A program made the position numbers and the translations under genes. DNA of 64,000 nucleotides from an uncultured Candidatus Rokubacteria bacterium (GTDB lineage Bacteria > Methylomirabilota > Methylomirabilia > Rokubacteriales > CSP1-6): assembly GCA_963747235.1 (NCBI GenBank), contig CAVVEU010000008.1, positions 416,001 through 480,000 on the forward strand. The letters are read 5' to 3'. This document shows, one piece after another, positions 1 through 64,000 of this stretch (the stretch's first letter is position 1; every line of letters begins with the position of its first letter). Below the pieces are notes generated by a model. The model ran no database searches and was not told the DNA's origin. It saw only the letters and a program-made list of their open reading frames with translations.

Positions 1-1238
1 TCGTCAACACGACGATTCTCGACGGCAGCGGAGCGGCGCCGTTCCCCGGCGACGTGCGGGTGGAAGGCCAGCGCATCGTCGCGGTGCAGCGGGGCGGGGG
101 GCTCCCGCGCGGGGAGGCCCGGGTCATCGACGGGGTCGGCGCCACGCTGATGCCGGGGCTCATCGAGCCGCACGGCCACGTGAGCTACCCCGACGCGGCC
201 CGCAACTCCGACTTCACGCGGCTGCCGCCCGAGGAGCACCTCCTGGCGACGATTCGCAACGCCAAGACCTTGCTCGACTGCGGGTACACCAGCGTGCTCT
301 CGGCGGCCTCGGCCAAGCCGCGGCTCGACATCGTGGTCCGCAACGAGATCGAGGCCGGGCGCATCCCCGGGCCGCGTTACCTGGCCAATGGCCCGGAGAT
401 CACCGTCACCGGGGGGCTGGGCGACGAGAACGCGCTGCACCTGCCGCATCTCGAGACGCCGACCTTCGCCTGGCTGGCCGACGGGCCGGACGAGATCCGC
501 CGGGTCTGCCGGCTGCTCGTGCGCGAGGGCGTCGATCTCCTGAAGCTGAACATCTCGGGCGACACCGGGCCGCGCAACTCGCGCTCCCAGCGCGCGGTGA
601 TGAGCGACGCCGAGGTGGCCGCGGCCATGGAGGTCGCGCGGGCCGGGGCGGTGCGGGTGTGCGCCCACGCCCGCAGCGCCGAGTCGGTGAAGATGTGCGT
701 GCGGCACGGGGTGGGCATCATCTACCACGCCAATTTCGCGGACGAGGAGGCCCTCGATCTGCTCGAGGCCAATCGCGACTGGTGCTTCGTCGCCCCCGCG
801 GTGGGCCTCACCTACCAGGCGTGCTACGCGGCGAGCGAGTGGGGGTTCACGCCCGAGATGGCGCGCGAGCGCGGCCTCCTGGAGGAGCTCGAGGTCTCGG
901 TGGCCACCATGGGCCAGATGCGGAAACGCGGTATCCGGGTGCTGCCGGGTGGCGACTACGGCTTCGCCTGGAACCCGCACGGAACGTACGCGCGGGACCT
1001 GCTGCTCTTCGTGGACGTGCTCGGCTTCTCGCCGATGGAGACCCTGGTCGCGGCCACCCGGATGGGCGGCGAGATCATGGGGCGGCCCCAGGAGCTGGGG
1101 CAGGTGAAGGCGGGCTACCTCGCGGACCTGCTGCTCGTGGACGGCGACCCGCTGACCGACATCAAGCGGCTCCAGCGGCAGGACGCGCTGCTGATGATCA
1201 TGAAGGACGGCCACCTGCACAAAGGAGGAGCGCGATGA
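1..1238 (+). CDS. Metal-dependent amidohydrolase (Xaa-Pro dipeptidase/HutI-like), 5'-truncated by window edge
   Basis: Frame is open from the window start (VNTTILDGSG...). Motifs MPGLIEPHGH, CAHA, IYHANF, GGDYG, ADLLLVDGDPL. Confidence 0.85.
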   Translation, partial: VNTTILDGSGAAPFPGDVRVEGQRIVAVQRGGGLPRGEARVIDGVGATLMPGLIEPHGHVSYPDAARNSDFTRLPPEEHLLATIRNAKTLLDCGYTSVLSAASAKPRLDIVVRNEIEAGRIPGPRYLANGPEITVTGGLGDENALHLPHLETPTFAWLADGPDEIRRVCRLLVREGVDLLKLNISGDTGPRNSRSQRAVMSDAEVAAAMEVARAGAVRVCAHARSAESVKMCVRHGVGIIYHANFADEEALDLLEANRDWCFVAPAVGLTYQACYAASEWGFTPEMARERGLLEELEVSVATMGQMRKRGIRVLPGGDYGFAWNPHGTYARDLLLFVDVLGFSPMETLVAATRMGGEIMGRPQELGQVKAGYLADLLLVDGDPLTDIKRLQRQDALLMIMKDGHLHKGGAR

Positions 1239-1672
1239 CCGAGCGAGTCGTGCGGCTGTCCACCCTGATCGCGGTGCTGGGACTCATCTGGGCGGGGGCG
1301 GCCTCGGCCTAGGAGTGCAGCGGCACCATCACCGCCGACGAGGCGATGAAGGCCGAGACCGCGCGCTACGCCGCGCAGACGTCGAACGACTTCGCGGCGA
1401 TGGACAAGCTGTTCGGCAACGACCCCACGTACAAGCACTCCTCCGCGGTGAGCGACGACAAGGCGAAGTGCATCGACGCGATGCGCTCCGGCCGCACGAA
1501 GTACCGCAAGATGACCCCGAATGGCGACGCCAAGACGCGCGCGTACGGCTGCATCGCGATCATCACCGGCACCGCGGTGTACGCGGTGCCGGCGGGCGGC
1601 CAGGATCGCACCGTGCCGCTGCGCTTCACCGCGATCTGGGCGAAGCGGCCGTCGGGGCTCGAGTTCGTGTAG
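1235..1672 (+). pseudogene. Secreted NTF2-like/DUF4440 protein with in-frame TAG at 1310-1312 and apparently truncated C-terminus
   Basis: ATG 1235 gives a signal peptide ending ASA, then TAG, then in-frame ECSGTITADEAMKAE...YKHSS...FTAIWAKRPSGLEFV*. The SnoaL/NTF2-like pattern ends abruptly. Confidence 0.6.
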
Positions 1673-1977
1673 CCCTCCTCGGAGGAGGGGGCACCCGCTC
1701 TAGTGAAGGTGTCCTTACACGGTGACCCCCTCGACGGAGAATCTCGGCCGAATTTAGTTGAAAACCGGCCGGGGACTGGCGCAAGATTTCACTGCGTTTA
1801 TTCCACGTCCTCCTCCCCGGTGGACGGTTGGAGTGGCTGGCGATGATGAGGACTCTGAAGGCCGGCGAGACACCAGAGGGCCCGAGCAGAAGCGCGTCAT
1901 GTCCATGAAGCGTGACTGGTCTGCGATGCGACGGGAGGCAAGGCGGTAGTTCATTCGGAATCGACGGAGAGGCTGCG

Positions 1978-2631
1978 ATGGGACGCAAGAAGCCGGCGAG
2001 AATCGACGCGAAGACCTTCCTGACGAAGGCGGGCACGGGCCGGTCGGTCTCCGGGTACCGGAAGAATCAGGTGATCTTCGCCCAGGGCGATCCGGCGGAC
2101 GCGGTGTTCTACCTCGAGCGAGGGCAGGTCAAGCTGGCGGTGCTCTCGAAAGGGGGGAAATCCGCGATCGTGGCCCTGCTCGGTCCCGGAGACTTCTTCG
2201 GCGAAGGGTGTCTCGCGGGCCAGCCCCTTCGCATGGCCAGCGCGTCGGCGATGACCGACGTGTCGCTGGTGCGGATCGCGCGGCAGGCCATGATCCGTCT
2301 GCTCCACGAGCGGTCACCGTTCGCCGAGCGCTTCATGGCCCACCTGCTGGCCCGCAACGTGCGCTTCGAGGAAGACCTGGTGGATCAGCTCTTCAACTCG
2401 AGCGAGAAGCGCCTGGCTCGGGTGCTCCTGCTCCTGGCCCGCTTTGGCAAGGAAGGGACAACCGAGCCGGTGATCCCGAAGATCAGCCAGGAGGTCCTGG
2501 CTGAAATGGTCGGGACCACCCGGCCGCGGATCAGCGGGTTCATGAACAAGTTCCGGAAGCTCGGCTTCATCGACTACAACGGCGGCCTGCACATCCACAG
2601 CTCGCTACTCAACGTCCTCCTGCACGCGTGA
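1978..2631 (+). CDS. Crp/Fnr family transcriptional regulator
   Basis: cNMP domain (IFAQGDPADAVFY, GDFFGEGCL), SEKRLAR, C-terminal HTH (SQEVLAEMVGTTRPRIS). GGAGAGG RBS before ATG 1978. Confidence 0.93.
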   Translation: MGRKKPARIDAKTFLTKAGTGRSVSGYRKNQVIFAQGDPADAVFYLERGQVKLAVLSKGGKSAIVALLGPGDFFGEGCLAGQPLRMASASAMTDVSLVRIARQAMIRLLHERSPFAERFMAHLLARNVRFEEDLVDQLFNSSEKRLARVLLLLARFGKEGTTEPVIPKISQEVLAEMVGTTRPRISGFMNKFRKLGFIDYNGGLHIHSSLLNVLLHA

Positions 2632-2641
2632 GGCGGGGGAC

Positions 2642-4276
<1,635 letters not shown>

Positions 4277-4312
4277 TCATGGGTGCGAACGGTAGGACTG
4301 CGGCGGAGCCGG

Positions 4313-4621
4313 TTAGGAGTTGAGGATGCCGAGAACGTCCTCCTCCTTCATGATGAGGTACTCCTCGCCGTTCACCGTGACCTCGCTCCCGGAGTACTTG
4401 CCGAAGAGGACGCGATCGCCCGCCTTGACGTCGAGCGGGGTCTTCTTGCCGTCCTCGGAGACCTTGCCCTTGCCCACCGCGATGACCTTGCCCTCCTGCG
4501 GCTTTTCCTTCGCGCTGTCGGGGATGATGATGCCGCTCTTCCGCGCGGGCTCCTCGTCGATCCGCTTGAGCAGGACACGGTCGTGGAGCGGGTGCAGAGT
4601 CATCTTCTTGTCTTGAGCCAT
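4313..4621 (-). CDS. groS: Co-chaperonin GroES
   Basis: [20 protein letters not shown]...[22 protein letters not shown]...KYSGSEV. AAGGAGAGG RBS upstream of ATG 4621. The listed ORF is over-extended. Confidence 0.98.
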
Positions 4622-4687
4622 GGTGCCTCTCCTTGGTGGGGGGAGAACTGGTTGGCCCCGAGGGTAGCAGCCCCGCCGGACGCCCGC

Positions 4688-4753
4688 CCATTGGACTTTG
4701 GTCCAATGGCGCATGTTCCGTTCGACACACATCGGGTTGTTCAGTTCGGCACA
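4688..4753. promoter_or_regulatory. Putative operators in the groES/kinase divergent intergenic region: palindrome CCATTGGAC-N4-GTCCAATGG and two TGT-N10-ACA boxes
   Basis: Perfect 9-bp inverted repeat at 4688-4709. TGTTCCGTTCGACACA (4714-4729) and TGTTCAGTTCGGCACA (4738-4753) are 14/16 identical. Confidence 0.5.
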
Positions 4754-4843
4754 GACCTTAAATGGGGGCTCGTAGTGTACTGGCTTTCTTAGTCTTGGTG
4801 GACGTACCGCACCCGGGGGACACCTGGCGAATGGGAGGCCCTT

Positions 4844-7359
4844 ATGAGTGTGATGACACAGCGTGCGGACATTCTGATCGTGGACGATGACCCCGGCATG
4901 CTCGAGACGCTCGGGGATGTGCTCTCGCGGGAGGGCCATCGGGTCCACTCCGCGAACCGCGGCAGCGCCGCGCTCAGCCGGCTGATCCAGTCGCCCCCGG
5001 TGGACGTGGCCATCGTCGACTTCAAGCTGCCGGACATCTCGGGCATCGAGCTGCTGGGCAGCTTCAAGGCCAGCTCGCCCGACACCGAGGTGATCCTCAT
5101 CACCGGGTACGGCTCGCTCGCGACCGCGCTGGAGGCCATCGAGGGGCAGGTCGCGTCGTATCTCGTCAAGCCGCTCGACGTCGACCATCTCCTCAAGACG
5201 GTCGAGCAGGCCCTGGCCCGGCAGCGGCTCGTTCGGGCCCTGCGCGAGTCGGAGGAGCGGTACCGGCTCGTCACCGACGCCCTGACCGAGGCGGTCCTGC
5301 TCCTGAACCCCAGCGGCCACGTGGTGCTGGCCAACCGGTATGCCGAGACCCTCACCGCGTACGGCGAGGCCGAGCTCCGGGACCAGCCGATCGTCCAGCT
5401 CTTGACCCCGGACGGCGGGGAGCGCGTGACGGCCCGGCTCGAGGCCGCGCGGCGCGGCGAGGAAGCGCCGCCCTTCGAGTGCGAGCTCCTCCGGCAGGAC
5501 GGCACCCGGGTGTGGATCGAGGCCACCGTGAGCCGGGTCACGAAGTCGGAGCGGATCGTGGGCTATCTCACGGTGGCGCGTGACATCAGCGACCGCCGGC
5601 GGGGCACGCGGGCCACCCGGGCCATGGCCCAGGTCGGACGGGACCTCTGGCCCCCCTGGACGTTGGGTCGGCCGCGGACCGCATCGTCACGGCCGTGGTC
5701 GAGGTCTTCCAGGGCCGGCGGGCCGTGCTGTACGAGATCGACGCCGCGTCCCTGGTCTGCGTGGCGGCCGCCGGCTCGGGAGATGCCAGGAGCTGGGTAG
5801 GTTGGCGCCTGCCGTCCGGCGTCGGGATCGCGTGGCGGGCGCTGGCGGAAGACCGGACCGTGACCTCGGCGGAGACGCCCGAGTCGGCCCTCCCCGTCGG
5901 CGCCGACCCGCGGCTCGTCGAGGAGGAGACCGAGTCCACCGTGGCGCTGCCGCTGCGGGCCAGGGGGCAGCTCCTCGGCGTCCTCGTGCTGGGCGGCGGC
6001 GCGCATCGGGTGTTCGGCGAGGCCGAGATCGAGCTCCTGAGCGTGTTCGGCGCCCAGGCGGCGCTGATTCTCCAGAACGCGCACCTCTTCGCCAAGAGCG
6101 AGCGGCGCCGGCGGGTGGCCGAGCGCCTGGCCGAGATCGCGAACCTCCTGCCGCAGTCGCTGGCCGTCGAGGAGGTCGGGCAGCGCATCGCGGACGGTGT
6201 CTTCGCGGTGCTGGACGTCCGGGTCGCCGCCGTGTTCGGGCTCGACCGGGCCACCGCCGATCCCGTCGTCGTCGCGGTCTCGGGCGACACGGAGCTGGGT
6301 AACCGGCCCGAGATCGTGTTCCCCGAGGCCGCCGGGATGATCGATCTTGCGGTCCGGGACCGCCAGCCCGTGCTGACGCCGGACATCCTGATGGAGCCGA
6401 GGGTCTCGCTCACCCCGGAGCTGCGGGCGGCGATCGAGGCGGCCCAGTATCACGCCGTGCTCGCGGTTCCGCTCATCGTGCAGGATCGGGTGATCGGGGC
6501 CCTCGGCGTGGGCGACCTCGCGGGACGGTCCTTCGGCGCGGAGGAGATCGAGATCGTTCGCGCCTTCGCCGATCAGGCCGCCATCGTGCTGGAGAACCAT
6601 CAGCTCTACGGAGAGCTGCGCGAAGCGCTGACCGCGGTCCGCTCGTCGCAGGAGCAGCTCGTCGTGACCGAGCGCCTGCAGGCGGTGGGCACGCTGGCCG
6701 CCGGGGTCACCCACTACGTGAACAACGTGCTGCAGGCGGTCCTGGGCAGCGCCCAGCTTCTCCTCCGCGAATCCACGGAGCCCGGAGTCCGGAAGCGACT
6801 CGAAACGCTCGAGAGGACCACGATGGATGCCGCGGACATCATGCGACGGGTGAAGTCCTTCACCGAGGCCACGACGCTCTCGGACGCCATGCCGCTCGAC
6901 CTGAACCGGCTCGTGCGGGACCTGCTCAATGCCCGGGCAACCCCGTGGGCGCCCCTGGTGTCCGCCGGAACGATCGAGGTGGCCTTCGAGCCCGGCGAGA
7001 TCTCGGAGGTGCTGGCCCTGCCCGCGCCGCTCCGCGAGGTGCTCGTGGCCTTGATCCTCAACGCGGTCGAGGCGCTGCCGGCCGGTGGCCGGATCGCGCT
7101 CCGGACGTGGGCCACACCCGAGGCCGTCTACTGCGCGGTCGCCGATTCCGGCAAGGGCCTGTCCGACGAGGTGCGGCACCGCGCGCTGGAGCCCTTCTTC
7201 ACCACGAAGGGCCCTCGACACCAGGGGCTCGGGCTGAGCCTGGCGTACGGGATCATCCGGCGGCACCGCGGCGAGCTCGAGATCCCGCGGGACGAAGGGC
7301 AGGGCGGCATCGTGACCTTCCATCTGCCGCCTCACCGTCATAACGGCGGGAGGCCGTAG
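4844..7359 (+). CDS. Hybrid sensor histidine kinase (REC-PAS-GAF-GAF-HisKA-HATPase), frameshift near 5650
   Basis: ILIVDDD...AIVDFKLPD...YLVKP receiver; PAS ([17 protein letters not shown]); two GAFs; H-box GVTHYVNN; [19 protein letters not shown]. Confidence 0.88.
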
Positions 7360-7375
7360 TCTTCCTCTCGCCCGG

Positions 7376-7545
7376 ATGACTCCCCGGGCAGGATCCTCGT
7401 CCTCGACGACGATCGCCACGCTGGCGCGGGTCGGGCTCGACCTCCTGACGACCAGCCCGGCGGACGTCGCGATCGGCGCGCTCGATCAGGGCGCCACCTT
7501 GAGGCTCACGACCGACTGCCTGGTCGAGCTGGACGGCTTGCGTCT
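7376..7545 (+). pseudogene. Degenerate response-regulator receiver remnant
   Basis: Pieces in different frames read PGRILVLDDD, GLDLLTTSPADVAI and ALDQGA, i.e. a receiver domain with internal deletions. Confidence 0.4.
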
Positions 7546-7906
7546 ACTTCACGCGCTCCAGCTTGGCCGACCCGCGTCCGTCCGCTCGCACGAAGAAGAG
7601 CACGTCCTTGCCGCCCTCCTGGGACAGGGTGACGGTTCCCGCCGAGTTGGCTGACTGAAACGACGTCTTGCCGCCGGCGGTGGTGATCTTCCCGGCCGTC
7701 TTGGTCCCGTTCGCCGAGATGCCCTCGTAGGAGCCGTCCGGCTTGATCCGGATGGCCGCCGCCGAGGTCCCGCCGATCGAGCGCCAGTCGCCGGTCAGGC
7801 TCTTCACGTTGGCGATCGGCTTGTCCGGTGCCGCGAAGGCAACGGTGGCCAGGCTCAGGACGAGCAGGCCCACCACGAGTGGAAACCGCATCATTTCTGT
7901 CGCCAT
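7544..7906 (-). CDS. Hypothetical secreted protein
   Basis: Signal peptide (LVVGLLVLSLATVAFA), then a beta-rich domain (LTGDWRS...DGSY). GC-typical codon usage. Confidence 0.7.
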   Translation of the reverse strand: MATEMMRFPLVVGLLVLSLATVAFAAPDKPIANVKSLTGDWRSIGGTSAAAIRIKPDGSYEGISANGTKTAGKITTAGGKTSFQSANSAGTVTLSQEGGKDVLFFVRADGRGSAKLERVK

Positions 7907-8217
7907 AGTCTCTGTCGCTCCAGTTCGGCGGCTTTCTGAGCCTTGTAGGACTCCTGCTGGGCCGCGGTGCCGCGGTACAGGTCGTCACGCCGCTTCGTCT
8001 CCCGCGCGCCGTCACTGAGGGCCGGCTGGCCGACTCCGGTCGGCCCGATCCAGACCGCGGCATCGCGGTAGTCCGCGGGGACGTCGAGCTTGTACTGCAC
8101 GACCTTGCTGACGCCGTCGGCGTCCGCGTACCGGTACTGGGCGCCCGCCTCCCCGGCGACGAGCAGGATGCCCACACCGAGTCCCGTGGCCGCTGCGAAT
8201 CGTACGGATCGTCTCAT
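7891..8217 (-). CDS. Hypothetical secreted protein
   Basis: Signal peptide ending AGA, then QYRYADADG...VPADYR. GGGGAG RBS upstream. Confidence 0.65.
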   Translation of the reverse strand: MRRSVRFAAATGLGVGILLVAGEAGAQYRYADADGVSKVVQYKLDVPADYRDAAVWIGPTGVGQPALSDGARETKRRDDLYRGTAAQQESYKAQKAAELERQRLWRQK

Positions 8218-8369
8218 GATGGTGTACTCCCCTCGGTGAAATATGTGCAGGTTCGGGGCCAGAACCGCCGCGTGACATTTGGCCTACTTGGGGCCACGAG
8301 AGCCGGCCGGCGTGACGGCGAGTGTCGCTCGGCTTGACGAAGCGCCGGTTTGGGCTGATCCTCGGGCGC

Positions 8370-9192
8370 ATGAGCACGATCACCACGAAGGACGGCACCC
8401 AGATCTACTACAAGGACTGGGGCAGCGGGCAGCCCGTCGTCTTCAGCCACGGCTGGCCGCTGAGCGCGGACGCGTGGGAAGACCAGATGCTCTTTCTCGG
8501 CGCCCGCGGCTACCGCTGCATCGCCCACGACCGCCGGGGCCACGGCCGGTCGAGCCAGCCCTGGAACGGCAACGAGATGGACACCTACGCCGACGATCTC
8601 GCGGCGCTGGTCGACGCGCTCGATCTCGAAGAGCGCGATCCACGTCGGCCACTCCACCGGCGGCGGCGAGGTCGCCCGCTACCTCGGCCGCCACGGCACG
8701 AAGCGGGTGGCCAAGGCGGTGCTGATCGGCGCGGTGCCGCCGATCATGCTCAAGACGGCCGCCAACCCGGGCGGCCTGCCGATGGACGCCTTCGACCAGA
8801 TCCGCACCGGCGTCCTCGCCGACCGCGCGCAGTTCTTCAAGGATCTCTCCACGCCGTTCTACGGCGCCAACCGGCCGGGCGCCAAGGTCTCGCAGGGCCT
8901 GCGCGACTCGTTCTGGCTCCAGGGGATGCTGGCCGGCTTCAAGGGCGTCTTCGACTGCATCAAGGCCTTCTCGGAGACGGACTTCACCGAGGACCTCAAG
9001 AAGATCGACGTGCCGACGCTGATCCTGCACGGCGACGACGACCAGATCGTGCCGATCGGCGCCTCGGCGATGCTGTCGTCGAAGCTCGTGAAGGGCGCCA
9101 CGCTGAAGGTCTACCCGGGCCTGCCGCACGGGATGTGCTCGACGCACAAGGTTCAGATCAACGCGGACCTGCTCGCGTTCCTCCAGGCATGA
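8370..9192 (+). CDS. cpo: Non-heme chloroperoxidase/arylesterase-type alpha/beta hydrolase, frameshift near 8630
   Basis: [31 protein letters not shown], nucleophile GHSTGGGE (shifted frame), [12 protein letters not shown]. Confidence 0.9.
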
Positions 9193-9656
9193 GCGAGCCC
9201 CTCGCGCGGCGCGGGCTGCTGATCGGCGCCGTGACCGTCGCGCTCGCCGCGGCGGGCGCGCGTCTGGCCGGCGCGGCGGCGAAGCCCACGATCACGGTCC
9301 ACAAGTCCCCGACCTGAGGCTGCTGCGCGGCGTGGGTCGGGCACCTGCGCGCAAGTGGTTACGCGGTGAAGACGGAGGACAACGAGGATCTCGCGCCCAT
9401 CAAGCGGAAGCTCGGCGTGCCGCGGGCGCTGCAGAGCTGCCACACCGCGGTGGTCGAGGGGTACGTCGTCGAGGGGCACGTCCCCGCCGATCTGATCGAC
9501 CGCCTGCTGCGCGAGCGGCCCTCCGTGGTCGGCCTCGCGGTGCCGGGCATGCCCATCGGCTCCCCGGGCATGGAGGCGCCCGGGCAGGCCGCCGAGCGCT
9601 ACCAGGTGCTCGCGTTCGATCAGAAGGGCCGCACCACCATCTTCGCCAGCCGCTGA
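9189..9656 (+). CDS. Exported DUF411-family metal-binding/thioredoxin-fold protein, probable selenoprotein (Sec at TGA 9315-9317, UGCC motif)
   Basis: ATG 9189 overlaps the upstream stop. Tat-like RRGLL leader, then [20 protein letters not shown], continuing in frame into [18 protein letters not shown]...[15 protein letters not shown]. The family motif is KSPTCGCC. Confidence 0.85.
9330..9350 (+). promoter_or_regulatory. Putative bacterial SECIS hairpin
   Basis: GCGTGGGT-[CGGGC]-ACCTGCGC: 8-bp stem (two G-U pairs) starting 12 nt after the TGA, with G at loop position 2. Confidence 0.6.
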
Positions 9657-9661
9657 CGCCC

Positions 9662-10855
9662 GTGCCTGCGTTCGGCGCGCGCGAGGGTCACGGGCCCCTG
9701 AGTGGCGTCACGGTGCTCGATCTGAGCGGCTACGTGGCCGGTCCCTATGGCTGCACCCTGCTCGGCGATCAGGGCGCCCTCGTCATCAAGGTCGAGCCGC
9801 CCGAGGGCGACAACCTCCGCAACTACCCGTCCACGCTCCCCGGCGAGAGCCGGGCGTTCCTCGGAGTCAATCGCAACAAGCACGGCATCGGCCTCGACCT
9901 CAAGCATCCCGACGGCCTGGGCGTGCTGCGCCGATTGGTCTCCCGCGCCGACGTGCTGGTCCACAACTTCCGGCCGTCGGTGCCCGCGCGGCTCGGCATC
10001 GACTACGACCGGATGCGGGCGGTGAACGAGCGCCTGATCTACTGCGCGCTGACCGGCTACGGCGACCGGGGCCCGCTCAAGGATCGCGCCGGGTACGACC
10101 AGGTGCTCCAGACCATGACCGGCATCGCGGTCGAGCAGGGCAAGCCGGGCGATCCCGCGATCGTGTACGGCTCCGCGGTGGACTTCTACTCGGCCTCGAT
10201 GCTGGCCTTCGCGGTGTCCTCCGCGCTCTTCGAGCGCTCGCGCACCGGGCGCGGCCAGTACGTGAGCGTGTCGCTCCTGCGCAGCGCGCTCACGATGCAG
10301 GCCACCCGGCTGGTGTGGGTGGACGGAGAGCCGCGCGACGTCTGGCGCGACATGCGCTCGGGAGGCATCACCGGGATCCACCCGACGAAGCACGGCAGCC
10401 TCTACATCTCGGCCAACACGCCGCACTTCTGGCAGGCCCTGTGCGAGCTGACCGGGCTGGCCGACCTCGCGAGCGATCCGCGGTTCGACACGGTGCGGAA
10501 GCGGGCGGAGCACGAGGCGGTGCTCGTCCCGCGGCTGCGCGCGGCGCTGCAGGCGCGCACCGCGGTCGAGTGGGAGGCGCACTTCGGCGAGCGCGTGCCC
10601 TGCGCGGCGGCGCGTCCGGTGGAGGACATGTTCGACCATCCGCAGGTGGCCGCGGAGGGCATCCTGGCCAGCTTCGAGCACCCGGGGGTGGGGCACTACC
10701 GCGGCATGGCGCATCCGGTGCGCTTCGGCGATGGCCCACCGCCCGCGCCCTTCGCGGCGCCGCAGCTCGGGCAGCACTCGCGGGAGATCCTGGCGAGCCT
10801 CGGCTACGCCGACGCGGAGATCGAGCGGCTGCGTGGCGCGGGCGCGGTGGTCTGA
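9662..10855 (+). CDS. CaiB/BaiF family III CoA-transferase
   Basis: GPLSGVTVLDLSGYVAGPY, GALVIKVEPPEGD, NRNK, ADVLVHNFRP, AGYD, APQLGQHSREIL. Confidence 0.93.
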   Translation: MPAFGAREGHGPLSGVTVLDLSGYVAGPYGCTLLGDQGALVIKVEPPEGDNLRNYPSTLPGESRAFLGVNRNKHGIGLDLKHPDGLGVLRRLVSRADVLVHNFRPSVPARLGIDYDRMRAVNERLIYCALTGYGDRGPLKDRAGYDQVLQTMTGIAVEQGKPGDPAIVYGSAVDFYSASMLAFAVSSALFERSRTGRGQYVSVSLLRSALTMQATRLVWVDGEPRDVWRDMRSGGITGIHPTKHGSLYISANTPHFWQALCELTGLADLASDPRFDTVRKRAEHEAVLVPRLRAALQARTAVEWEAHFGERVPCAAARPVEDMFDHPQVAAEGILASFEHPGVGHYRGMAHPVRFGDGPPPAPFAAPQLGQHSREILASLGYADAEIERLRGAGAVV

Positions 10856-10857
10856 TC

Positions 10858-11756
10858 GTGGCGGACCTCCTCATGCGCAGCAAGCTCTTCGTGCCCGCCT
10901 CGCGGCCCGAGCTCTTCGCGAAGGCCCTGGCCGGCGCCGCCGACGCGCTCTCGTTCGACCTGGAGGACGCGGTCCAGGAGAGCCGGAAGGCCGACGCGCG
11001 CGGGACGCTGGAAGCCTTCCTGCGCCAGGCCTCCGAGCGCCCGCCGGGCAAGATTCTCATCGTGCGGGTGAACGGGCTGACGACGCCGCACTTCGAGGCC
11101 GACCTGCGGGCGGTGGCGTGGCCGGCGGTGGACATGATCAACCTGCCCGAAGCCCGAGTCCGCGGAGGACGTGCGGGCCGCGGCGGCCGCGCTCGCCCGG
11201 GTGGAGGCGGAGCGGCGGATCGGGCGCCCCATCGGCATTCTCGCGAACATCGAATCGCCGCGGGGGCTGCGGCTGGCCCTCGAGATCGCGACGGCGCACC
11301 CGCGGGTCGTCGGGCTCCAGCTCGGCCTGGGCGATCTCTTCGAGCCCTACGGCATCGACCGGGCCGACGCCCGCGCGGTCCACGCCACGCAGCTCACCGT
11401 GCGCCTCGCCGCGGCCGAGGCGGGCATCTGGGCGTGCGACACGGTCTACGGGACGGTGGCGGATCCCGAGGGCTTCACGCGCGAGGCGGAAGCGCGCGCG
11501 GCGGCTCGGCTTCATCGGCAAGTCCTGCATCCATCCCACCCAGGTCCCGCTCGCCAATGCGGTGTTCCGCCCGAGCGACGCCGAGATCGCCGCGGCCCTC
11601 AGGGTGGTCGAGGCCGCGCGCGGCGCCGAGCGCAACGGGGTCGGGGCCTTCCTGGTGGACGGCCGCATGATCGACATCCCCTTCGTCAAGCGCGCCGAGT
11701 CGATTCTGGGCGCGGCCCGCCGGCTCGGCCTGGTCCCCGCCGACCGCGGGGCCTGA
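10858..11756 (+). CDS. CitE-like (HpcH/HpaI) CoA-ester lyase, frameshifts near 11150 and 11495
   Basis: MRSKLFVPASRPE, FDLEDAV, VRVN, NIESPRG, GLGDL, GFIGKSCIHPTQV, VDGRMIDIP. Confidence 0.88.
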
Positions 11757-11759
11757 GCC

Positions 11760-13331
11760 TCAGGAGTCGATCCGGCGCTCGTCGAGGTCCAGCTCCCGCT
11801 CGAGCGCCCGCAGCACGTCGTCGTCGATCGCCCCCTCCGCGCGCAGGCGCAGCAGCGCCTCGCGCTCCGAATCGATGACGGTGCGCTGGATCTCGCGATG
11901 CTCGATGATCTCCCGATCTTCCTCGCCGGAGGCGCCCGCGTCGCGCTGCCGCTCGACGTGCTCGGACCGGTGCTCGTAGGTCTCGCGCAGCCGATCGAGC
12001 AGCGGGCGGTGGCCCGGCCAGACCGGGTAGAGCTCGTCGATCCGCCGCGTGGCGGCCTCGACGAGCTGCTGGCGCGCGCGGGCCTCCTCCTCGCGCAGCT
12101 CCGGATCGGTGCCCAGGCGGAGCCGGCGGATGAGCCACGGCAGGCTGAGCCCCTGGCCCAGCAGGGTGACCACGATGACGGTCACGGTCACGATCACGAG
12201 CGTCTCGCGCGCGGGGAACGGCGCGCCGCCGGGCAGGGTCAGCGGCACGGCGAGCGCGATCGCGAGGGAGACGCCGCCGCGCATCCCGGCCCACGACAGC
12301 ACCAGCGAGTGCGCGAGGAAGCGGTGCGGGCGCGACTCGCCGCGCACCGCGCACGCCGCGAGCTCGCTCGGGAAGATCCAGAGCGCGCGGACCACGAGCA
12401 GGACGAGGCTCACGATGAGGCCGATGCCGACGAGCCGGATCGCGGTGGAGGCATCGAGCGAGCGCAGGAGGAACGGGACCTCGAGGCCGGTGATGATGAA
12501 GACCATCCCGTTCAGGAGGAAGGCGATCGTCTCCCACACCGCGCGGCCGGTCAGGCGGGCGTCGGCCCCCATCATGCGCGAGGCGCGGCGGCCGAGGTAG
12601 AGACCCGCGACCACCGCCGCGATCACCCCGGAGGCGCCGAGCTCCTGGGCGGGCAGGAACGCGGCGTAGGGGGTCAGGAGCGAGATCGTGATCTCGACCG
12701 GCGTGTCCTCGATGCGCGCGCGGATCTGCGCGATGATCCAGCCCACCGCGAGGCCGATGGCCAGGCCGCCCAGCATGGCGCCCACGAACGTCTCGACGCC
12801 GACGGACGCCTTGAACGCGCCCCCGACCGCCACCGCGATCGCGATGCTGTAGATCGTGAGCGCGGTGGCGTCGTTCAGGAGGCTCTCACCCTCGAGCACC
12901 GACACGATCCGGCGCGGGACGGCCAGGCGGGAGGCGATGGCGGCCGCCGCGATCGCGTCGGGCGGGGCGACGATCGCGCCGAGCGCGATGGCGACCGCCC
13001 ACGGGATGCTGGGGATCAGGGTGTGCACCACCGCGGCCACCGCGAACGCGCTGACGACGACCAGGCCGACCGCGAGCGAGCCGATGGTGCCCAGATTCGC
13101 GCGCAGGCTGCGCAGCGGGGTGTAGAAGGCCGCGATGTAGAGCAGCGGGGGCAGGATGAAGAGGAAGATGAGATCCGGGTCCACCTCGACGTGCGGGGTG
13201 CCCGGCACGAGGCCCAGCGCGAGCCCGCCGATGACCAGGAAGATCGGGTAGGCGATGCCGAGCCGTCGCGCGATCGTCACGAGCGCGGCGACCGCGATGA
13301 GCAGAGCCAGGACGAGCTGAGCGCTCTGCAT
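11760..13331 (-). CDS. CPA1 family Na+/H+ antiporter
   Basis: Multi-TM protein with LPPLLY, LGAIVAPPDAIA, LEGESLLNDATAL, WAGMRGGVSLA. Confidence 0.95.
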   Translation of the reverse strand: MQSAQLVLALLIAVAALVTIARRLGIAYPIFLVIGGLALGLVPGTPHVEVDPDLIFLFILPPLLYIAAFYTPLRSLRANLGTIGSLAVGLVVVSAFAVAAVVHTLIPSIPWAVAIALGAIVAPPDAIAAAAIASRLAVPRRIVSVLEGESLLNDATALTIYSIAIAVAVGGAFKASVGVETFVGAMLGGLAIGLAVGWIIAQIRARIEDTPVEITISLLTPYAAFLPAQELGASGVIAAVVAGLYLGRRASRMMGADARLTGRAVWETIAFLLNGMVFIITGLEVPFLLRSLDASTAIRLVGIGLIVSLVLLVVRALWIFPSELAACAVRGESRPHRFLAHSLVLSWAGMRGGVSLAIALAVPLTLPGGAPFPARETLVIVTVTVIVVTLLGQGLSLPWLIRRLRLGTDPELREEEARARQQLVEAATRRIDELYPVWPGHRPLLDRLRETYEHRSEHVERQRDAGASGEEDREIIEHREIQRTVIDSEREALLRLRAEGAIDDDVLRALERELDLDERRIDS

Positions 13332-13393
13332 GGCTCCCGGCAGCGTAGCACACGGGTCCGGGCGGTGGACGGCGATGCTATCCTTCGGACACC

Positions 13394-15052
13394 ATGGCGG
13401 ATCTCTCCGAGCACCTGGCCGCGATGTTCCCGAAGCTCACCCGCGCGCAGATGGACCGGCTGCTTCCGCTCGGCCGGCGGCACCGGTTCGCGCCCGGCGA
13501 GATGGTCTACGAGCGCGGTTCGGCCAAGCGCGCGTTCTACGTGCTGCTGGAGGGGCGCGTCGAGATCGCGAGCCCGTCCCGGGTCGGCGTGGAGCGCGTC
13601 GCGATCCACGAGGCCGGGGAGTTCACCGGCGAGGTGGACATGATGTCGGGGCGTCAGAGCCTGGTCGCCGCGCGGGCGCTGGACGCGACCGAGCTGCTCG
13701 AGATCGATCTGGCAGAGCTCCGGCACATCGTGCAGACGGACCCGGAGCTGAGCGAGCTGTTCCTGCGCGCCTTCGCGCTCCGCCGCGCGCACCTCATCGC
13801 CAACACCCTGGGGGGCGTGGTGTTGATCGGCTCGGGCCATTCGGCGGACACCCTGCGCCTCAAGGCCTTCCTGGCGCGCAACGGGCATCCGTACGTCTAC
13901 CTCGACGTCGAGCGCGACCGGGATGTGGAGGCGCTGCTCGAGCAATTCCGGATCGGGCTCGCGGACATCCCGGTGCTGCTGTGCCGCGACCGGGGCCGGG
14001 CCCTGCGCAACCCGAGCAACGTGGAGGTCGCCGCCGCGCTCGGCCTCAACCCCGAGCTCGACGACGCGCACGTGCACGACCTCGTCGTGGTGGGCGCGGG
14101 GCCGTCCGGTCTGGCCGCGGCGGTTTACGCGGCGTCCGAAGGGCTCGACGTGCTCGTCCTGGAGACCAGCGCCCCGGGCGGCCAGGCGGGGTCGAGCTCC
14201 CGGATCGAGAACTACCTGGGCTTCCCCGGGGGTATCTCCGGCCAGGACCTGGCCGACCGCGCGTTCCTCCAAGCCAAGGAGTTCGGGGCGAACCTGGCGG
14301 TGGCCCGGGTGGCGGTGGGGCTCGCCTGCGCGGACCGGCAGCTCCGCATCACGTGCGCCGATGGCGGGACGGTGCAGGGCCACGCGGTCGTGGTGGCCAC
14401 CGGCGCGGCCTACCGCAAGCTCGCCGTGCCCGAGCTCGGCCGGTTCGAGGGCAACGGCGTGTACTACGGCGCCACGCAGGTGGAGGCGCAGCTCTGCGAC
14501 GGTGAGGAGATCGCGGTGGTGGGCGGCGGCAACTCGGCCGGGCAAGCCGCGGTGTTCCTGTCCGGCATCGCGAAGCACGTGCACCTGCTGGTGCGGGGCG
14601 CCGGGCTCGTGGACAGCATGTCCCGGTACCTCATCGGCCGCATCGAGGAGAGCGCGGCGATCACGCTCCGGCCCTACACGCAGATCGAGGCCCTCGAGGG
14701 TGACGGGCGGCTGCAGCGCGTCTGGTGGCGGAGCGCCAAGGCGTCGGACCGCGAGCGCCGCGACATCCGCCACGTCTTCTCCATGACCGGCGCCGACGCG
14801 AACACCGCCTGGCTCGGCGGCTGCGTGGCGCTCGACGCGCAGCGCTTCGTCAGGACCGGCCTGGACCTCACGCCCGAGGATCTGGAGACGGCGCAGTGGC
14901 CGCTCGCCCGCCGGCCCCACCAGTTCGAGACCAGCCTGCCCCGCGTGTTCGCAGTCGGCGACGTCCGGTCGGGGAGCATGAAGCGCGTGGCGTCCGCGGT
15001 GGGCGAGGGCTCGGCCGCGGTCCAGCTCGTGCACAAGGTCCTGGCGGAGTGA
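13394..15052 (+). CDS. cNMP-binding domain + thioredoxin reductase-like FAD oxidoreductase
   Basis: N-terminal cNMP domain (GEFTGE), VVGAGPSGLAAA, GGQAGSSSRIENYLGFP, VVGGGNSAGQAA, TSLPRVFAVGDVR. Confidence 0.92.
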   Translation: MADLSEHLAAMFPKLTRAQMDRLLPLGRRHRFAPGEMVYERGSAKRAFYVLLEGRVEIASPSRVGVERVAIHEAGEFTGEVDMMSGRQSLVAARALDATELLEIDLAELRHIVQTDPELSELFLRAFALRRAHLIANTLGGVVLIGSGHSADTLRLKAFLARNGHPYVYLDVERDRDVEALLEQFRIGLADIPVLLCRDRGRALRNPSNVEVAAALGLNPELDDAHVHDLVVVGAGPSGLAAAVYAASEGLDVLVLETSAPGGQAGSSSRIENYLGFPGGISGQDLADRAFLQAKEFGANLAVARVAVGLACADRQLRITCADGGTVQGHAVVVATGAAYRKLAVPELGRFEGNGVYYGATQVEAQLCDGEEIAVVGGGNSAGQAAVFLSGIAKHVHLLVRGAGLVDSMSRYLIGRIEESAAITLRPYTQIEALEGDGRLQRVWWRSAKASDRERRDIRHVFSMTGADANTAWLGGCVALDAQRFVRTGLDLTPEDLETAQWPLARRPHQFETSLPRVFAVGDVRSGSMKRVASAVGEGSAAVQLVHKVLAE

Positions 15053-15102
15053 CCTCCGCGCGTCTTCGGGCGCGGGACGGGAAATGCTATCCTGCGGACA
15101 CG

Positions 15103-16992
15103 ATGGCGGATAGAGTCGGGCGTCGCCAGATTCTCGCGCTCGGAGGCGCCGCGCTGGCCGCCGCGGCCTTGCCCGGCTGCGCGGTCCCGTTCACGAACAC
15201 GCAGAGCGACCTCGCGCGGGCCGCGGAGGCGAACTACCGTGAGAGCCTCTCGCGGCTGCGGCGCCGCGTCGCCCGTCCCGACGGCACCGAGGCCGGCGAG
15301 AGCGGCCGCGGAGCGCTGGCCTCGGTCTCCGACGGATTGCGGACCGCGCGGGCGGCCCGTCCCGGCCGGCCGGACTTCGATGTCCTCATCGTGGGCTCGG
15401 GCTACGGAGGCGCGGTCTGCGCGGCGCGTCTGGCCGCCGCGCGTCGTCCCGGTGTCCGGATCGGACTCCTCGAGCGCGGCCGCGAATGGGTGCCCGGCAC
15501 CTTCCCCGCACATCTCACCTCGTTCAACCCGCTGGCCCGGCGGCCGTCCTGGATGGGGGAGCAGCTCTCCCGCAATCCCCTGGGGCTCTACGGATTCTAC
15601 GACCGGGGCGACGTCGAGGTGGTCGTGGGCAGCGGGCTCGGCGGCACCTCACTCATCAACTGCGCCGTCGTGATCGAGGCCGAAGAGGCGGTCTTCGCCC
15701 AGCCGGAGTGGCCGGGCTCCCTCCGGGAGAAGAAGGAGCTCCGACGCTTCTATCAGCGCGCGCGCCGCATGCTCGCCGGGCGGACGACTCCCGAGGATCG
15801 CGTTCCGCCGAAGCTCCGGGCCCACCTGTCCTCCGCCTCGGCGCTGCGGGCGCGCGGTCAGTGGAACGCTCCCGCGTATCCGGTGGAGCTGGCCGTGACC
15901 TTCGACGCGCGTGAGAACGGCCAGGGCATGCGGCAGCAGGGCTGCGTGCAGTGCGGGGATTGCGTCACCGGGTGCAATGTCGGCGCCAAGAACTCTCTCG
16001 ACATGAACTACCTGCCTCTCGCCTGGGCTCATGGGGTGGAGATGTTCACCCAGGTCGAGGTCGAGCACGTCGAGATCGTGGATGGAATCCACCGCGTCCA
16101 TTATCTCCACCGGCCCGACGGCGGCCGAGGGGAGGAGCGGGGCTGGGTGACGGCGCGCGTGCTGATCCTCGCCGCCGGCACCCTGGGGACCACCGAGATC
16201 CTGCTGCGCTCGCGGCGGCGGCACCGGCTCGCCCTGTCCGACTGGCTGGGGCGGGGCTTCTCGGCGAATGGGAACTATCTGGGGTTCGCGGACTACCAGT
16301 ACGCCGAGCCCGCGGTGATCACCAACACGGCCGGCGTGGGCATCGCGAACGGCGCCCCCGTGGAACTGGTGGGCGCCGCCATCCAGGGCGCCATCGACTT
16401 CCGCCTGCCGGGCCGTCCGATGCACCGCCGCGTGATGTTCGAGGATCTCGCGCATCCGAGCGCCCACGCGCCGGGCGTGGCGCTGCTCATGCTGGCCGAC
16501 CTGAACCGGGGGATCACCCTGCTCGGCTGCGGGCACGACTCGGCGTCGGGCGAGCTCCGACTCGACGACGACGGGATCGCGGTGCGCTGGCCCGACTACG
16601 ACCGCCAGCCGAGCCACGCCGAGATGATGACGCTGATGCGGGAGTACGCGAGCGCCCAGGGCGGGCGCTTCCGGCCCTTCACCCCCGCCCGGAACTATAC
16701 CGCGCATCCGCTGGGCGGCTGCCGCATGGGCGCGACGGCGGCGGAGGGCGTGGTGGACGATCGCGGGCGGGTGTACGACGCCTCGCCCGGGGCGGGTGCG
16801 GGGACGGTGCATCCGGGACTCTACGTGGTGGACGGCTCCATCCTGCCCACCGCCCTCGGCAACAATCCGCTGCTCACGATCACCGCGCTCGCGGAGCGCG
16901 CCGCCGAGATGATCGTCCGGGACCCGGTCCACGCCGCGCTGTTCTCGACGGCCGATGCGCCCATCCCGCGCCCGACCCGGCAGGGCCCCTGA
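15103..16992 (+). CDS. GMC (cholesterol oxidase-like) oxidoreductase with Tat/lipoprotein leader
   Basis: RRQILALGG...LPGC leader, IVGSGYGGAV, GSGLGGTSLIN, CVQCGDCVTGC, TAHPLGGC, NPLLTITALAER. Confidence 0.88.
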   Translation: MADRVGRRQILALGGAALAAAALPGCAVPFTNTQSDLARAAEANYRESLSRLRRRVARPDGTEAGESGRGALASVSDGLRTARAARPGRPDFDVLIVGSGYGGAVCAARLAAARRPGVRIGLLERGREWVPGTFPAHLTSFNPLARRPSWMGEQLSRNPLGLYGFYDRGDVEVVVGSGLGGTSLINCAVVIEAEEAVFAQPEWPGSLREKKELRRFYQRARRMLAGRTTPEDRVPPKLRAHLSSASALRARGQWNAPAYPVELAVTFDARENGQGMRQQGCVQCGDCVTGCNVGAKNSLDMNYLPLAWAHGVEMFTQVEVEHVEIVDGIHRVHYLHRPDGGRGEERGWVTARVLILAAGTLGTTEILLRSRRRHRLALSDWLGRGFSANGNYLGFADYQYAEPAVITNTAGVGIANGAPVELVGAAIQGAIDFRLPGRPMHRRVMFEDLAHPSAHAPGVALLMLADLNRGITLLGCGHDSASGELRLDDDGIAVRWPDYDRQPSHAEMMTLMREYASAQGGRFRPFTPARNYTAHPLGGCRMGATAAEGVVDDRGRVYDASPGAGAGTVHPGLYVVDGSILPTALGNNPLLTITALAERAAEMIVRDPVHAALFSTADAPIPRPTRQGP

Positions 16993-17005
16993 TCGGAGCG
17001 CGCGG

Positions 17006-17647
17006 GTGAGCCTCCGCCGCCTGGCGCGCGGCTCGTGGCTCCTCCTGGTGTCGGCGGTGGTGGCGTGTGCCCTCGTCGCGAGCGCGAGCGCCGGGGCCGC
17101 GGGCCCGCCCGCCCTCACCACCGAGCAGCAGCGCCGACTGGCCGAGGGCGAGATCGTGCTGCTCGATGCCCGGCCCGAGGGCGCGAGCCCCGGCGCCGGA
17201 GGTGGCACGGCGGTGGCCCTCGTGCCGGCGCCCGTGGAGCGGGTCTGGGGCGTCCTCACCGACTATCCGGGCCATCCGCGCTACTACCCCGGGGTGGTCG
17301 CCGCGGAGGTGCTGGAGGCGAGCGGGCCGCGCGTGCTCGTGCGCTACACGGTCCGCGTCGGATTCTTCACCTTCCGGTTCCACATGCGGAAGGTGGCCGA
17401 CCCCGGGCGCCGGCGGATCGAGTGGCGCCTCGCGGAGGAGCGGGCCAATGGCCTGCTGCGGGAGAACTCCGGCTACTGGCTGGTCGAGGCGCGCCCGGGC
17501 GGAAGCCTCGTCACCTACGCGATCGCGGTGCGCAGCTACGTGCCCGCCTTCCTGACCGCCGGCAGCGAGCGGGCCAGCCTCGTCGACACGGTGACGAGGC
17601 TGCGGCGGGTGGTTGCGGACGCGCCCGCGCAGGGGACCGGTCGCTGA
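17006..17647 (+). CDS. SRPBCC/START-like ligand-binding protein with signal peptide
   Basis: PAPVERVWGVLTDYPGHPRYYPGV motif and hydrophobic leader. GTG start is uncertain. Confidence 0.75.
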   Translation: MSLRRLARGSWLLLVSAVVACALVASASAGAAGPPALTTEQQRRLAEGEIVLLDARPEGASPGAGGGTAVALVPAPVERVWGVLTDYPGHPRYYPGVVAAEVLEASGPRVLVRYTVRVGFFTFRFHMRKVADPGRRRIEWRLAEERANGLLRENSGYWLVEARPGGSLVTYAIAVRSYVPAFLTAGSERASLVDTVTRLRRVVADAPAQGTGR

Positions 17648-17656
17648 GTCCCGCCT

Positions 17657-17992
17657 TCAGGACACGAGGTGGCTCCGGACGGTCTCGTTCCGCTCGGCGA
17701 GCGAGCCGCAGACCAGCCGACACAGCCGCTCGAGGGTGGGATCCGCGATTCGGTAGCGCGTGAAGAGGCCGTCACGCCGCCGGGAGACGAGTCCCTGCTC
17801 GAGGAGCAGCGCCAGGTGCTTGCTCGTGTTGGCCTGCGATGCCCCGGTGATCGCGCAGAGATCCTGCACGGTCTGCTCGCCTTCGAACATCGCCTGCAGC
17901 AGGGCGAGCCGGGTCGGATCGGCGAGCGCCCGGAAGCGCTGAGCGATCAGCTCGAGCGCCTCCCGGGAGAGCGAGGACTTGGTCCGCTTCAT
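17657..17992 (-). CDS. ArsR/SmtB family regulator
   Basis: FRALADPTRL, SQANTSKHL, GLVSRRRDG. Cys in helix 2 and a C-terminal LCRLVC. Confidence 0.9.
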   Translation of the reverse strand: MKRTKSSLSREALELIAQRFRALADPTRLALLQAMFEGEQTVQDLCAITGASQANTSKHLALLLEQGLVSRRRDGLFTRYRIADPTLERLCRLVCGSLAERNETVRSHLVS

Positions 17993-17999
17993 CGCCACG

Positions 18000-19302
18000 T
18001 CAGACCTTGGGCGGCGTGGGCGCGGCGCAGGTGGGCGCCGCGCCGCCCCCGGCCGCGCACACCGCCCCGCCGCTCGTCGCCGGGCCGGGCCCGGGGCGCG
18101 TTCCAGGGCAGCTTCATCAGCAGGAGCGCGAGCCCGCACGTTCCGGTCGCGCCCGCGAACGTCAACCCCGCTCCGAAGAAGGCGGCGAGCGCCAGAAACC
18201 AAGGGCTCACCAGAAGCCCAAGGCCGACGCCGGTGAGCACCATGACGCCGGCGATCAGCTGGACCTGGCGATCGACGGGCAGGCGCTTGCGCCCCTCGCG
18301 CAGCGGCAGCCGGGCCCGGCGCCACGCCTGCACCCGCCGTCGAGAACCCGCGCCCGGCGTCCGCTCCGCGCGAGCGACTCGGCCGCGATGGTGGCCCGCA
18401 CTCCCGTGCGGCACACGACGACCAGATCCGCTCCGTCGGGGATCTCGTCCCGGCGGGCATCGAGCGCGTCCAGGGGCACGTTGAGTGCGCCCTCGATGCG
18501 CTCGCTCTCGAACTCGATCGGGCTTCGCACGTCGAGGAGGAGCAGCCCGGAGCCCGGCTGGCGAAGCGCCTGGAGCTCCTCGGCCGTGATCGTCGCCGCG
18601 TCGGCCTCCCCGAGATTGTGCCGCAGGATGGCCGCCATGTTGGCGGGAGGCGCGGACTTCGTCGAGAGCCGGGCGACGAAGGCGGCCCGGTCCGGCTCGC
18701 GGAGCAGGGGATTGCTCGCCTTCTCCTCGCCGATCGTGGTCACGGCCCGGCCGACATAGTCGTGACCGGGATGCACCACCGTGGCGTCCGGCAGGCTCTC
18801 GAAGCCCCGCAGCGTGTCGAAGAGGTCGGCGGCGCTGCCTCCCATGAAGTCGGTCCGGCCCGCGCCACCGGCGAACAGGGCGTCCCCCGTGAAGAGGTGG
18901 CCCTCCACGAGCACCGCGAGGGAGTCCGGGCGTGTGGCCCGGGGCGTCGACGATCGTCACCGTCGTCGTGCCGAGCTCGAAGGTCGCGCCGCCCTTGATC
19001 CGCCGCACCGGACCCTGGAGCTTCGAGGCCGTGTGGGCCAGCACGGTCGCGCCGGTCCGTCGGGCGAGCCGGCGCACCCCGGAGAGGTGGTCGGCGTGCG
19101 TGTGGGTGTCGAGGACGAACGTCAGACGCGCATCGTGGGCCGCGAGCGCCTCGACGAACCGGTCGACCTGGTCCAGCCGAGGGTCGATCGCCAGGACGGT
19201 GCGACTCGTCTCGTCCACGACCAGGTAGCCCAGGCAGCCGTCGCCCGGGGCCGGAAAGGTGTCGATCGCGAGAACATCCGCCGGGCTCGTGAGCGTCGTC
19301 AT
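18000..19302 (-). CDS. MBL-fold persulfide dioxygenase-like + rhodanese + YgaP/DUF2892 membrane-domain fusion (frameshifts near 18935, 18335, 18100)
   Basis: DTHTHADHLSG, PGHT, FTGDALF, HPGHDY; LLDVRSPIEF, CRTGVRA rhodanese loop; RQVQLIAG...FAGATGTCG...KLPWN. Stop position is inferred. Confidence 0.8.
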
Positions 19303-19320
19303 TGTCCGATCCTCCCGAAG

Positions 19321-19351
19321 TGACTATATAACTACATACTCAAATAGTCAA
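19321..19351 (-). promoter_or_regulatory. Sigma70-type promoter TTGACT-N17-TATAGT overlapped by inverted repeat TGACTAT-N16-ATAGTCA (probable ArsR operator)
   Basis: AT-rich island. On the minus strand -35 is 19351-19346 and -10 is 19328-19323. IR arms are 19321-19327 and 19344-19350. Confidence 0.75.
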
Positions 19352-19384
19352 GCGTGGGCCGGTCCGCCGATGTAGGATGAGCCC

Positions 19385-21709
<2,325 letters not shown>

Positions 21710-21800
21710 GTGTCAGCCGCGCGATCTCGAGGCTGACAGCCGCCTGACATTGCCTTCGCGCGTCACGCCCGAAGGCGTTGTATCGCAAGCAGTTTTCCTC

Positions 21801-21815
21801 TGGCGCGCTTCTTGC
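21801..21815 (+). promoter_or_regulatory. Sigma54 (-24/-12) promoter
   Basis: TGGCGCGCTTCTTGC vs consensus TGGCACG-N4-TTGC (one mismatch, exact GG-N10-GC), ending 19 nt before ATG 21835. Confidence 0.6.
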
Positions 21816-21834
21816 GATTCCCCGACGCTCACAT

Positions 21835-22548
21835 ATGAACGTCAGCCGAACGGTCGAAGCGGAACAGGACGCCAGGCGGTGCCCGCGCCAGCAGGTGTCC
21901 TGGCTGGTCACGGTCGCCGCGGGCTCCCGCCAGTTCCAGGGGCGGACGAAGGACGTGAGCGCCTCCGGCGCCAAGATCCTCCTCAAGGAGCGCCCGGCGC
22001 TCGGGGTGGAGGTGGGGCTCTCCTTCCGTCCTCCGGGCCGCCGGCCCGTCGAGACGCGCGCGCTCGTGTGGCGGCTCGACGCCGAGGGCCTGGCCTGCAT
22101 GTTCGTGGGGACGCAGAAGCCGGAGTTCCTCGAGGCGGTGACGCCACGCCAGGCGCCCGGAGCGGTCCGGGTGCTCGCGCCGAGACCGGCGGGCGCGGTG
22201 CTGCTGGCGACCGTGGACACGGGTTTCCGCGCGCTCGCGCTCGACACGCTCGGCCGCAGCGGCTATACCGTGCTGGACGCGGGGTCGCAGCCGCTGCTGG
22301 CCCTGCGCATCGCGGAGGAGCATCGCGACGCGATCACGCTCATCCTGATCGCGTCCGACCTGCGGCTCATGAACGGTGAGCCGCTGGCCAATCGCCTCGC
22401 CCCGCTGCTGCCATCGGCCAAGCTCGTGCTGATGTCGAGCCGCTCGACTCCGAATCCGGCCGGCCCCGGAGCGGTGTGGCTCCCGACGCCGTGCACGGAC
22501 GGTGAGCTGATGGCGCAGGTCCGCCAGGCCCAGGACGTCGGCCGCTAG
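21835..22548 (+). CDS. PilZ domain + degenerate receiver domain protein
   Basis: RRCPR and DVSASG PilZ motifs. C-terminal REC-like fold (LGRSGYTVLDA, ITLILI, MNGEPLANRL, KLVLMS, LPTP). Confidence 0.75.
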   Translation: MNVSRTVEAEQDARRCPRQQVSWLVTVAAGSRQFQGRTKDVSASGAKILLKERPALGVEVGLSFRPPGRRPVETRALVWRLDAEGLACMFVGTQKPEFLEAVTPRQAPGAVRVLAPRPAGAVLLATVDTGFRALALDTLGRSGYTVLDAGSQPLLALRIAEEHRDAITLILIASDLRLMNGEPLANRLAPLLPSAKLVLMSSRSTPNPAGPGAVWLPTPCTDGELMAQVRQAQDVGR

Positions 22549-23021
22549 TGCCCGTTGCCCTTGACTGTCTCGGACAGCGCCGCGGCGAGGTTATGAGTGG
22601 CCGAGGTCAGGTGCGGGTGCACGGTGAGGGCGCGCCGGAACAGCGCGGCGGCCTCCCGGAACTGGCCGAGCGCCATGTGACAGAGCCCCTGGCCGGAGAG
22701 CGCGCCGAAGTGGCTCGGGTTCCGCGCTAGCGTCTGCTCGCAGTCCGCCACCGCCCCCGCGTAGTCCTCCGCCACGTAGCGCGCCGTCGCCCGCTTGTTC
22801 CAGCCCTCGGCGAAGTCGGGCGCGCGCTCGATGATGCGGCCGAAGAGGGCGATCGCGTCCTCGAGCTCGCGGCGCTCCATCGCCTCGATGCCCTGGCGGA
22901 GGAGCCGGTCGACGTCCGGAATACCCGAGCGGCACCAGATCTCCCAGAGCGTGGCCTCCGCGCGGGCGGCCAGGACGGGGTCGGGGCCACGGAGCGCGGC
23001 GAGGGCTTCGGTCTCGGTCAT
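22545..23021 (-). CDS. Tetratricopeptide repeat protein
   Basis: PDFAEGWNKRAT, NPSHFGALSGQGLC TPR pattern. Confidence 0.85.
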   Translation of the reverse strand: MTETEALAALRGPDPVLAARAEATLWEIWCRSGIPDVDRLLRQGIEAMERRELEDAIALFGRIIERAPDFAEGWNKRATARYVAEDYAGAVADCEQTLARNPSHFGALSGQGLCHMALGQFREAAALFRRALTVHPHLTSATHNLAAALSETVKGNGH

Positions 23022-23109
23022 GCGCCCCCGCTCATGTGCCCCCGGTCATGCAGGCAAGGTTACTTGACGGGGAGCCCCGTTGGCCAGATGCTGCTGCCCG
23101 GAGGCGCTG

Positions 23110-23434
23110 ATGCCGGATCAGGATCGGATCGAGGAGTTCAAGGAAGTGGTCGAGATCATGCCGGACGATCCGGTCGTGCGCTTCGGCCTCGCGGGCGCCT
23201 ATCTCGACGCGGGCCAGGCCGACGCGGCGGTCGTGGAATACGGCGAGGCCATTCGCCTCAAGCCCGACTACTCGGCGGCCCACCGCGGCCTCGGCCGGGC
23301 GCTCGAGCGCGCGGGCCGGATCGCCGAGGCGAAGGCCGCCTACGCGAAGGGCCTCGAGGTGGCGACGCACGACCGGCGATCTCCAGACCGGGAAGGAGAT
23401 CGAGGTCTTCCTCCGACGGCTCGAGAAGACGTAG
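23110..23434 (+). CDS. Small TPR protein (frameshift near 23370)
   Basis: PDDPVVRFGLAGAYL...PDYSAAHRGLGRALE. The shifted frame ends GDLQTGKEIEVFLRRLEKT*. Confidence 0.8.
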
Positions 23435-23897
23435 TGGCGATCTGGGTGGACGCCGACGCCTGCCCCCAGGTGATCAAGGAGATCCTGTACCGGGCCGCCG
23501 AGCGCGCGCAGGTGGTGACGACGCTGGTCGCCAACGCGTCCCTCCGTGTCCCGTCCTCGCCCTTCATCCGGACGCCTCCGCGTGGACGCACGGCTGGGAC
23601 GTGGCGGATCAGCGGATCGTGGAGCAGGTGCGGACCCGGCGATCTGGTGGTGACGGCGGACATCCCGCTCGCCGCGCTCGTGATCGCGCGCGGCGCGCAG
23701 GCGCTGGACCCGCGCGGGGAGCTGTACACGGAGGACAATGTCCAGGAGCGCCTGGCGGTGCGGAACCTGATGCAGGGCCTGCGCGCGGGCGGCGATCTCA
23801 TCGCCGGCCCGGCGCCGTTCTCGCAGAGCGATCGGCAGCGCTTCGCCAATCACCTCGACCACTTCCTGACGCGGCGAGGCGAGGCTCCGGGGACTAG
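23434..23897 (+). CDS. YaiI/YqxD (UPF0178, DUF188) family protein; internal frameshifts, end approximate
   Basis: IWVDADACP, TLVAN, GDLVVTADIPLAA, DPRGELYT, DRQRFANHLD. Confidence 0.85.
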
Positions 23898-24448
23898 CCG
23901 GGCGCCGGCGGGCTCTGCAAGACCGCCGGCTCGATCGCCACGCTCTGATCCGCGTCCGCCATCCAGATCTGGCCGTCCTGGATCGTGCACGTGACCCGCA
24001 TGTTCCGCTGCGCCAGCTTCGCCAGCGCCCGAGTGGCGGCGAAGGGCAGGTTGACGACGGTCAGGTTCTCGGCCCGGTCGAGGGCGGCGCCGGCCTGCTC
24101 CCACCAGAGATCGGCGCCCCGCCCGCCGTAGCTGTAGACGAACACCGACTCCGCGCGGCCGCAGGCCCGCCGGATCCGCTTCTCGTCCGGCTGCCCCACG
24201 TCGATCCAGAGATCGATGGCCCCGGTGAGGTCCTTCCGCCAGAGATCGGGCTCGTCGTCGGTGCCCAGCCCTCGGCCGAAGGCCAGCGCCTCGTGCGCGT
24301 GCCGGGCGAAGGCCAGCAGCCGCACCATCATGCGCTCGTCGGTCTCGGACGGGTGGCGCGCGATCGTGAGGGCGTGGTCGTGGTAGTAGGCGCGGTCGAT
24401 GTCCGCGATCTCCAGGGTGACCTTGAAGATGGTGGCGTTCTGGGCCAT
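23894..24448 (-). CDS. yaeQ: YaeQ family protein
   Basis: ATIFK...DIDRAYY...ARHPSETDERMMVRLLAF...DEPDLW...WIDVGQPDEKR. Confidence 0.93.
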   Translation of the reverse strand: MAQNATIFKVTLEIADIDRAYYHDHALTIARHPSETDERMMVRLLAFARHAHEALAFGRGLGTDDEPDLWRKDLTGAIDLWIDVGQPDEKRIRRACGRAESVFVYSYGGRGADLWWEQAGAALDRAENLTVVNLPFAATRALAKLAQRNMRVTCTIQDGQIWMADADQSVAIEPAVLQSPPAPG

Positions 24449-24602
24449 GGCGCCGCTCCTGGAGCCGGCAGGGCGATACTCCCCGGGCGGGCGCGCGCGG
24501 TCAAGGCATGCGCGGCCCGGATTGCGCGGCGGGGGCGCCTTGATCTATCCTCGATCACCGCCGGCGCGGGTCGGCACACTCCGTTCAAGGGGGCACGGGA
24601 CC

Positions 24603-26155
24603 ATGATCGTTCCGCTCACGCTGGCCGACTTTCTCGAGCGCGCCGAGCTCGTCTACGGCGCACCGCGAGGCGGTCGTCGACGAGCCGAATCCGCCCGGCG
24701 GCGGCCTCGGCCGCATCACCTACGCGCAGTTCGCCGCGATGGCGCGCAGCCTCGCCGCCGCGCTCGACGATCTCGGCGTCGGCGGAGAACGAGCGCGTCG
24801 CGATCGTCTCGCCGAACGCGGCGCGCTTCCTCGTCAGCCTGTTCGGCGTCAGCGTGTTCGGGCGCGTCCTGGTGCCGGTGAACTTCCGGCTGAACGCCGA
24901 GGAGATCCGCTACATCATCGAGCACTCCGGCTCCTCGGTGCTGCTCGTCGACCCCGAGCTCGACGAGTCGCTGCGCGACATCACGGTGAAGCACCGCTTC
25001 GTGCTCGGGCAGCGGCACCGACCCGCAGCTCTTCCGCGCCAGGGCGCGACGCCGCGCCTGCGGGTCACCGACGAGAACGCCACGCGTGTCCATCAACTAC
25101 ACGTCGGGCACCACCGCGCGGCCCAAGGGCGTGCAGCTCACCCACCGCAACTGCTGGCTCAACGCGGTCACCTTCGGCTGGCACCTGGGCGTCACCGACC
25201 GCGACGTGTACCTCCACACGCTGCCCACCTTCCACTGCAACGGCTGGGGCATGCCCTACGCGGTCACCGCGATGGGCGTCCGCCAGGTCATCATCCGCAA
25301 GATCGACGGCGAGGAGATCCTGCGCCGCGTGGAGAGCGAGGGCGTGACGCTCTTCAACGGCGCGCCGGCGGTGATCGCGGCCGTGCTCGACGCGGCCGCG
25401 GCCCGCCGCGCGCAAGGGCGAGGCGGTGCCGGGCGCGGGGCGCGTGCGCATGGTCGTCGCCGGGGCGCCGCCGCCGTCGAAGACCATCGAGCGCGTCGAG
25501 ACCGAGCTCGGCTGGGAGTTCATCCAGATCTACGGCCTCACCGAGACCTCGCCGCTGCTCACCATCAACCGCGCGCCCGCGGAGTGGGACGGGCTCGACC
25601 CGGCCGAGCGCGCGCAGCGGCTCGTCGCGCGCGGGCGTGCCCGCGGTCGGCGTGCGCATGGCGCGTCGACGCGGAGGGCGAGGTGCTCGCGCGCTCCAAC
25701 CACGTGTTCGACGGCTACTGGAACCAGCCCGAGGAGACGGCCAAGGCCATCGTGGACGGCTGGTTCCACACCGGCGACGGCGGCTACATCGACGGCGCCT
25801 TCATCGTGATCACGCGACCGCAAGAAGGACGTGATCATCACCGGCGGCGAGAACGTCTCGTCGATCGAGGTGGAGGACTGCCTCTTCCAGCACCCGGCGG
25901 TGGCCGAGGTCGCGGTGATCGGCGTGCCCGACGAGAAGTGGGGCGAGACGATCAAGGCGCTCGTGGTGCTGCGCCCGGGCGCGCCGGCGACCGAGCGGGA
26001 CCTGATCGAGCACTGCCGGAGCCGCATGGCCCACTTCAAGTGCCCGACCTCGGTCGAGTTCCGCGACGCGCTCGTCCGCACCGCCACCGGCAAGCTCCAG
26101 AAGTTCAAGCTCCGCGAGCCCTACTGGGCCGGCCGCACGCCGCAGGGTGAACTGA
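24603..26155 (+). CDS. Acyl-CoA synthetase/AMP-binding enzyme (multiple frameshifts)
   Basis: PLTLADFLERA, SINYTSGTTARPKGV, FHCNGWG, YGLTET, GWFHTGD, IITGGENVSSIEVE, TATGKLQKF. Confidence 0.9.
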
Positions 26156-26344
26156 GCGCCTGGCGGGATCAGCTCGGGGCAAGAAGGCGCTTGACACCGC
26201 AGGCTTCGTCCTTCGGGCGGGATATGTTTCACGGGCGAATGCAGAATCAGGGCAACGCGGGAGCGGCAAGGAGAGACGGCCACCATTCGAATGACGTGAG
26301 GGAAAGCCGATGCCGGTCGGGGTCGGGCTCACCACGGCGGTTCG

Positions 26345-26654
26345 ATGAAGACCATCGCCCGGCTTCCGCTGGCCCAGCTCGAGGCGAGCGAGGAGCACGT
26401 CGAGGCGTTCAAGGCCCTGGCCCATCTCACCCGGCTCCAGGTGTTCTTCTTCCTGGTGCGCGCGGGCAAGGAGATGTCGGTCGGCGAGATCCAGGCCGAG
26501 GTCGAGATTCCCGGGCCCGACCCTGTCGCACCACCTGGACCTGCTCCGGCGGGCCGGCCTGGTCGAGAGCCGCAAGGAAGAGCGGTACGTCTACTATTCC
26601 GTGAAGCGGGACGTGGTGACGGCGCTCGTGCGCCTGCTCACCGCGTGCTGCTAG
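26345..26654 (+). CDS. arsR: ArsR family arsenic repressor with C-terminal Cys-Cys (frameshift near 26518)
   Basis: FKALAHLTRL...TLSHHLDLLRRAGLV...LTACC*. First gene of the ars cluster. Confidence 0.85.
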
Positions 26655-26665
26655 AGGAGAATGCC

Positions 26666-27109
26666 ATGAGCGCGAAGGTCCATCTCCACCTGCACGTGTC
26701 GGACCTGGCCAAGAGCCGGGAGTTCTACGAGAAGTTCCTCGGGACGGGGCCGGTCAAGGTGAAGGACGGGTACGTCAAGTTCCTGCCCGACTGGGCGCCC
26801 GTCAACCTGGCCCTCTCCGGCGGCGGCGCGGCCGGCGCGGGCACGATCGATCACGTCGGCGTGCAGGTCGCCGCGGTGACTACCGTGATGGCCGAGCTGG
26901 CGCGCGTCAAGGCGGCCGGCCTGCCGGTGCGGGAGGAGATGGGCGTCGACTGCTGCCACGCGAACCAGGACAAGTTCTGGGTCCAGGACCCGGACGGCGT
27001 GGAGTGGGAGGTCTATCACCTCAACTACGACCTGGAGAACGAGGTGACCGCGCCTCGCGCCACCGGACTGTCGCTGGCCAAGGGCGGCGGGTCCTGCTGC
27101 GCGTCGTGA
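26666..27109 (+). CDS. arsI: ArsI/CadI family VOC metalloenzyme (C-As lyase-like)
   Basis: HLHLHVSDL...FY...YVKF...IDHVG...DCCHANQDKFWVQDPDGVEWEVY, with an SCC tail. Confidence 0.85.
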   Translation: MSAKVHLHLHVSDLAKSREFYEKFLGTGPVKVKDGYVKFLPDWAPVNLALSGGGAAGAGTIDHVGVQVAAVTTVMAELARVKAAGLPVREEMGVDCCHANQDKFWVQDPDGVEWEVYHLNYDLENEVTAPRATGLSLAKGGGSCCAS

Positions 27110-27120
27110 GGAGATGACCC

Positions 27121-27937
27121 ATGAGCGACGACATCAAGGAGATCGTGAAGGAGAAGTACGCGCGGGCCGCGCTCCGGGTGACCGCGGTCGGCGGCGCGTC
27201 CTGCTGCGGCTCGGCGTCCTCTCGCGGCGAGTGCGATCCGATCACCTCGGGGATCTACGCGGAGAGTGACACGTCCGCGTTGCCGGCCGAGGCCCGCGCC
27301 GCCTCGCTCGGCTGCGGGAACCCGACCGCGCTGGCCGAGCTCAAGCCCGGCGAGACCGTGCTCGATCTCGGATCGGGAGGCGGCATCGACGTGCTCCTGT
27401 CCGCCGGCCGCGTCGGACCGACGGGCAAGGCGTACGGTCTCGACATGACCGACGAGATGCTGGCCCTCGCGCGCGAGAACCAGCGGAAGGCGGGCGCGAC
27501 CAACGTGGAGTTCCTCAAGGGGGAGATCGAGCAGATCCCGCTTCCCGCGAGCTCGGTGGACGTCATCATCTCCAACTGCGTGATCAATCTCTCGGCCGAC
27601 AAGGATCGCGTCCTGGCCGAGGCGTTCCGGGTGCTGAAGCCGGGCGGGCGTCTGGCGGTGTCGGACGTGGTCGTGCGCGGCGAGGTTCCCGCGGAGATCC
27701 GGCGGAGCGTCGAGCTGTGGATCGGCTGCGTGGCCGGTGCCCTGGAGGAGCGGGAGTATCGCGACAAGCTCGCCGCGCGCGGGGTTCGAGGGGATCGGCC
27801 TGGAGCCGACCCGGGTCTATCGGGTGGAGGAGGCCCGGGACTTTCTGACCGGAGCCGGGCTCGACGTCGACGCCATCGCGCCCCAGGTCGGCGACAAGTT
27901 CATGAGCGCATTCGTCCGCGCCCGCAAGCCCGCGTAG
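27121..27937 (+). CDS. arsM: Arsenite S-adenosylmethionine methyltransferase (frameshift near 27780)
   Basis: [50 protein letters not shown]. Confidence 0.92.
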
Positions 27938-27938
27938 C

Positions 27939-28610
27939 GTGTCTCCGGCTGGTGAGCGAGCGAGCCTCGGCCGGCGGGTGGCCGCGGAGGCGGTCGGCAC
28001 CGCGCTGCTCCTCGCCGCGGTGGTGGGGTCGGGGATCATGGGCGAGCGCCTCGCGGGCGGCAACGTCGCGGTCGCGCTGCTCGCCAACACGATCGCGACC
28101 GGCGCCGCGCTGGTGGCGCTGATCCTGACCTTCGGGCCGATCTCGGGCGCCCACTTCAACCCGGCGGTGACGCTGGCCGACGCGGCGCAGGGCGGCTTCG
28201 CGTGGGCGGACGTGCCGCCGTACGTCGCGGCCCAGGTCGTGGGCGCCTTCGCCGGCGTCGCCGCCGCGCACGTGATGTTCGAGCTGCCGCTCTTCTTCGC
28301 GTCGCAGCACGTGCGCGCAGGGCCCGCCCAGATGTTCAGCGAGTTCGTCGCGACGTTCGGACTGCTCGCGGTCATCTGGGGCTGCGCGCGCGGGTGGCCG
28401 GCCGTGGTGGTGCCCTTCGCGGTGGCGGGCTACATCACGGCGGCGTACTGGTTCACCGCGTCCACGTCGTTCGCCAATCCCGCGGTCACGCTGGCGCGAT
28501 CGGCCAGCGACACGTTCGCGGGGATCCGGCCCGCGGACGCGCCCGGCTTCATCGTGGCGCAGCTCCTCGGGGCGGCGGCGGCGACCGGGCTGTTCCGGTG
28601 GCTCCGATGA
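27939..28610 (+). CDS. aqpS: Aquaporin/MIP channel, ars-associated (AqpS-like)
   Basis: [11 protein letters not shown] and [20 protein letters not shown] motifs, inside the ars operon. Confidence 0.88.
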
Positions 28611-29107
28611 CGGCCGCTCCGCGACGCAGCGCTGGCGACGCCGGCCGACGCGGCGGCCATCACCGCGATCTACAACGAGGGGATCGCCGACCGGGTCGCG
28701 ACCTTCGAGACCGAGCCGCGGACGGCGGCCCAGATCGCGCAGCAGCTCGCGGACAAGGGTGACCGGTTTCCGACCGTGGTGGTCGGAGCGGGACGGGCAG
28801 GTGGTCGCGTACTGCGGGCGCGGGCGCGTACCGGAGCCGTCCCGCCTACGCGGGCGTCGCCGAGCACTCGGTCTACGTGGCGCGCGCCGCGCGGGGCACC
28901 GGCGCGGGCCGAGCGGCGCTGGACGCGATGTGCCGGGCGTACGCCGAGCGCGGCTTCTGGAAGATCGTCTCCCGGATCTTCCCGGAGAACACCGCGAGCC
29001 TCCGCCTCCACGAGCGGTGCGGCTTCCGGGTGGTCGGCGTCTACCAGCGGCACGGCAAGCTCGACGGCGAGTGGCGCGACTGCGTGATCGTGGAGCGGCT
29101 GCTCTGA
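28607..29107 (+). CDS. arsN1: GNAT N-acetyltransferase, ArsN1/phosphinothricin acetyltransferase family (several frameshifts)
   Basis: AITAIYNEGIADRVATFETEPRT, EHSVYVAR...RGTGAG, GFWKIVSRIFPEN, HGKLDGEWRDCVIVERLL. ars context. Confidence 0.8.
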
Positions 29108-29108
29108 C

Positions 29109-29525
29109 ATGAGCCGGCCGCGCGTCCTGTTCCTCTGCACGCACAACTCGGCCCGGAGCCAGATGGCCGAGGGCTTCCTCCGCGCGATGGCGGGCGACCG
29201 CTTCGAGGCCGGGAGCGCGGGGACCGAGAAGACCTCGGTCAATCCGCTGGCGATCCGGGCCATGGCCGAGCTCGGCATCGACCTCGGCGGGCATGCGTCG
29301 AAGCTGTACGAGGACGTGGCCTCGGAGTCCTGGGACTACCTCATCACGGTCTGCGACGACGCGAACGAGCGCTGCCCCTGGGTGCCCGGCTCCGTGCAGC
29401 GCCTGCACTGGTCGTTCCCCGATCCGTCGCGCGCGACCGGGACCGAGGAGGAGCGTCTCGCGGTCTTCCGCCGGGTGCGCGACCAGATCGAGGAGCGCCT
29501 GACCGACTGGCTCGGCGGCCGGTGA
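29109..29525 (+). CDS. arsC: Arsenate reductase, LMW-PTP fold
   Basis: VLFLCTHNSARSQMAE, SAGT, ITVCDDANERCP, HWSFPDP, FRRVRDQI. Confidence 0.92.
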   Translation: MSRPRVLFLCTHNSARSQMAEGFLRAMAGDRFEAGSAGTEKTSVNPLAIRAMAELGIDLGGHASKLYEDVASESWDYLITVCDDANERCPWVPGSVQRLHWSFPDPSRATGTEEERLAVFRRVRDQIEERLTDWLGGR

Positions 29526-30765
29526 CGCCCGCCCGGCTCGTCGCCTGCGTCTGCGTCGCGCAGGTGTGCGCCCAGATCGGGGCCTACACGTGGCCGGCGC
29601 TGCTGCCGGGCTTCCTCGCCGAGTGGCAGCTCACCAACCGGGAGGCGGGCTGGATCACCGGGATCTTCTACGCGGCCTACACGGTGTCGGTGCCCGTCCT
29701 CGTCACGCTCACCGACCGCGTGGACGCGCGCGCCGTCTACCTGAGCGGCGTGGCCCTCACGGTGGCGAGCCACCTGGGCTTCGCCGTCTTCGTGGACGGG
29801 CCGTGGAGCGCGGCCGCGGCGCGGGCGCTGGCCGGCATCGGCTGGGCCGGCACCTACATGACCGGCCTCAAGCTGCTGGCCGACCGGGTGGAGCCCGTGC
29901 TCATGTCGCGCGCGGTGGCCGGCCACGCCGCCAGCATCGGCATCGCGGGCGCGATCTCGTTCGTGTTCGCGGGCACGATCGGCCGATGGCTCGGCTGGCG
30001 CGGCGCCTTCGCGGCCGCCGGGGTCGCCGCGATCGTCGCCTGGCTGATCGTGTTCGTCTGGGCGCCGGCGCGGGAGCGCCGCCCGGCCACCGCGGCCTCC
30101 GGGGCGCTCTTCGATTTCCGGCCGGTGCTCCGCAACCGCTCGGCCATGGCCTACGCCGTCGCCTACTGCGCGCATACGTGGGAGATGAACGCCCTGCGCG
30201 GCTGGGCGGTCGCGTTCCTGGCCTACGTGGCGGCGCGACCGGCGACCGCAGCCCCTGGCTCGGGCCCACCGCGGTGGTGATGATCATGGGGCTCGTCGGC
30301 ACGTGGGCGAGCGTGGCCGGCAACGAAGCCGCCATCCGCATGGGCCGGCCCCGGCTCGTGCGCCTGGCCATGACCGCGTGCGTGGTGTGCGCGGCCGGCA
30401 TCGGCTTCCTCGGCGCCCGCTCGTACACGGTGGCGGCGGCCCTCGTGCTCCTCTACGGGCTGCTGATCTGGCTCGACTCCTCCTCGCTCACCGCGGGCGC
30501 CGCGGGCAGCGCGGACCCCGAGCGGCGCGGCGCCACGCTGGCGCTGCACTCGATGGCGGGCTACGCGGGCGGAGCCGTCGGGCCCATCGTGATCGGCTGG
30601 ATCCTCGATCTGAGCGGCGGCATGTCGCCCATGGGCTGGGGCTGGGCCTTCCTGCACGTCGCGGTGATCGCGCTGCTGGGGCAGGTGGCCTTCGTGCTCC
30701 TGGGGCCGCGCGATCTGGCCGGGGACCGGCGCAGCGCCTCCGGCCGCACCACCGATCGCGCTTGA
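29522..30765 (+). CDS. MFS transporter (frameshift near 30235)
   Basis: About 12 TM segments, LTDRVDAR loop, AHTWEM. GTGA overlap with the arsC stop. Confidence 0.85.
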
Positions 30766-30832
30766 CGAGGCCGCCCGGTCCGGTGGAGCATCGGGTGCCG
30801 CGCGCAACGACGCGCCCAGGAGGCTGCCCCCC

Positions 30833-32450
30833 ATGCTCACGCGCCGTGAGTTTCTCGCCGCCACCACCGCCGCCGCGGCTCTGGCCGCCGCGCCGTCGGG
30901 CGTAGCCGCCCAGACCCCCAAGCGCGGCGGCACCCTGTCCGTCCGGGCCTGGGATCCGCCGCACTTCGACCACAGCCTGGTGCACGCCTACAAGACGCAC
31001 GTGGTGGTCTCCTTCACCCACAGCCGGCTCCTGAAGCATCGGGCCGGCCCCGGCGTCCGGCCGGGCTCGCTGGTCCTGGAAGGCGATCTGGCCGAGTCCT
31101 GGACGCAGCCGAGCGACACCACCTACGTCTTCAAGCTGCGCCGGGGCGTGCGCTTCCACGCCAAGCCGCCGGTGAACGGCCGGGAGCTCACCGCGGAGGA
31201 CGTGAAGTACACGTTCGAGCGCATGCTCACCGAGACCGGGAGCAACGCCTCGATGTACCGCTCGATCGCCAGGATCGAGGCGGTGGACCGCTACACGGTC
31301 CGGTTCACGCTCTCGGAGCCCTTCGCGTGGTTCCTCGACATGGTGGCGAGCCCGATGGCGGGCGGCATCGTGGCCCGGGAGTGCGTGGAGAAGTTCGGCG
31401 ACCTCAAGAAGCCGGAGGCGGTGATCGGCACCGGCCCCTGGATGCTCGAGAGCTACAAGCCGAACGTGTCCATCACCCTGGTGCGCAACCCCGCCTACTT
31501 CGTGGCCGGCCTGCCGTACATCGACCGGGTCGAGCTGATGGTGGACGAGGACAATGCCTCGCGCATGGCCGCGTTTCTCTCGGGCCGGTACGACCTCGGC
31601 TGGGAGTTCCCGGGAACCATCAACCGGACGGACTGGGTGGCCATCAAGGATCGGCTCCGCCAGACGCGGCCCTCGCTGCGGACGGCCGAGTTCGCGTCGA
31701 ACGTGGTGAACGATTTCGCGATGCGGACGGATCAGAAGCCGTGGAGCGACGCGCGGGTGCGCCAGGCGGTGTCGCTGGCCCTGAACCGGCGCGAGATCAT
31801 CGACGCGACGCTCGAGGGCGTAGGGCGTCGTCAACGGGCCGATGGCCGCCGCGCTCACCGACTGGGCCCTGCCCATCGACCAGCTCGGCGAGGGCGCGCG
31901 CTACTACCGGCACGATCCGGCGGAGGCCAAGCGGCTGCTCGCGGCCGCGGGCTACCCGAACGGTTTCCCGGCCAGCATCTGCTTCAACTCCTACGGCTCC
32001 ACCGTGCTGGTGGACACCGTCCAGCTCGTGATGAAGCACCTCAAGGCGGTGGGCATCGACGCGCGGCTGGATCAGAAGGAGTACGGCGCGTATCAGGCGA
32101 GCTGCCGGCTCGGGAAGTTCGACTCGATGGTGTTCGGGCCCCTGACCCCGTTCCTCGAGCCCGACAATTTCCTGTTCGGCCAGTACTACACCGGCGAGCC
32201 GCGCAACCGGAGCCACGTCAAGGACCCGGCGCTCGACGACCTGCTCGTCCGGCAGCGGCGCGCCATGGACGTGAAGGCCCGCCGCGAGATCATCAACGAC
32301 ATCCAGCGGCATCTCGCCAAGCAGCAGTACTACGTCCACGCGCCGACCCGGAGCTACATCGCGGTGTGGGACGGGGCGCTCAAGAACTACGGGCCGAACC
32401 TGGGCTACGACTACGGCGGGCGGGTCATCACCGCCTGGCTCGACCGCTGA
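30833..32450 (+). CDS. Family 5 (peptide/nickel) ABC substrate-binding protein, Tat-exported (frameshift near 31822)
   Basis: TRREFL, PKRGGTL, DLAESW, TAEDVKYTFER, IGTGPW, DARVRQAVSLA. Confidence 0.9.
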
Positions 32451-32457
32451 TCGCGCG

Positions 32458-33239
32458 ATGATTCTCGCCGATCGTGTCGCGATCGTCACCGGCGCCGGCA
32501 ACGGCATCGGGAAGGCCACCGCGCTGGCCCTCGCCCGCGCCGGAGCGCGCGTCGCCGCGGTGGACGTGGACGGGGGCGCGGCCAAGCTCACCGCGGACGC
32601 CGCCGCGGCGCTCGGGGCCCGCGGAGCCTGGCGCTGGACACCGACGTGGGCGATCTGGCCGCCATCGACCGGATGGTCCAGCGGGTGATGGAGACGTTCG
32701 GGCGGGTCGACATCCTGGTGAACAATGCCGGGGTCACGCGGCGCGCCTACATCATGGATCTCACCGAGCAGGACTGGGACCGCATCATGCGCGTCAACGC
32801 CAAGGGCGTCTTCTTCTGCCTGCAGCGGGTGGCGCGCGAGATGATCCCGCGGCGGAGCGGCACCATCATCAACATCGCGTCCATCGCGGGGAAGGGCTAC
32901 GCGGGCACCTCGAACGCGATCTACGCGGCCAGCAAGGGGAGCGTGATCTCGCTGACCCGCACCGCCGCGCTCCAGCTCGCCCGGCACGACATCAACGTGA
33001 ACGCGATCTGCCCCGGCATCACGGTCACCGCGCTGTCCGAGGCCAACGTGGCGGTCCGCGCCCGCGACGAGGGGTTGTCGCTCGAGGAGATGACGCGCCG
33101 GCGCAACGCGGTCATTCCGCTCGGGCGGCCGAACGACCCGGAGGACCTGGCCGCACTGGCGGTGTTCCTGGCCTCGCCGGGCGCGCGGAACATCACCGGC
33201 CAGTCCTTCAACGTGGACGGCGGCATCATCTTCGACTGA
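32458..33239 (+). CDS. SDR family oxidoreductase (frameshift near 32620)
   Basis: TGAGNGIG, LVNNAG, YAASK, NAICPG, TGQSFNVDGG. Confidence 0.92.
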
Positions 33240-33262
33240 TTCCGGACCAAGGAGAGCTCACC

Positions 33263-34111
33263 ATGAACATCGGCGTCTCGGTGCCCCTGCCTGCCTATCT
33301 CGTGGACGTCGGGGCCATGGCCCGCAAGGCCGAGGAGCTCGGGTTCGAGTCCTTCTGGTGCGCGGAGCACCCGTTCATCCCGGTGCAGACCGCGAGCCGC
33401 TTTCCGGGCTCGGCGGACGGCGTCATCCCGGAGGAGTACTCGCACTTCGTGGATCCCTTCGTGGCGCTCGCGCGCGCCTCGGGGACGACCAGCCGCATCA
33501 AGCTCGCCACCGGCATCGTGCTGGTGCCGGAGCGGCATCCGCTGGTGCTGGCCAAGGAGGTGTCCACGCTCGATCTCTTCAGCGGCGGGCGCTTCCTGTT
33601 CGGCATCGGGGCGGGGTGGCTGCGCGAGGAGACGCAGATCATGGGCGGCGACTTCGACCACCGCTGGACCCAGACGCGGGAGTCGGTCCTGGCCATGAAG
33701 GAGCTGTGGACGAAGACCGACGCCGAGTACCACGGCAAGTACTACGATTTCCCGCCGGTGCGCTCGTATCCCAAGCCGGCGCAGAAGCCGCACCCGCCGG
33801 TGCTCCTGGGCGGCGGCGCGAAGAACGTGCTCCAGCGGGTGGCGTCGTGGGGCGACGGCTGGCTGCCCAACCGGGTGACGCCGGATCAGCTTCGCGAGAG
33901 CCGCGCCACGCTCGACCGGCTCGCCAAGGAGAACGGCCGCGATCCGGCCGCCATCACCATCTCGGTGCATGGCCAGCCCGCCGACCGGGACCTGGTGCGC
34001 CGCCTCCTCGACGCGGGCGCCACGCGCGTGATCATCCGGCCGGCCACGTCGAAGTCGGAGCCGGACATGGTGCGCGAGCTGACCCGCATCGCGGAGACGG
34101 TGATGCGGTAG
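33263..34111 (+). CDS. LLM class (F420-dependent type) oxidoreductase
   Basis: AEELGFESFWCAEH, DPFVALA, LAKEVSTLD, SGGRFLFGIGAGW, PKPAQKPHPP. GGAGAG RBS. Confidence 0.92.
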   Translation: MNIGVSVPLPAYLVDVGAMARKAEELGFESFWCAEHPFIPVQTASRFPGSADGVIPEEYSHFVDPFVALARASGTTSRIKLATGIVLVPERHPLVLAKEVSTLDLFSGGRFLFGIGAGWLREETQIMGGDFDHRWTQTRESVLAMKELWTKTDAEYHGKYYDFPPVRSYPKPAQKPHPPVLLGGGAKNVLQRVASWGDGWLPNRVTPDQLRESRATLDRLAKENGRDPAAITISVHGQPADRDLVRRLLDAGATRVIIRPATSKSEPDMVRELTRIAETVMR

Positions 34112-34126
34112 GCCCCGGTCCCAGGA

Positions 34127-34929
34127 TCAGGCGTTCGGGATCCAGGGCCAGTACTTGGCGATCGCGCCGGCGTCCACGCGCAGGTCGGTGCCGGTGATCA
34201 TCTCCGCGTCGTCCGAGGCCAGGAAGACCACCGCGCGGGCGTAGTGCCGCGGGCTCGGCAGCTTCCCCATCGGGACCATCTTCGGGAAGTCGAGGCCGCG
34301 GGCGCGCGGCTCGGGCCGCGGGCGGCCCCAGGCCACCGCGCGATCGGCGGCCTCCTCGGTGTCGGTGGCGGTCGGCGTCAGGCTGTTCACCCGGATGCCG
34401 TGGCGGGCCAGGTCCATCGCGGCGGCGCGCGTGAAGTTGAGCAGCCCGCTCTTGCTGGTGGAGTAGGCGATGTTGCCGGCCTGGCCCTGGTGGCCGGCGG
34501 TCGAGACCACCACCACGATGTTGCCGCGCCGCCGCTGCTCCACCATGAGCCGGGCCACGTGCTTGGTGCAGAGGAACGTCCCGGTGAGGTTGACCGCGAT
34601 CTGGCGATTCCAGCGCTCGACCGGCATCTCGAGCACGCTCAGGCCGCCGAGGATGCCCGCGTTGTTGACCAGGATGTCCACGCCGCCGTAGGCGTCCCGG
34701 ACCCGCGCCACCATCGCTTCCACCTGGCTCTCGTCGGTGACGTCGCACGTGAGGCCCAGGGCCGTCGCGGCCCTGGCGCGTGATCGCCTCCGCGCACTGG
34801 AGCGGCGTTGTCCGGCGTCACGTCCACGCACACCACGGTGGCGCCCTCCTCGGCGAGGCCCTCCGCGATGCCGCCGCCGATGTTGGGGCTGGTCCCGGTC
34901 ACGATCGCGATCTTCTTCGCTAGACGCAC
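34127..34929 (-). CDS. SDR family oxidoreductase (frameshifts near 34800)
   Basis: TGTSPNIGGGIA, LVNNAG, YSTSK, ITGTDLRVDAG. Confidence 0.88.
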
Positions 34930-34937
34930 GGGCGGTC

Positions 34938-36669
34938 TCAGCCGACGCCGCCTGCGCAGCCCGAGCAGGCGGGCGAACAGGGCACCGGCCAGCGAGACGA
35001 ACATGATGATGCAGGCGACGACCACCGCCTCCTCGAACTTGCGCTGGGCGACGTAGTCGAGCTGGAGGATCGAGAGCGGGCGGTTGGCGCTGGTGGTGAG
35101 CAGGGCGAAGTTGCCGATGTTGCGCGCGGCGCCCACGAAGGTGATCATGCCCACCGCGAGCAGGGTCGGGGCCATCAGGCGCAGGACGATGCGGCGATAG
35201 GTCGTCCACCACGAGGCGCCGGCGATCCGCGAGGCCTCCTCGAGCTCGGCGCCGAGCTGCATGAGCCCGCTCTTGATGATCTGCACGCCGAGCGGCATGC
35301 CGGCGATGACGCCGGCGATGATCAGGAGCGCGGTGGTGCCGTAGAGCGGGCGCAGGAACGCCACGCCGAGGAAGAGCCAGAGCAGGGCCAGGCCCAGGAT
35401 GATGCCCGGCACCGTGAAGGGCAGCCAGGAGATGAAGTCGAGCACGCGGCGCCCCGCGTAGCGACGTGCGCACGACGATGTAGGCGATGAGCGAGTGGAC
35501 GAGCGATGGCGGCCACCGCGGTGCCGATCGACGAGCACGAGCGTGTTGTGGAGCGAGCGCAGGAACAGCTCGTCGGCCAGGACGGTCTGCCAGTTGGCGA
35601 GCGTCCACGGCTCCGGCGACGTGGAAGAAGCCGAAGAGCTTCATGAAGGTGCCGAGCAGCGCGAACAGCCACCGGGACCCCGAGCACCACCACGACCAGC
35701 CGCCAGCACGCCGATCGTGACGGGCCCGCGCGCACCGCCCGAGCGGCGTGGACCCGGTTCTGGAACTGGCCGGTGACCGTGGTGTAGCGCCGGCCCCGCG
35801 TCAGCCACTGCTGGGCGAAGACGAGCGGGAGCATGGCGGCCAGGATCACGACCGGCGAGCGCGGTGGCCGCGTCGTAGCGCGGCACGCGGGTGACGAGCA
35901 GGTCGTAGATCGTGGTGCTGAAGACGAAGAAGCGGAAGGGCAGGCCCAGCACCTGCTCCACCTCGAAGGTCTGGAGCGACACCATGGTGCCGAGCAGCAG
36001 CACCGACAGGATGACGGGGGCCATGACCGGCACCGTGATGCGCAGCGCGGTGCGGAGCGTGCCCGCGCCGGCCACCCGCGAGGCCTCCTCGAACGCCGCG
36101 TTCATGTTGCGGAACGCGGGGGTGAGGAGGATCACCTTGACGGTCAGCGAGCCGGTCACGATGTGGACCCAGACGATGCCCCAGAACGAGTAGATGTTGA
36201 ACGGGCCCGCGCCCACGAACGGCAGCGCGGCGATCGAGGTGTTGACCAGGCCGTACTCCGGATCGAGGAGCAGGATCCAGCTCGAGCGTCACGGTGAACG
36301 GCGGCAGGAAGAAGGCGGCCCAGAACGCGAACTCGATCCAGCGAGCGGCCGGGCAGGTCGGTGCGGGCGAGGAGCCAGGCGATGAGCACGGCGAGCGGCA
36401 GCGAGATGAGCTGGCGCGCGAAGGTGACGGTGAGCGTGTTGACGAGGGCGGCGCGGAGGCCGGGCTCGCCGAGCGCGGCCCGCCACCCGTCGAGGCCGTA
36501 GCGGGCCGGCTGGCCCGGCGGCGCGACCTGCAGGCTCTGCAGCGCGACCAGGAGCAGCGGGAACACCACGCAGAGGGCCACCGCGGCGAGCACGAGCGTG
36601 CACAGCACGCCCTGCAGCTCGAGCCGCCGCGGCCGCGGGGCCGGCGAGCGCTTCGCTCAGGCCGGCCAC
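34938..36669 (-). CDS. ABC permease, FbpB/iron-thiamine type with two TM domains (many frameshifts, ends approximate)
   Basis: [10 protein letters not shown], and two EAA loops [10 protein letters not shown] and [10 protein letters not shown]. Confidence 0.85.
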
Positions 36670-37804
36670 ACGCTCACCATCTCCGGCGGGAAGGCGAGCC
36701 GCACCCGCTCGCCCTCGCGCCACTCGCGCGCCCGGGTCAGGAGCAGCACGATGGCGTGCTCGCCGCCGAAGGTGACGCGGGCCTCGTAGCGGTCGCCCAC
36801 GAAGGACAGGGCGTCGATGGTGCCGAGGCAGCGTGGTGCGCGTCGGGAGCACCCGCGTCGTCCGGCGCCACCCGGATGTCCTCGGGGCGGATCGCGATCG
36901 TCGCGGCCGTCGCCCGGCGCGAGCGCGGCCTCCGCCGCGTGGCGGCCGGTGAGCGTGCAGCCGCTCAGCGTTCCGTTCATCGCCACCGTGACGCTGCCGG
37001 CCGCCTGACCGGACGCGGGCGCCGCGACGCGCCCGCGTCAGCACCACGGTCTGGCCCAGGAAGTCGCGCACGAAGGCGGAAGTCGGGTGCTCGTAGAGCG
37101 CGCGCGGCGACCCGACCTGCTCCACGCGCCCGCGGTGCATCACCGCGATGCGGTCGGAGAGGCTCAGCGCCTCGACCTGGTCGTGGGTGACGAACAGCAC
37201 CGTGATGCCGAGCCGGCGCTGCAGCAGCTTCACCTCGACGCGCATCTGCTCGCGCAGCTTGGCGTCCAGGTTGCTGAAGGGCTCGTCGAGCAGCAGGAGA
37301 TCGGGCTCGTAGACCAGCGCCCGGCAGAGGGCCAGGCGCTGCATCTGCCCGCCGCTCAGGAGCGTGCCGGGGCGCGCCTCCATGCCGCCCAGGCCCACCA
37401 GGTCGAGGACGCGCGTCGACCTTCTCCCGCACCGCGGCCTTCGGGAGGCCGCGGAGCTGCAGCGGGTAGGCGACGTTCTCGAACACGGTCATGTGGGGCC
37501 AGACCGCGTAGGACTGGAAGACCATCCCGAGGTTGCGCTGGTTGGGCGCCACGAAGTGCCGCCGGTCCGCGGAGGCCACCACCCGGTCGCGCAGGGTGAT
37601 CTCGCCCGCGTCGGGGCGCTCGAGGCCGGCCACGAGCCGCAGCGTGGTGGTCTTGCCGCAGCCGCTGGGGCCGAGCAGGGTGAAGACCTCGCCGCGCCGG
37701 ATGGACAGGGAGACGGAGTCCACCGCGGCCGCCTCGCTGAACCGCTTGCTGACGCGGTCGAGCGCGAGGACCGTCTCGCCGACGCCGGGCTCCTGCGCGC
37801 CCAC
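36657..37804 (-). CDS. ABC ATP-binding protein, PotA/FbpC type (frameshifts)
   Basis: [45 protein letters not shown]-terminal TOBE-like region. Confidence 0.92.
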
Positions 37805-37808
37805 TCCC

Positions 37809-38911
37809 CTACTTGATGACCGCCTTGGCGATGTCCTGCGTCTTGACGACCTCGGCCAGGTTCTCCTCGGCGTCCACCTGCAGCAGCTTGGCGTTGCGGG
37901 GGACCGTGATCTGCGGATTGCCCGGCTCCACGCCGATCCGCCGGCTGTTCGTCTCGACCTCGCGGGCCCACACGATCTGGGCGTCCTTGGTGAGCAGCCA
38001 GTTGATGAAGACCTTGGCCGCGGCGGGATGCGGCGCCCGGTTGACCAGCCAGACGACGCTGCTGCTGGAGTTGACGGTGTCCATCTCGGGGAAGTGGAAG
38101 GTCTTGAGGTTCTTGCCGAGCCCCTGCTTCTGGAACTGGCCCAGCAGCAGCGGGTTGACCCCGAGCGCGATCGGGTAGCGGCCGCGCACCATGAACTCGG
38201 CGATCTGCCGGGTGTCGCGGCTCAGCGCCGGCTCCTGGTCCACGAAGAGCTTCTTGATGATGTCGTCGCCCAGGTTGAGGCGGGCGCTCGTCATGGACCA
38301 GAACGAATCGCCCATCGTGCGCACGTCGGGCAGGAGCAGCTTGCCCTTCCACCGGGGATTCAGCAGGTCGGTGAGGCCCTTGATCTCGTCCTTCACCAGG
38401 TCGGTGTTGATCGTGATGCCCGCGCCGCGCACCGCGCAGAAGCCGTAGGCGAGCGCGCGATCCTTCACCGCCGCGAAGCCGCGCTCGAAGCCACCCTCCC
38501 AGCCCGCGTCGTCCAGCGCCTCGGGCAGCACGATGGCCGGGCGCACCGGATCCCACACGCCGGCCGGGCGCAGCACCTGGAGCGCGGTGCTGGTCGGGAT
38601 CATGGCCACGTCCCAGGTGAAGAGGCTCGCCTGGCGCTCCTGGATGATGCGCGGGGCGAAATCCTGCGAGTGCAGGCTGGTGTGCTCGAGCTTGATGTCG
38701 GGATAGGCCTGGGTGAAGGCCTTGAGCGCGCGCTTGTAGCCGTCGCCGGGGAAGGTGTTGACGACGACCTTGCCCTCCTTCTTCGCCGCGGCCACGGCCT
38801 GCTGCCATTCCGGTGGCGTCGACGGCCGCGCGGGCCGGCGTCGCGCGCGTGAGCGCGGCCGCGCCGCCGCAGGGCCAGGGTCCGGAGCAGCCGTCGCCGG
38901 CTGATCGTCAT
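37809..38911 (-). CDS. ABC substrate-binding protein (Fe/thiamine-type), Tat-like leader (frameshifts in leader)
   Basis: MTISRRRLL, EWQQAVAAAKKEGKVV, DLLNPRWKGK, APHPAAAKVFINWLL. Confidence 0.88.
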
Positions 38912-40216
38912 CGGCCGGCCCTCCGCGCTCCTGCCCCCGCCGTGCTCCTGGAGGTAGCGGACCGAGACCCGCTCGAGCGGCACCGCGTCCGGCGAGAGGC
39001 CGTCCGGGTTCTTGTACTCGAACGGGGCGTCGCGGCCGCCGAACTGCTTGGTCACCACCAGCCGGCGCCACTGGATCACCTCGGCGTCGGTGGCCGAGAG
39101 CTTCTCCGGGCTGTCGTAGCGCTGGTTGATCATCACCCGCTCGTCCTGGCGCGAGAAGTTGTACTCGATGATCCACCGGTGGATCGCGGCGTAGGCCAGC
39201 CGCTCCACGATCCGGCCGAGCGCGCTCTTGGGGCGCAGGCAGTGGTAGTACCACACGCGCGTGAGGTGCTCCTCGACCGGCACGCACATGCGGGTGTAGA
39301 GATCCCAGCCGAACTCGGCGCGGAACATGCCGGGCAGGTGATGGCCGCCGCACCAGCGGGCGGACCGCGGCGGCGGAATGTGGCGGCGCGCGCGCTCGGC
39401 GAGCGGCCGGGTCAGCCAGGTCCAGAGGCGCCGGTACGTCGTCTTCGGCCACTTCCGGCCGTCGGCATACATGTCCTGGAGCGGGTTCTGCCGCATGTAG
39501 TTGCTCTCGGCCACGTCGCCGCCGAAGCCGTTGCCCACGAAGATGGGGTGCTCGCCCTGGGCGCCGCGCGCGATGAAGCCGCTGCGGGCGACCACCACCG
39601 CGTTGCGGTGCACGTAGTTGACGTGGGAGTCCATCGAGTTCTCGAGCGCGACCTCCCAGTTGCACCGCCAGTGCACCTGGCCGATGAGGATGAGGGTCTC
39701 CTCGTCGAAGAACTCCTCGGGCACGTCCTCCTCGATGGGGGCGGGCGGGCCCTCGCCGATCCACACGAAGACGAGGCCCTTGAGGGTGCGGGTCGGATAG
39801 GCCTTCGCCTCGGTGCCGGCCTTGCCGCACACGCCCGAATTGGGGCCCTCCGAGAGCACCATCACGTTCTTGCCCGACTCGTCGTAGACCCAGCCGTGGT
39901 ACGGGCAGGCCACCGTCCCGCGATAGTGGCAGTCGCCCTCGCTCAGGCGCGCGCCGCGATGCGGGCAGATGTCCTGGATGGCGGCCACCTCGCCGGCGGC
40001 GCCGCGGAACAGGCAGATCTCCTCGCCGAGCAGGGAGACCTTCACCGGCTTCCGATGCCCGACGGTGCGGTCCTCGATGGCCGGGTACCAGTAGTTGCGC
40101 AGGCCGAGCTTCGGGATCAGGTGGCGGATGTCGCCGCTGAGCCGGGGGACGCCGTTGGTCGGGGCCGCGTCGGCGACGTGGAGACGGGACGTGGGTTGCG
40201 AAGTAGGTGTCGGCAC
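38908..40216 (-). CDS. Rieske non-heme iron oxygenase alpha subunit (end inferred)
   Basis: LRNYWYPA, Rieske CPHRGA...CPYHGW, mononuclear iron site NWEVALENSMDSHVNYVH, distal QD. Confidence 0.9.
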
Positions 40217-40226
40217 GCCGACCTCC

Positions 40227-41284
40227 TCAGGGCATGAACGTGGCGAAGCACTTGTTCGAGTTGAAGGACCAGGTCTCGATGAAGTCGCACTCGTCCGGCT
40301 TGCGCCCCAGGGCCTCCATGGCGCCGACCAGCATGTACCAGTTGAGCATCTCCTGCTGGCCCGACGTCTCGATGGCCTCGAGCGGCGTCTTGCGCCATGT
40401 TTCGTAGTCGCCCACGGCGCAGCGCCTCGTAGAGCCGCCGGTCCGACTCGATGTCCGGATAGAGCTGGTGGTGCTTGTCGGTGAGGAAGGCGTGCGACCA
40501 GCTCGACGAGGCGATGAGGGCGGTGCGCCAGGGGCTGTCGCGCATGACCCGCGCGGTCGCGGCGCCCACCTCCATGCAGCGCCGCGGCGACGGCGACGGC
40601 GGATCCAGGTCCGCCTCGGCGAGCGGGTTGGCGAGGCTGGCGCGCCCGCCGCGCTGGGCGATGACCCGGCGGCCGTAGCAGTTGACCTGGAACGCGACGA
40701 CCGGGTACGGGAAGCCGACGCGATCGTAGTCGAGGAACATGATCGTGTTCAGGAACGCGTGCGCGAGGCCCGGGTAGTGCAGGGGCTTGTAGGCGTAGGC
40801 CATGTCCACGCCCTGCTCGAGGAGCCCGGTCGCCAGGTACTTGCCGGCCTGGCGGTGCCCCGCGATGCGGAACGTGGTGTCGGCGGGCTCGTTCCAGACG
40901 TTCGGCGCCGACGCCGGAGCGCTGCCACGGGCGCGCCTCGATCTGATCATAGGCCAGCACGCAGAAGGGCGGGATCACGTCCTCGGTGAAGTTCTCGTGC
41001 TGGTCGTCGCCCCAGACGATCACCACGTCCGGGCGGAAGTCGTCGAGGATGCGCCGGGCCTTCCGGAAGTGCTCGACCAGCGCCTCGCGGTGGCCGGCCG
41101 CGCTCGCGGTGCCGCCGTCGGCGCCGTATTCCTCGCGCATCGCGGCCGGCCAGCTCGCGGGATCGCGGTAGCGCGCCGGGAGGCCGGGGTCCTGCTGGAC
41201 CCGGCGCAGGATCGCGGCCATGTTCTCGTCCAGGCCGGTGAGCGGCGGGTAATGCGTCATGCCCAGCCCGAGAATCTCGCCCAT
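40227..41284 (-). CDS. Class III extradiol ring-cleavage dioxygenase (LigB-like), frameshifts
   Basis: GLGMTHYPP, PDVVIVWGDDQHENF, LAHAF, IASSSWSH, QEMLNW. Confidence 0.85.
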
Positions 41285-41308
41285 GAGAGAGCTCCTCCGC
41301 GTCGGGGT

Positions 41309-41353
41309 GCAAGCGCTTGCGCAACCCTAGTCCGCCCGCCCGGGGCTTGTCAA
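41309..41353 (-). promoter_or_regulatory. Promoter TTGACA-N18-TAGGGT followed by LacI-type operator GCAAGCGCTTGC
   Basis: -35 at 41353-41348 and -10 at 41329-41324. Perfect 12-bp palindrome 41309-41320 with the central CG typical of LacI sites. Divergent LacI gene adjacent. Confidence 0.7.
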
Positions 41354-41378
41354 GGCGCGCTATACTCGGCGGCGTCCC

Positions 41379-42437
41379 ATGGCACGATCCAAGCCTCCGA
41401 GCGGCCGGCGGCAGTCCAGGCGACGCGGCGCGACCCCGGTCACGCTGCGCGACGTGGCCCGGGCGGTCCGGGTCGCCGCCTCCACGGTGTCCCGCGCCCT
41501 GGCCGGCGACGCGCGCATCTCGCCGGCCACCCGGCGCGAGGTCGAGCGGGCCGCCCGCCGCCTGGGCTACGCGCCCAATGCGCTGGCGCGCGGGCTGGCC
41601 GGGGGCGGGGCCGACGTCCTCGCGGTCGTGGTCCCGCGGACCGCGGAGTACACGTTCACGAGTCCGTTCCACCTGGCCGCGCTCAAGGGCGTGAGCCGGG
41701 TGCTCCAGGAGTCGGGCCACCTCCTGCTGCTGTCGTTTCTCGAGGATCGGGATTACGTGGCCCTGCACCGCAGCGGTCTCTGCCGCGGGGTGATCGTGCT
41801 GATGTCGCGCACCGGGGATCGGCGGATCGCGGCGCTGGCCCGGCACCGCGTGCCCACCGTGCTGATCCCGGGCGATGCCTCGCTGCCGAGCGTCACGTCG
41901 CTCACCTTCGACGTCGCGGGGAGTACCGCCGCGGCCACCCGGCACCTCCTGGCGCTCGGCCATCGCCGGATCGGATTCGTCGGGGGCGTGCCGAGCTCGC
42001 TCCTGCATCGCGACCGGCTCGCCGCCTTCCGGCAGGCCCTGGTCGCGGGCGGGGTGCCGGTGGATCCCGCGCTCGAGGCGGAGACCAACTTCACGGCCGC
42101 CGAGGCCTATGACCGAGCGCTCGATCTGCTCCGGCGGCCGGAGCGCCCGACCGCGCTCCTCTGCAGCAACGACGTGATGACCGACGCCGCCCTGGCCGCC
42201 GCGCAGCACCTGGGCCTGAGCGTGCCGGGCGATCTCTCGCTGGTGAGCCTGGCCGGACTGCCCGGCCCGCGGCCCGGCGCGCCGGCCATGGCCCGGGTGA
42301 TCCTCGACTTCGAGCAGGCCGGCGCCACTGCGGCCACGCTCCTGCTGAAGCTCGTCGCGGACCCCACCGCGCCGGCGGAGGCGGTGCTGCTGCCGGCGGA
42401 GTTCGACCCGCGCGGGTCCATCGCCCGGCCGGGCTGA
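41379..42437 (+). CDS. LacI family transcriptional regulator
   Basis: TLRDVARAVRVAASTVSRAL, LGYAPNALARGL, HLLALGHRRIG, PTALLCSND. Confidence 0.95.
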   Translation: MARSKPPSGRRQSRRRGATPVTLRDVARAVRVAASTVSRALAGDARISPATRREVERAARRLGYAPNALARGLAGGGADVLAVVVPRTAEYTFTSPFHLAALKGVSRVLQESGHLLLLSFLEDRDYVALHRSGLCRGVIVLMSRTGDRRIAALARHRVPTVLIPGDASLPSVTSLTFDVAGSTAAATRHLLALGHRRIGFVGGVPSSLLHRDRLAAFRQALVAGGVPVDPALEAETNFTAAEAYDRALDLLRRPERPTALLCSNDVMTDAALAAAQHLGLSVPGDLSLVSLAGLPGPRPGAPAMARVILDFEQAGATAATLLLKLVADPTAPAEAVLLPAEFDPRGSIARPG

Positions 42438-42440
42438 GCG

Positions 42441-43208
42441 CTACTGCCCGCCGGTCACGTCGATGGTGACGCCGGTGACGAAGTCGGCGTCGGACGAGGC
42501 CAGGAAGCAGATGACCCGCGCCTGGTCCTCCGGCGTGGCCACCCGCCCGAGCGGGGTGCGCTTGATCTCGGCCGCCTGCCCCTCCGGCGTCCGGCGCTCC
42601 CAGTGCGGCCGGATGCGCTCGGAGAGCGTGAGGCTCGGCGCGATCGCGTTGACCGTGACGCCGTGGGGGCCCAGCTCGAAGGCCAGCTTGCGGGTGAGCG
42701 CGATGATGCCGCCCTTGGCGGTGGCGTAGGCGCTCGAGCTCTCGCGGCTCAGGCCGCGCCCGGCGATGGATGCCAGGTTGACGATCTTGCCGCTCCGCTG
42801 CCGCTTCATCACCGGGATCACCGCGTGGGAGAAGAGGAAGGTCCCGGTCAGGTTGAAGTGGATCAGCTTCTGCCACTCCTCGAGCGTGAGCTCGTCCAGC
42901 AGGGCGGCGGGGCGGCTGACGACGGTGCTGCCGCCCACGCCGTTGACCAGGATGTCGATGCGCCCGTAGGCCTCGACGGCCTGCCGGACCGCGCCCTCCA
43001 CGGCCGCCGCGTCGAGGGCGTCGGCGCGCACCGCGAGGGCGCGGCCGCCCGCGGCCACGACGTCGGTGGTCAGCCGCTCGAGCACGGTCGGCTCCAGGTC
43101 CACGCCCACCACGGTGCCGCCTTCGCGCGCGATGATCATCGCGGTCGCGCGGCCGATGCCGGCTCCCGCCGCCGAGATCAGCGCCACCTTGCCCTGGAAT
43201 CGCGTCAT
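42441..43208 (-). CDS. SDR family oxidoreductase
   Basis: SAAGAGIG, YATAKGG, NAIAP, VTGVTIDVTGG. Confidence 0.92.
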   Translation of the reverse strand: MTRFQGKVALISAAGAGIGRATAMIIAREGGTVVGVDLEPTVLERLTTDVVAAGGRALAVRADALDAAAVEGAVRQAVEAYGRIDILVNGVGGSTVVSRPAALLDELTLEEWQKLIHFNLTGTFLFSHAVIPVMKRQRSGKIVNLASIAGRGLSRESSSAYATAKGGIIALTRKLAFELGPHGVTVNAIAPSLTLSERIRPHWERRTPEGQAAEIKRTPLGRVATPEDQARVICFLASSDADFVTGVTIDVTGGQ

Positions 43209-43252
43209 GGCTCTCTCCTCCGAGCGGGACTATACCCCGAAGCCGGTTTAGA

Positions 43253-43441
43253 ATGGCGCCCGTGACCTACGACTGCGCGTTCTGCGGGGAAGAGAACGAC
43301 GTGTTCGCCGATGACAGCGGCGGGCGGCACCAGACGTTCACCGAGGACTGCACGGTCTGCTGCCGGCCGAATCTCATCACGCTCCAGTGGGACGACGACG
43401 GTGAGGTGCAGATCGAGGTCGTCCAGGAGTACGAAGCCTAG
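43253..43441 (+). CDS. CPXCG-motif cysteine-rich small protein
   Basis: CAFCGEEN...QTFTEDCTVCCRPN. Confidence 0.85.
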   Translation: MAPVTYDCAFCGEENDVFADDSGGRHQTFTEDCTVCCRPNLITLQWDDDGEVQIEVVQEYEA

Positions 43442-43909
43442 AGCCGGCGCGCCCCCACCCAGCGCGTGCGGAACCAGTCGTCCGTCGAGCCGCGCGATCT
43501 TGACCCCGCCCGGCTTGGTCGAGTGGACGAAGCGCCCGTCGCCCAGGTAGATGCCGTTGTGGCGGAGCTGGTTGAAGAACACGATGTCGCCCGGGATCAG
43601 GCGATCGCGGTCCACCGGGACGCCGAGGCGGAACTGCTGCGCGGCATTGTGGGGGATCGCGACGCCGACCTGGCTGAAGGCATACATGACGAGGCCGGAG
43701 CAGTCGAACCCGGACGGGCTCGAGCCGGCCCACACGTAGGGCGCGCCCAGGTAGCGCGTCGCCAGGCGCGCGGCGGTCGCGTTGCGGGAGCGGCGACTGC
43801 TCGGACGGGCCCGCCGTGACGGGAGGTCCGGCGACAGCACCTGTTTCGCGCAGCCGGCGACCGTGAGGAGCAGCAGCAATGGCAGGACCGCGGAAGGCCG
43901 CGCACTCAT
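43438..43909 (-). CDS. NlpC/P60 (C40) lipoprotein peptidase (frameshift near 43485)
   Basis: Lipobox VAGC, YLGAPYVWAG...FDCSGLV, PGDIVFF, HNGIYLG, FVHS, ending WVGARRL*. Confidence 0.88.
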
Positions 43910-43985
43910 CGCGAATCACGGTAACATGAGCCGCCCGCGGGACGCTCCGCCTGCGATGCGGGAAGCCCGAAGGCAAAGGGAAAGC

Positions 43986-44192
43986 ATGCTCCGGCGTCGG
44001 TCCGCTGCGCTGTGCGTCCTCGTGGCGATGGCGCTGACTTCCTGCGCCACGGGGCCACCGATCCCGCCCGCCTATACCCAGGAAGAGCTGGCCGAGCGGT
44101 GCGTCCGCACCGGGGGATGGTGGCACGGGGTCGCGCCGGATTCCCTGTTCAGCGGGTTCTGCGAGTATTCCTCTCCCGGCATTCTCCGCTGA
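43986..44192 (+). CDS. Small hypothetical lipoprotein
   Basis: Lipobox LTSC, then YTQEELAERCVRTGGWW...FCEY. Confidence 0.6.
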   Translation: MLRRRSAALCVLVAMALTSCATGPPIPPAYTQEELAERCVRTGGWWHGVAPDSLFSGFCEYSSPGILR

Positions 44193-44220
44193 TCCGGCAT
44201 CGGGTATACTCCGCGCACCC

Positions 44221-46242
44221 GTGGCTCTCCGGATCGGCATCGACATCGGCGGCACCTTCACGGACCTGGTCGCGCTGGACGAGGCGACCGGGGCGGTGGT
44301 GGACACGAAGGCCCTGTCGACCCCGCACGACCTGCTCGAGGGCATCCTGCGCTGCGTGGACCAGGCGGGCACGCGCCTGGCCGACTGCCGTCTCGTCATC
44401 CACGGCACCACCATCGGGATCAACGCCCTGCTCGAGCGCAAGGGCGCGCTGACCGGGCTCATCACCACCGAGGGGTTCCGGGACGTGCTCGAGATCGGGC
44501 GCGGCAACTTCCTGCGGATGTACGACGTCCTGTACCGCCGGCCCGCCTCCCTGGTTCCCCGCGGCCGCCGCCTCGAGGTGAGCGAGCGCGTGACCTCGCG
44601 AGGCGAGGTGCTGACGCCGCTGGACGAGGCGGCGGTGCGCGTGGCGGCCCGGCGGCTCGGCGACGAGGGAGTGGAGTCGGTCGCGATCTCGTTCCTGTTC
44701 TCGTTCCGCAACCCGGAGCACGAGCGGCGCGCGGCCGAGCTGGTCGCGGAAGTCCTGCCGCGGGCCTCGGTGTCGGTCTCGCACCGGATCACCCAGGAGT
44801 GGCGCGAGTACGAGCGCACCAGCACCACGGTGGTGAATGCCTACATCCGGCCCATCATGGATCGCTACCTGGGCGCCTTCGAGCGGGGGCTGGCCGGGCG
44901 CGGCTTCGGGGGCCAGCTCCTGATCACCCAGTCGAACGGCGGCGCCTTCTCGGTGGCGGCGGCCGCCTCCAAGCCGGTGCACACGATCGAGTCGGGGCCC
45001 GCGGCGGGGGCCATCGGCTGCGCGAGCCTCGCGCAGGCGCTCGGCGCGGACCGGCTCATCTCCTTCGACATGGGCGGGACCACCGCCAAGTGCGCCATCG
45101 TCGCGGGCGGGCTCGTGCAGACCACCGACGAGTACCACGTGGACGGCCATCCGCTCCGCATCCCGGTCATCGACATCACCGAGGTGAGCGCGGGGGGCGG
45201 CACCATCGCCTGGGTCGACGCGGGCGGCGCGCTCGCCCTGGGCCCGCAGAGCGCGGGCGCCGAGCCGGGCCCGGTCTGCTACGGGCGCGGCGGCCTCGAG
45301 CCCACCGTCACGGACGCGAACCTGGTGCTGGGGCGCATCGCGGCCGGCCGCTTCCTCGGCGGCACCATGCCGCTCGACCACGCGGCGGCGTCGCGGGCCA
45401 TCGAGGAGCGCCTCGGGCTGCCGCTCGGCCTCGCGCGCGACAACGCGGCGGCCGGCGTCGTGCGGCTGGCCGACGTGAAGATGGCGCTGGCGGTGCGCAG
45501 CATCACCACCGAGCGCGGCCTGGACCCGCGGGACTACACGCTGGTGGCCTACGGCGGCGGCGGCCCGCTCCACGCGGTGGCGATCGCGCGCGAGCTCGGG
45601 ATCCCGCGGGTCATCATCCCGCCGGCGCCCTCCACGTTCTCGGCGTGGGGCATGCTCGCCACCGACCTCCGGCACGACCTGGTGCGCACCGTGCTGGAGC
45701 CGCTCGAGCGGACCGACGGCGCGTGGGCCGAGGCGCGGTACCGGGAGATGGAGCGCGAGATCGAGTCCATCCTGCCGCCGGTCGGCGCGGCGACCCGGCA
45801 CCGGGCGGCGGACCTACGCTACCTGGGCCAGGAGCACACGGTGACGGTGGAGGTGGGGAGCCTCGCCGACTGGGCGTCGCTCCGCGGCCGCTTCGACGCG
45901 GCGCACCAGCGCGCCTACGGCTACGCGGCGGCCGACGTGGAGGTGCAGCTCCTGAACCTGCGCCTGGCCGTCGTGTACCCCCTCGAGCGGGCGCCGCTGC
46001 CGACGCTCGAGCGCGGGACGGGGCGGGCGCCCGCCTTCGAGACGCGCAAGATCTACTCCACGCTGCTCCGCGACGTGCTCGAGTACCGCGTGTTCCCGCG
46101 GGAGCGGCTGCGGGCCGGTGACGTCGTGGAGGGTCCGGCCGCGATCGAGGAGGCGGGCACCACCACGATGCTGGAGCCGGGCGACCGCCTCCAGGTCGAG
46201 GACAACGCGTGCCTCGTGATCGACGTGGTGAAGGGAGGCTGA
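44221..46242 (+). CDS. Hydantoinase/oxoprolinase subunit A
   Basis: GIDIGGTFTD, HGTT, EYERTSTT, ESGPAAG, DMGGTT, SAGAEPGP, YGGGGPLH. Confidence 0.96.
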   Translation: MALRIGIDIGGTFTDLVALDEATGAVVDTKALSTPHDLLEGILRCVDQAGTRLADCRLVIHGTTIGINALLERKGALTGLITTEGFRDVLEIGRGNFLRMYDVLYRRPASLVPRGRRLEVSERVTSRGEVLTPLDEAAVRVAARRLGDEGVESVAISFLFSFRNPEHERRAAELVAEVLPRASVSVSHRITQEWREYERTSTTVVNAYIRPIMDRYLGAFERGLAGRGFGGQLLITQSNGGAFSVAAAASKPVHTIESGPAAGAIGCASLAQALGADRLISFDMGGTTAKCAIVAGGLVQTTDEYHVDGHPLRIPVIDITEVSAGGGTIAWVDAGGALALGPQSAGAEPGPVCYGRGGLEPTVTDANLVLGRIAAGRFLGGTMPLDHAAASRAIEERLGLPLGLARDNAAAGVVRLADVKMALAVRSITTERGLDPRDYTLVAYGGGGPLHAVAIARELGIPRVIIPPAPSTFSAWGMLATDLRHDLVRTVLEPLERTDGAWAEARYREMEREIESILPPVGAATRHRAADLRYLGQEHTVTVEVGSLADWASLRGRFDAAHQRAYGYAAADVEVQLLNLRLAVVYPLERAPLPTLERGTGRAPAFETRKIYSTLLRDVLEYRVFPRERLRAGDVVEGPAAIEEAGTTTMLEPGDRLQVEDNACLVIDVVKGG

Positions 46243-46245
46243 GCC

Positions 46246-47934
46246 ATGGGAAATGTTCCGCTCGACGCGGTGACGGTCGAGGTGGTCCGCGCCGCGCTCA
46301 ACGCGGCGGCCGAGCGCATGCGGATCACCATGATCAAGACCGCCTACAACCACATCATCAGCGAGAGCCTCGACTTCGGCTGCGCGATCTTCGATCCCGA
46401 CGTGCAGATGATCGCCCAGGGCATCGGGCTGCCAGTGTTCCAGGGCCACCTGGGCTTCCCCATCCAGGCCACCCTCGCCGATCGGGGCCTCGAGGCCTTC
46501 CGCGAGGGCGACGTCTTCATCCACAACGATCCCTACGCGGGCAACGGCAACCACCTGAACGACGTGGCCATGTACGCGCCGGTGTTCTGGGAGGGGGTGC
46601 TCACCGGTTTCGTCTCGGTGAAGGCCCACTGGAGCGACGTGGGCGGCCCGGTGCCGAGCTCCATGCAGGTGGGCTCGCGGGAGTTCCGGCAGGAGGGGCT
46701 TCGCTTCCAGTCGGTGCGCCTCTTCAGCCGCGGGGAGCTGAACGACGAGGTGATGCGGATGATCCGGGGCAACATCCGCACCGAGAGCGGCACGATGAAG
46801 GACATCCAGGCCATGATCGCGGTCTGCCGCGCCGGCCTGGCCTACTTCCACGAGATCCTCGGCAAGTACGGGCGCGACACCGTGCTCGACTCCACCCGGG
46901 TCTACCTCGAGCAGTCCGAGCGTCGCACGCGCGCCGAGCTGGCCCGCATCCCGTCGGGGACGTATCGGGCGGTGGCCCACTTCGACAACGACGGCATCAG
47001 CCTCGACCAGCCGGTGCGCATCGAGATGGCCATCACGGTGGACGCGGGCGCGATGACGGTGGACTTCGAGGGCTCGAGCCCGCAGGTGGTGGGCCCGTTC
47101 AACTGCGGCGACGCGATCACGGTCAGCGCGTGCCGGCTCCTGATCAAGTGCCTGACCACGCCGCTCACCCCGGTGGACGAGGGCTGCTTCCGGCCGCTCA
47201 CCGTGCGCATCCCGGCGCGCTCGGTGCTGGCCTGCGAGGAGCCCGCGCCGACCGCGCGCTACTACGTGCCGATCAACCTGCTGATCGACCTGGGCCTGCG
47301 CGCGCTCTCCGAGGCGCTGCCCGAGGGCATCCCGGCCGGCTCCTACGGGGACCAGATGCCCACGATCGCGTTCGGGACCCATCCCGACACCGGGCGCCTC
47401 TTCATCCAGGGCGATCTCAACGCGGGCGGCACCGGGGCGCGGCCGGCCTATGACGGCGAGTCCGGCATGATCATCTTCGCGGGCTCGACCGCGCGGAACA
47501 ATCCGGTCGAGGTGGTGGAGTCGCGCATCCCGACCATCCGCATCCTCAAGTACGGGCTCCGGCCGGACTCGGGCGGCGCCGGGCGGTATCGGGGCGGCCT
47601 TGGCATCGAGCGGCTCTACGAGTTCCTGGCGCCGGCCTTCATCACCTTCAGCCTCGAGCGCAAGGTCACGCCGCCCTGGGGCCTGCAAGGCGGGAAGGAC
47701 GGCGCGGTGAACGGCGTCGAGATCACCGCGCCCGACGGGGCGGTGCGGCACGTGCGCAAGGCGACCCAGCATCCGATCGCGGCGGGCGAGCGCGTGCGCA
47801 TCATGACCGGCGGCGGCGGCGGCTTCGGCCCGGCCGCCGAGCGGGATGAGGCGGCGGTGCGGCGCGACGTCCGCGAGGGCTACGTGACGCCGGAGGCCGC
47901 GCGGCGCGACTACGGCGCCCGCGGCGGGGCCTAG
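46246..47934 (+). CDS. Hydantoinase B/oxoprolinase subunit
   Basis: HNDPY...HLND, AHWSDVGG, QEG, DSGGAGRYRGG, GGGGFG. Confidence 0.96.
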   Translation: MGNVPLDAVTVEVVRAALNAAAERMRITMIKTAYNHIISESLDFGCAIFDPDVQMIAQGIGLPVFQGHLGFPIQATLADRGLEAFREGDVFIHNDPYAGNGNHLNDVAMYAPVFWEGVLTGFVSVKAHWSDVGGPVPSSMQVGSREFRQEGLRFQSVRLFSRGELNDEVMRMIRGNIRTESGTMKDIQAMIAVCRAGLAYFHEILGKYGRDTVLDSTRVYLEQSERRTRAELARIPSGTYRAVAHFDNDGISLDQPVRIEMAITVDAGAMTVDFEGSSPQVVGPFNCGDAITVSACRLLIKCLTTPLTPVDEGCFRPLTVRIPARSVLACEEPAPTARYYVPINLLIDLGLRALSEALPEGIPAGSYGDQMPTIAFGTHPDTGRLFIQGDLNAGGTGARPAYDGESGMIIFAGSTARNNPVEVVESRIPTIRILKYGLRPDSGGAGRYRGGLGIERLYEFLAPAFITFSLERKVTPPWGLQGGKDGAVNGVEITAPDGAVRHVRKATQHPIAAGERVRIMTGGGGGFGPAAERDEAAVRRDVREGYVTPEAARRDYGARGGA

Positions 47935-47946
47935 CCGGGCGGCCTC

Positions 47947-49165
47947 ATGGCTTCGCTCCGCGCGATCCGCTGCGGCACGCTGTTCGACGGGACCGGCGCG
48001 GCGCCCGTGCGCTCCGCGGTGGTGGTGGTGGACGGCGCGCGGATCACGGCCATCGGCCCCGCCGCCACCACGCCGGTGCCCGCGGGCGCCGAGGTCCTCG
48101 ACTGGAGCGATCGCTTCGTGATGCCGGGCCTGGTGGATGCCCACAGCCACATCTCGATCGTGCCGGGCGACGGCGACCAGATCGGCCAGCTCCGGCAGGA
48201 GGCGGTGCCGCAGGCGTTGCGCGCGACCGCGAACCTGCGGCGCGACCTGGCCTCCGGCACCACCACGCTGCGGGTGATGACCGAGGAGCACTTCCTCGAC
48301 GTGGCGGTGCGGGAGGCGATCGAGGCGGGCGTGATCCCGGGACCGCGCCTGCTCTGCGGCACGCGCGGCATCACCTCCAGCAACGGCCACGGCCGCGCGC
48401 ACTCCGCCTTCGACGGGGTGGACGAGATCCGCCGCGGGGTGCGCGAGAACTTCCAGCGCGGCGCCGATCACGTCAAGATCTTCGCCACCGGGGGAGTCAG
48501 CTCGCCGGGCACCACGCTGAACGCGAGCGTCTACTCGCGCGAGGAGATCCGGGCCGCGGTCGAGGAGGCGGAGCGGGCCGGGAAGTACGCGGCGGCCCAC
48601 GCCCACGGGGGCCCCGGGCTCCGTCTCTGCGTGGAGGAGGGCGTCTCCACCATCGAGCACGCCGGGCTCGCCACCGACGACGACGTCGCGCTGATGAAGG
48701 AGCATCGCGCCTGGCTCATCTGCACCTTCTCGATCTTCATGCACGCGCGCGGCATCGAGCAGGGCGACGGGCGCAACCCCGCGATCATGGCGAAGCTGGC
48801 CGCGGCGCGCCGGACGATCGCGGAGACCTTCCCGCGCCACCTGGCCTCGGGGGTGCGCTACGCCTCCGGCACCGATGGGGTGCACGGCGCGATGCCCTTC
48901 GAGCTGGAGACGCTGGTGCGCTTCGGGGTCTCCACGGCGGACGCGCTGCTGTCGGGCACGCGCTGGGCGGCCGAGGCCTGCCGCATGGACTCGGAGGTGG
49001 GCAGCCTGGCGCCGGGCAAGCGCGCGGATCTGATCGCGATCGAGGGCGACCCGCTGGCGGACATCGAGGCGCTCCGCCGGGTGCGCCTCGTCATGAAGGA
49101 CGGTGAGGTTCAGGACGTCATGTCGAACAATTATGGGAGGAACGGCAAGGGGGAGGAACGGGTGA
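47947..49165 (+). CDS. Metal-dependent amidohydrolase (stop lost in this assembly; end approximate)
   Basis: MPGLVDAHSH, HVKIFATGG, AHAHG, IEHA, GTDG, ADLIAIEGDPL, VMKDG. Confidence 0.88.
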
Positions 49166-50749
49166 TGGCGGATCGGGAGCGGACGGCGGACTGGGATCGG
49201 AGCACGCGGCGGGAGTGGCTGGGTCGGATGGGCGGGCTCGCCGCGGGGGCGGGGCTGGCCTCGATGGGCGGCGCGGGCCTCGCGGCGCGCCCGGCGTGGG
49301 CGCAGGGGCAGCCCAAGCGCGGCGGGCATCCTGAAGGTCGCCACCGTGGACAAGCCGGTGAACATGGACCCGGGCTTCGCCCAGCTCTACTCCTCGCTCC
49401 AGGTCTACCAGAACGTCTACAACAAGCTCGTCTACGTGGACGATGCCGGCCAGTTCGTGCCCGGCCTCGCGAAGTCGTGGAAGCAGGACGGCGAGAAGAC
49501 CTGGGTCTTCGACCTGGTGGACAACGCCACCTTCCACAACGGCGAGCCGTTCACCGCCAAGGACGTGGCCTTCACCTTCAACCGGCTGCTCGACGCCAAG
49601 AACAAGCTGCCGATGCGCGTGTTCTTCTCGCCGGTCGAAGGCGTGGAGGCGGTCGGGGCGCATCAGGTGCGCTTCAGCCTGAGCCGGCCGTTCGGCCCGC
49701 TCTTCGCGATGCTGTCGCAGGCCACCGAGATCGTCAACGAGAAGGCGCTCGCCGAGAAGGATCCGAAGCTGTTCCCGATCGGCACCGGGCCCTATCGCTT
49801 CGTGGAGTGGGTGAAGGACGACCACATCACGCTCGAGCGCTGGGACAAGTACTTCCGGCCCAACCGCCCGTACCTCGACCGCATCATCTTCCATTCGCCG
49901 GCCGACGACACGGTGCGGCTCACCGGGCTCCAGACCGGGCGCTTCAACTGGATCCAGACCGTGCCGCCGCAGCGCATCGCGGAGCTCGAGCGGCTGCCGC
50001 GCGAGATGAAGTCCTCGCCCGGCAAGCCCTACTTCCCGTTCTACCTGATGCTGAACGCGAGCCGCCCGCCGCTCAACGACAAGCGCCTGCGGCAGGCCCT
50101 GGCGTGGACGATCGACCGGTCCGAGATCGTCAAGCTCGTCTACTTCGACACCCACGTGGTCACCGCGGAGCCCACTCCGGCGCCGAGCCCGTGGGCCACC
50201 GGGGTGAACGCCCACAAGGGCGGCCCCGACCTGGCGAAGGCCAGGCAGCTCCTCGCCGAGGCGGGCCACGGCAACGGGCTCACCCTGACCTATCTCGTGA
50301 AGTCGCAGGTGCCGGTGCTGGTCAAGACCGGCGAGATCCTGCGCGAGCAGCTCAAGAAGGTGGGCATCACGCTCGACGTGCGGCCGCTCGAGTCCGGGCA
50401 GTACTTCGAGGAGCTGGTCGGCAAGAAGTTCGACATCGCGGGCGGGTGGTGGAGCGTCACGGTGGACCCGGACATGTTCTACTACCCGATGCAGCACTCG
50501 TCCTCGGCGTGGAACTTCTGCGGGTTCAAGTCGGAGGAGGCGGACAAGCGGCTCGACGCCTTCCGCTTCACCGCGAACGTGGCCGCGCGCAAGAAGATGT
50601 ACCCGGAGCTGGTGCGCTACTTCCAGGAGGAAGGCTCGCTGATCGTCTTCAGCAACGAGCTGCAGCGCTACTGGATGAAGCCCAACGTGCAGGGCTCGGC
50701 GCCGCTGTCCTCGCTCGAGCTGCGCTTCGAGGACACCTGGCTGAGTTGA
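49165..50749 (+). CDS. Family 5 ABC substrate-binding protein, Tat-exported (frameshift near 49330)
   Basis: TRREWL leader, PKRGG, PGLAKSW, FHNGEPFTAKDV, PIGTGPY. Confidence 0.9.
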
Positions 50750-50754
50750 TTGAA

Positions 50755-50786
50755 CTGGGGGGAGCGAGCGCCGCTCCTCCCCCAGG
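50755..50786 (+). other. Intercistronic GC-rich stem-loop after the SBP gene
   Basis: CTGGGGGGAGCG...CGCTCC(TC)CCCCAG pairs. No U-tract, so probably mRNA-stabilising or a REP-like element. Confidence 0.45.
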
Positions 50787-50814
50787 CCCCCCCACCGCTC
50801 TCGAACAGCGCGAG

Positions 50815-51760
50815 ATGATTCTCGTACGCGGTGCGGCGGCTGGCCTTGGCGGTGCCGCTGCTGCTCGGCATGAGCGTGCTGATCTTCGCGCTCATGCGCC
50901 TGGTGCCGGGCGACCCGGCGGTGGCGGTGCTGGGCTACAAGGCCACGCCCGACGGCATCCGGGCGCTGCGCGAGGCCTTCCACCTCGACGAGCCGGTGCC
51001 GCAGCAGTACCTGCGCTGGCTCGGCGCGGCCGCGCGCGGAGACCTCGGCCACGACTTCCGCCAGAACGAGCCCATCGGCCGGATGATCCTCGACCGGTTG
51101 CCGGTGACGCTCGAGCTGACCCTGCTCGCCGCGCTCTGCACGGTGCTGATCGGGGTGCCGCTCGGCCTTCTGGCCGGCGGCCGGCGCGGCGGGGCCGCGG
51201 ATCGGGCCGCGCTCGCGGTGGGCCTGCTCGGGGTCTCGGTGCCCGACTTCTGGCTCGGGATCATGCTGATCCTGGGCCTCTCGCTGGGCGCCGGGCTGCT
51301 GCCCTCGGGCGGGTGGGTGCCGTTCGCGGAAAGTCCGCTCGAGAACCTGATCCACATGGCGCTCCCGGCCCTGACGCTGGCGGTGAGCCGCGCGGCGGTG
51401 CTCGGCCGGCTGACCCGCGCCGCGGTGCTCGACACCATGCACAAGAGCTTCGTGCAGTACGCGCGCGCCAAGGGCCTCGGCGAGCGCGCCATCCTCTTCC
51501 GGCACGTGCTGCCCAACGCGGCGATCCCGATCGTCACGGTGCTCGGGCTGCAGGTCGGCTACATGCTGGGCGGCGCCATCGTGGTCGAGATGATCTTCAC
51601 GCTGCCCGGCCTCGGGCGCATGACGCTGGACGCGGTGCTCGAGCGCAACTACCCGGTGGTGCAGAGCGCGGTGCTGGTGATCGGCGCGATGTTCATGCTG
51701 GTGAACCTGGTCACCGACGTGCTCTACGGCGCCATCGACCCGCGCGTGCGGCGGCGCTGA
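50815..51760 (+). CDS. ABC permease DppB/OppB-like (start uncertain)
   Basis: RLVPGDPA, GDLG, VPDFWLG, YARAKGL, GGAIVVEMIFTLPGLG, DPRVR. Confidence 0.93.
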
Positions 51761-52596
51761 TGCGACCGTCGGGGATGAAGCTGGAGGGAGTGACCGTGGC
51801 CGGGCTCGCGGTGGTGGCCGCGCTCGCGCTGATCGCGGTCCTCGCGCCGCATGTCGTGCCGGGCAGCCCCACCGAGATCGCCAAGGACCACGCGCTGCGC
51901 GGCCCCACCTGGGGCCAGCCCTTCGGCATGGACGACCTCGGGCGGTCCATCCTGAGCCGGGTCGCGCACGCCTACCGCGTCTCGCTCGGCGTCGCGCTGG
52001 CCTCGGTGGCGCTGGCCCTGCTGGTCGGCCTCCCGCTCGGCCTGGTGGCGGGCTACGCGGAGGGCGCGCTCGATCAGCTCATCATGCGGCCGCTCGATGT
52101 GCTGATGGCGTTCCCCGCGATTCTCCTCGCGATCGCCCTCATGAGCGTGTTCGGCACCGGCGTGGTGCTGGTGGCCGCCTCGCTCGCGGTGGTCTACACC
52201 CCGATCGTGGCGCGCGTGGTCCGGGCCGCGGTGCTCGCGGTCAAGGCGGAGGTCTACGTGGACGGCGCGAGGGCGCTGGGCGCGCCGGCGCCCCGGCTGG
52301 TGCTGCGCCACATCCTGCCCAACGCGGCGACGCCGGTGCTGGTGCAGGCCTCGGTGCTGATGGCGATCGCGATCCTGGTCGAGGCCTCGCTGTCGTTCCT
52401 CGGGGTCGGCGTGCGGCCGCCGACGCCCTCGCTCGGGCTCATGCTGGCCGACGGCCGCGGCTTCATGGTGCAGGCGCCCTGGATGGTGATCTTCCCCGGG
52501 CTGGCCATCATGGCCGCGGTGCTCGGCTTCAACATGGTGGCCGACGGACTGCGCGACTGGCTCGACCCGCGTTCTGGCGGTAGCATGGGGGCATGA
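51760..52596 (+). CDS. ABC permease DppC/OppC-like
   Basis: GMDDLGRSI, YVDGARALGA, HILPN, EASLSFLG, DGLRDWLDPR. Confidence 0.93.
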   Translation: MRPSGMKLEGVTVAGLAVVAALALIAVLAPHVVPGSPTEIAKDHALRGPTWGQPFGMDDLGRSILSRVAHAYRVSLGVALASVALALLVGLPLGLVAGYAEGALDQLIMRPLDVLMAFPAILLAIALMSVFGTGVVLVAASLAVVYTPIVARVVRAAVLAVKAEVYVDGARALGAPAPRLVLRHILPNAATPVLVQASVLMAIAILVEASLSFLGVGVRPPTPSLGLMLADGRGFMVQAPWMVIFPGLAIMAAVLGFNMVADGLRDWLDPRSGGSMGA

Positions 52597-53840
52597 AGAC
52601 TCAGCGGTTCGTCATCGTGGGGGCCGCCCTGGCGGGCGCGAGCGCGGCGGCGGCGCTCCGTGAAGGGGGCTTCGACGGCCGGATCACCCTGATCGGCGCC
52701 GAGCCGCTGATGCCGTACAATCGCCCGCCGCTCTCGAAGGGCTATCTCCGCGGCCAGGACCGCTTCGAGGATCAGCTCGTCAATCCGCCCGCGTACTATG
52801 CCGAGCACGACATCACGCTGCGGTCGGGGGTGCGCGCGGACGCCATCGATCCGGGGCGCAAGATCGTCACCCTGGAGCGCGGCGACGAGGTCCCGTACGA
52901 CCGGCTCCTGGTGACCACCGGCGGGCGCAACCGGACGCTGACGACGCCCGGGGCCAACCTGCCCGGCATCTTCCAGCTCCGGACCGTGGAGGACTGCGAT
53001 CGGCTCCGCGCCGTGGCCAAGCCCGGGCGCCGCGCGGTCGTGATCGGCCTGGGGTTCATCGGCTCCGAGGTGACCGCGTCGCTCCGCCAGATGGGCGTCG
53101 AGGTCACGGCGGTCGAGGGCAATCCGGCGCCGCTGGCGCGGGTGCTCGGCCCGGAGGTCGGCGCGGTGCTGGCCGGCATCCATCGCGAGAAGGGCGTGGA
53201 GCTGGTCCTGGAAGACTCGGTCGCGGCCTTCGAGGGCACGGGCTGGGTGGAGCGCGTGCGCACGACGAAGGGGCGGGTGCTGCCGTGCGACTTCGTGGTG
53301 GCCGGCATCGGCATCGTGCCCAACGCGGAGCTGCTCGCCGCCGCGGGGGCGACGGTGGACAACGGCGTGCTCGTGGACGAGCGCTGTCGCACCTCGCTGC
53401 CGGACGTCTACGCGGCGGGCGACGTGGCGAACCATCTCCATCCCGTCTTCGGGCGGCTGCGCGTCGAGCACTGGAACAATGCCTACCGGCAGGGGCGGGC
53501 CGCGGCCCGCGCGATGCTGGACGGGCCCGAGCCCTACGACTACATGCACTCGTTCTGGTCGGATCAGTACGAGCACGTGATCGAGTACATCGGCTTCGCG
53601 GCGTCCTGGGACCGGCTCGTGTTCCGGGGCGATCCGGCCGGCCGGAAGTTCCTCGGCTTCTACGTGAAGGACGGGGTCGTGCGCGCGGCGGTGGGGCTCG
53701 ATCGCGGCGGCGATCCGGAGGATCCCAAGGGCGACAGCGAGCTGGCGGTGGTCGCGGGCCTCATCCGGGATCGCGTCCCGGCCGATCCGGGGCGGCTGGC
53801 CGACGAGGGCGTGGACCTCAAGCGCCTCGCCCGCCCATAG
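52593..53840 (+). CDS. NAD(P)H:ferredoxin reductase-like FAD oxidoreductase
   Basis: IVGAALAG, PYNRPPLSK, IGLGFIGSE, TSLPDVYAAGDVA, RVEHW, FWSDQY. Confidence 0.93.
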   Translation: MKTQRFVIVGAALAGASAAAALREGGFDGRITLIGAEPLMPYNRPPLSKGYLRGQDRFEDQLVNPPAYYAEHDITLRSGVRADAIDPGRKIVTLERGDEVPYDRLLVTTGGRNRTLTTPGANLPGIFQLRTVEDCDRLRAVAKPGRRAVVIGLGFIGSEVTASLRQMGVEVTAVEGNPAPLARVLGPEVGAVLAGIHREKGVELVLEDSVAAFEGTGWVERVRTTKGRVLPCDFVVAGIGIVPNAELLAAAGATVDNGVLVDERCRTSLPDVYAAGDVANHLHPVFGRLRVEHWNNAYRQGRAAARAMLDGPEPYDYMHSFWSDQYEHVIEYIGFAASWDRLVFRGDPAGRKFLGFYVKDGVVRAAVGLDRGGDPEDPKGDSELAVVAGLIRDRVPADPGRLADEGVDLKRLARP

Positions 53841-53858
53841 TGGTAAACTCCTGACATC

Positions 53859-54810
53859 ATGAGCTTCGACTACGGCAAGTACTTCGGCGAGATCAAGCTG
53901 ACGCACGACCTCCTCTCGAAGAAGGAGGAGCGCACCTGGCTGCTCAAGCCGCCGCGCGACGGCGAGCGCCACGATGTCGTCCTCTACCTGGGCTGCAACG
54001 TGCTGCGGACCTCGCACCTGGTCGAGACGGTGGGCGCGGTCTTCGACCGGCTCGGGCTCGACTACGTGGCCGCGGGCGGGCCGACCTACTGCTGCGGCAT
54101 CCAGCACCACCGCCGCGGGCAGGAGGCGTCGGGCGAGCGCTACGCCAATCACACCGTGGAGCTGCTGCAGAGCATGGCGCCGCGCGAGGTCGTGATGTGG
54201 TGCCCGTCGTGCATCCAGTTCTACGACGAGGTGCTGCAGGCCGAGCTGCCGTTCCCGAAGCGCCACACCGCCGAGTTCCTGGCCGACTGTCTCGACCGCG
54301 GGCTCTTCACGTTCACCCAGCGGGTCGAGGCCACCGTGGCGCTGCACTATCACTACGCGACGGAGGCCCGGGCGCGCGAAGGGCGGGCCGCGCGGCGGCT
54401 GCTGGAGGCGGTGCCCGGTATCACGGTGATCGACTTCGAGCCCGACGCGCGCTGGGGGCGCACGTGCACGCCGGCGCTCCAGGAGCAGCTCGGGCCCGCG
54501 GTCTGGCGGCAGATGGCGCTCGACGACATCGACCGGGCGGTCGGGGCGGGGGCCACGCACCTGGCCGGCATCTACCACGGCTGCCATCGCGATCAGTGCC
54601 GGTTCGAGCGCGAGCGGCCCGATCGTGGTCGAGCACTACCTGACGCTCTTCGCGCGCGCCCTCGGCATCGAGTTCGAGGACACCTACAAGAAGTACATGC
54701 ACATGGGCGACCCCGACCGGATCCTGGAGGACGCGAGCCCCTGCATGGCCGCCAACGGGGTCGATCCCGAGAAGGCGCGCGGGCTCGTCATCAAGACCTT
54801 CTCGGCGTGA
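53859..54810 (+). CDS. CCG-domain (HdrB/GlpC-like) Fe-S protein (frameshift near 54620)
   Basis: YLGCN...YCCG...WCPSC in the first domain. Degenerate second domain (RTC...YHGCHR). Confidence 0.75.
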
Positions 54811-55735
54811 CGCCGGTCGCCCGAGCAGGTCCAGTTCGCCCCGGAGGACGACGTGCCGATCCGGTACATGGATCGGACGCGTGAGTACTACCAGGCGCTC
54901 GGCTTCGCCCCGTACCGCTGGGCCCACTTCACCGACGCGCCGTTCACGCCGCTCGCCATGCCGCTCGCGCGGGCCCGGGTCGCGCTGATCACGACCGCGG
55001 CGCCCGTTCCAGCCGGAGGCCGGCGACCAGGGGCCGCGCGCGCCGTACAACGCGGCCGCGAAGTTCTACCAGGTGTACTCGGCGCCGGTGGACAGCAAGC
55101 CCGATCTCCGCATCTCGCACGTGGGCTACGATCGGGCGAACACGGTGCCCGAGGACCTCAACGCCTACGTTCCGCTGGCCAGGCTGCAGGACGCGGTCGC
55201 GGCGGGACGGATCGGCAGCCTGACCCCGCGCTTCCATGGCGCGCCGACGAATCGCAGCCACCGGGTGACCATGGAGACCGACGCCCCCGAGCTGCTGCGC
55301 CGCTGCCGGGAGGACGGCGCCGACGCGGTCGTCCTCGTCCCGAGCTGACCGGTCTGCCACCAGACCGTGGGTCTGGCCGCCCGGCACCTGGAGGCGAACG
55401 GCATCCCGACCGTGATCATGGGCTGCGCCAAGGACATCGTGGAGCACTGTGGCGTGCCGCGCTTCGTGTGGAGCGACTTCCCGCTCGGCAACTCGGCCGG
55501 GCGGCCCTTCGACGTGGAGTCCCAGGCGCAGACGCTCGAGCTGGCCTTCCGGCTGCTCGAGACCGCGCCGGTGGCCCGGACCACGGTGGCGTCGCCGCTC
55601 CGCTGGGCCGCGGACGCGGCGTGGAAGCATCGCTTCCTCGACGTCGGGAAGCTCTCGCCGGAGGCCATCGCGGAGCGGCGGAAGGAGTTCGACGTGGTGA
55701 AGGCGGTGGCGAAGGCCAAGCGCGAGGGCGCGTGA
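54807..55735 (+). CDS. GrdB/PrdB-like (glycine/sarcosine/betaine/proline reductase selenoprotein B family) protein, probable Sec at TGA 55346-55348; frameshift near 55005; start 54807 or 54853
   Basis: PIRYMDRTREYY, PFTPL...ARVALITTA, LRISHVGYDR, GRIG, DAVVLVPS-TGA-PVCHQTVGLAARHLEANGIPTV, VPR...FPLG. Both halves are in frame across the TGA. Confidence 0.88.
55360..55376 (+). promoter_or_regulatory. Putative bacterial SECIS hairpin
   Basis: CCAGACC-[GTG]-GGTCTGG: perfect 7-bp stem starting 11 nt after the TGA, with a G-first apical loop. Confidence 0.65.
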
Positions 55736-56925
55736 GCAAGCCGTTCGCGGGCGTCCGCATCCTGGACTTCACCCGCTATCTCGCCGGCCCGTACGGGACC
55801 TACCAGCTCGCCCTCCTGGGCGCCGACGTCATCAAGATCGAGTCGCACGAGGGCGACGAGACGCGCCTCTCGCCCGCCGATCCCAAGTGGGCGGAGCGGA
55901 AGATGGCCCCGTCGTTCCTCTCCATGAACGGCAACAAGCGGTCGATCACGCTCGATCTCCGGCGCAAGGAGGCGATCGAGGTCGTCCGGCGCCTGGTCGT
56001 CGGGGCGGACGTGGTGTGGGAGAACTTCCGGGGCGGGGTGATGGACCGGCTCGGGCTCGGCTACGAGGCCCTGTCCGCGATCAATCCCAAGCTCATCTAC
56101 TGCGGCGTCTCCGGCTTCGGCCGGACCGGGCCGGAGAAGGCCACCGCGGCCTTCGACGGCAAGCTGCAGGCGATGTCCGGGATCATGTCCATCACCGGCG
56201 AGCCCGCCTCGGGCCCCACGCGCGCCGGGTTCGCGCTCTGCGACACCATCGGCGGCATCACCGCGGCGCTCGCGGTGGCGAGCGCGCTCTACCAGCGGAC
56301 GCATACCGGGCGCGGCCAGCTCGTGGACGTGGCGATGCTGGACGCGGCGCTGGCCTTCATCGCGGGGCCGGTGTCGGAGTACACGGTGGCGGGCGTCGAG
56401 CAGAAGCAGATCGGCAACGGCTCGGTGAGCCGCAAGCCCACCGCGAGCCGCTTCCGCTGCGGCAACGGATTCATCGTGCTGGCGGTGCTGACCGAGAAGC
56501 AGTTCGTCGGCCTGATGAAGGCGCTCGGTCGGCCCGACGCGCTGGCCGACCCGCGCTTCAAGGACTGGCCGGCGCGCACCGCCAACGAGCCGGCGCTGCG
56601 CGAGATCATCGAGAAGGCGCTGGCCACCGACGATCCGCGCACGTGGGAGGCACGGCTGACCGCGGCCGACGTGCCCTGCGGCTCGATCTGGAAGGTGGAC
56701 GAGATCGTGGGCCACCCGCAGCTCGAGCACCGCGACGTGCTCCAGACCATCGACTCGCGCTACGGCCCGATGCGGCTCGTGGGCGCGGGCTTCCGTCTCG
56801 AGCACGGCAGCCCGGGGATCGACCGGGAGCCGCCGACGCTCGGCGAGCACACCGACGAGATCCTGGCCGAGGCCGGCTACACCGCGGAGGAGATCGAGCG
56901 GCTCCGGCGCGACGCGGTGGTGTGA
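55732..56925 (+). CDS. CaiB/BaiF family III CoA-transferase
   Basis: GVRILDFTRYLAGPY, GADVIKIE, NGNKRSITLDL, ENFR, PTLGEHTDEIL. GTGA overlap with the upstream stop. Confidence 0.93.
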   Translation: MSKPFAGVRILDFTRYLAGPYGTYQLALLGADVIKIESHEGDETRLSPADPKWAERKMAPSFLSMNGNKRSITLDLRRKEAIEVVRRLVVGADVVWENFRGGVMDRLGLGYEALSAINPKLIYCGVSGFGRTGPEKATAAFDGKLQAMSGIMSITGEPASGPTRAGFALCDTIGGITAALAVASALYQRTHTGRGQLVDVAMLDAALAFIAGPVSEYTVAGVEQKQIGNGSVSRKPTASRFRCGNGFIVLAVLTEKQFVGLMKALGRPDALADPRFKDWPARTANEPALREIIEKALATDDPRTWEARLTAADVPCGSIWKVDEIVGHPQLEHRDVLQTIDSRYGPMRLVGAGFRLEHGSPGIDREPPTLGEHTDEILAEAGYTAEEIERLRRDAVV

Positions 56926-56938
56926 GGGGGCGCGTCGC

Positions 56939-57985
56939 GTGAGGCTCCCGGTGACGGACGGCGTCGTGAAGACGGACCGGCACACCACGTTCTATCTCGA
57001 TGCCGGCGCCCCCGACGCGCCCCTCATCGTGTTCGTGCACGGCTGGCCCGAGCTCTCGCTCTCCTGGCGGCATCAGCTCCCGTGCTTCGCCGACCTCGGC
57101 TTCCGCGCGATCGCGCCGGACATGCGCGGCTACGGCCGCTCCGGCGTGTATCGACGCCACGAGGACTACGCGCTCGAGCACGCGGTGCGCGACATGCTCG
57201 AGCTGCTCGACGCGCTCGGGCGGGAGAAGGCGGTCTGGGTCGGCCACGACTGGGGCAGCCCGGTGGTCTGGAGCCTGGCGAGCCACCACCCGGAGCGCTG
57301 CTGGGGCGTGGCCAACCTCTGCGTGCCGTATCTCGCGGCCGGGTTCTCCCCGCGCAACCTGATCCCGCTCGTGAATCGCGCGGTCTATCCGGAGGCGCAG
57401 TACCCGGCGGGGCAATGGGACTACATGCTCTTTTACGAGGAGAGCTTCGCGAAGGCCTGTGCCGGCTTCGACGCCGATCCGCGCAACATGGTCAAGGCCT
57501 TGTTCCGGAAGGGGAGCCCGGGCGGCAAGGGCAAGCCGTCCCGCACCGCGCAGACCCGAAAGGACGGCGGCTGGTTCGGCGGCACCGGCCGGGCGCCCGA
57601 CGTGCCGATGGACGCCGACGTGGTGACCGCGGAGGAGCTCGACACGTACGCGGCCGGCCTCGCGCGCAACGGCTTCTTCGGCCCGGACTCCTGGTACATG
57701 AACGCGGAGCGCAACCTGGCTTACGCGACGCGGGCAAAGGACGGCGGCAGGATCAGCCTGCCCGTCCTGTTCCTGCACGGCGAGTACGACTACACGTGCG
57801 AGACCGTCGATTCCCGGCTGGCCGAGCCCATGCGGCGCGACTGCCGGAACCTCACCGAGGTGGTGGTGCCGTCGGGGCACTGGATGGCGCAGGAGAAGCC
57901 GCACGCCGTGAACGCGGCGCTGGCGGGATGGCTGGCCACCGCACTGCCGCAGGTGTGGCCGATCCGGCCCCGCCCGCGAGCCTGA
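56939..57985 (+). CDS. Epoxide hydrolase-type alpha/beta hydrolase
   Basis: HGWPE, PDMRGYGRS, GHDWGS, WY, GHWMAQEKP. Confidence 0.9.
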   Translation: MRLPVTDGVVKTDRHTTFYLDAGAPDAPLIVFVHGWPELSLSWRHQLPCFADLGFRAIAPDMRGYGRSGVYRRHEDYALEHAVRDMLELLDALGREKAVWVGHDWGSPVVWSLASHHPERCWGVANLCVPYLAAGFSPRNLIPLVNRAVYPEAQYPAGQWDYMLFYEESFAKACAGFDADPRNMVKALFRKGSPGGKGKPSRTAQTRKDGGWFGGTGRAPDVPMDADVVTAEELDTYAAGLARNGFFGPDSWYMNAERNLAYATRAKDGGRISLPVLFLHGEYDYTCETVDSRLAEPMRRDCRNLTEVVVPSGHWMAQEKPHAVNAALAGWLATALPQVWPIRPRPRA

Positions 57986-57992
57986 GCCCTCC

Positions 57993-58967
57993 ATGTTACG
58001 CACGCGCATCTGCGAGCTGCTCGGTATCGAGCACCCGATCGTCCTGGGCGGGATGGGAAGCGCCACGTCGCCCGAGCTGGTGGCCGCGGTCTGTTCCGCC
58101 GGTGCCTTCGGGGTGCTGGGCGCGACGCGGCAGAGCCCCGAGGAGGTGGCACGCGACGCCGCGGCGATTCGCGCGGCGACCGGCAAGGGCTTCGGGCTCA
58201 ACCTTCTCCTGTTCCTGGAGCGCCCCGGCCAGTACGACGGCCTCCTGGCCGCGCGGCCCCGGGTCATCTCCACCGCGTGGCCGACGCTCCAGCAGGATTT
58301 GAGCGGCTACGTCGCGCGGGCCCACGCGATCGGCGCCCTGTTCATGCACATGGTCTCGACGGTGGCCGACGCGAAGGCCGCGGCCCGCGCGGGCGTGGAC
58401 GTCATCGTGGCGCAGGGGACCGAGGGCGGCGGCCACGTCGGGGTCATGGGCACGATGCCGCTCGTGCCCATGGTGGTGAGCGCGGTGGCGCCGACGCCGG
58501 TGCTGGCCGCGGGCGGGGTCGCGGACGGGCGCGGCCTGGCCGCCGCGCTGGCCCTGGGCGCCGACGGCGTGCTGCTGGGCACGCGCTTCCTCGCGTCCGA
58601 CGAGGCGCCGATCGCCAAGGGCTTCAAGCAGGCGATCGTGGAGAGCGACGGGCACGACACGCTGGTGACCGAGATCCCGGACGTGGCCAACGGGCAGGTC
58701 TGGCCCGGGGCCTACGTGCGGGTGCGGCGGAATCGGTTCATCGAGGAGTGGGTCGGGCGGGAGAACGAGCTGCGCCTGCGGCGCGTCGAGGTGAGCGCCC
58801 AGCTCCGCGAGGCCGCCAAGGCGGGCGATCCGGACCGGGGCGCGATCATGATCGGCCAGACCGCCGGCCTCATCGACCGGGTCGAGCCGGCCGCCGACCT
58901 GGTCCGGCAGATCAGCCGCGACGCCGAGGCCATCCTGCGCGAGCGCCTGCCGCGCCTGCTCGCCTGA
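57993..58967 (+). CDS. Nitronate monooxygenase/FabK-like flavoprotein
   Basis: IEHPIVLGGM, AQGTEGGGH, AAGGVADGRG, GTRF, GQTAGLI. Confidence 0.92.
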   Translation: MLRTRICELLGIEHPIVLGGMGSATSPELVAAVCSAGAFGVLGATRQSPEEVARDAAAIRAATGKGFGLNLLLFLERPGQYDGLLAARPRVISTAWPTLQQDLSGYVARAHAIGALFMHMVSTVADAKAAARAGVDVIVAQGTEGGGHVGVMGTMPLVPMVVSAVAPTPVLAAGGVADGRGLAAALALGADGVLLGTRFLASDEAPIAKGFKQAIVESDGHDTLVTEIPDVANGQVWPGAYVRVRRNRFIEEWVGRENELRLRRVEVSAQLREAAKAGDPDRGAIMIGQTAGLIDRVEPAADLVRQISRDAEAILRERLPRLLA

Positions 58968-58974
58968 GGGAGCC

Positions 58975-60632
58975 ATGACCGAGAAGAGACCGGCGACGGC
59001 GTCACGCGGCATGGTGGTCACCAATCACCCGCTCGGCTCGGCGGCGGGGGCCGAGATGCTCGCCGCGGGCGGCAACGCGGTGGACGCGGCCATCGGCGCG
59101 CTCTTCGCGCTCACGGTGGTGGAGCCGATGATGGTGGGCATCTTCGGCGCGGGCATGACGCACCTGCGGCTGGCCGACGGCCGGCACCTCGTCATCGACA
59201 ACTACACCACCGCGCCCGCCGCCTCGCGGCCCGACATGTTCAAGCCGGTCTCCGACACCTGGCCCGACTACCTGCGCGCGGAGGGCGACGTCAACCTGGT
59301 CGGCCTGCTCTCGGTGGGCGTGCCCGGCACGCTCAAGGCGTGGGCGGAGGCGGTGGCGCGCTTCGGCCGTCTCGACCTCGAGACCGTGATGCAGCCCGCG
59401 ATCCGTCACGCCGAGCGCGGCTTCCGCGCCACGCCGTACCTGGTGGCGGCGGTGACCGAGACCGCGCCGGAGATCGCGCGCTTCCCCGACACCGCGCGCA
59501 CCTTCCTGCCCGGCGGCGCGCCCATCAAGGCGGGCGATCTGATCCAGATGCCGGAGTACGCGGCGACCCTGCGCCTGATCGCGGCGAAGGGGCCCGGCGT
59601 GCTCTACGGCGGCGATCTCGGCGCGACGGTGGCCGACTACATGCGCCGGGACGGCGGCATCATCACCCTGGACGACCTGGCGCGCTACGCCACGATCGAG
59701 CGGCAGCCCATCCGCGGTCGCTACCGCGGCTTCGAGATCACGGGCCCTCCGCCGCCGACCGCGGGCGGGCTCCACCTGGTCGAGATGCTCAACATCCTGG
59801 AGGGCTTCGACCCGCGCGGCCTGGGCTTCGGCACCGCGGACTACTTCCACCTGATGGCCGAGGTGCTCAAGATCGGCTTCGCGGACCGCAACGCGTGCAC
59901 CGGCGATCCGGCCTTCGTGGACATCCCGGTCGAGCGCCTGCTCTCGAAGGAGCACGCGGCCATGCGGCGCGCCCAGATCCGCCCGGATCGGGCGGGGGAG
60001 TACGGCGTGACGGCACGCGTGGCGGCCGGCTCCGCGCACACCACGCACGTCACGACCGCGGACGCCGACGGCAACGTGGTCGCGATGACCCAGACCATCA
60101 ACAACCTGTTCGGGTCGAAGGCCACGGTGCCCGGCACCGGCATGCTGCTCAACAACACCATGGCGCTCTTCGACCCGCACCCCGGGACGCCCGCCTCCAT
60201 CGCGCCCGGCAAGCGGGTGACCAGCAGCATGGCGCCGACGATCGTGCTGCGCGACGGCAAGCCCGCGTGGGCGCTCGGGCTGCCGGGCGGCGTGCGCATC
60301 TTCACCTCCGTGTTCCAGGCGGTGGTCAACCTGATCGACCACCGCATGAGCGCTTCAAGAAGCGGTGGAGGCGCCGCGGATCTGGAGCCAGGGCCAGGAG
60401 CTCGAGATGGAGCAGGATATCCCGGCCGCGGTGCGCGACGCGGTCGCCGCGCGCGGCCACGAGGTGGTGGCCGTCGGCGGGCGTGGCGGGCGGGATGAAC
60501 GCGGTGGCCTTCGCCGCCGACGGCACGCTCGAGGGCGCGGCCTGCTGGCGCGCCGACGGCACGCCCATCGGCGTGAGCGGCGGGCTCGCGCGGCCGGGGA
60601 GCCGCTTCCGGCCGGACGTGAAGCGGCCCTAG
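58975..60632 (+). CDS. ggt: Gamma-glutamyltransferase (frameshifts near 60355 and 60480)
   Basis: GGNAVDAA, VGVPG, YRG, TTHVTTAD (catalytic Thr), LLNN, PGKRVTSSMAP, GLPGG. Confidence 0.9.
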
Positions 60633-61388
60633 CGCTTCGCGCCCGCCGCGGCGCGGTCCATCAGGTCCTTCGCGCCGGCCTGGATCCACGGGAAGAAGCT
60701 GGTCATGATGCAGCGCACGCCCTTGCGCGTGTAGCTCTCCACGTTCGCCGAGCTGACCAGGGTGCCCGCGGTGCGCCCCGCCTGCACGATCTTGGCGATC
60801 GCCCCGTCCACCGTCTTCTGGACCTCCGGCTGCGTCATGTTGCCGATGTGGCCCATGGAGGTGGCGAGGTCGTTCGGGGCCACGAAGAAGACGTCGATGT
60901 GGTCCACGGTCAGGATCGCGTCGAGGTTGTTCACCGCCACGATGTCCTCGATCAGGACGATGAGCAGGCTCTGGTCGTTGGCGGTCTTGAGGTAGTCGCC
61001 CACGCCGAAGCCCTGGCGGCTCGTGAACATGCCGCGCTTGCCGAGCGGGGCGAACTTGGCGCCCTCCACCACCGCCTGGGCCTCCGCGCGGGTGTTGACG
61101 TGCGGCACGACGATTCCCTGCGCCCCGCGGTCGAGCGTCCGGTAGATCGTGGCGTAGTCGTTGTCCATCACGCGCACCACGCTGGTCACGTCCCAGAGGT
61201 CGCAGGCGCGGGTGAGGTTGCCCAGGTCGCGCGTAGTCCACGCCGCCGTGCTCGCCCTCGAGCCAGATGCCGTCGGCGCCCAGCGGCCCGAGCTGGTCGA
61301 TCAGGTCCGGATCGTTGGTGCCCGACAGGATGGTCGCCACCTGGCCCGCGGCCAGCCGCTGCTTCACCTTGTTCGCTCGGATGCTCAT
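60629..61388 (-). CDS. HpcH/HpaI aldolase family protein (frameshift near 61230)
   Basis: IWLEGEHG, VVRV, LDRGAQGIVVPHV, FAPLGKRG, LIED, FVAPNDL. Confidence 0.88.
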
Positions 61389-61410
61389 GGGATCGTCCTC
61401 TCGTGTCGGG

Positions 61411-62236
61411 TTAGGGGCGGGGCAGCGCGTCGCCGAGCATGCGGCCGAACACGACCATCTCGGGACTGGTCTTGCGATACGTGTCGAGCGCGGCCAGCAC
61501 CTCCGTGAACTCGGCGGCGGGCGGCATCGCGGGTGCGGCGGGCAGCGACGGCAGGGTGGCGAACACGCGCGGGATCTCGGCATCCACCGCGGCCAGGAGC
61601 CGCTGGCCGGCCGCGCGCGTGGCCGCGTCGTCCAGATGCGGCCGCAGCACCGTCGCCACGTGGGCGAGGAAGGCGGGCCACGACGGCGAGCATCCGGTAG
61701 AGCCCCGGGACGAAGACCTGGCCGGCCACGGTGGTGCCGAGCGTGGCCAGCACCGCGCGCTGGGCGGGCGGCAGCGCGGCGGGATCGGCGAGGGCGGGTA
61801 GCGGGCCGATCGGCGTCGGCGGCGTCCAGGCCGGCGCGCCGTTGCGGGCGCCGGTCGGGCGATCACCGGTCAGGATTCGCCGCAGCAGACCCGACAGCAC
61901 GAGGTTGACCGGGCTCACGCGGACGAAGCTCGCGCAGGTCGCGCGGATCGCCGCCTCGCCGGCCGCGTCCACGCCCCACACCGCGAGCGCGTCGCGCGAG
62001 AGCGGCGCGAGCCGGGGAACCGCGAGGCCGTCGGCGGCGCGCCAGGCCGCGGCCTGCGCGACGCCGCTCGTGAAGGCGGGGCCGAGCGCGGTCCACGTCC
62101 ATTCGAGCCAGCCCGGCCGCGTGGCCAGGTGGCGCTGGAGCGAGGAGACGTACGGCACGCCCCAGAGGCGCCGGATCTGCTCGTAGATGCCGGCGATCTC
62201 GCCGGTGGCATCGCTCTCCCGCAGCTCGGCCAGCAT
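61411..62236 (-). CDS. Hypothetical protein resembling the DehI (group I haloacid dehalogenase) fold; frameshift near 61685
   Basis: ESDATGEIAGIYEQIRRLWGVPYVSSLQRHLA..PGWLEWTW and an internal repeat FVPGLYRMLA.WPAFLAH. Confidence 0.55.
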
Positions 62237-62245
62237 CGCGCCGCC

Positions 62246-63893
62246 TCAGGGCTGCTGGGACGCCGGGAAGCTGAAGATGTTCGCGGGCTCGTGGTGCGGG
62301 CCGTGGTCCCGGCGGAGCCGCTCGACCATGCCGAGCGCGTACGGGCGCGCCTTCCAGGAGCTGGGCCAGCATCTGATCGTCGAGGCGCAGCCCCGCGCGC
62401 CGGGCCGCGGTCGCGCAGAGATCGCGGGTGGCCGGCGTCGGCCGGCTCGGTCACCGAGAGCACGGGCGGGGGCGTGACCGCGGGCGCCTCCGCGCCGGCC
62501 ACGAGCGTGGGGCGCCGGCGGTGCCACTCGGTGGCCTGCTCGTAGGCGTGGCCGACGCGCAGGATGGTCGGCTCGCCGAAGGGCCGGCCGAGGATCTGCA
62601 TGCCGAGCGGCAGGCCGTTCCGGCCGAAGCCGTTGGGCAGCGCGAGCACCGGCTGGCCGGTGACGTTCCACGCGGTGAGCCCGCTCGGCTTCTGCCAGAA
62701 CGACACGCTCCGGTAGTCGGCGAGGCGCGGCGCCTCGCCCATGCCGACGGTGACGAAGGCATCGAAGCGGTCGTAGAGCGGCTCCATCTCGACCATCATG
62801 CGGCGGTGCTCGCGCGTGGCCTGGACGTAGTCGTTCGCGGTGAAGAGCACGGCGGGGAGCGCGCGGGTGCGGAAGTCGGCGCCGAAGTCGGCCGGGCGCG
62901 CGATCAGGTCGCGCTGGTGCACGCTGAAGATCTCGGTCTCCGCGATGATGATCTTGACGTCGTAGTAGGCGCCGAGCGGGCGGACGCGGCACTCCTCGAG
63001 CTCCGCGCCCAGGCGGCGCAGCACGTCGAGCGAGGCCTCCATCGCCTTGCGCACGTCCTCCGAGGCCGGAATGTCCTGCTCCCAGTGATGCCGGAGCACG
63101 CCGATGCGCAGGCCGCGCAGATCCTGCCCGAGCGACCGCGTCGAAGCGCGGGGATCGGCCGCCGCAGGCTGCCCGCGTCCTTCGGGTCGTGGCCGGCCAG
63201 GGCCTGCAGGGTGAGCGCGCAGTCCTGGACGGTGCGGGCCAGGGGACCGCAGTGGTCGAACGTGTAGGAGTTGGTGATCACGCCGGCGCGGCTCACGAGG
63301 CCGAAGGTGGGCACGATGCCGACGATTCCGCAATGCGACGCGGGGCCGCGGATGGACCCGCCGGTGTCGGAGCCGAGCGCCATCGGCAGCAGGCCGGCCG
63401 CGACGGCGGCGCCCGAGCCGGTGGACGATCCGCCGGTGAAGTGGGCGAGGTTCCAGGGATTGCGCGCGGGCGGCCACGGCAGGTCGAACGACGGGCCCGC
63501 GTGGGCCATCTCGTGGGTGGCCAGCTTGCCGAGCAGGACCGCGCCGGCCTCGTAGAGCTTCGTGGTCGCGGTGGCGTCCTCGGTCGGGATCCGGTCGATG
63601 AACACGCGCGAGTGCGCGGAGGTGAGGATGCCCGCGGTGTCGTAGATGTCCTTGAGCCCGAACGGAATGCCGTGCAGCGGCCCGCGCGACCGGCCCGCCG
63701 CGATCTCGGCCTCGGCCTGCCGCGCCTGCCGCCGGGCCAGGTCGAACGTGGGCGTGATGAAGGCGTGCGTCTGGGCGTCGTACTGCTCGACGCGCTGGAT
63801 CAGCGCCTCGGCCAGCTCCACCGGCGACAGCGTGCGGGCGGCGATCAGGCGGGAGAGCTCGGCGATCGAGAGGTCGTGGAGATCGGCGGTCAT
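62246..63893 (-). CDS. Amidase signature family (GatA/AtzE-like) with C-terminal extension; frameshifts
   Basis: GPLHGIPFGLKD, GGSSTGS, GSDTGGSIRGPA, GLPLGMQ. Confidence 0.9.
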
Positions 63894-63904
63894 GGCGTGG
63901 GACC

Positions 63905-64000
63905 TCAGAGCGTCAGCTTGGTCTTGCCGTCGGTGTCCACCAGCATCGAGTCCGGGATGTAGCCGACGCTGATCGTCCGCATGAAGGCGAGCTGGGAGGC
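63905..64000 (-). CDS. 3' end of an unidentified gene cut by the window edge
   Basis: Open frame ASQLAFMRTISVGYIPDSMLVDTDGKTKLTL* ending just upstream of the amidase start. Confidence 0.5.
   Translation of the reverse strand, partial: ASQLAFMRTISVGYIPDSMLVDTDGKTKLTL

Follow-up and report, generated by a model that had tools for sequence, protein, structure and literature searches.

A probable selenocysteine form of the copper protein CopG (DUF411) encoded in a Rokubacteria genome

The locus and its predicted product

The window is the whole stretch of DNA analysed here: 64,000 nucleotides from the genome of an uncultured Candidatus Rokubacteria bacterium. On its forward strand, positions 9189-9656 form a single reading frame when translated. 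The only stop inside this frame is TGA 9315-9317, at codon 43. Mechanical ORF calling divides the gene at this point into a leader, which runs up to 9317, and a 96-residue ORF starting at GTG 9366. An earlier reading made from the letters alone (the sequence-only reading) had joined leader and body in one frame across the TGA, with the same limits and the same codon number, and translation confirms this. The gene lies between an alpha/beta-hydrolase gene and a gene whose translation resembles family III CoA-transferases (no family match). The hydrolase gene is frameshifted here by one extra base near 8628; this 1-nt insertion is absent from three aligned relatives. The features are as follows.

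8370-9192, forward strand: alpha/beta-hydrolase gene, upstream; the stop codon TGA 9190-9192 shares bases with the start ATG of the predicted selenoprotein gene (ATGA)
9189-9656, forward strand: predicted DUF411/CopG-family selenoprotein gene, complete, 155 residues; ATG 9189, putative Sec codon 43, stop TGA 9654-9656
9189-9281, forward strand: predicted export signal, residues 1-31, from the sequence; cleavage site and Tat route are presumptive
9315-9317, forward strand: in-frame UGA at residue 43, probably decoded as selenocysteine; Cys forms have the first Cys of CGCC here, and the same codon is TGA in relatives
9315-9326, forward strand: U-G-C-C motif (U43, C45, C46), following strand 34-39 at the N-terminal end of helix 44-55; predicted counterpart of the CxCC copper-cluster motif of CopG
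9330-9350, forward strand: SECIS-like hairpin from folding and comparison across genomes; 8-bp stem (9330-9337 with 9343-9350), loop CGGGC (9338-9342)
9438-9443, forward strand: Cys84-His85, invariant in a 67-sequence alignment
9477-9479, forward strand: His97 of E-G-H-V-P, invariant in the same alignment
9549-9572, forward strand: G-M-P-x-G-S-P-G-M segment; Met121 and Met128, invariant in the same alignment, probably correspond to the two Met residues described as copper ligands in CopG (excerpts of PMC7558416 and PMC8456105)

The N-terminus reads as a likely export signal: it combines a hydrophobic core with a twin-arginine-like A-R-R-G-L-L-I and ends in A-A-A. In the AlphaFold model this region is a helix (residues 7-24) of lower pLDDT that precedes the folded domain. 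The RR pair is kept in many relatives of the order. None of the Tat-signal models of Pfam and NCBIfam matched at E <= 0.01, and the motif is what points to the Tat route.

Binding of a tetranuclear copper cluster and Cu oxidoreductase activity are traits ascribed to the DUF411/CopG family, and the window protein may share them. With the TGA translated as U, the window protein matches PF04214 (DUF411) along all 48 model positions (E 4.5e-28), scoring 97.2 bits where the gathering cut-off is 27, and residues 34-153 match the CopG structures 6WIS/6WJE (E 8.2e-34; 46% identity with 6WIS). The AlphaFold model of the 155-residue protein has a pLDDT of 93.5; Foldseek places 6wis_A at the top (E 7.9e-17, target-normalised TM 0.92, rmsd 1.5 A), and thioredoxins come next at E >= 0.03. 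As modelled, the product of 9189-9656 has the CopG fold. U43 falls on the first Cys of CGCC in 6WIS and in eight Cys-form relatives of the order, and its column is an invariant Cys in all 66 aligned Cys homologues, in agreement with the earlier proposal that Sec stands in for the first motif Cys. C45 and C46 are present; the CxCC motif, the source of three chalcogen ligands where helix 1 begins, is complete only if Sec counts as a Cys equivalent. M121 and M128 are invariant, and the protein has the two-Met feature of DUF411/CopG. Excerpts of a review (PMC7558416) describe the role of CxCC in the copper cluster of CopG as well as the Met ligands, and the latter also appear in excerpts of PMC8456105.

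Recurrence of the TGA, Sec genes and the downstream hairpin

The gene is present in 33 of 61 related genomes of the order: 25 have the TGA form and eight have Cys forms only (L057 and L058 being taken as one place in the count of 25/33). Over 39 matched places in the order, exactly one TGA is found in 27 and none in 12. By tblastn, the stop lies on the motif in 25/25 stop-bearing loci of the order, and the match contains no further stop. Among 251 genomes of the phylum, 58 of the 74 matched places have one TGA; all matches belong to two families of one order. A pattern scan of the genomes of 185,579 species gave at least 120 stretches. Among the 120 matches listed, 106 show DUF411 homology, have the TGA at this codon and keep the downstream frame intact, and the phylum labels of these 106 cover at least 12 phyla. 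The other 14 listed matches arose by chance and have no DUF411 homology. Two of the seven Burkholderiales rows scored as having one TGA (G406 and G557) were also set aside; their motif has a Cys codon and the TGA is elsewhere. The predicted recoding is common to more than a hundred bacterial species in many phyla.

Sec and Cys forms have replaced each other at least 19 times on the family tree, and metagenomes contain very close Cys variants (82-85% identity). In ten pairs drawn from five genomes, dN/dS is 0.11-0.26 over codons 44-155. Over codons 44-59, a stretch upstream of any alternative start, it is 0.05-0.68 and mostly below 0.3 in the same number of pairs and genomes. The reading frame is unbroken across the UGA, and purifying selection acts before as well as after it.

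The source genome has all four components of the selenocysteine machinery above curated cut-offs. On contig C14, selA (578 bits) and selB (365 bits) adjoin a tRNA-SeC gene (anticodon tca, 69 bits), and selD (228 bits) is on contig C27. In TGA-form genomes from other groups, selA is above the cut-off in 10/10, against 1/14 control genomes. Within the order it is found in 21 of the 25 TGA-form genomes; it was not found in G005, G017, G018 and G029, which are metagenome-assembled and 78-95% complete. At the Helicobacter brantae locus a link to selD was considered and rejected: the AIR-synthase-like neighbour is purM (TIGR00878, 385 bits).

Bacterial SECIS elements are stem-loops located shortly downstream of the UGA, at a set spacing and with a G in the apical loop. 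The hairpin at 9330-9350 has this type of layout: an 8-bp stem, which includes two adjacent G.U pairs, starts after a 12-nt spacer (9318-9329) and carries the loop CGGGC. Taken singly, the window sequence does not stand out. Its 61-nt fold has a z of +1.59 against dinucleotide shuffles (196/200 shuffles fold at least as well), and against synonymous-codon resampling the hairpin is no better than expected (z -0.38). Statistically, it does not differ from the fold expected from G+C content and the encoded protein. Rfam gave no matching family, one sub-threshold match being on the opposite strand. The hairpin core (UGGGU/ACCUG) is partly fixed by the W-V-x-H-L codons.

Comparison across genomes is more informative. 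In 24 sequences, 96.4% of stem cells are paired and two pairs are changed on both sides (compensatory); RNAalifold retained only six of the eight stem pairs. The codon for His52 is CAT in 13/21 sequences in which the partner base is A and in 14/77 in which it is G (p 2e-4), whereas the corresponding CAT counts for the control His85 are 9/21 and 24/77 (p 0.43). Against a synonymous-codon null, the 125 TGA forms have a mean z of -1.29 and the 50 Cys forms one of -0.24 (Mann-Whitney p 1.9e-7), a separation that emerged only once 42 Burkholderiales Cys forms joined the eight from the order. Those eight, as a same-order control, have a mean z of -0.82 and are nearly as stable as the TGA forms (Mann-Whitney p 0.37). 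In Burkholderiales, the z of four TGA forms ranges from -2.5 to -4.2, whereas the 42 Cys forms average -0.13; three of the four are identical over the tested 45 nt, and they overlap with sequences in the pooled set. All these p-values are overstated, since the sequences are related and not independent. Across genomes, a predicted hairpin at this position is specifically associated with TGA forms.

Several elements of the sequence-only reading can be judged on these results. It had proposed that Cys-containing DUF411 homologues aligned by tblastn would reveal other genomes with TGA at the same codon; such homologues do place a Cys at the TGA codon, and the TGA is shared. A TGA confined to this genome with a decaying downstream part, which would have told against that reading, is not what is seen (25 genomes of the order; dN/dS 0.11-0.26). 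The search that it suggested for selA, selB, selC and selD finds all four. The hairpin that it described, with an 8-bp stem 12 nt downstream, is there, and its conservation in TGA genomes holds up, in the pairing of the 24 sequences as in the better folding of TGA forms than of Cys forms; its significance in the single sequence does not, by either shuffling or resampling.

Probable and alternative readings of the UGA codon

It is very probable that 9189-9656 encodes one secreted CopG/DUF411 protein, with a role in copper handling, in which the UGA at codon 43 is decoded as selenocysteine by the machinery of the genome, helped by the hairpin. Other fates of the codon can be envisaged. If translation terminated at UGA 9315, the products would be a 42-residue leader peptide and a separate 96-residue DUF411 fragment from GTG 9366. 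The gene is indeed divided in this way in ORF tables, and the public forms of close relatives (103-109 residues) begin at or just before V-G-H-L-R or later. However, a fragment starting at 9366 would have neither a signal peptide nor any part of the CxCC motif, and the downstream domain needs the export signal carried by the upstream part; codons 44-59 are, moreover, conserved as protein and align to CopG, including two of the three motif Cys. Termination is considered highly improbable. Less probable still is a pseudogene produced by nonsense mutation, or a TGA that is an assembly or sequencing error for TGC or TGT. The source genome is a draft assembled from a metagenome, with 88% completeness and 4.9% contamination, the neighbouring hydrolase gene contains a 1-nt insertion, and Cys variants exist at 82-85% identity in metagenomes, all of which would fit such an error; but the same codon is TGA in independent assemblies, namely 25 genomes of the order and 106 further records among the matches listed. 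The motif TGA is also the sole internal stop wherever a stop occurs in the order, and the frame beyond it is intact in those 106 records and constrained in the pairs compared.

The reading that comes nearest to Sec decoding, while still very unlikely, is suppression of the UGA through near-cognate read-through by an ordinary tRNA, one inserting Trp, Cys or Arg for instance, which would give a full-length protein without selenium. The hairpin of the window copy is not significant alone and selA was not found in four of the 25 TGA-form genomes of the order, as this reading would allow; these four are, however, incomplete metagenome-assembled genomes, and in other groups selA accompanies the TGA form in all ten genomes examined, against one of 14 controls. 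Near-cognate read-through also leaves unexplained that the TGA is always at a redox/metal-ligand Cys, invariant in 66 Cys homologues, which is the classic Sec/Cys pairing, and that a position-conserved stem-loop goes with TGA forms and not with Cys forms. Cys pairing, a shared TGA, the machinery and the hairpin association all support the interpretation first offered from the sequence, that of a selenoprotein, with a periplasmic location and a metal/redox role as predicted traits.

For decoding as selenocysteine, the proposed mechanism is that SelA, SelB, tRNA-Sec and SelD act at the UGA of codon 43 and that the stem-loop in the coding sequence, 12 nt downstream, assists. By analogy with Pseudomonas CopG, as described in excerpts of the literature, the mature periplasmic protein would bind a multinuclear copper cluster via U43, C45 and C46 together with Met121 and Met128, and the bound copper would be interconverted between Cu(I) and Cu(II) or passed on. 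A selenolate, which has a lower pKa and is more nucleophilic than a thiolate, would stand where a thioredoxin-type CxxC has its 'attacking' Cys, at the N-terminal end of the motif (U43...C46).

Copper context, related proteins and significance

No copper genes were found adjoining the window copy of the DUF411 gene. At 11 other loci examined, copper or cuproenzyme genes are present at four (L183, L185, L186 and L189) and none adjoin in seven. The gene order at L183 is multicopper oxidase, cupredoxin, TGA-form DUF411, CusF; L186 has a CsoR-type repressor and a CopA ATPase, and L185 has SCO1 and DsbD_2. The association of DUF411 with copper/metal loci, noted in the sequence-only reading, applies to four of these 11 loci and fails around the window copy. 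A copper neighbourhood is typical of the DUF411/CopG family and is not a defining trait. L189 is a paralogue in the same genome and lies within a heme-copper oxidase/cytochrome cluster (COX2, COX1, cytochromes). From this location, supplying copper to respiratory enzymes seems as probable a function as resistance to copper.

CopG of Pseudomonas aeruginosa (6WIS/6WJE) shares family, fold, x-G-C-C, C-H, E-G-H-V-P and the two Met with the window protein. It differs in that the window gene has UGA (predicted Sec) at the first motif Cys, and in that the window copy lacks neighbours for copper resistance and carries a signal of twin-arginine-like type. CutG of Rhodobacter capsulatus, encoded in the cutFOG operon, is homologous to DUF411 proteins, shares the Cys and Met motifs and is linked to a multicopper oxidase (excerpts of PMC8456105). 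The TGA-form locus L183 has a similar neighbourhood (multicopper oxidase, cupredoxin, CusF), whereas CutG itself is a Cys form. According to the same excerpts, the CutG motif is dispensable for CutO maturation when mutated, so the physiological role of the DUF411 family is unsettled.

Selenoproteins of the thioredoxin fold with a UxxC motif include Sec forms of thioredoxin, glutaredoxin, DsbA-like and thiol:disulfide interchange proteins (PMC13188914, Table 1). As predicted for the window protein, they have Sec in place of the N-terminal Cys of a CxxC-type motif (here U43...C46), where helix 1 of a thioredoxin-like fold begins, and Sec and Cys forms occur side by side among close relatives. 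The DUF411 motif differs in being U-x-C-C and, by analogy with the family, would serve as a copper ligand and not in dithiol/disulfide cycling; no Pfam or NCBIfam model of the thioredoxin-fold UxxC families matched the window protein. The same table lists predicted metal-handling selenoproteins: a heavy-metal P-type ATPase (UxxC), the SO_0444 Cu/Zn efflux transporter (UxC), CopZ-family 2Fe-2S proteins and a YHS-domain protein. These also have Sec at a presumed metal-ligand position and belong to copper or heavy-metal homeostasis, but their folds and families are unrelated, none is DUF411 and none has a solved template with a multinuclear Cu cluster. In formate dehydrogenase FdhA and [NiFeSe] hydrogenase, selenium is a direct ligand of Mo/W or Ni (PMC13188914), whereas the metal of the DUF411 selenoprotein would, by analogy, be copper. 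No description of a natural Cu-selenocysteine site was found in the literature searched on DUF411, CopG and selenoproteins.

A 2026 table that lists 119 families of prokaryotic selenoproteins (PMC13188914) does not include DUF411, in line with the earlier remark that it is not known to be among the classic bacterial selenoprotein families. No literature on DUF411 together with selenoprotein was found, and none on CopG together with selenocysteine was relevant by title or abstract. NCBIfam contains no model that fits the DUF411 selenoprotein. Current catalogues and NCBI naming models overlook it, with the result that gene callers give N-terminally truncated 'hypothetical' or DUF411 proteins lacking the signal peptide and the metal motif.

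A broader reading is offered tentatively and is more doubtful than the recoding itself. Sec may be a ligand of the copper cluster, possibly a bridging one; in soil bacteria of the Rokubacteria/Methylomirabilota type, the Sec protein may be the default form of CopG, exported in the folded state by Tat, and may supply copper to respiratory cuproenzymes or buffer its redox state and not confer resistance. In that case, how much selenium the soil offers, or how far cells there are exposed to oxygen, could underlie the frequent switching between Sec and Cys in near-identical relatives.

Read as a probable selenoprotein, DUF411 would add a widespread family to the prokaryotic selenoproteome, with records labelled as at least 12 phyla; in one order of abundant soil bacteria, most carriers of the gene have the predicted Sec form. 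It would place selenium, by analogy, in a copper site for which a solved Cys-form template exists (6WIS), so that the effect of Se versus S at a metal centre is directly testable by a U/C swap. The Sec and Cys variants at 82-85% identity, together with the 19 or more switches, form a natural comparative series, and one carrier (L135) is labelled Helicobacter brantae, a cultured isolate, which provides an experimental handle. If Sec is indeed a ligand of the copper cluster, this would be the first natural copper-selenolate metallocluster protein.

Reading frame and predicted product

The window features that concern the DUF411 gene are the following.

8370-9192: alpha/beta-hydrolase gene, upstream
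9189-9656 (+): DUF411 gene, a single frame from an ATG start to TGA 9654-9656
9315-9317 (+): TGA, codon 43, the sole internal stop of that frame
9330-9337 / 9343-9350 (+): 8-bp stem after a 12-nt spacer, with loop CGGGC and two adjacent G.U pairs
9700-11756: genes downstream of the DUF411 gene, a family III CoA-transferase-like ORF and an HpcH/citrate-lyase-beta-like ORF

On re-inspection of the sequence, the frame, TGA position and hairpin geometry given in the sequence-only reading were all accurate. Mechanical ORF calling yields two pieces, a leader ending at 9317 and a 96-residue ORF starting at GTG 9366. With the TGA read through, the 155-residue product (P0001) matches Pfam DUF411 (PF04214; E 4.5e-28, 97.2 bits, cut-off 27) and none of the NCBIfam models. 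Among relatives, a solved structure exists only for CopG of Pseudomonas aeruginosa (6WIS/6WJE); it matches residues 34-153 (E 8.2e-34), and the first Cys in its C-G-C-C aligns with residue 43. An AlphaFold model based on a 67-sequence alignment (pLDDT 93.5) superimposes on 6wis_A with a target-normalised TM of 0.92, an rmsd of 1.5 Å and 46% identity; the next structure matches are thioredoxins and NrdH-type redoxins, at E 0.03 or higher. In the model, residue 43 follows strand 34-39 and sits at the N-terminal end of helix 44-55, and U43 (of U43...C46) is predicted to be placed like the attacking Cys in thioredoxin CxxC. Residues invariant against 66 Cys-form homologues are C43 (UGA), C45, C46, W49, C84, H85, G96, H97, P99, G115, M121, G124, G127 and M128. 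Judged by motif alone (A-R-R-G-L-L-I, a hydrophobic helix, A-A-A), the N-terminus looks like a twin-arginine-like export signal.

Decay of the frame downstream of the TGA, which would have spoken against a selenoprotein, is not seen: a comparison of five genomes from the genus gives dN/dS of 0.11-0.26 over codons 44-155 and 0.05-0.68 over codons 44-59, which lie ahead of any alternative start. A reassigned genetic code was also considered and rejected, because the DUF411 gene and its upstream neighbour each end in TGA.

Recurrence of the TGA and the Sec machinery

A DUF411 gene is present in 33 of 61 related genomes; 25 have the form with TGA at the first Cys of the CxCC motif (TGA form), and eight have only forms with a Cys codon there (Cys forms). 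The 39 matched places in the 61 genomes contain exactly one TGA in 27 cases and none in 12. By tblastn on 33 fetched loci (L057 and L058 are one and the same place), 25 contain a stop, in every case at the motif, and the other eight have Cys there. Across 251 genomes of the phylum, the gene occurs in 65. All of these belong to one order, in which they fall into two families, and one TGA is present at 58 of the 74 matched places. Counts on relatives and the order include the unpublished genome G029, and phylum counts also G243; leaving both out alters no conclusion, and both need their depositors' permission for publication.

The degenerate pattern P-x-UGA-G-C-C-x-x-W-x-x-H was scanned in one genome per species (185,579 species). 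It fixes W and H, so TGA forms with other residues there escape. At least 106 DUF411 homologues with TGA at the same codon were found (106 of the 120 matches listed), adding to those among relatives the shared codon that the sequence-only reading had proposed looking for. These 106 are labelled Acidobacteriota (34), Gemmatimonadota (22), Chloroflexota (11), Pseudomonadota (11), Rokuibacteriota (5) plus Methylomirabilota (4), Myxococcota (3), Thermodesulfobacteriota (3), Actinomycetota (2), Binatota (2), Campylobacterota (1), Tectimicrobiota (1), Verrucomicrobiota (1) and unplaced (6); the labels are the records' own, and some bin labels (e.g. Streptomycetaceae, Bifidobacteriaceae) are doubtful. 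One Acidobacteriota homologue (L188, G260:C1:1497770-1498174) has two TGA within the match. The record labelled Helicobacter brantae MIT 04-9366 (L135 / L179), a low-G+C isolate with selA, has a TGA form 45% identical, at about 5990-6356 of L179, with a short hairpin (5 bp, loop GGUC). A supposed selD beside it was rejected; the neighbour is purM.

All four sel genes are present in the window's own genome (G000). Contig C14 carries selA (578 bits), selB (365 bits) and tRNA-SeC (anticodon tca) side by side, and contig C27 carries selD (228 bits). The selD match (G000:C27:46033-46945) consists of two fragments that differ in frame and cover model positions 8-240 and 235-309, and a second selD-like region (C8:303114-303868) is split into three; these splits may be frameshifts in the draft assembly. 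In other groups, selA is above cut-off in 10 of 10 TGA-form genomes versus 1 of 14 control genomes. Within the order, 54 of 61 genomes have it, as do 21 of 25 TGA-form genomes; those four TGA-form genomes that gave no match are drafts, 78-95% complete. The machinery fails to separate TGA from Cys forms within the order, because the Cys-only genomes all have selA (8/8).

The family comprises 4,477 representatives at 50% identity (E <= 0.001); among the best 150 of these, 148 have CxCC and two are N-terminally truncated. In a FastTree phylogeny of 124 TGA and 156 Cys forms, TGA forms cluster as lineage-specific clades with at least 19 Sec/Cys changes, a rough count from a short alignment (121 columns), versus about 92 (minimum 82) with shuffled labels. 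Public protein sets hold complete Cys variants 82-85% identical to P0001 and 103-109-residue pieces named 'hypothetical protein'. These pieces begin at V-G-H-L-R, just before it or later, and represent TGA forms that gene callers have cut. In metagenomes (proteins P0152-P0158), truncated TGA forms with 90-91% identity to P0001 occur next to complete Cys (CGCC) variants 81-85% identical to it; Sec and Cys alleles thus coexist among very close relatives. One homologue among P0152-P0271 has G-G-C-C, with Gly replacing the first Cys/Sec of the motif.

The hairpin downstream of the TGA

Taken alone, the window hairpin is no evidence for a SECIS. Its 61-nt fold is no better than shuffles (z +1.59), and against synonymous codons redrawn at the GC3 of the gene itself z is -0.38; part of the stem, UGGGU/ACCUG, is dictated by the W-V-x-H-L codons. 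In the order, 96.4% of stem cells are paired across 24 TGA forms. Both bases are exchanged in two pairs: a G-C has become C-G, and a U-A has become C-G with a change in the protein as well (V to A and H to R). The U.G pair is U-A in three forms. Among 102 distinct pattern-match sequences the stem is re-formed with different sequences and registers, one example being a perfect 12-bp stem in the Burkholderiales type. The synonymous third base of His52 follows its pairing partner, with CAT in 13/21 when the partner is A versus 14/77 when it is G (Fisher p 2e-4); the control His85 in the same genes has no such link (9/21 versus 24/77, p 0.43).

A first comparison with Cys forms gave a mean z of -0.82 (8 Cys forms, too few and too closely related) versus -1.21 (121 TGA forms; p 0.37). 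As this control was inadequate, 301 Burkholderiales genomes were searched; 107 have the gene, five with TGA at the motif. The 42 Cys forms taken from them have a mean z of -0.13 and do not fold better than the synonymous null (Wilcoxon p 0.31, 1/42 at p <= 0.05), and the four TGA forms taken have z of -2.5 to -4.2. Pooled, mean z is -1.29 for TGA forms (n=125) versus -0.24 for Cys forms (n=50; Mann-Whitney p 1.9e-7), and MFE is -11.6 versus -7.4 kcal/mol, despite higher GC3 in the Cys set. All hairpin p-values are inflated by relatedness of the sequences. The effect runs in the direction expected for a SECIS within coding sequence. The proposal that this hairpin is a SECIS has comparative support, in pairing and in the stronger folding of TGA forms, but none from the window sequence by itself.

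Neighbourhood, novelty and function

The window copy lies between the hydrolase, whose stop overlaps its start (ATGA 9189-9192), and the CoA-transferase, an arrangement kept only in the closest relatives. The association of DUF411 with copper loci was thus not borne out at the window copy, but copper or cuproenzyme neighbours occur at 4 of 11 other annotated TGA-form loci. Locus L183 has the order outer-membrane efflux protein, multicopper oxidase, cupredoxin, TGA-form gene, CusF, DUF302; L186 has a CsoR-type repressor and a CopA-type ATPase, and L185 has DsbD_2, SCO1 and Rieske. A second TGA-form gene of G000, 59% identical to the window copy (L189, G000:C39:61300-73800, at about 6025-6484), lies amid COX2/COX1, a cytochrome c552-like protein, cytochrome c and Rieske/cytochrome b. 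A third copy at a contig start (L057, G000:C42:1-2013) is frameshifted and nearly duplicates the one on C39, perhaps because the bin contains redundant strains. The hydrolase, by eye similar to non-heme chloroperoxidases, carries a single extra G near 8628 that three relatives from the genus lack. The frame is shifted as a result, either through an error in the assembly or because the gene is a true pseudogene. The CoA-transferase stays beside the DUF411 gene across the genus, in opposite orientation in some genomes; its ORF matches no NCBIfam model at E <= 1e-10.

The suspicion that DUF411 lies outside the known selenoprotein families agrees with the literature searched, in which no paper joins the two, though subscription papers or other supplements could still mention it. 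PF04214, DUF411 and CopG are absent from Table 1 of a 2026 review (119 prokaryotic selenoprotein families/subfamilies; PMC13188914), from the portion of the BSepDB supplement text covered (PMC13326102; 4.0 million characters) and from the four deep-Sep supplement files (PMC12013277). P0001 has no match among the NCBIfam accessions on which that Table 1 draws.

Passages of three papers (PMC7558416, PMC8456105, PMC8872213) describe CopG as a periplasmic thioredoxin-like protein in which CxCC and two Met hold a tetranuclear copper cluster. As a Cu(I)/Cu(II) oxidoreductase it is described as contributing to anaerobic copper resistance, and it may hand copper to other proteins. From the comparative sequence evidence, UGA codon 43 is very probably decoded as Sec. 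By analogy with CopG, P0001 would then quite plausibly be a copper-cluster protein with a selenolate in place of its most exposed thiolate, and with a role in copper redox buffering or delivery.

Follow-up and report, generated by a model that had tools for sequence, protein, structure and literature searches.

Gene organization of the locus

Within the analyzed window, a 64,000-nucleotide stretch of a Candidatus Rokubacteria contig, positions 52593-56925 hold four adjacent genes, all on the forward strand. The first gene (52593-53840) is intact; its 415-aa product is an FAD reductase that uses NAD(P)H and belongs to the ferredoxin/putidaredoxin-reductase type, with Pfam matches to Pyr_redox_2 (224.5 bits) and Reductase_C (62.7 bits). 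Among solved structures the closest chains are those of 3lxd (270 bits) and of putidaredoxin reductase 1q1r (234.8 bits), and enzymes of this type reduce iron-sulfur proteins. After a gap of 18 nt (53841-53858) follow the genes for an HdrB/HdrD-like CCG iron-sulfur protein (53859-54810; about 316 aa), a PrdB/GrdB-like selenoprotein (54807-55735; about 308 aa) and an intact family III CoA-transferase of the CaiB/BaiF/Frc type (55732-56925; 397 aa), the GTG start of the last overlapping the stop of the PrdB-like gene in a GTGA at 55732-55735. The preliminary description of this DNA had reported four adjacent genes with an 18-nt gap and two GTGA overlaps. The adjacency on one strand, the gap and the second overlap were borne out, whereas neither middle gene is intact in the assembly and the start at 54807, on which the first overlap depends, needs an assumed extra base. 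Catabolic genes flank the cluster, encoding a hydantoinase/oxoprolinase, an amidohydrolase, an ABC transporter, an alpha/beta hydrolase, a nitronate monooxygenase and a gamma-glutamyltranspeptidase. The host is a soil bacterium, represented by a metagenome-assembled genome of 42 contigs that is 88% complete.

Frame changes in the two middle genes

Three-frame translation located a change of frame at the CCC run 54617-54619 in the CCG gene and another at the CCC run 55003-55005 in the PrdB-like gene. Each shift corresponds to one added C in a GCCCG context, and the extra bases are probably assembly errors, because the relatives L029 and L038 (87% nucleotide identity) lack exactly these single C's at both runs. 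The window pieces of the PrdB-like protein abut exactly on its homologues (ITTAAP followed by FQPEAG), and on both sides of the shifts the amino-acid identity to orthologues is 90-94%, with conservation otherwise intact. The proposed GTG start at 54807 lies in the third frame and reaches a stop at 54882; it yields the conserved N-terminus QFAPEDD only with a third extra C assumed in the run 54820-54822. This third extra base is plausible, since L038 shows an ATGA version of the same arrangement and since the stretch from the CCG stop to the conserved N-terminus contains no in-frame start codon. In the uncorrected PrdB-like gene, the first in-frame start is the GTG at 54853.

Selenocysteine codon and family of the PrdB-like protein

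The PrdB-like gene contains an in-frame TGA (55346-55348) in the motif VPS-U-PVC-HQT, and a SECIS-like hairpin, CCAGAC-CGUGG-GUCUGG (55360-55376), starts 11 nt after the UGA. For comparison, PrdB-like loci were surveyed in the closest 80 of at least 592 matches, which are not a random sample. Among the 81 homologous copies at these best 80 loci the selenocysteine column reads TGA in 25, TGC in 45 and TGT in 11, so that Cys aligns with the TGA in 56 of 81. Among the Sec and Cys forms compared for the hairpin, all six base pairs of its stem can form in 24 of 26 Sec forms versus 2 of 56 Cys forms, and its 3' arm comes from an AGT or GGT codon in 25/26 Sec forms versus AGC or GCG in 47/56 Cys forms. 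The full-length orthologues listed for the phylum carry exactly one TGA each, except for the frameshifted G160 with two. The TGA at 55346 is thus a genuine selenocysteine codon, as judged from the alignment with Cys, the conserved hairpin behind it and the genes for the selenocysteine machinery in the genome (selA, selB, selD and tRNA-Sec), and the assignment of a UxxC selenoprotein of the GrdB/PrdB superfamily is upheld.

In databases, members of this family go by the names 'D-proline reductase PrdB' or 'glycine reductase'. The C-terminal piece of the protein gives 89.3 bits with TIGR04483, and the intact orthologue P0123 scores 24.4 bits with PF07355 (cut-off 22), 90.9 with TIGR04483 (cut-off 300), 35.3 with TIGR01917 (cut-off 602) and 36 with TIGR01918 (cut-off 65). 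Structure prediction gives a generic Rossmann/periplasmic-binding-like core that matches no specific enzyme. Members of the family are frequent in aerobic Bradyrhizobium and Acetobacteraceae. A profile search of the genome, all but 16 kb of which was covered, gave nothing above cut-off for GRDA (PF04723) or Gly_reductase (PF09338), the searches for GrdA and GrdE/PrdA being made without a positive control, and the best match to PrdC reached 29 bits against a cut-off of 490. PF09338 is absent also from five other genomes that carry the family, two of these loci being on complete chromosomes. Thioredoxin genes are absent from the window; three are present elsewhere in the genome and could act as reductant. 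The earlier proposal of a non-Stickland protein without Grd/Prd partners or a nearby thioredoxin therefore agrees with the partner searches and the curated TIGR04483 score.

A conserved pair with the CoA-transferase

The CoA-transferase matches PF02515 over its full length (381.4 bits), and among solved chains it comes closest to formyl-CoA transferase 10uh (244 bits), 4ed9, YfdE and SUGCT; alpha-methylacyl-CoA racemase is also among the solved relatives (about 110 bits). The Asp of its LCDTIGG segment, which we take to be the catalytic residue, aligns with that of the solved relatives. With its orthologues it forms a separate group that accompanies the PrdB-like gene. In the best 80 of at least 592 matches, a CoA-transferase gene lies directly downstream on the same strand (start within 400 nt) at 60 loci. 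The hosts of the pair include Methylomirabilota/Rokubacteria, Binatia, Acidobacteriota and many Alphaproteobacteria such as Bradyrhizobium. Compared with alphaproteobacterial loci, the two proteins diverge in step (61-68% identity for the PrdB-like protein, 55-69% for the CoA-transferase). The adjacent transferase is missing at 20 of these best 80 loci; one of the 20 has it 1 kb away, and seven have an AMP-ligase, enoyl-CoA hydratase or family I CoA-transferase within 6 kb. An AMP-binding acyl-CoA synthetase is fused to the PrdB-like domain in three representatives of 50%-identity clusters, P0247 (805 aa), P0245 and P0246. A second, different UxxC paralogue, on contig C29 of the same genome, has a family III CoA-transferase in its vicinity as well.

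The conserved unit is thus the PrdB-like gene with the family III CoA-transferase and not a module of four genes, as had been put forward: the FAD reductase and CCG genes accompany only 2 of the best 80 PrdB-like loci (of at least 592 matches), and the CoA-transferase as the real partner had been overlooked. Beyond the pair the neighborhood is highly variable and therefore gives no consistent clue to the substrate; in most lineages no conserved reductant gene stands beside the pair.

Linkage of the CCG protein and the FAD reductase

The CCG protein matches PF02754 with 32.2 bits (residues 40-118). Its intact orthologue P0121 comes from L038. In alignment A3 of the CCG protein, C46, C78, C79, C118, C203, C242, C247 and C295 are invariant and C115 nearly so. 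The first CCG domain has the full cysteine pattern; the second is degenerate, and Pfam recognizes one domain only. The best curated matches, both with weak scores, are GlpC and LdhH.

In each of the 18 sister genomes of the genus with a CCG gene, and likewise in the present one, that gene immediately precedes the PrdB-like gene; the 4-nt start-stop overlap (ATGA, as in L038, or GTGA) is kept across the genus, and with it the translational coupling of the two genes. Outside the genus the two adjoin in only 2 of 63 genomes having both genes, in the genera G187 and G163, the CCG protein of G163 being only 57% identical. The linkage of the two families thus holds within the genus and largely fails beyond it, although it is not unique to this genome. 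CCG orthologues of 83-87% identity occur in unrelated contexts, and in a different genus 6 of the 8 genomes encode CCG and the PrdB-like gene was found in none. Of the 16 loci of the CCG-linked genus that could be assessed, 12 have the FAD reductase gene upstream of CCG and 4 lack it; it is missing in both outside cases too. The two upstream genes may therefore be a lineage-specific, possibly electron-supplying addition.

Proposed function and alternative explanations

We give roughly even credence to an operon built around a two-gene core, the UxxC selenoprotein and the family III CoA-transferase, to which the CCG protein and FAD reductase were recruited. The CoA-transferase would make the CoA thioester of a carboxylic acid, possibly of the oxalate, succinate or glutarate type used by its nearest relatives; other lineages would leave this task to an acyl-CoA synthetase, in some cases one fused to the PrdB-like domain. 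The selenolate of the PrdB-like protein would attack the thioester-activated substrate and the nearby Cys would resolve the adduct, with two-electron reduction or reductive cleavage as net outcome and an Se-S bond left behind. The thioester would thus hold the activating role of the pyruvoyl-imine of PrdA/GrdE in Stickland reductases. Most lineages lack a dedicated partner and would rely on general thiol systems to re-reduce the Se-S bond; this genus would have recruited the coupled CCG protein and, usually, the ferredoxin-reductase-type flavoprotein, which could plausibly deliver electrons from NAD(P)H in an Hdr-like manner. The conserved CoA-transferase points to a CoA thioester as the substrate of the PrdB-like enzyme, which we somewhat favor; that the reaction is reductive is an evenly balanced proposition, and the CCG protein and FAD reductase as its reductant in this genus are a tentative suggestion.

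Decay of the cluster, with the CCG and PrdB-like genes as true pseudogenes, would account for two or three shifts within 1.9 kb, but it is very unlikely: every shift is the same single-base addition between well-conserved protein segments, lone 1-nt insertions relative to L038 are scattered through the whole window (for instance near 49324, 60350, 60478, 61230 and 61685), the selD genes elsewhere in this fragmented assembly are likewise split across frames, and GC3 (0.93-0.98) and codon bias are those of live genes. Even less probable, and close to refuted, is a canonical B subunit of D-proline or glycine/sarcosine/betaine reductase with its partners elsewhere in the genome. The database names and the incompleteness of the genome speak for it, but the TIGR scores fall below their cut-offs, the partners PF04723, PF09338 and PrdC were not found, PF09338 is lacking from other carriers too, and the family is frequent in aerobes.

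An appreciable though minority possibility gives the FAD reductase and CCG protein a role in some other step of this catabolic island or in an unrelated reaction, the CCG protein being for example a subunit of a hydroxy-acid or other dehydrogenase (compare GlcF, LutA and GlpC), while thioredoxin or general thiols recycle the Se-S bond. The many lineages without CCG must in any case recycle it in this way, and the catabolic flanks, the three thioredoxins, the GlpC and LdhH matches, the absence of CCG from 78 of the best 80 loci (of at least 592 matches), the rare adjacency outside the genus and the genus with CCG but no PrdB-like gene all fit. Against this stand the overlap maintained genus-wide, a juxtaposition that arose or persisted in three genera despite the divergence of CCG, and the lack, next to CCG here, of any flavin dehydrogenase subunit resembling GlcD or LutB. 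It is unlikely, in turn, that the PrdB-like protein is no small-molecule reductase and that UxxC acts as a thiol-disulfide switch or redox sensor, a sulfur/selenium carrier, or the acid-base pair of a CoA-ester isomerase. The generic fold, the usual lack of a neighboring reductant gene and the racemases within family III are compatible with such roles; however, the homology to PrdB/GrdB spans the Sec-bearing region, alternation of Sec and Cys at UxxC usually marks redox catalysis, and Table 3 of PMC1088965 places the family among thiol-dependent redox selenoproteins.

Comparison with known systems

The literature has included an environmental 'proline reductase PrdB' family of UxxC selenoproteins since 2005 (Zhang, Fomenko & Gladyshev 2005, PMC1088965; Zhang & Gladyshev 2008, PMC2398784). 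It was among the most abundant selenoprotein families in two marine data sets, with 42 sequences in that of the Sargasso Sea and 235 Sec and 110 Cys forms in GOS. The present protein is likened to it by UxxC, pfam07355 similarity, Sec/Cys alternation and occurrence in aerobic environmental bacteria. The passages on the family in both papers classify it as proline reductase and mention no partner, and in the GOS main text (PMC2398784) 'PrdA' and CoA-transferase do not occur; in contrast, partner genes are defined here.

Protein B of glycine/sarcosine/betaine reductase (GrdB/GrdF/GrdH with GrdE), which acts with selenoprotein A, belongs to the same superfamily and has Sec at the equivalent site. 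The protein described here is shorter (about 310 versus about 435 aa), scores 34-39 bits against cut-offs of 602-800, and is found in a genome where GrdA and GrdE were not detected. D-proline reductase (PrdA/PrdB, with PrdC) of Clostridium sticklandii and C. difficile has a homologous short Sec subunit, TIGR04483 aligning with residues 50-270 of P0123. In that enzyme Sec attacks the activated alpha-carbon and Cys resolves the adduct, a logic presumed here by analogy. The present system differs in the score far under the equivalog cut-off, in about 70 additional conserved residues at the N-terminus, in the failure to detect the PrdA pyruvoyl proprotein and PrdC, in the CoA-transferase partner, and in its aerobic or soil hosts.

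As in HdrABC/HdrD and other flavoprotein/CCG systems, an NAD(P)H flavoprotein adjoins a CX(n)CCX(n)CXXC protein, and in HdrB the CCG domain is the disulfide-reducing site. The name of NCBIfam NF045663 ('pyridine nucleotide-disulfide oxidoreductase/dicluster-binding protein', diclust_near_Sec) ties a fused flavoprotein/dicluster protein to neighboring selenoprotein genes, but the model's cut-off is 530 bits and the match here reaches only 18.5-21.7. Unlike Hdr, the present set includes neither HdrA nor an HdrC-type ferredoxin domain, has one recognizable CCG domain and is confined to few genera, and its proposed substrate would be a protein Se-S bond instead of CoM-S-S-CoB. The CoA-transferase, finally, resembles the family III enzymes Frc, YfdE and SUGCT over the whole of PF02515 (200-244 bits to solved members, active-site Asp aligned), whose activities are formyl-CoA:oxalate, acetyl-CoA:oxalate and succinyl-CoA:glutarate or hydroxymethylglutarate transfer. 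It differs from them in falling under every NCBIfam equivalog cut-off (best 274 versus 750, for succinate-glutarate CoA-transferase) and in forming an orthologous group of its own.

Gene organization and integrity of the cluster

The cluster at 52593-56925 is composed of four genes, all on one strand, in a window, G000:C8:416001-480000, with a G+C content of 70-74%. The first gene encodes a 415-aa flavoprotein (Pyr_redox_2, 224.5 bits; Reductase_C, 62.7 bits) and is followed, after an 18-nt gap, by the second gene, for a CCG-domain (HdrB/HdrD-like) protein. The third gene, whose product is PrdB/GrdB-like, contains an in-frame TGA at 55346-55348 (motif VPS-U-PVC-HQT), and the fourth, for a family III CoA-transferase, starts at a GTG overlapping the stop codon of the third as GTGA. 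The source genome, G000, is a 5.57-Mb metagenome-assembled genome (MAG) of 42 contigs, 88% complete. The public loci closest to the window belong to Candidatus Methylomirabilota/Rokubacteria MAGs, and two of them, L038 and L029, are syntenic with it at about 87% nucleotide identity, L038 across 48829-63709. In the run index, 21 sequencing runs, mostly of soil and sediment metagenomes, share 23-51% of the sampled words.

The four-gene arrangement noted in the preliminary description is real, but that description was incomplete because the second and third genes are frameshifted. Three-frame translation and alignment with homologues indicated that each is broken by a +1 shift in the G000 assembly, the window carrying one extra C in each of the CCC runs at 54617-54619 and 55003-55005 relative to both L029 and L038. 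The GTG at 54807, previously proposed as the start of the third gene, lies in yet another frame, and the conserved N-terminus is reached from it only on the assumption of a third extra C at 54820-54822. Since in L038 the CCG gene ends and the PrdB-like gene begins within a shared ATGA, the overlap of the second and third genes as inferred for the window is credible.

As to the origin of the frameshifts, the sequences point to errors of assembly rather than decay of the genes, because the window, compared with L038, has isolated 1-nt insertions in many places, the selD genes of G000 are also split across frames, identity of 90-94% to the orthologues persists on either side of each break, and the GC3 of the reading frames stays at 0.93-0.98. 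The selD-like matches are split over three reading frames at G000:C8:303114-303868 and over two at G000:C27:46033-46945, which suggests many single-base indel errors in this assembly. Downstream of the cluster, the gamma-glutamyltranspeptidase gene at 58975-60632 loses its frame near the 3' end, and isolated 1-nt insertions relative to L038 lie in this region near 60350 and 60478.

The region upstream of the cluster (44038-52596) encodes a peptide-type ABC transporter and an amidohydrolase besides subunits A and B of hydantoinase/oxoprolinase, and the genes located downstream include one for an alpha/beta hydrolase and one for a nitronate monooxygenase; synteny with L038 covers the entire block. 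The open reading frame of 1549 aa that extends across several genes at 47947-52596 is an artefact of read-through in high-GC sequence.

The selenocysteine codon

On sequence evidence, the TGA at 55346-55348 is a genuine selenocysteine codon. The features serving as criteria for the environmental PrdB-like UxxC family were all found, that is, a UGA aligned with Cys in UxxC, a SECIS-type hairpin and the machinery for selenocysteine. In G000, selA (578 bits), selB (365 bits) and the gene for tRNA-Sec (69.3 bits) share contig C14, where they form a same-strand cluster at G000:C14:40679-45481, while selD (227.8 bits) is on contig C27.

Among 81 gene copies at the best 80 of at least 592 PrdB-like loci, the codon in the Sec column was TGA in 25, TGC in 45 and TGT in 11. 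TGA was used by all 18 Rokubacteria/Methylomirabilota/Binatia loci in this set (19 copies) and also by six loci of alphaproteobacterial MAGs. In the phylum-wide search, each full-length orthologue among the rows listed carried exactly one TGA, the exception being a frameshifted copy in genome G160 with two. The hairpin, CCAGAC-CGUGG-GUCUGG at 55360-55376, is located 11 nt past the UGA. All six base pairs of its stem can form in 24 of the 26 Sec forms, the window included, and in 2 of 56 Cys forms; 25 of the 26 Sec forms use the GC-poor AGT or GGT as the codon that makes up the 3' arm.

Pairing of the PrdB-like gene with a CoA-transferase

The PrdB-like family is large, with at least 8000 scored candidates in a word-based search and homologues of about 310 aa. 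Gene neighbourhoods were compared at the closest 80 of at least 592 matches, on contigs from one genome per species. At 60 of these best 80 loci, a family III CoA-transferase gene on the same strand begins no more than 400 nt downstream. The other 20 lack an adjacent transferase, one having it 1 kb away; at seven of the 20, a gene for an AMP-dependent ligase, a family I CoA-transferase or an enoyl-CoA hydratase lies no more than 6 kb away, and at several of the remaining ones the downstream flank is shorter than 1.5 kb. After clustering of all coding-like neighbours at the best 80 loci, no other broadly shared gene was found, and the next-largest neighbour clusters were confined to 17 Bradyrhizobium loci. 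The flavin reductase and CCG genes were present at only two of the 80, L029 and L038, which are the closest relatives of the window, and the four genes therefore do not form a conserved module as had been claimed. The conserved core consists of two genes, PrdB-like and CoA-transferase, and its delimitation is new here.

A profile search for the PrdB-like protein through 1.84 billion cluster representatives gave 2144 matches at E <= 0.001, of which 260 reached E <= 1e-30. Among these, three representatives, P0247 (complete, 805 aa), P0245 and P0246, join an AMP-binding acyl-CoA synthetase to a PrdB-like domain; such fusions are also new here. The pairing with the transferase, the divergence of the two in step and the domain fusions together tie the PrdB-like protein to the activation of carboxylates as CoA esters. 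The CoA-transferase of the cluster matches PF02515 over the full length of the domain (positions 2-366 of 366; 381.4 bits), and the Asp of its ...LCDTIGG... segment, which we take to be the catalytic residue of family III CoA-transferases, aligns with the Asp of 10uh. The closest solved relatives of this transferase use oxalate, succinate or glutarate-type acids.

Several other arrangements were observed. G000 encodes a second UxxC (UPFC) paralogue at G000:C29:143229-144440 (L028 7230-8441; TIGR04483, 139.8 bits), with about 190 additional aa at the C-terminus, downstream of genes for a Zn-dehydrogenase, a ThDP enzyme and, two genes away, another family III CoA-transferase; no CCG gene was found near it. 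On a Rokubacteria contig, L030, two PrdB-like Sec genes lie 5 kb apart (8013-8882 and 13363-14232), the first preceded by a 4HBT thioesterase and followed by a CoA-transferase. P0276 (480 aa) combines a Ser/Thr protein kinase domain (12-249) with a PrdB-like profile match further on (269-469), a joining that may be a real fusion or an artefact of gene calling.

Linkage of the CCG protein and the flavin reductase

The CCG family is small (736 matches, mostly in Rokubacteria). Among 251 genomes of the phylum, 127 carry the CCG gene and 174 the PrdB-like gene. By comparison of coordinates, the linkage proposed in the preliminary description held within the genus of the window, where CCG is directly upstream of the PrdB-like gene in 18 of 18 CCG-bearing sister genomes, but rarely beyond it. 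Outside the genus, an orthologous PrdB-like gene (at least 68% identity) was found in 72 genomes, 63 of which also carry CCG, and the two are adjacent in only two of the 63, G187 and G163. These counts include two unpublished genomes, G217 and G076, both non-adjacent, and contig ends interrupt the comparison in G189 and G204; in the other genomes the two genes are on separate contigs or more than 100 kb apart. The adjacent CCG of G163 is only 57% identical, and the order CCG, PrdB-like, CoA-transferase is kept there with no FAD reductase at the locus. Within the genus, the FAD reductase is located upstream at 12 of the 16 loci with enough flank, one further locus not being assessable, and is absent from L115, L119, L122 and L125.

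The CCG protein leads an independent existence, since it also occurs without, or away from, the PrdB-like gene. In one genus (L134-L136 among its loci), a CCG of about 60% identity is present in six of eight genomes, frequently in divergent orientation to a gene for an enoyl-CoA hydratase, and PrdB-like matches in none of the eight. CCG orthologues of 83-87% identity adjoin unrelated genes. Taken together, CCG is placed before the selenoprotein gene in three genera, and the CCG protein with the flavoprotein is a genus-level add-on, described here for the first time. A role for CCG with a hydroxy-acid oxidase was also considered, prompted by a GlcD-like FAD oxidase 1.5 kb upstream at 17 Bradyrhizobium loci; this neighbour was discounted as evidence because it occurs in a single genus, at loci that lack CCG.

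The CCG protein scores 32.2 bits against PF02754 (cut-off 20.6), and Pfam recognises one CCG domain only. In an alignment of 25 family members, C46, C78, C79 and C118 are invariant and C115 nearly so, in agreement with the C-X(n)-CC-X(n)-C-X-X-C spacing that we take to be canonical; in HdrB this pattern binds non-cubane 4Fe-4S clusters. The second half has four Cys invariant in the 25 sequences (C203, C242, C247, C295) and no CC pair. The best curated matches are weak (GlpC, 32-34 bits; LdhH, about 26 bits), NF045663 ('diclust_near_Sec') gave 18.5-21.7 bits against a cut-off of 530, and the ESM Atlas returned only generic CCG clusters of the 'cysteine-rich / heterodisulfide reductase-related' kind. 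The FAD reductase has the Pyr_redox_2 plus Reductase_C architecture of the ferredoxin/putidaredoxin-reductase type and falls below the equivalog cut-offs (HcaD, 310 versus 450 bits; AndAa, 306 versus 650 bits). Its closest solved structures are 3lxd and putidaredoxin, rubredoxin and ferredoxin reductases, a class that hands single electrons to Fe-S proteins. A complex prediction of the CCG protein with the PrdB-like protein, run with no controls on two single sequences, P0121 (the intact CCG orthologue from L038) and P0001, gave no answer (0.00 against a mark of 0.34) and speaks neither for nor against an interaction.

Comparison of the PrdB-like protein with clostridial-type reductases

An intact PrdB-like orthologue, P0123, scored well below the curated cut-offs of models of the known reductases: 90.9 bits against 300 for D-proline reductase PrdB (TIGR04483; the C-terminal piece in the window, 89.3), 35.3 against 602.2 for GrdB (TIGR01917), 39.3 against 800 for NF040794 and 34.2 against 775 for NF040795. 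It is also below the broad subfamily TIGR01918 (36 versus 65.45 bits). For Pfam GRDB (PF07355, gathering 22 bits), P0123 is narrowly included at 24.4 bits and the paralogue P0394 is included at 29.2, while the C-terminal piece in the window alone reaches 21.5.

Of canonical Grd/Prd partners, none was found in G000. For PrdC, the best match has 29.2 bits versus a cut-off of 490 (TIGR04481); for the other partners the models are silent without a positive control. PF09338 (GrdE/PrdA) gave no match in G000 (88% complete), being silent also in 14 of 14 control genomes, and none in five further genomes with the PrdB-like family, including those of two loci on complete Bradyrhizobium chromosomes, again with no positive control; PF04723 (GrdA) gave no match in the 88% complete G000 and none in any control genome. 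That no thioredoxin is encoded near the cluster was confirmed: there is none in the window, and three are elsewhere in G000.

The predicted PrdB-like structure reached a pLDDT of 88.9 and a pTM of 0.88 with a 34-row alignment (pLDDT 56.6 with a shallow one). A Foldseek search of it against the PDB gave no match at E <= 0.001, and a PDB sequence search with P0123 and P0121 gave nothing meaningful. In a wide fold search with VIA, the best Z was 9.7, to LacI/periplasmic-binding and SDR Rossmann-like cores over residues 52-272; this value falls in the "common" range of the tool and indicates a generic Rossmann-like fold with no functional lead.

Proposed mechanism

The transferase would turn an acid into its CoA ester, a step that the pairing and the fusions make somewhat more likely than not. 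The selenolate of the PrdB-like protein could then attack the thioester-activated substrate, and the Cys resolve the adduct to a Se-S bond, resulting in a two-electron reduction or a reductive cleavage without a pyruvoyl subunit; judged from homology to PrdB/GrdB and from the UxxC motif, we give this step about an even chance. In most lineages the Se-S bond would be reduced by general thiols. In the genus of the window, the flavoprotein might instead take electrons from NAD(P)H and the CCG cluster deliver them to the Se-S bond, a route that we regard as possible but rather unlikely. The interpretation given in the preliminary description is partly supported: CCG is linked to the selenoprotein gene at the level of the genus, and there is no general four-gene module. 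Taken jointly, a pyruvoyl-independent Sec/Cys acyl-CoA reductase class that in a few Rokubacteria-like genera has its own NAD(P)H-FAD-CCG chain appears improbable.

Relation to known selenoprotein systems

The family has been known from metagenomes as 'Proline reductase PrdB, UxxC, pfam07355', as stated in the available parts of the Sargasso Sea (PMC1088965) and GOS (PMC2398784) selenoproteome studies, and the available part of a 2026 review gives only D-proline reductase and the prdB-prdC operon. Our literature search, with subscription journals and supplements outside its scope, found no paper in which the PrdB-like family is tied to a CoA-transferase, fused to an acyl-CoA synthetase, or connected with a CCG protein or flavin reductase. 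This 'PrdB' UxxC family is among the commonest selenoprotein families of aerobic environmental bacteria and is still annotated as proline/glycine reductase despite the absent partner subunits. The CoA-transferase partner and the acyl-CoA synthetase fusion make its 'function unknown' experimentally approachable, with CoA esters of small acids as the compounds of interest, and the CCG protein and flavin reductase of the genus are a candidate natural reductant of the PrdB-like protein. The label of a four-gene 'module' should not be propagated, because these two proteins are not a general part of the system.

If the proposed scheme is true, the PrdB-like protein and a CoA-activating enzyme would cleave or reduce the thioester-activated carbon of an acyl-CoA, and a function would be explained for a selenoprotein family that is abundant in oceans and soils and has lacked an assigned function since 2005. 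The CCG chain would then reduce a protein selenenylsulfide directly, that is, an Hdr-type reaction performed on a protein substrate and independent of thioredoxin.
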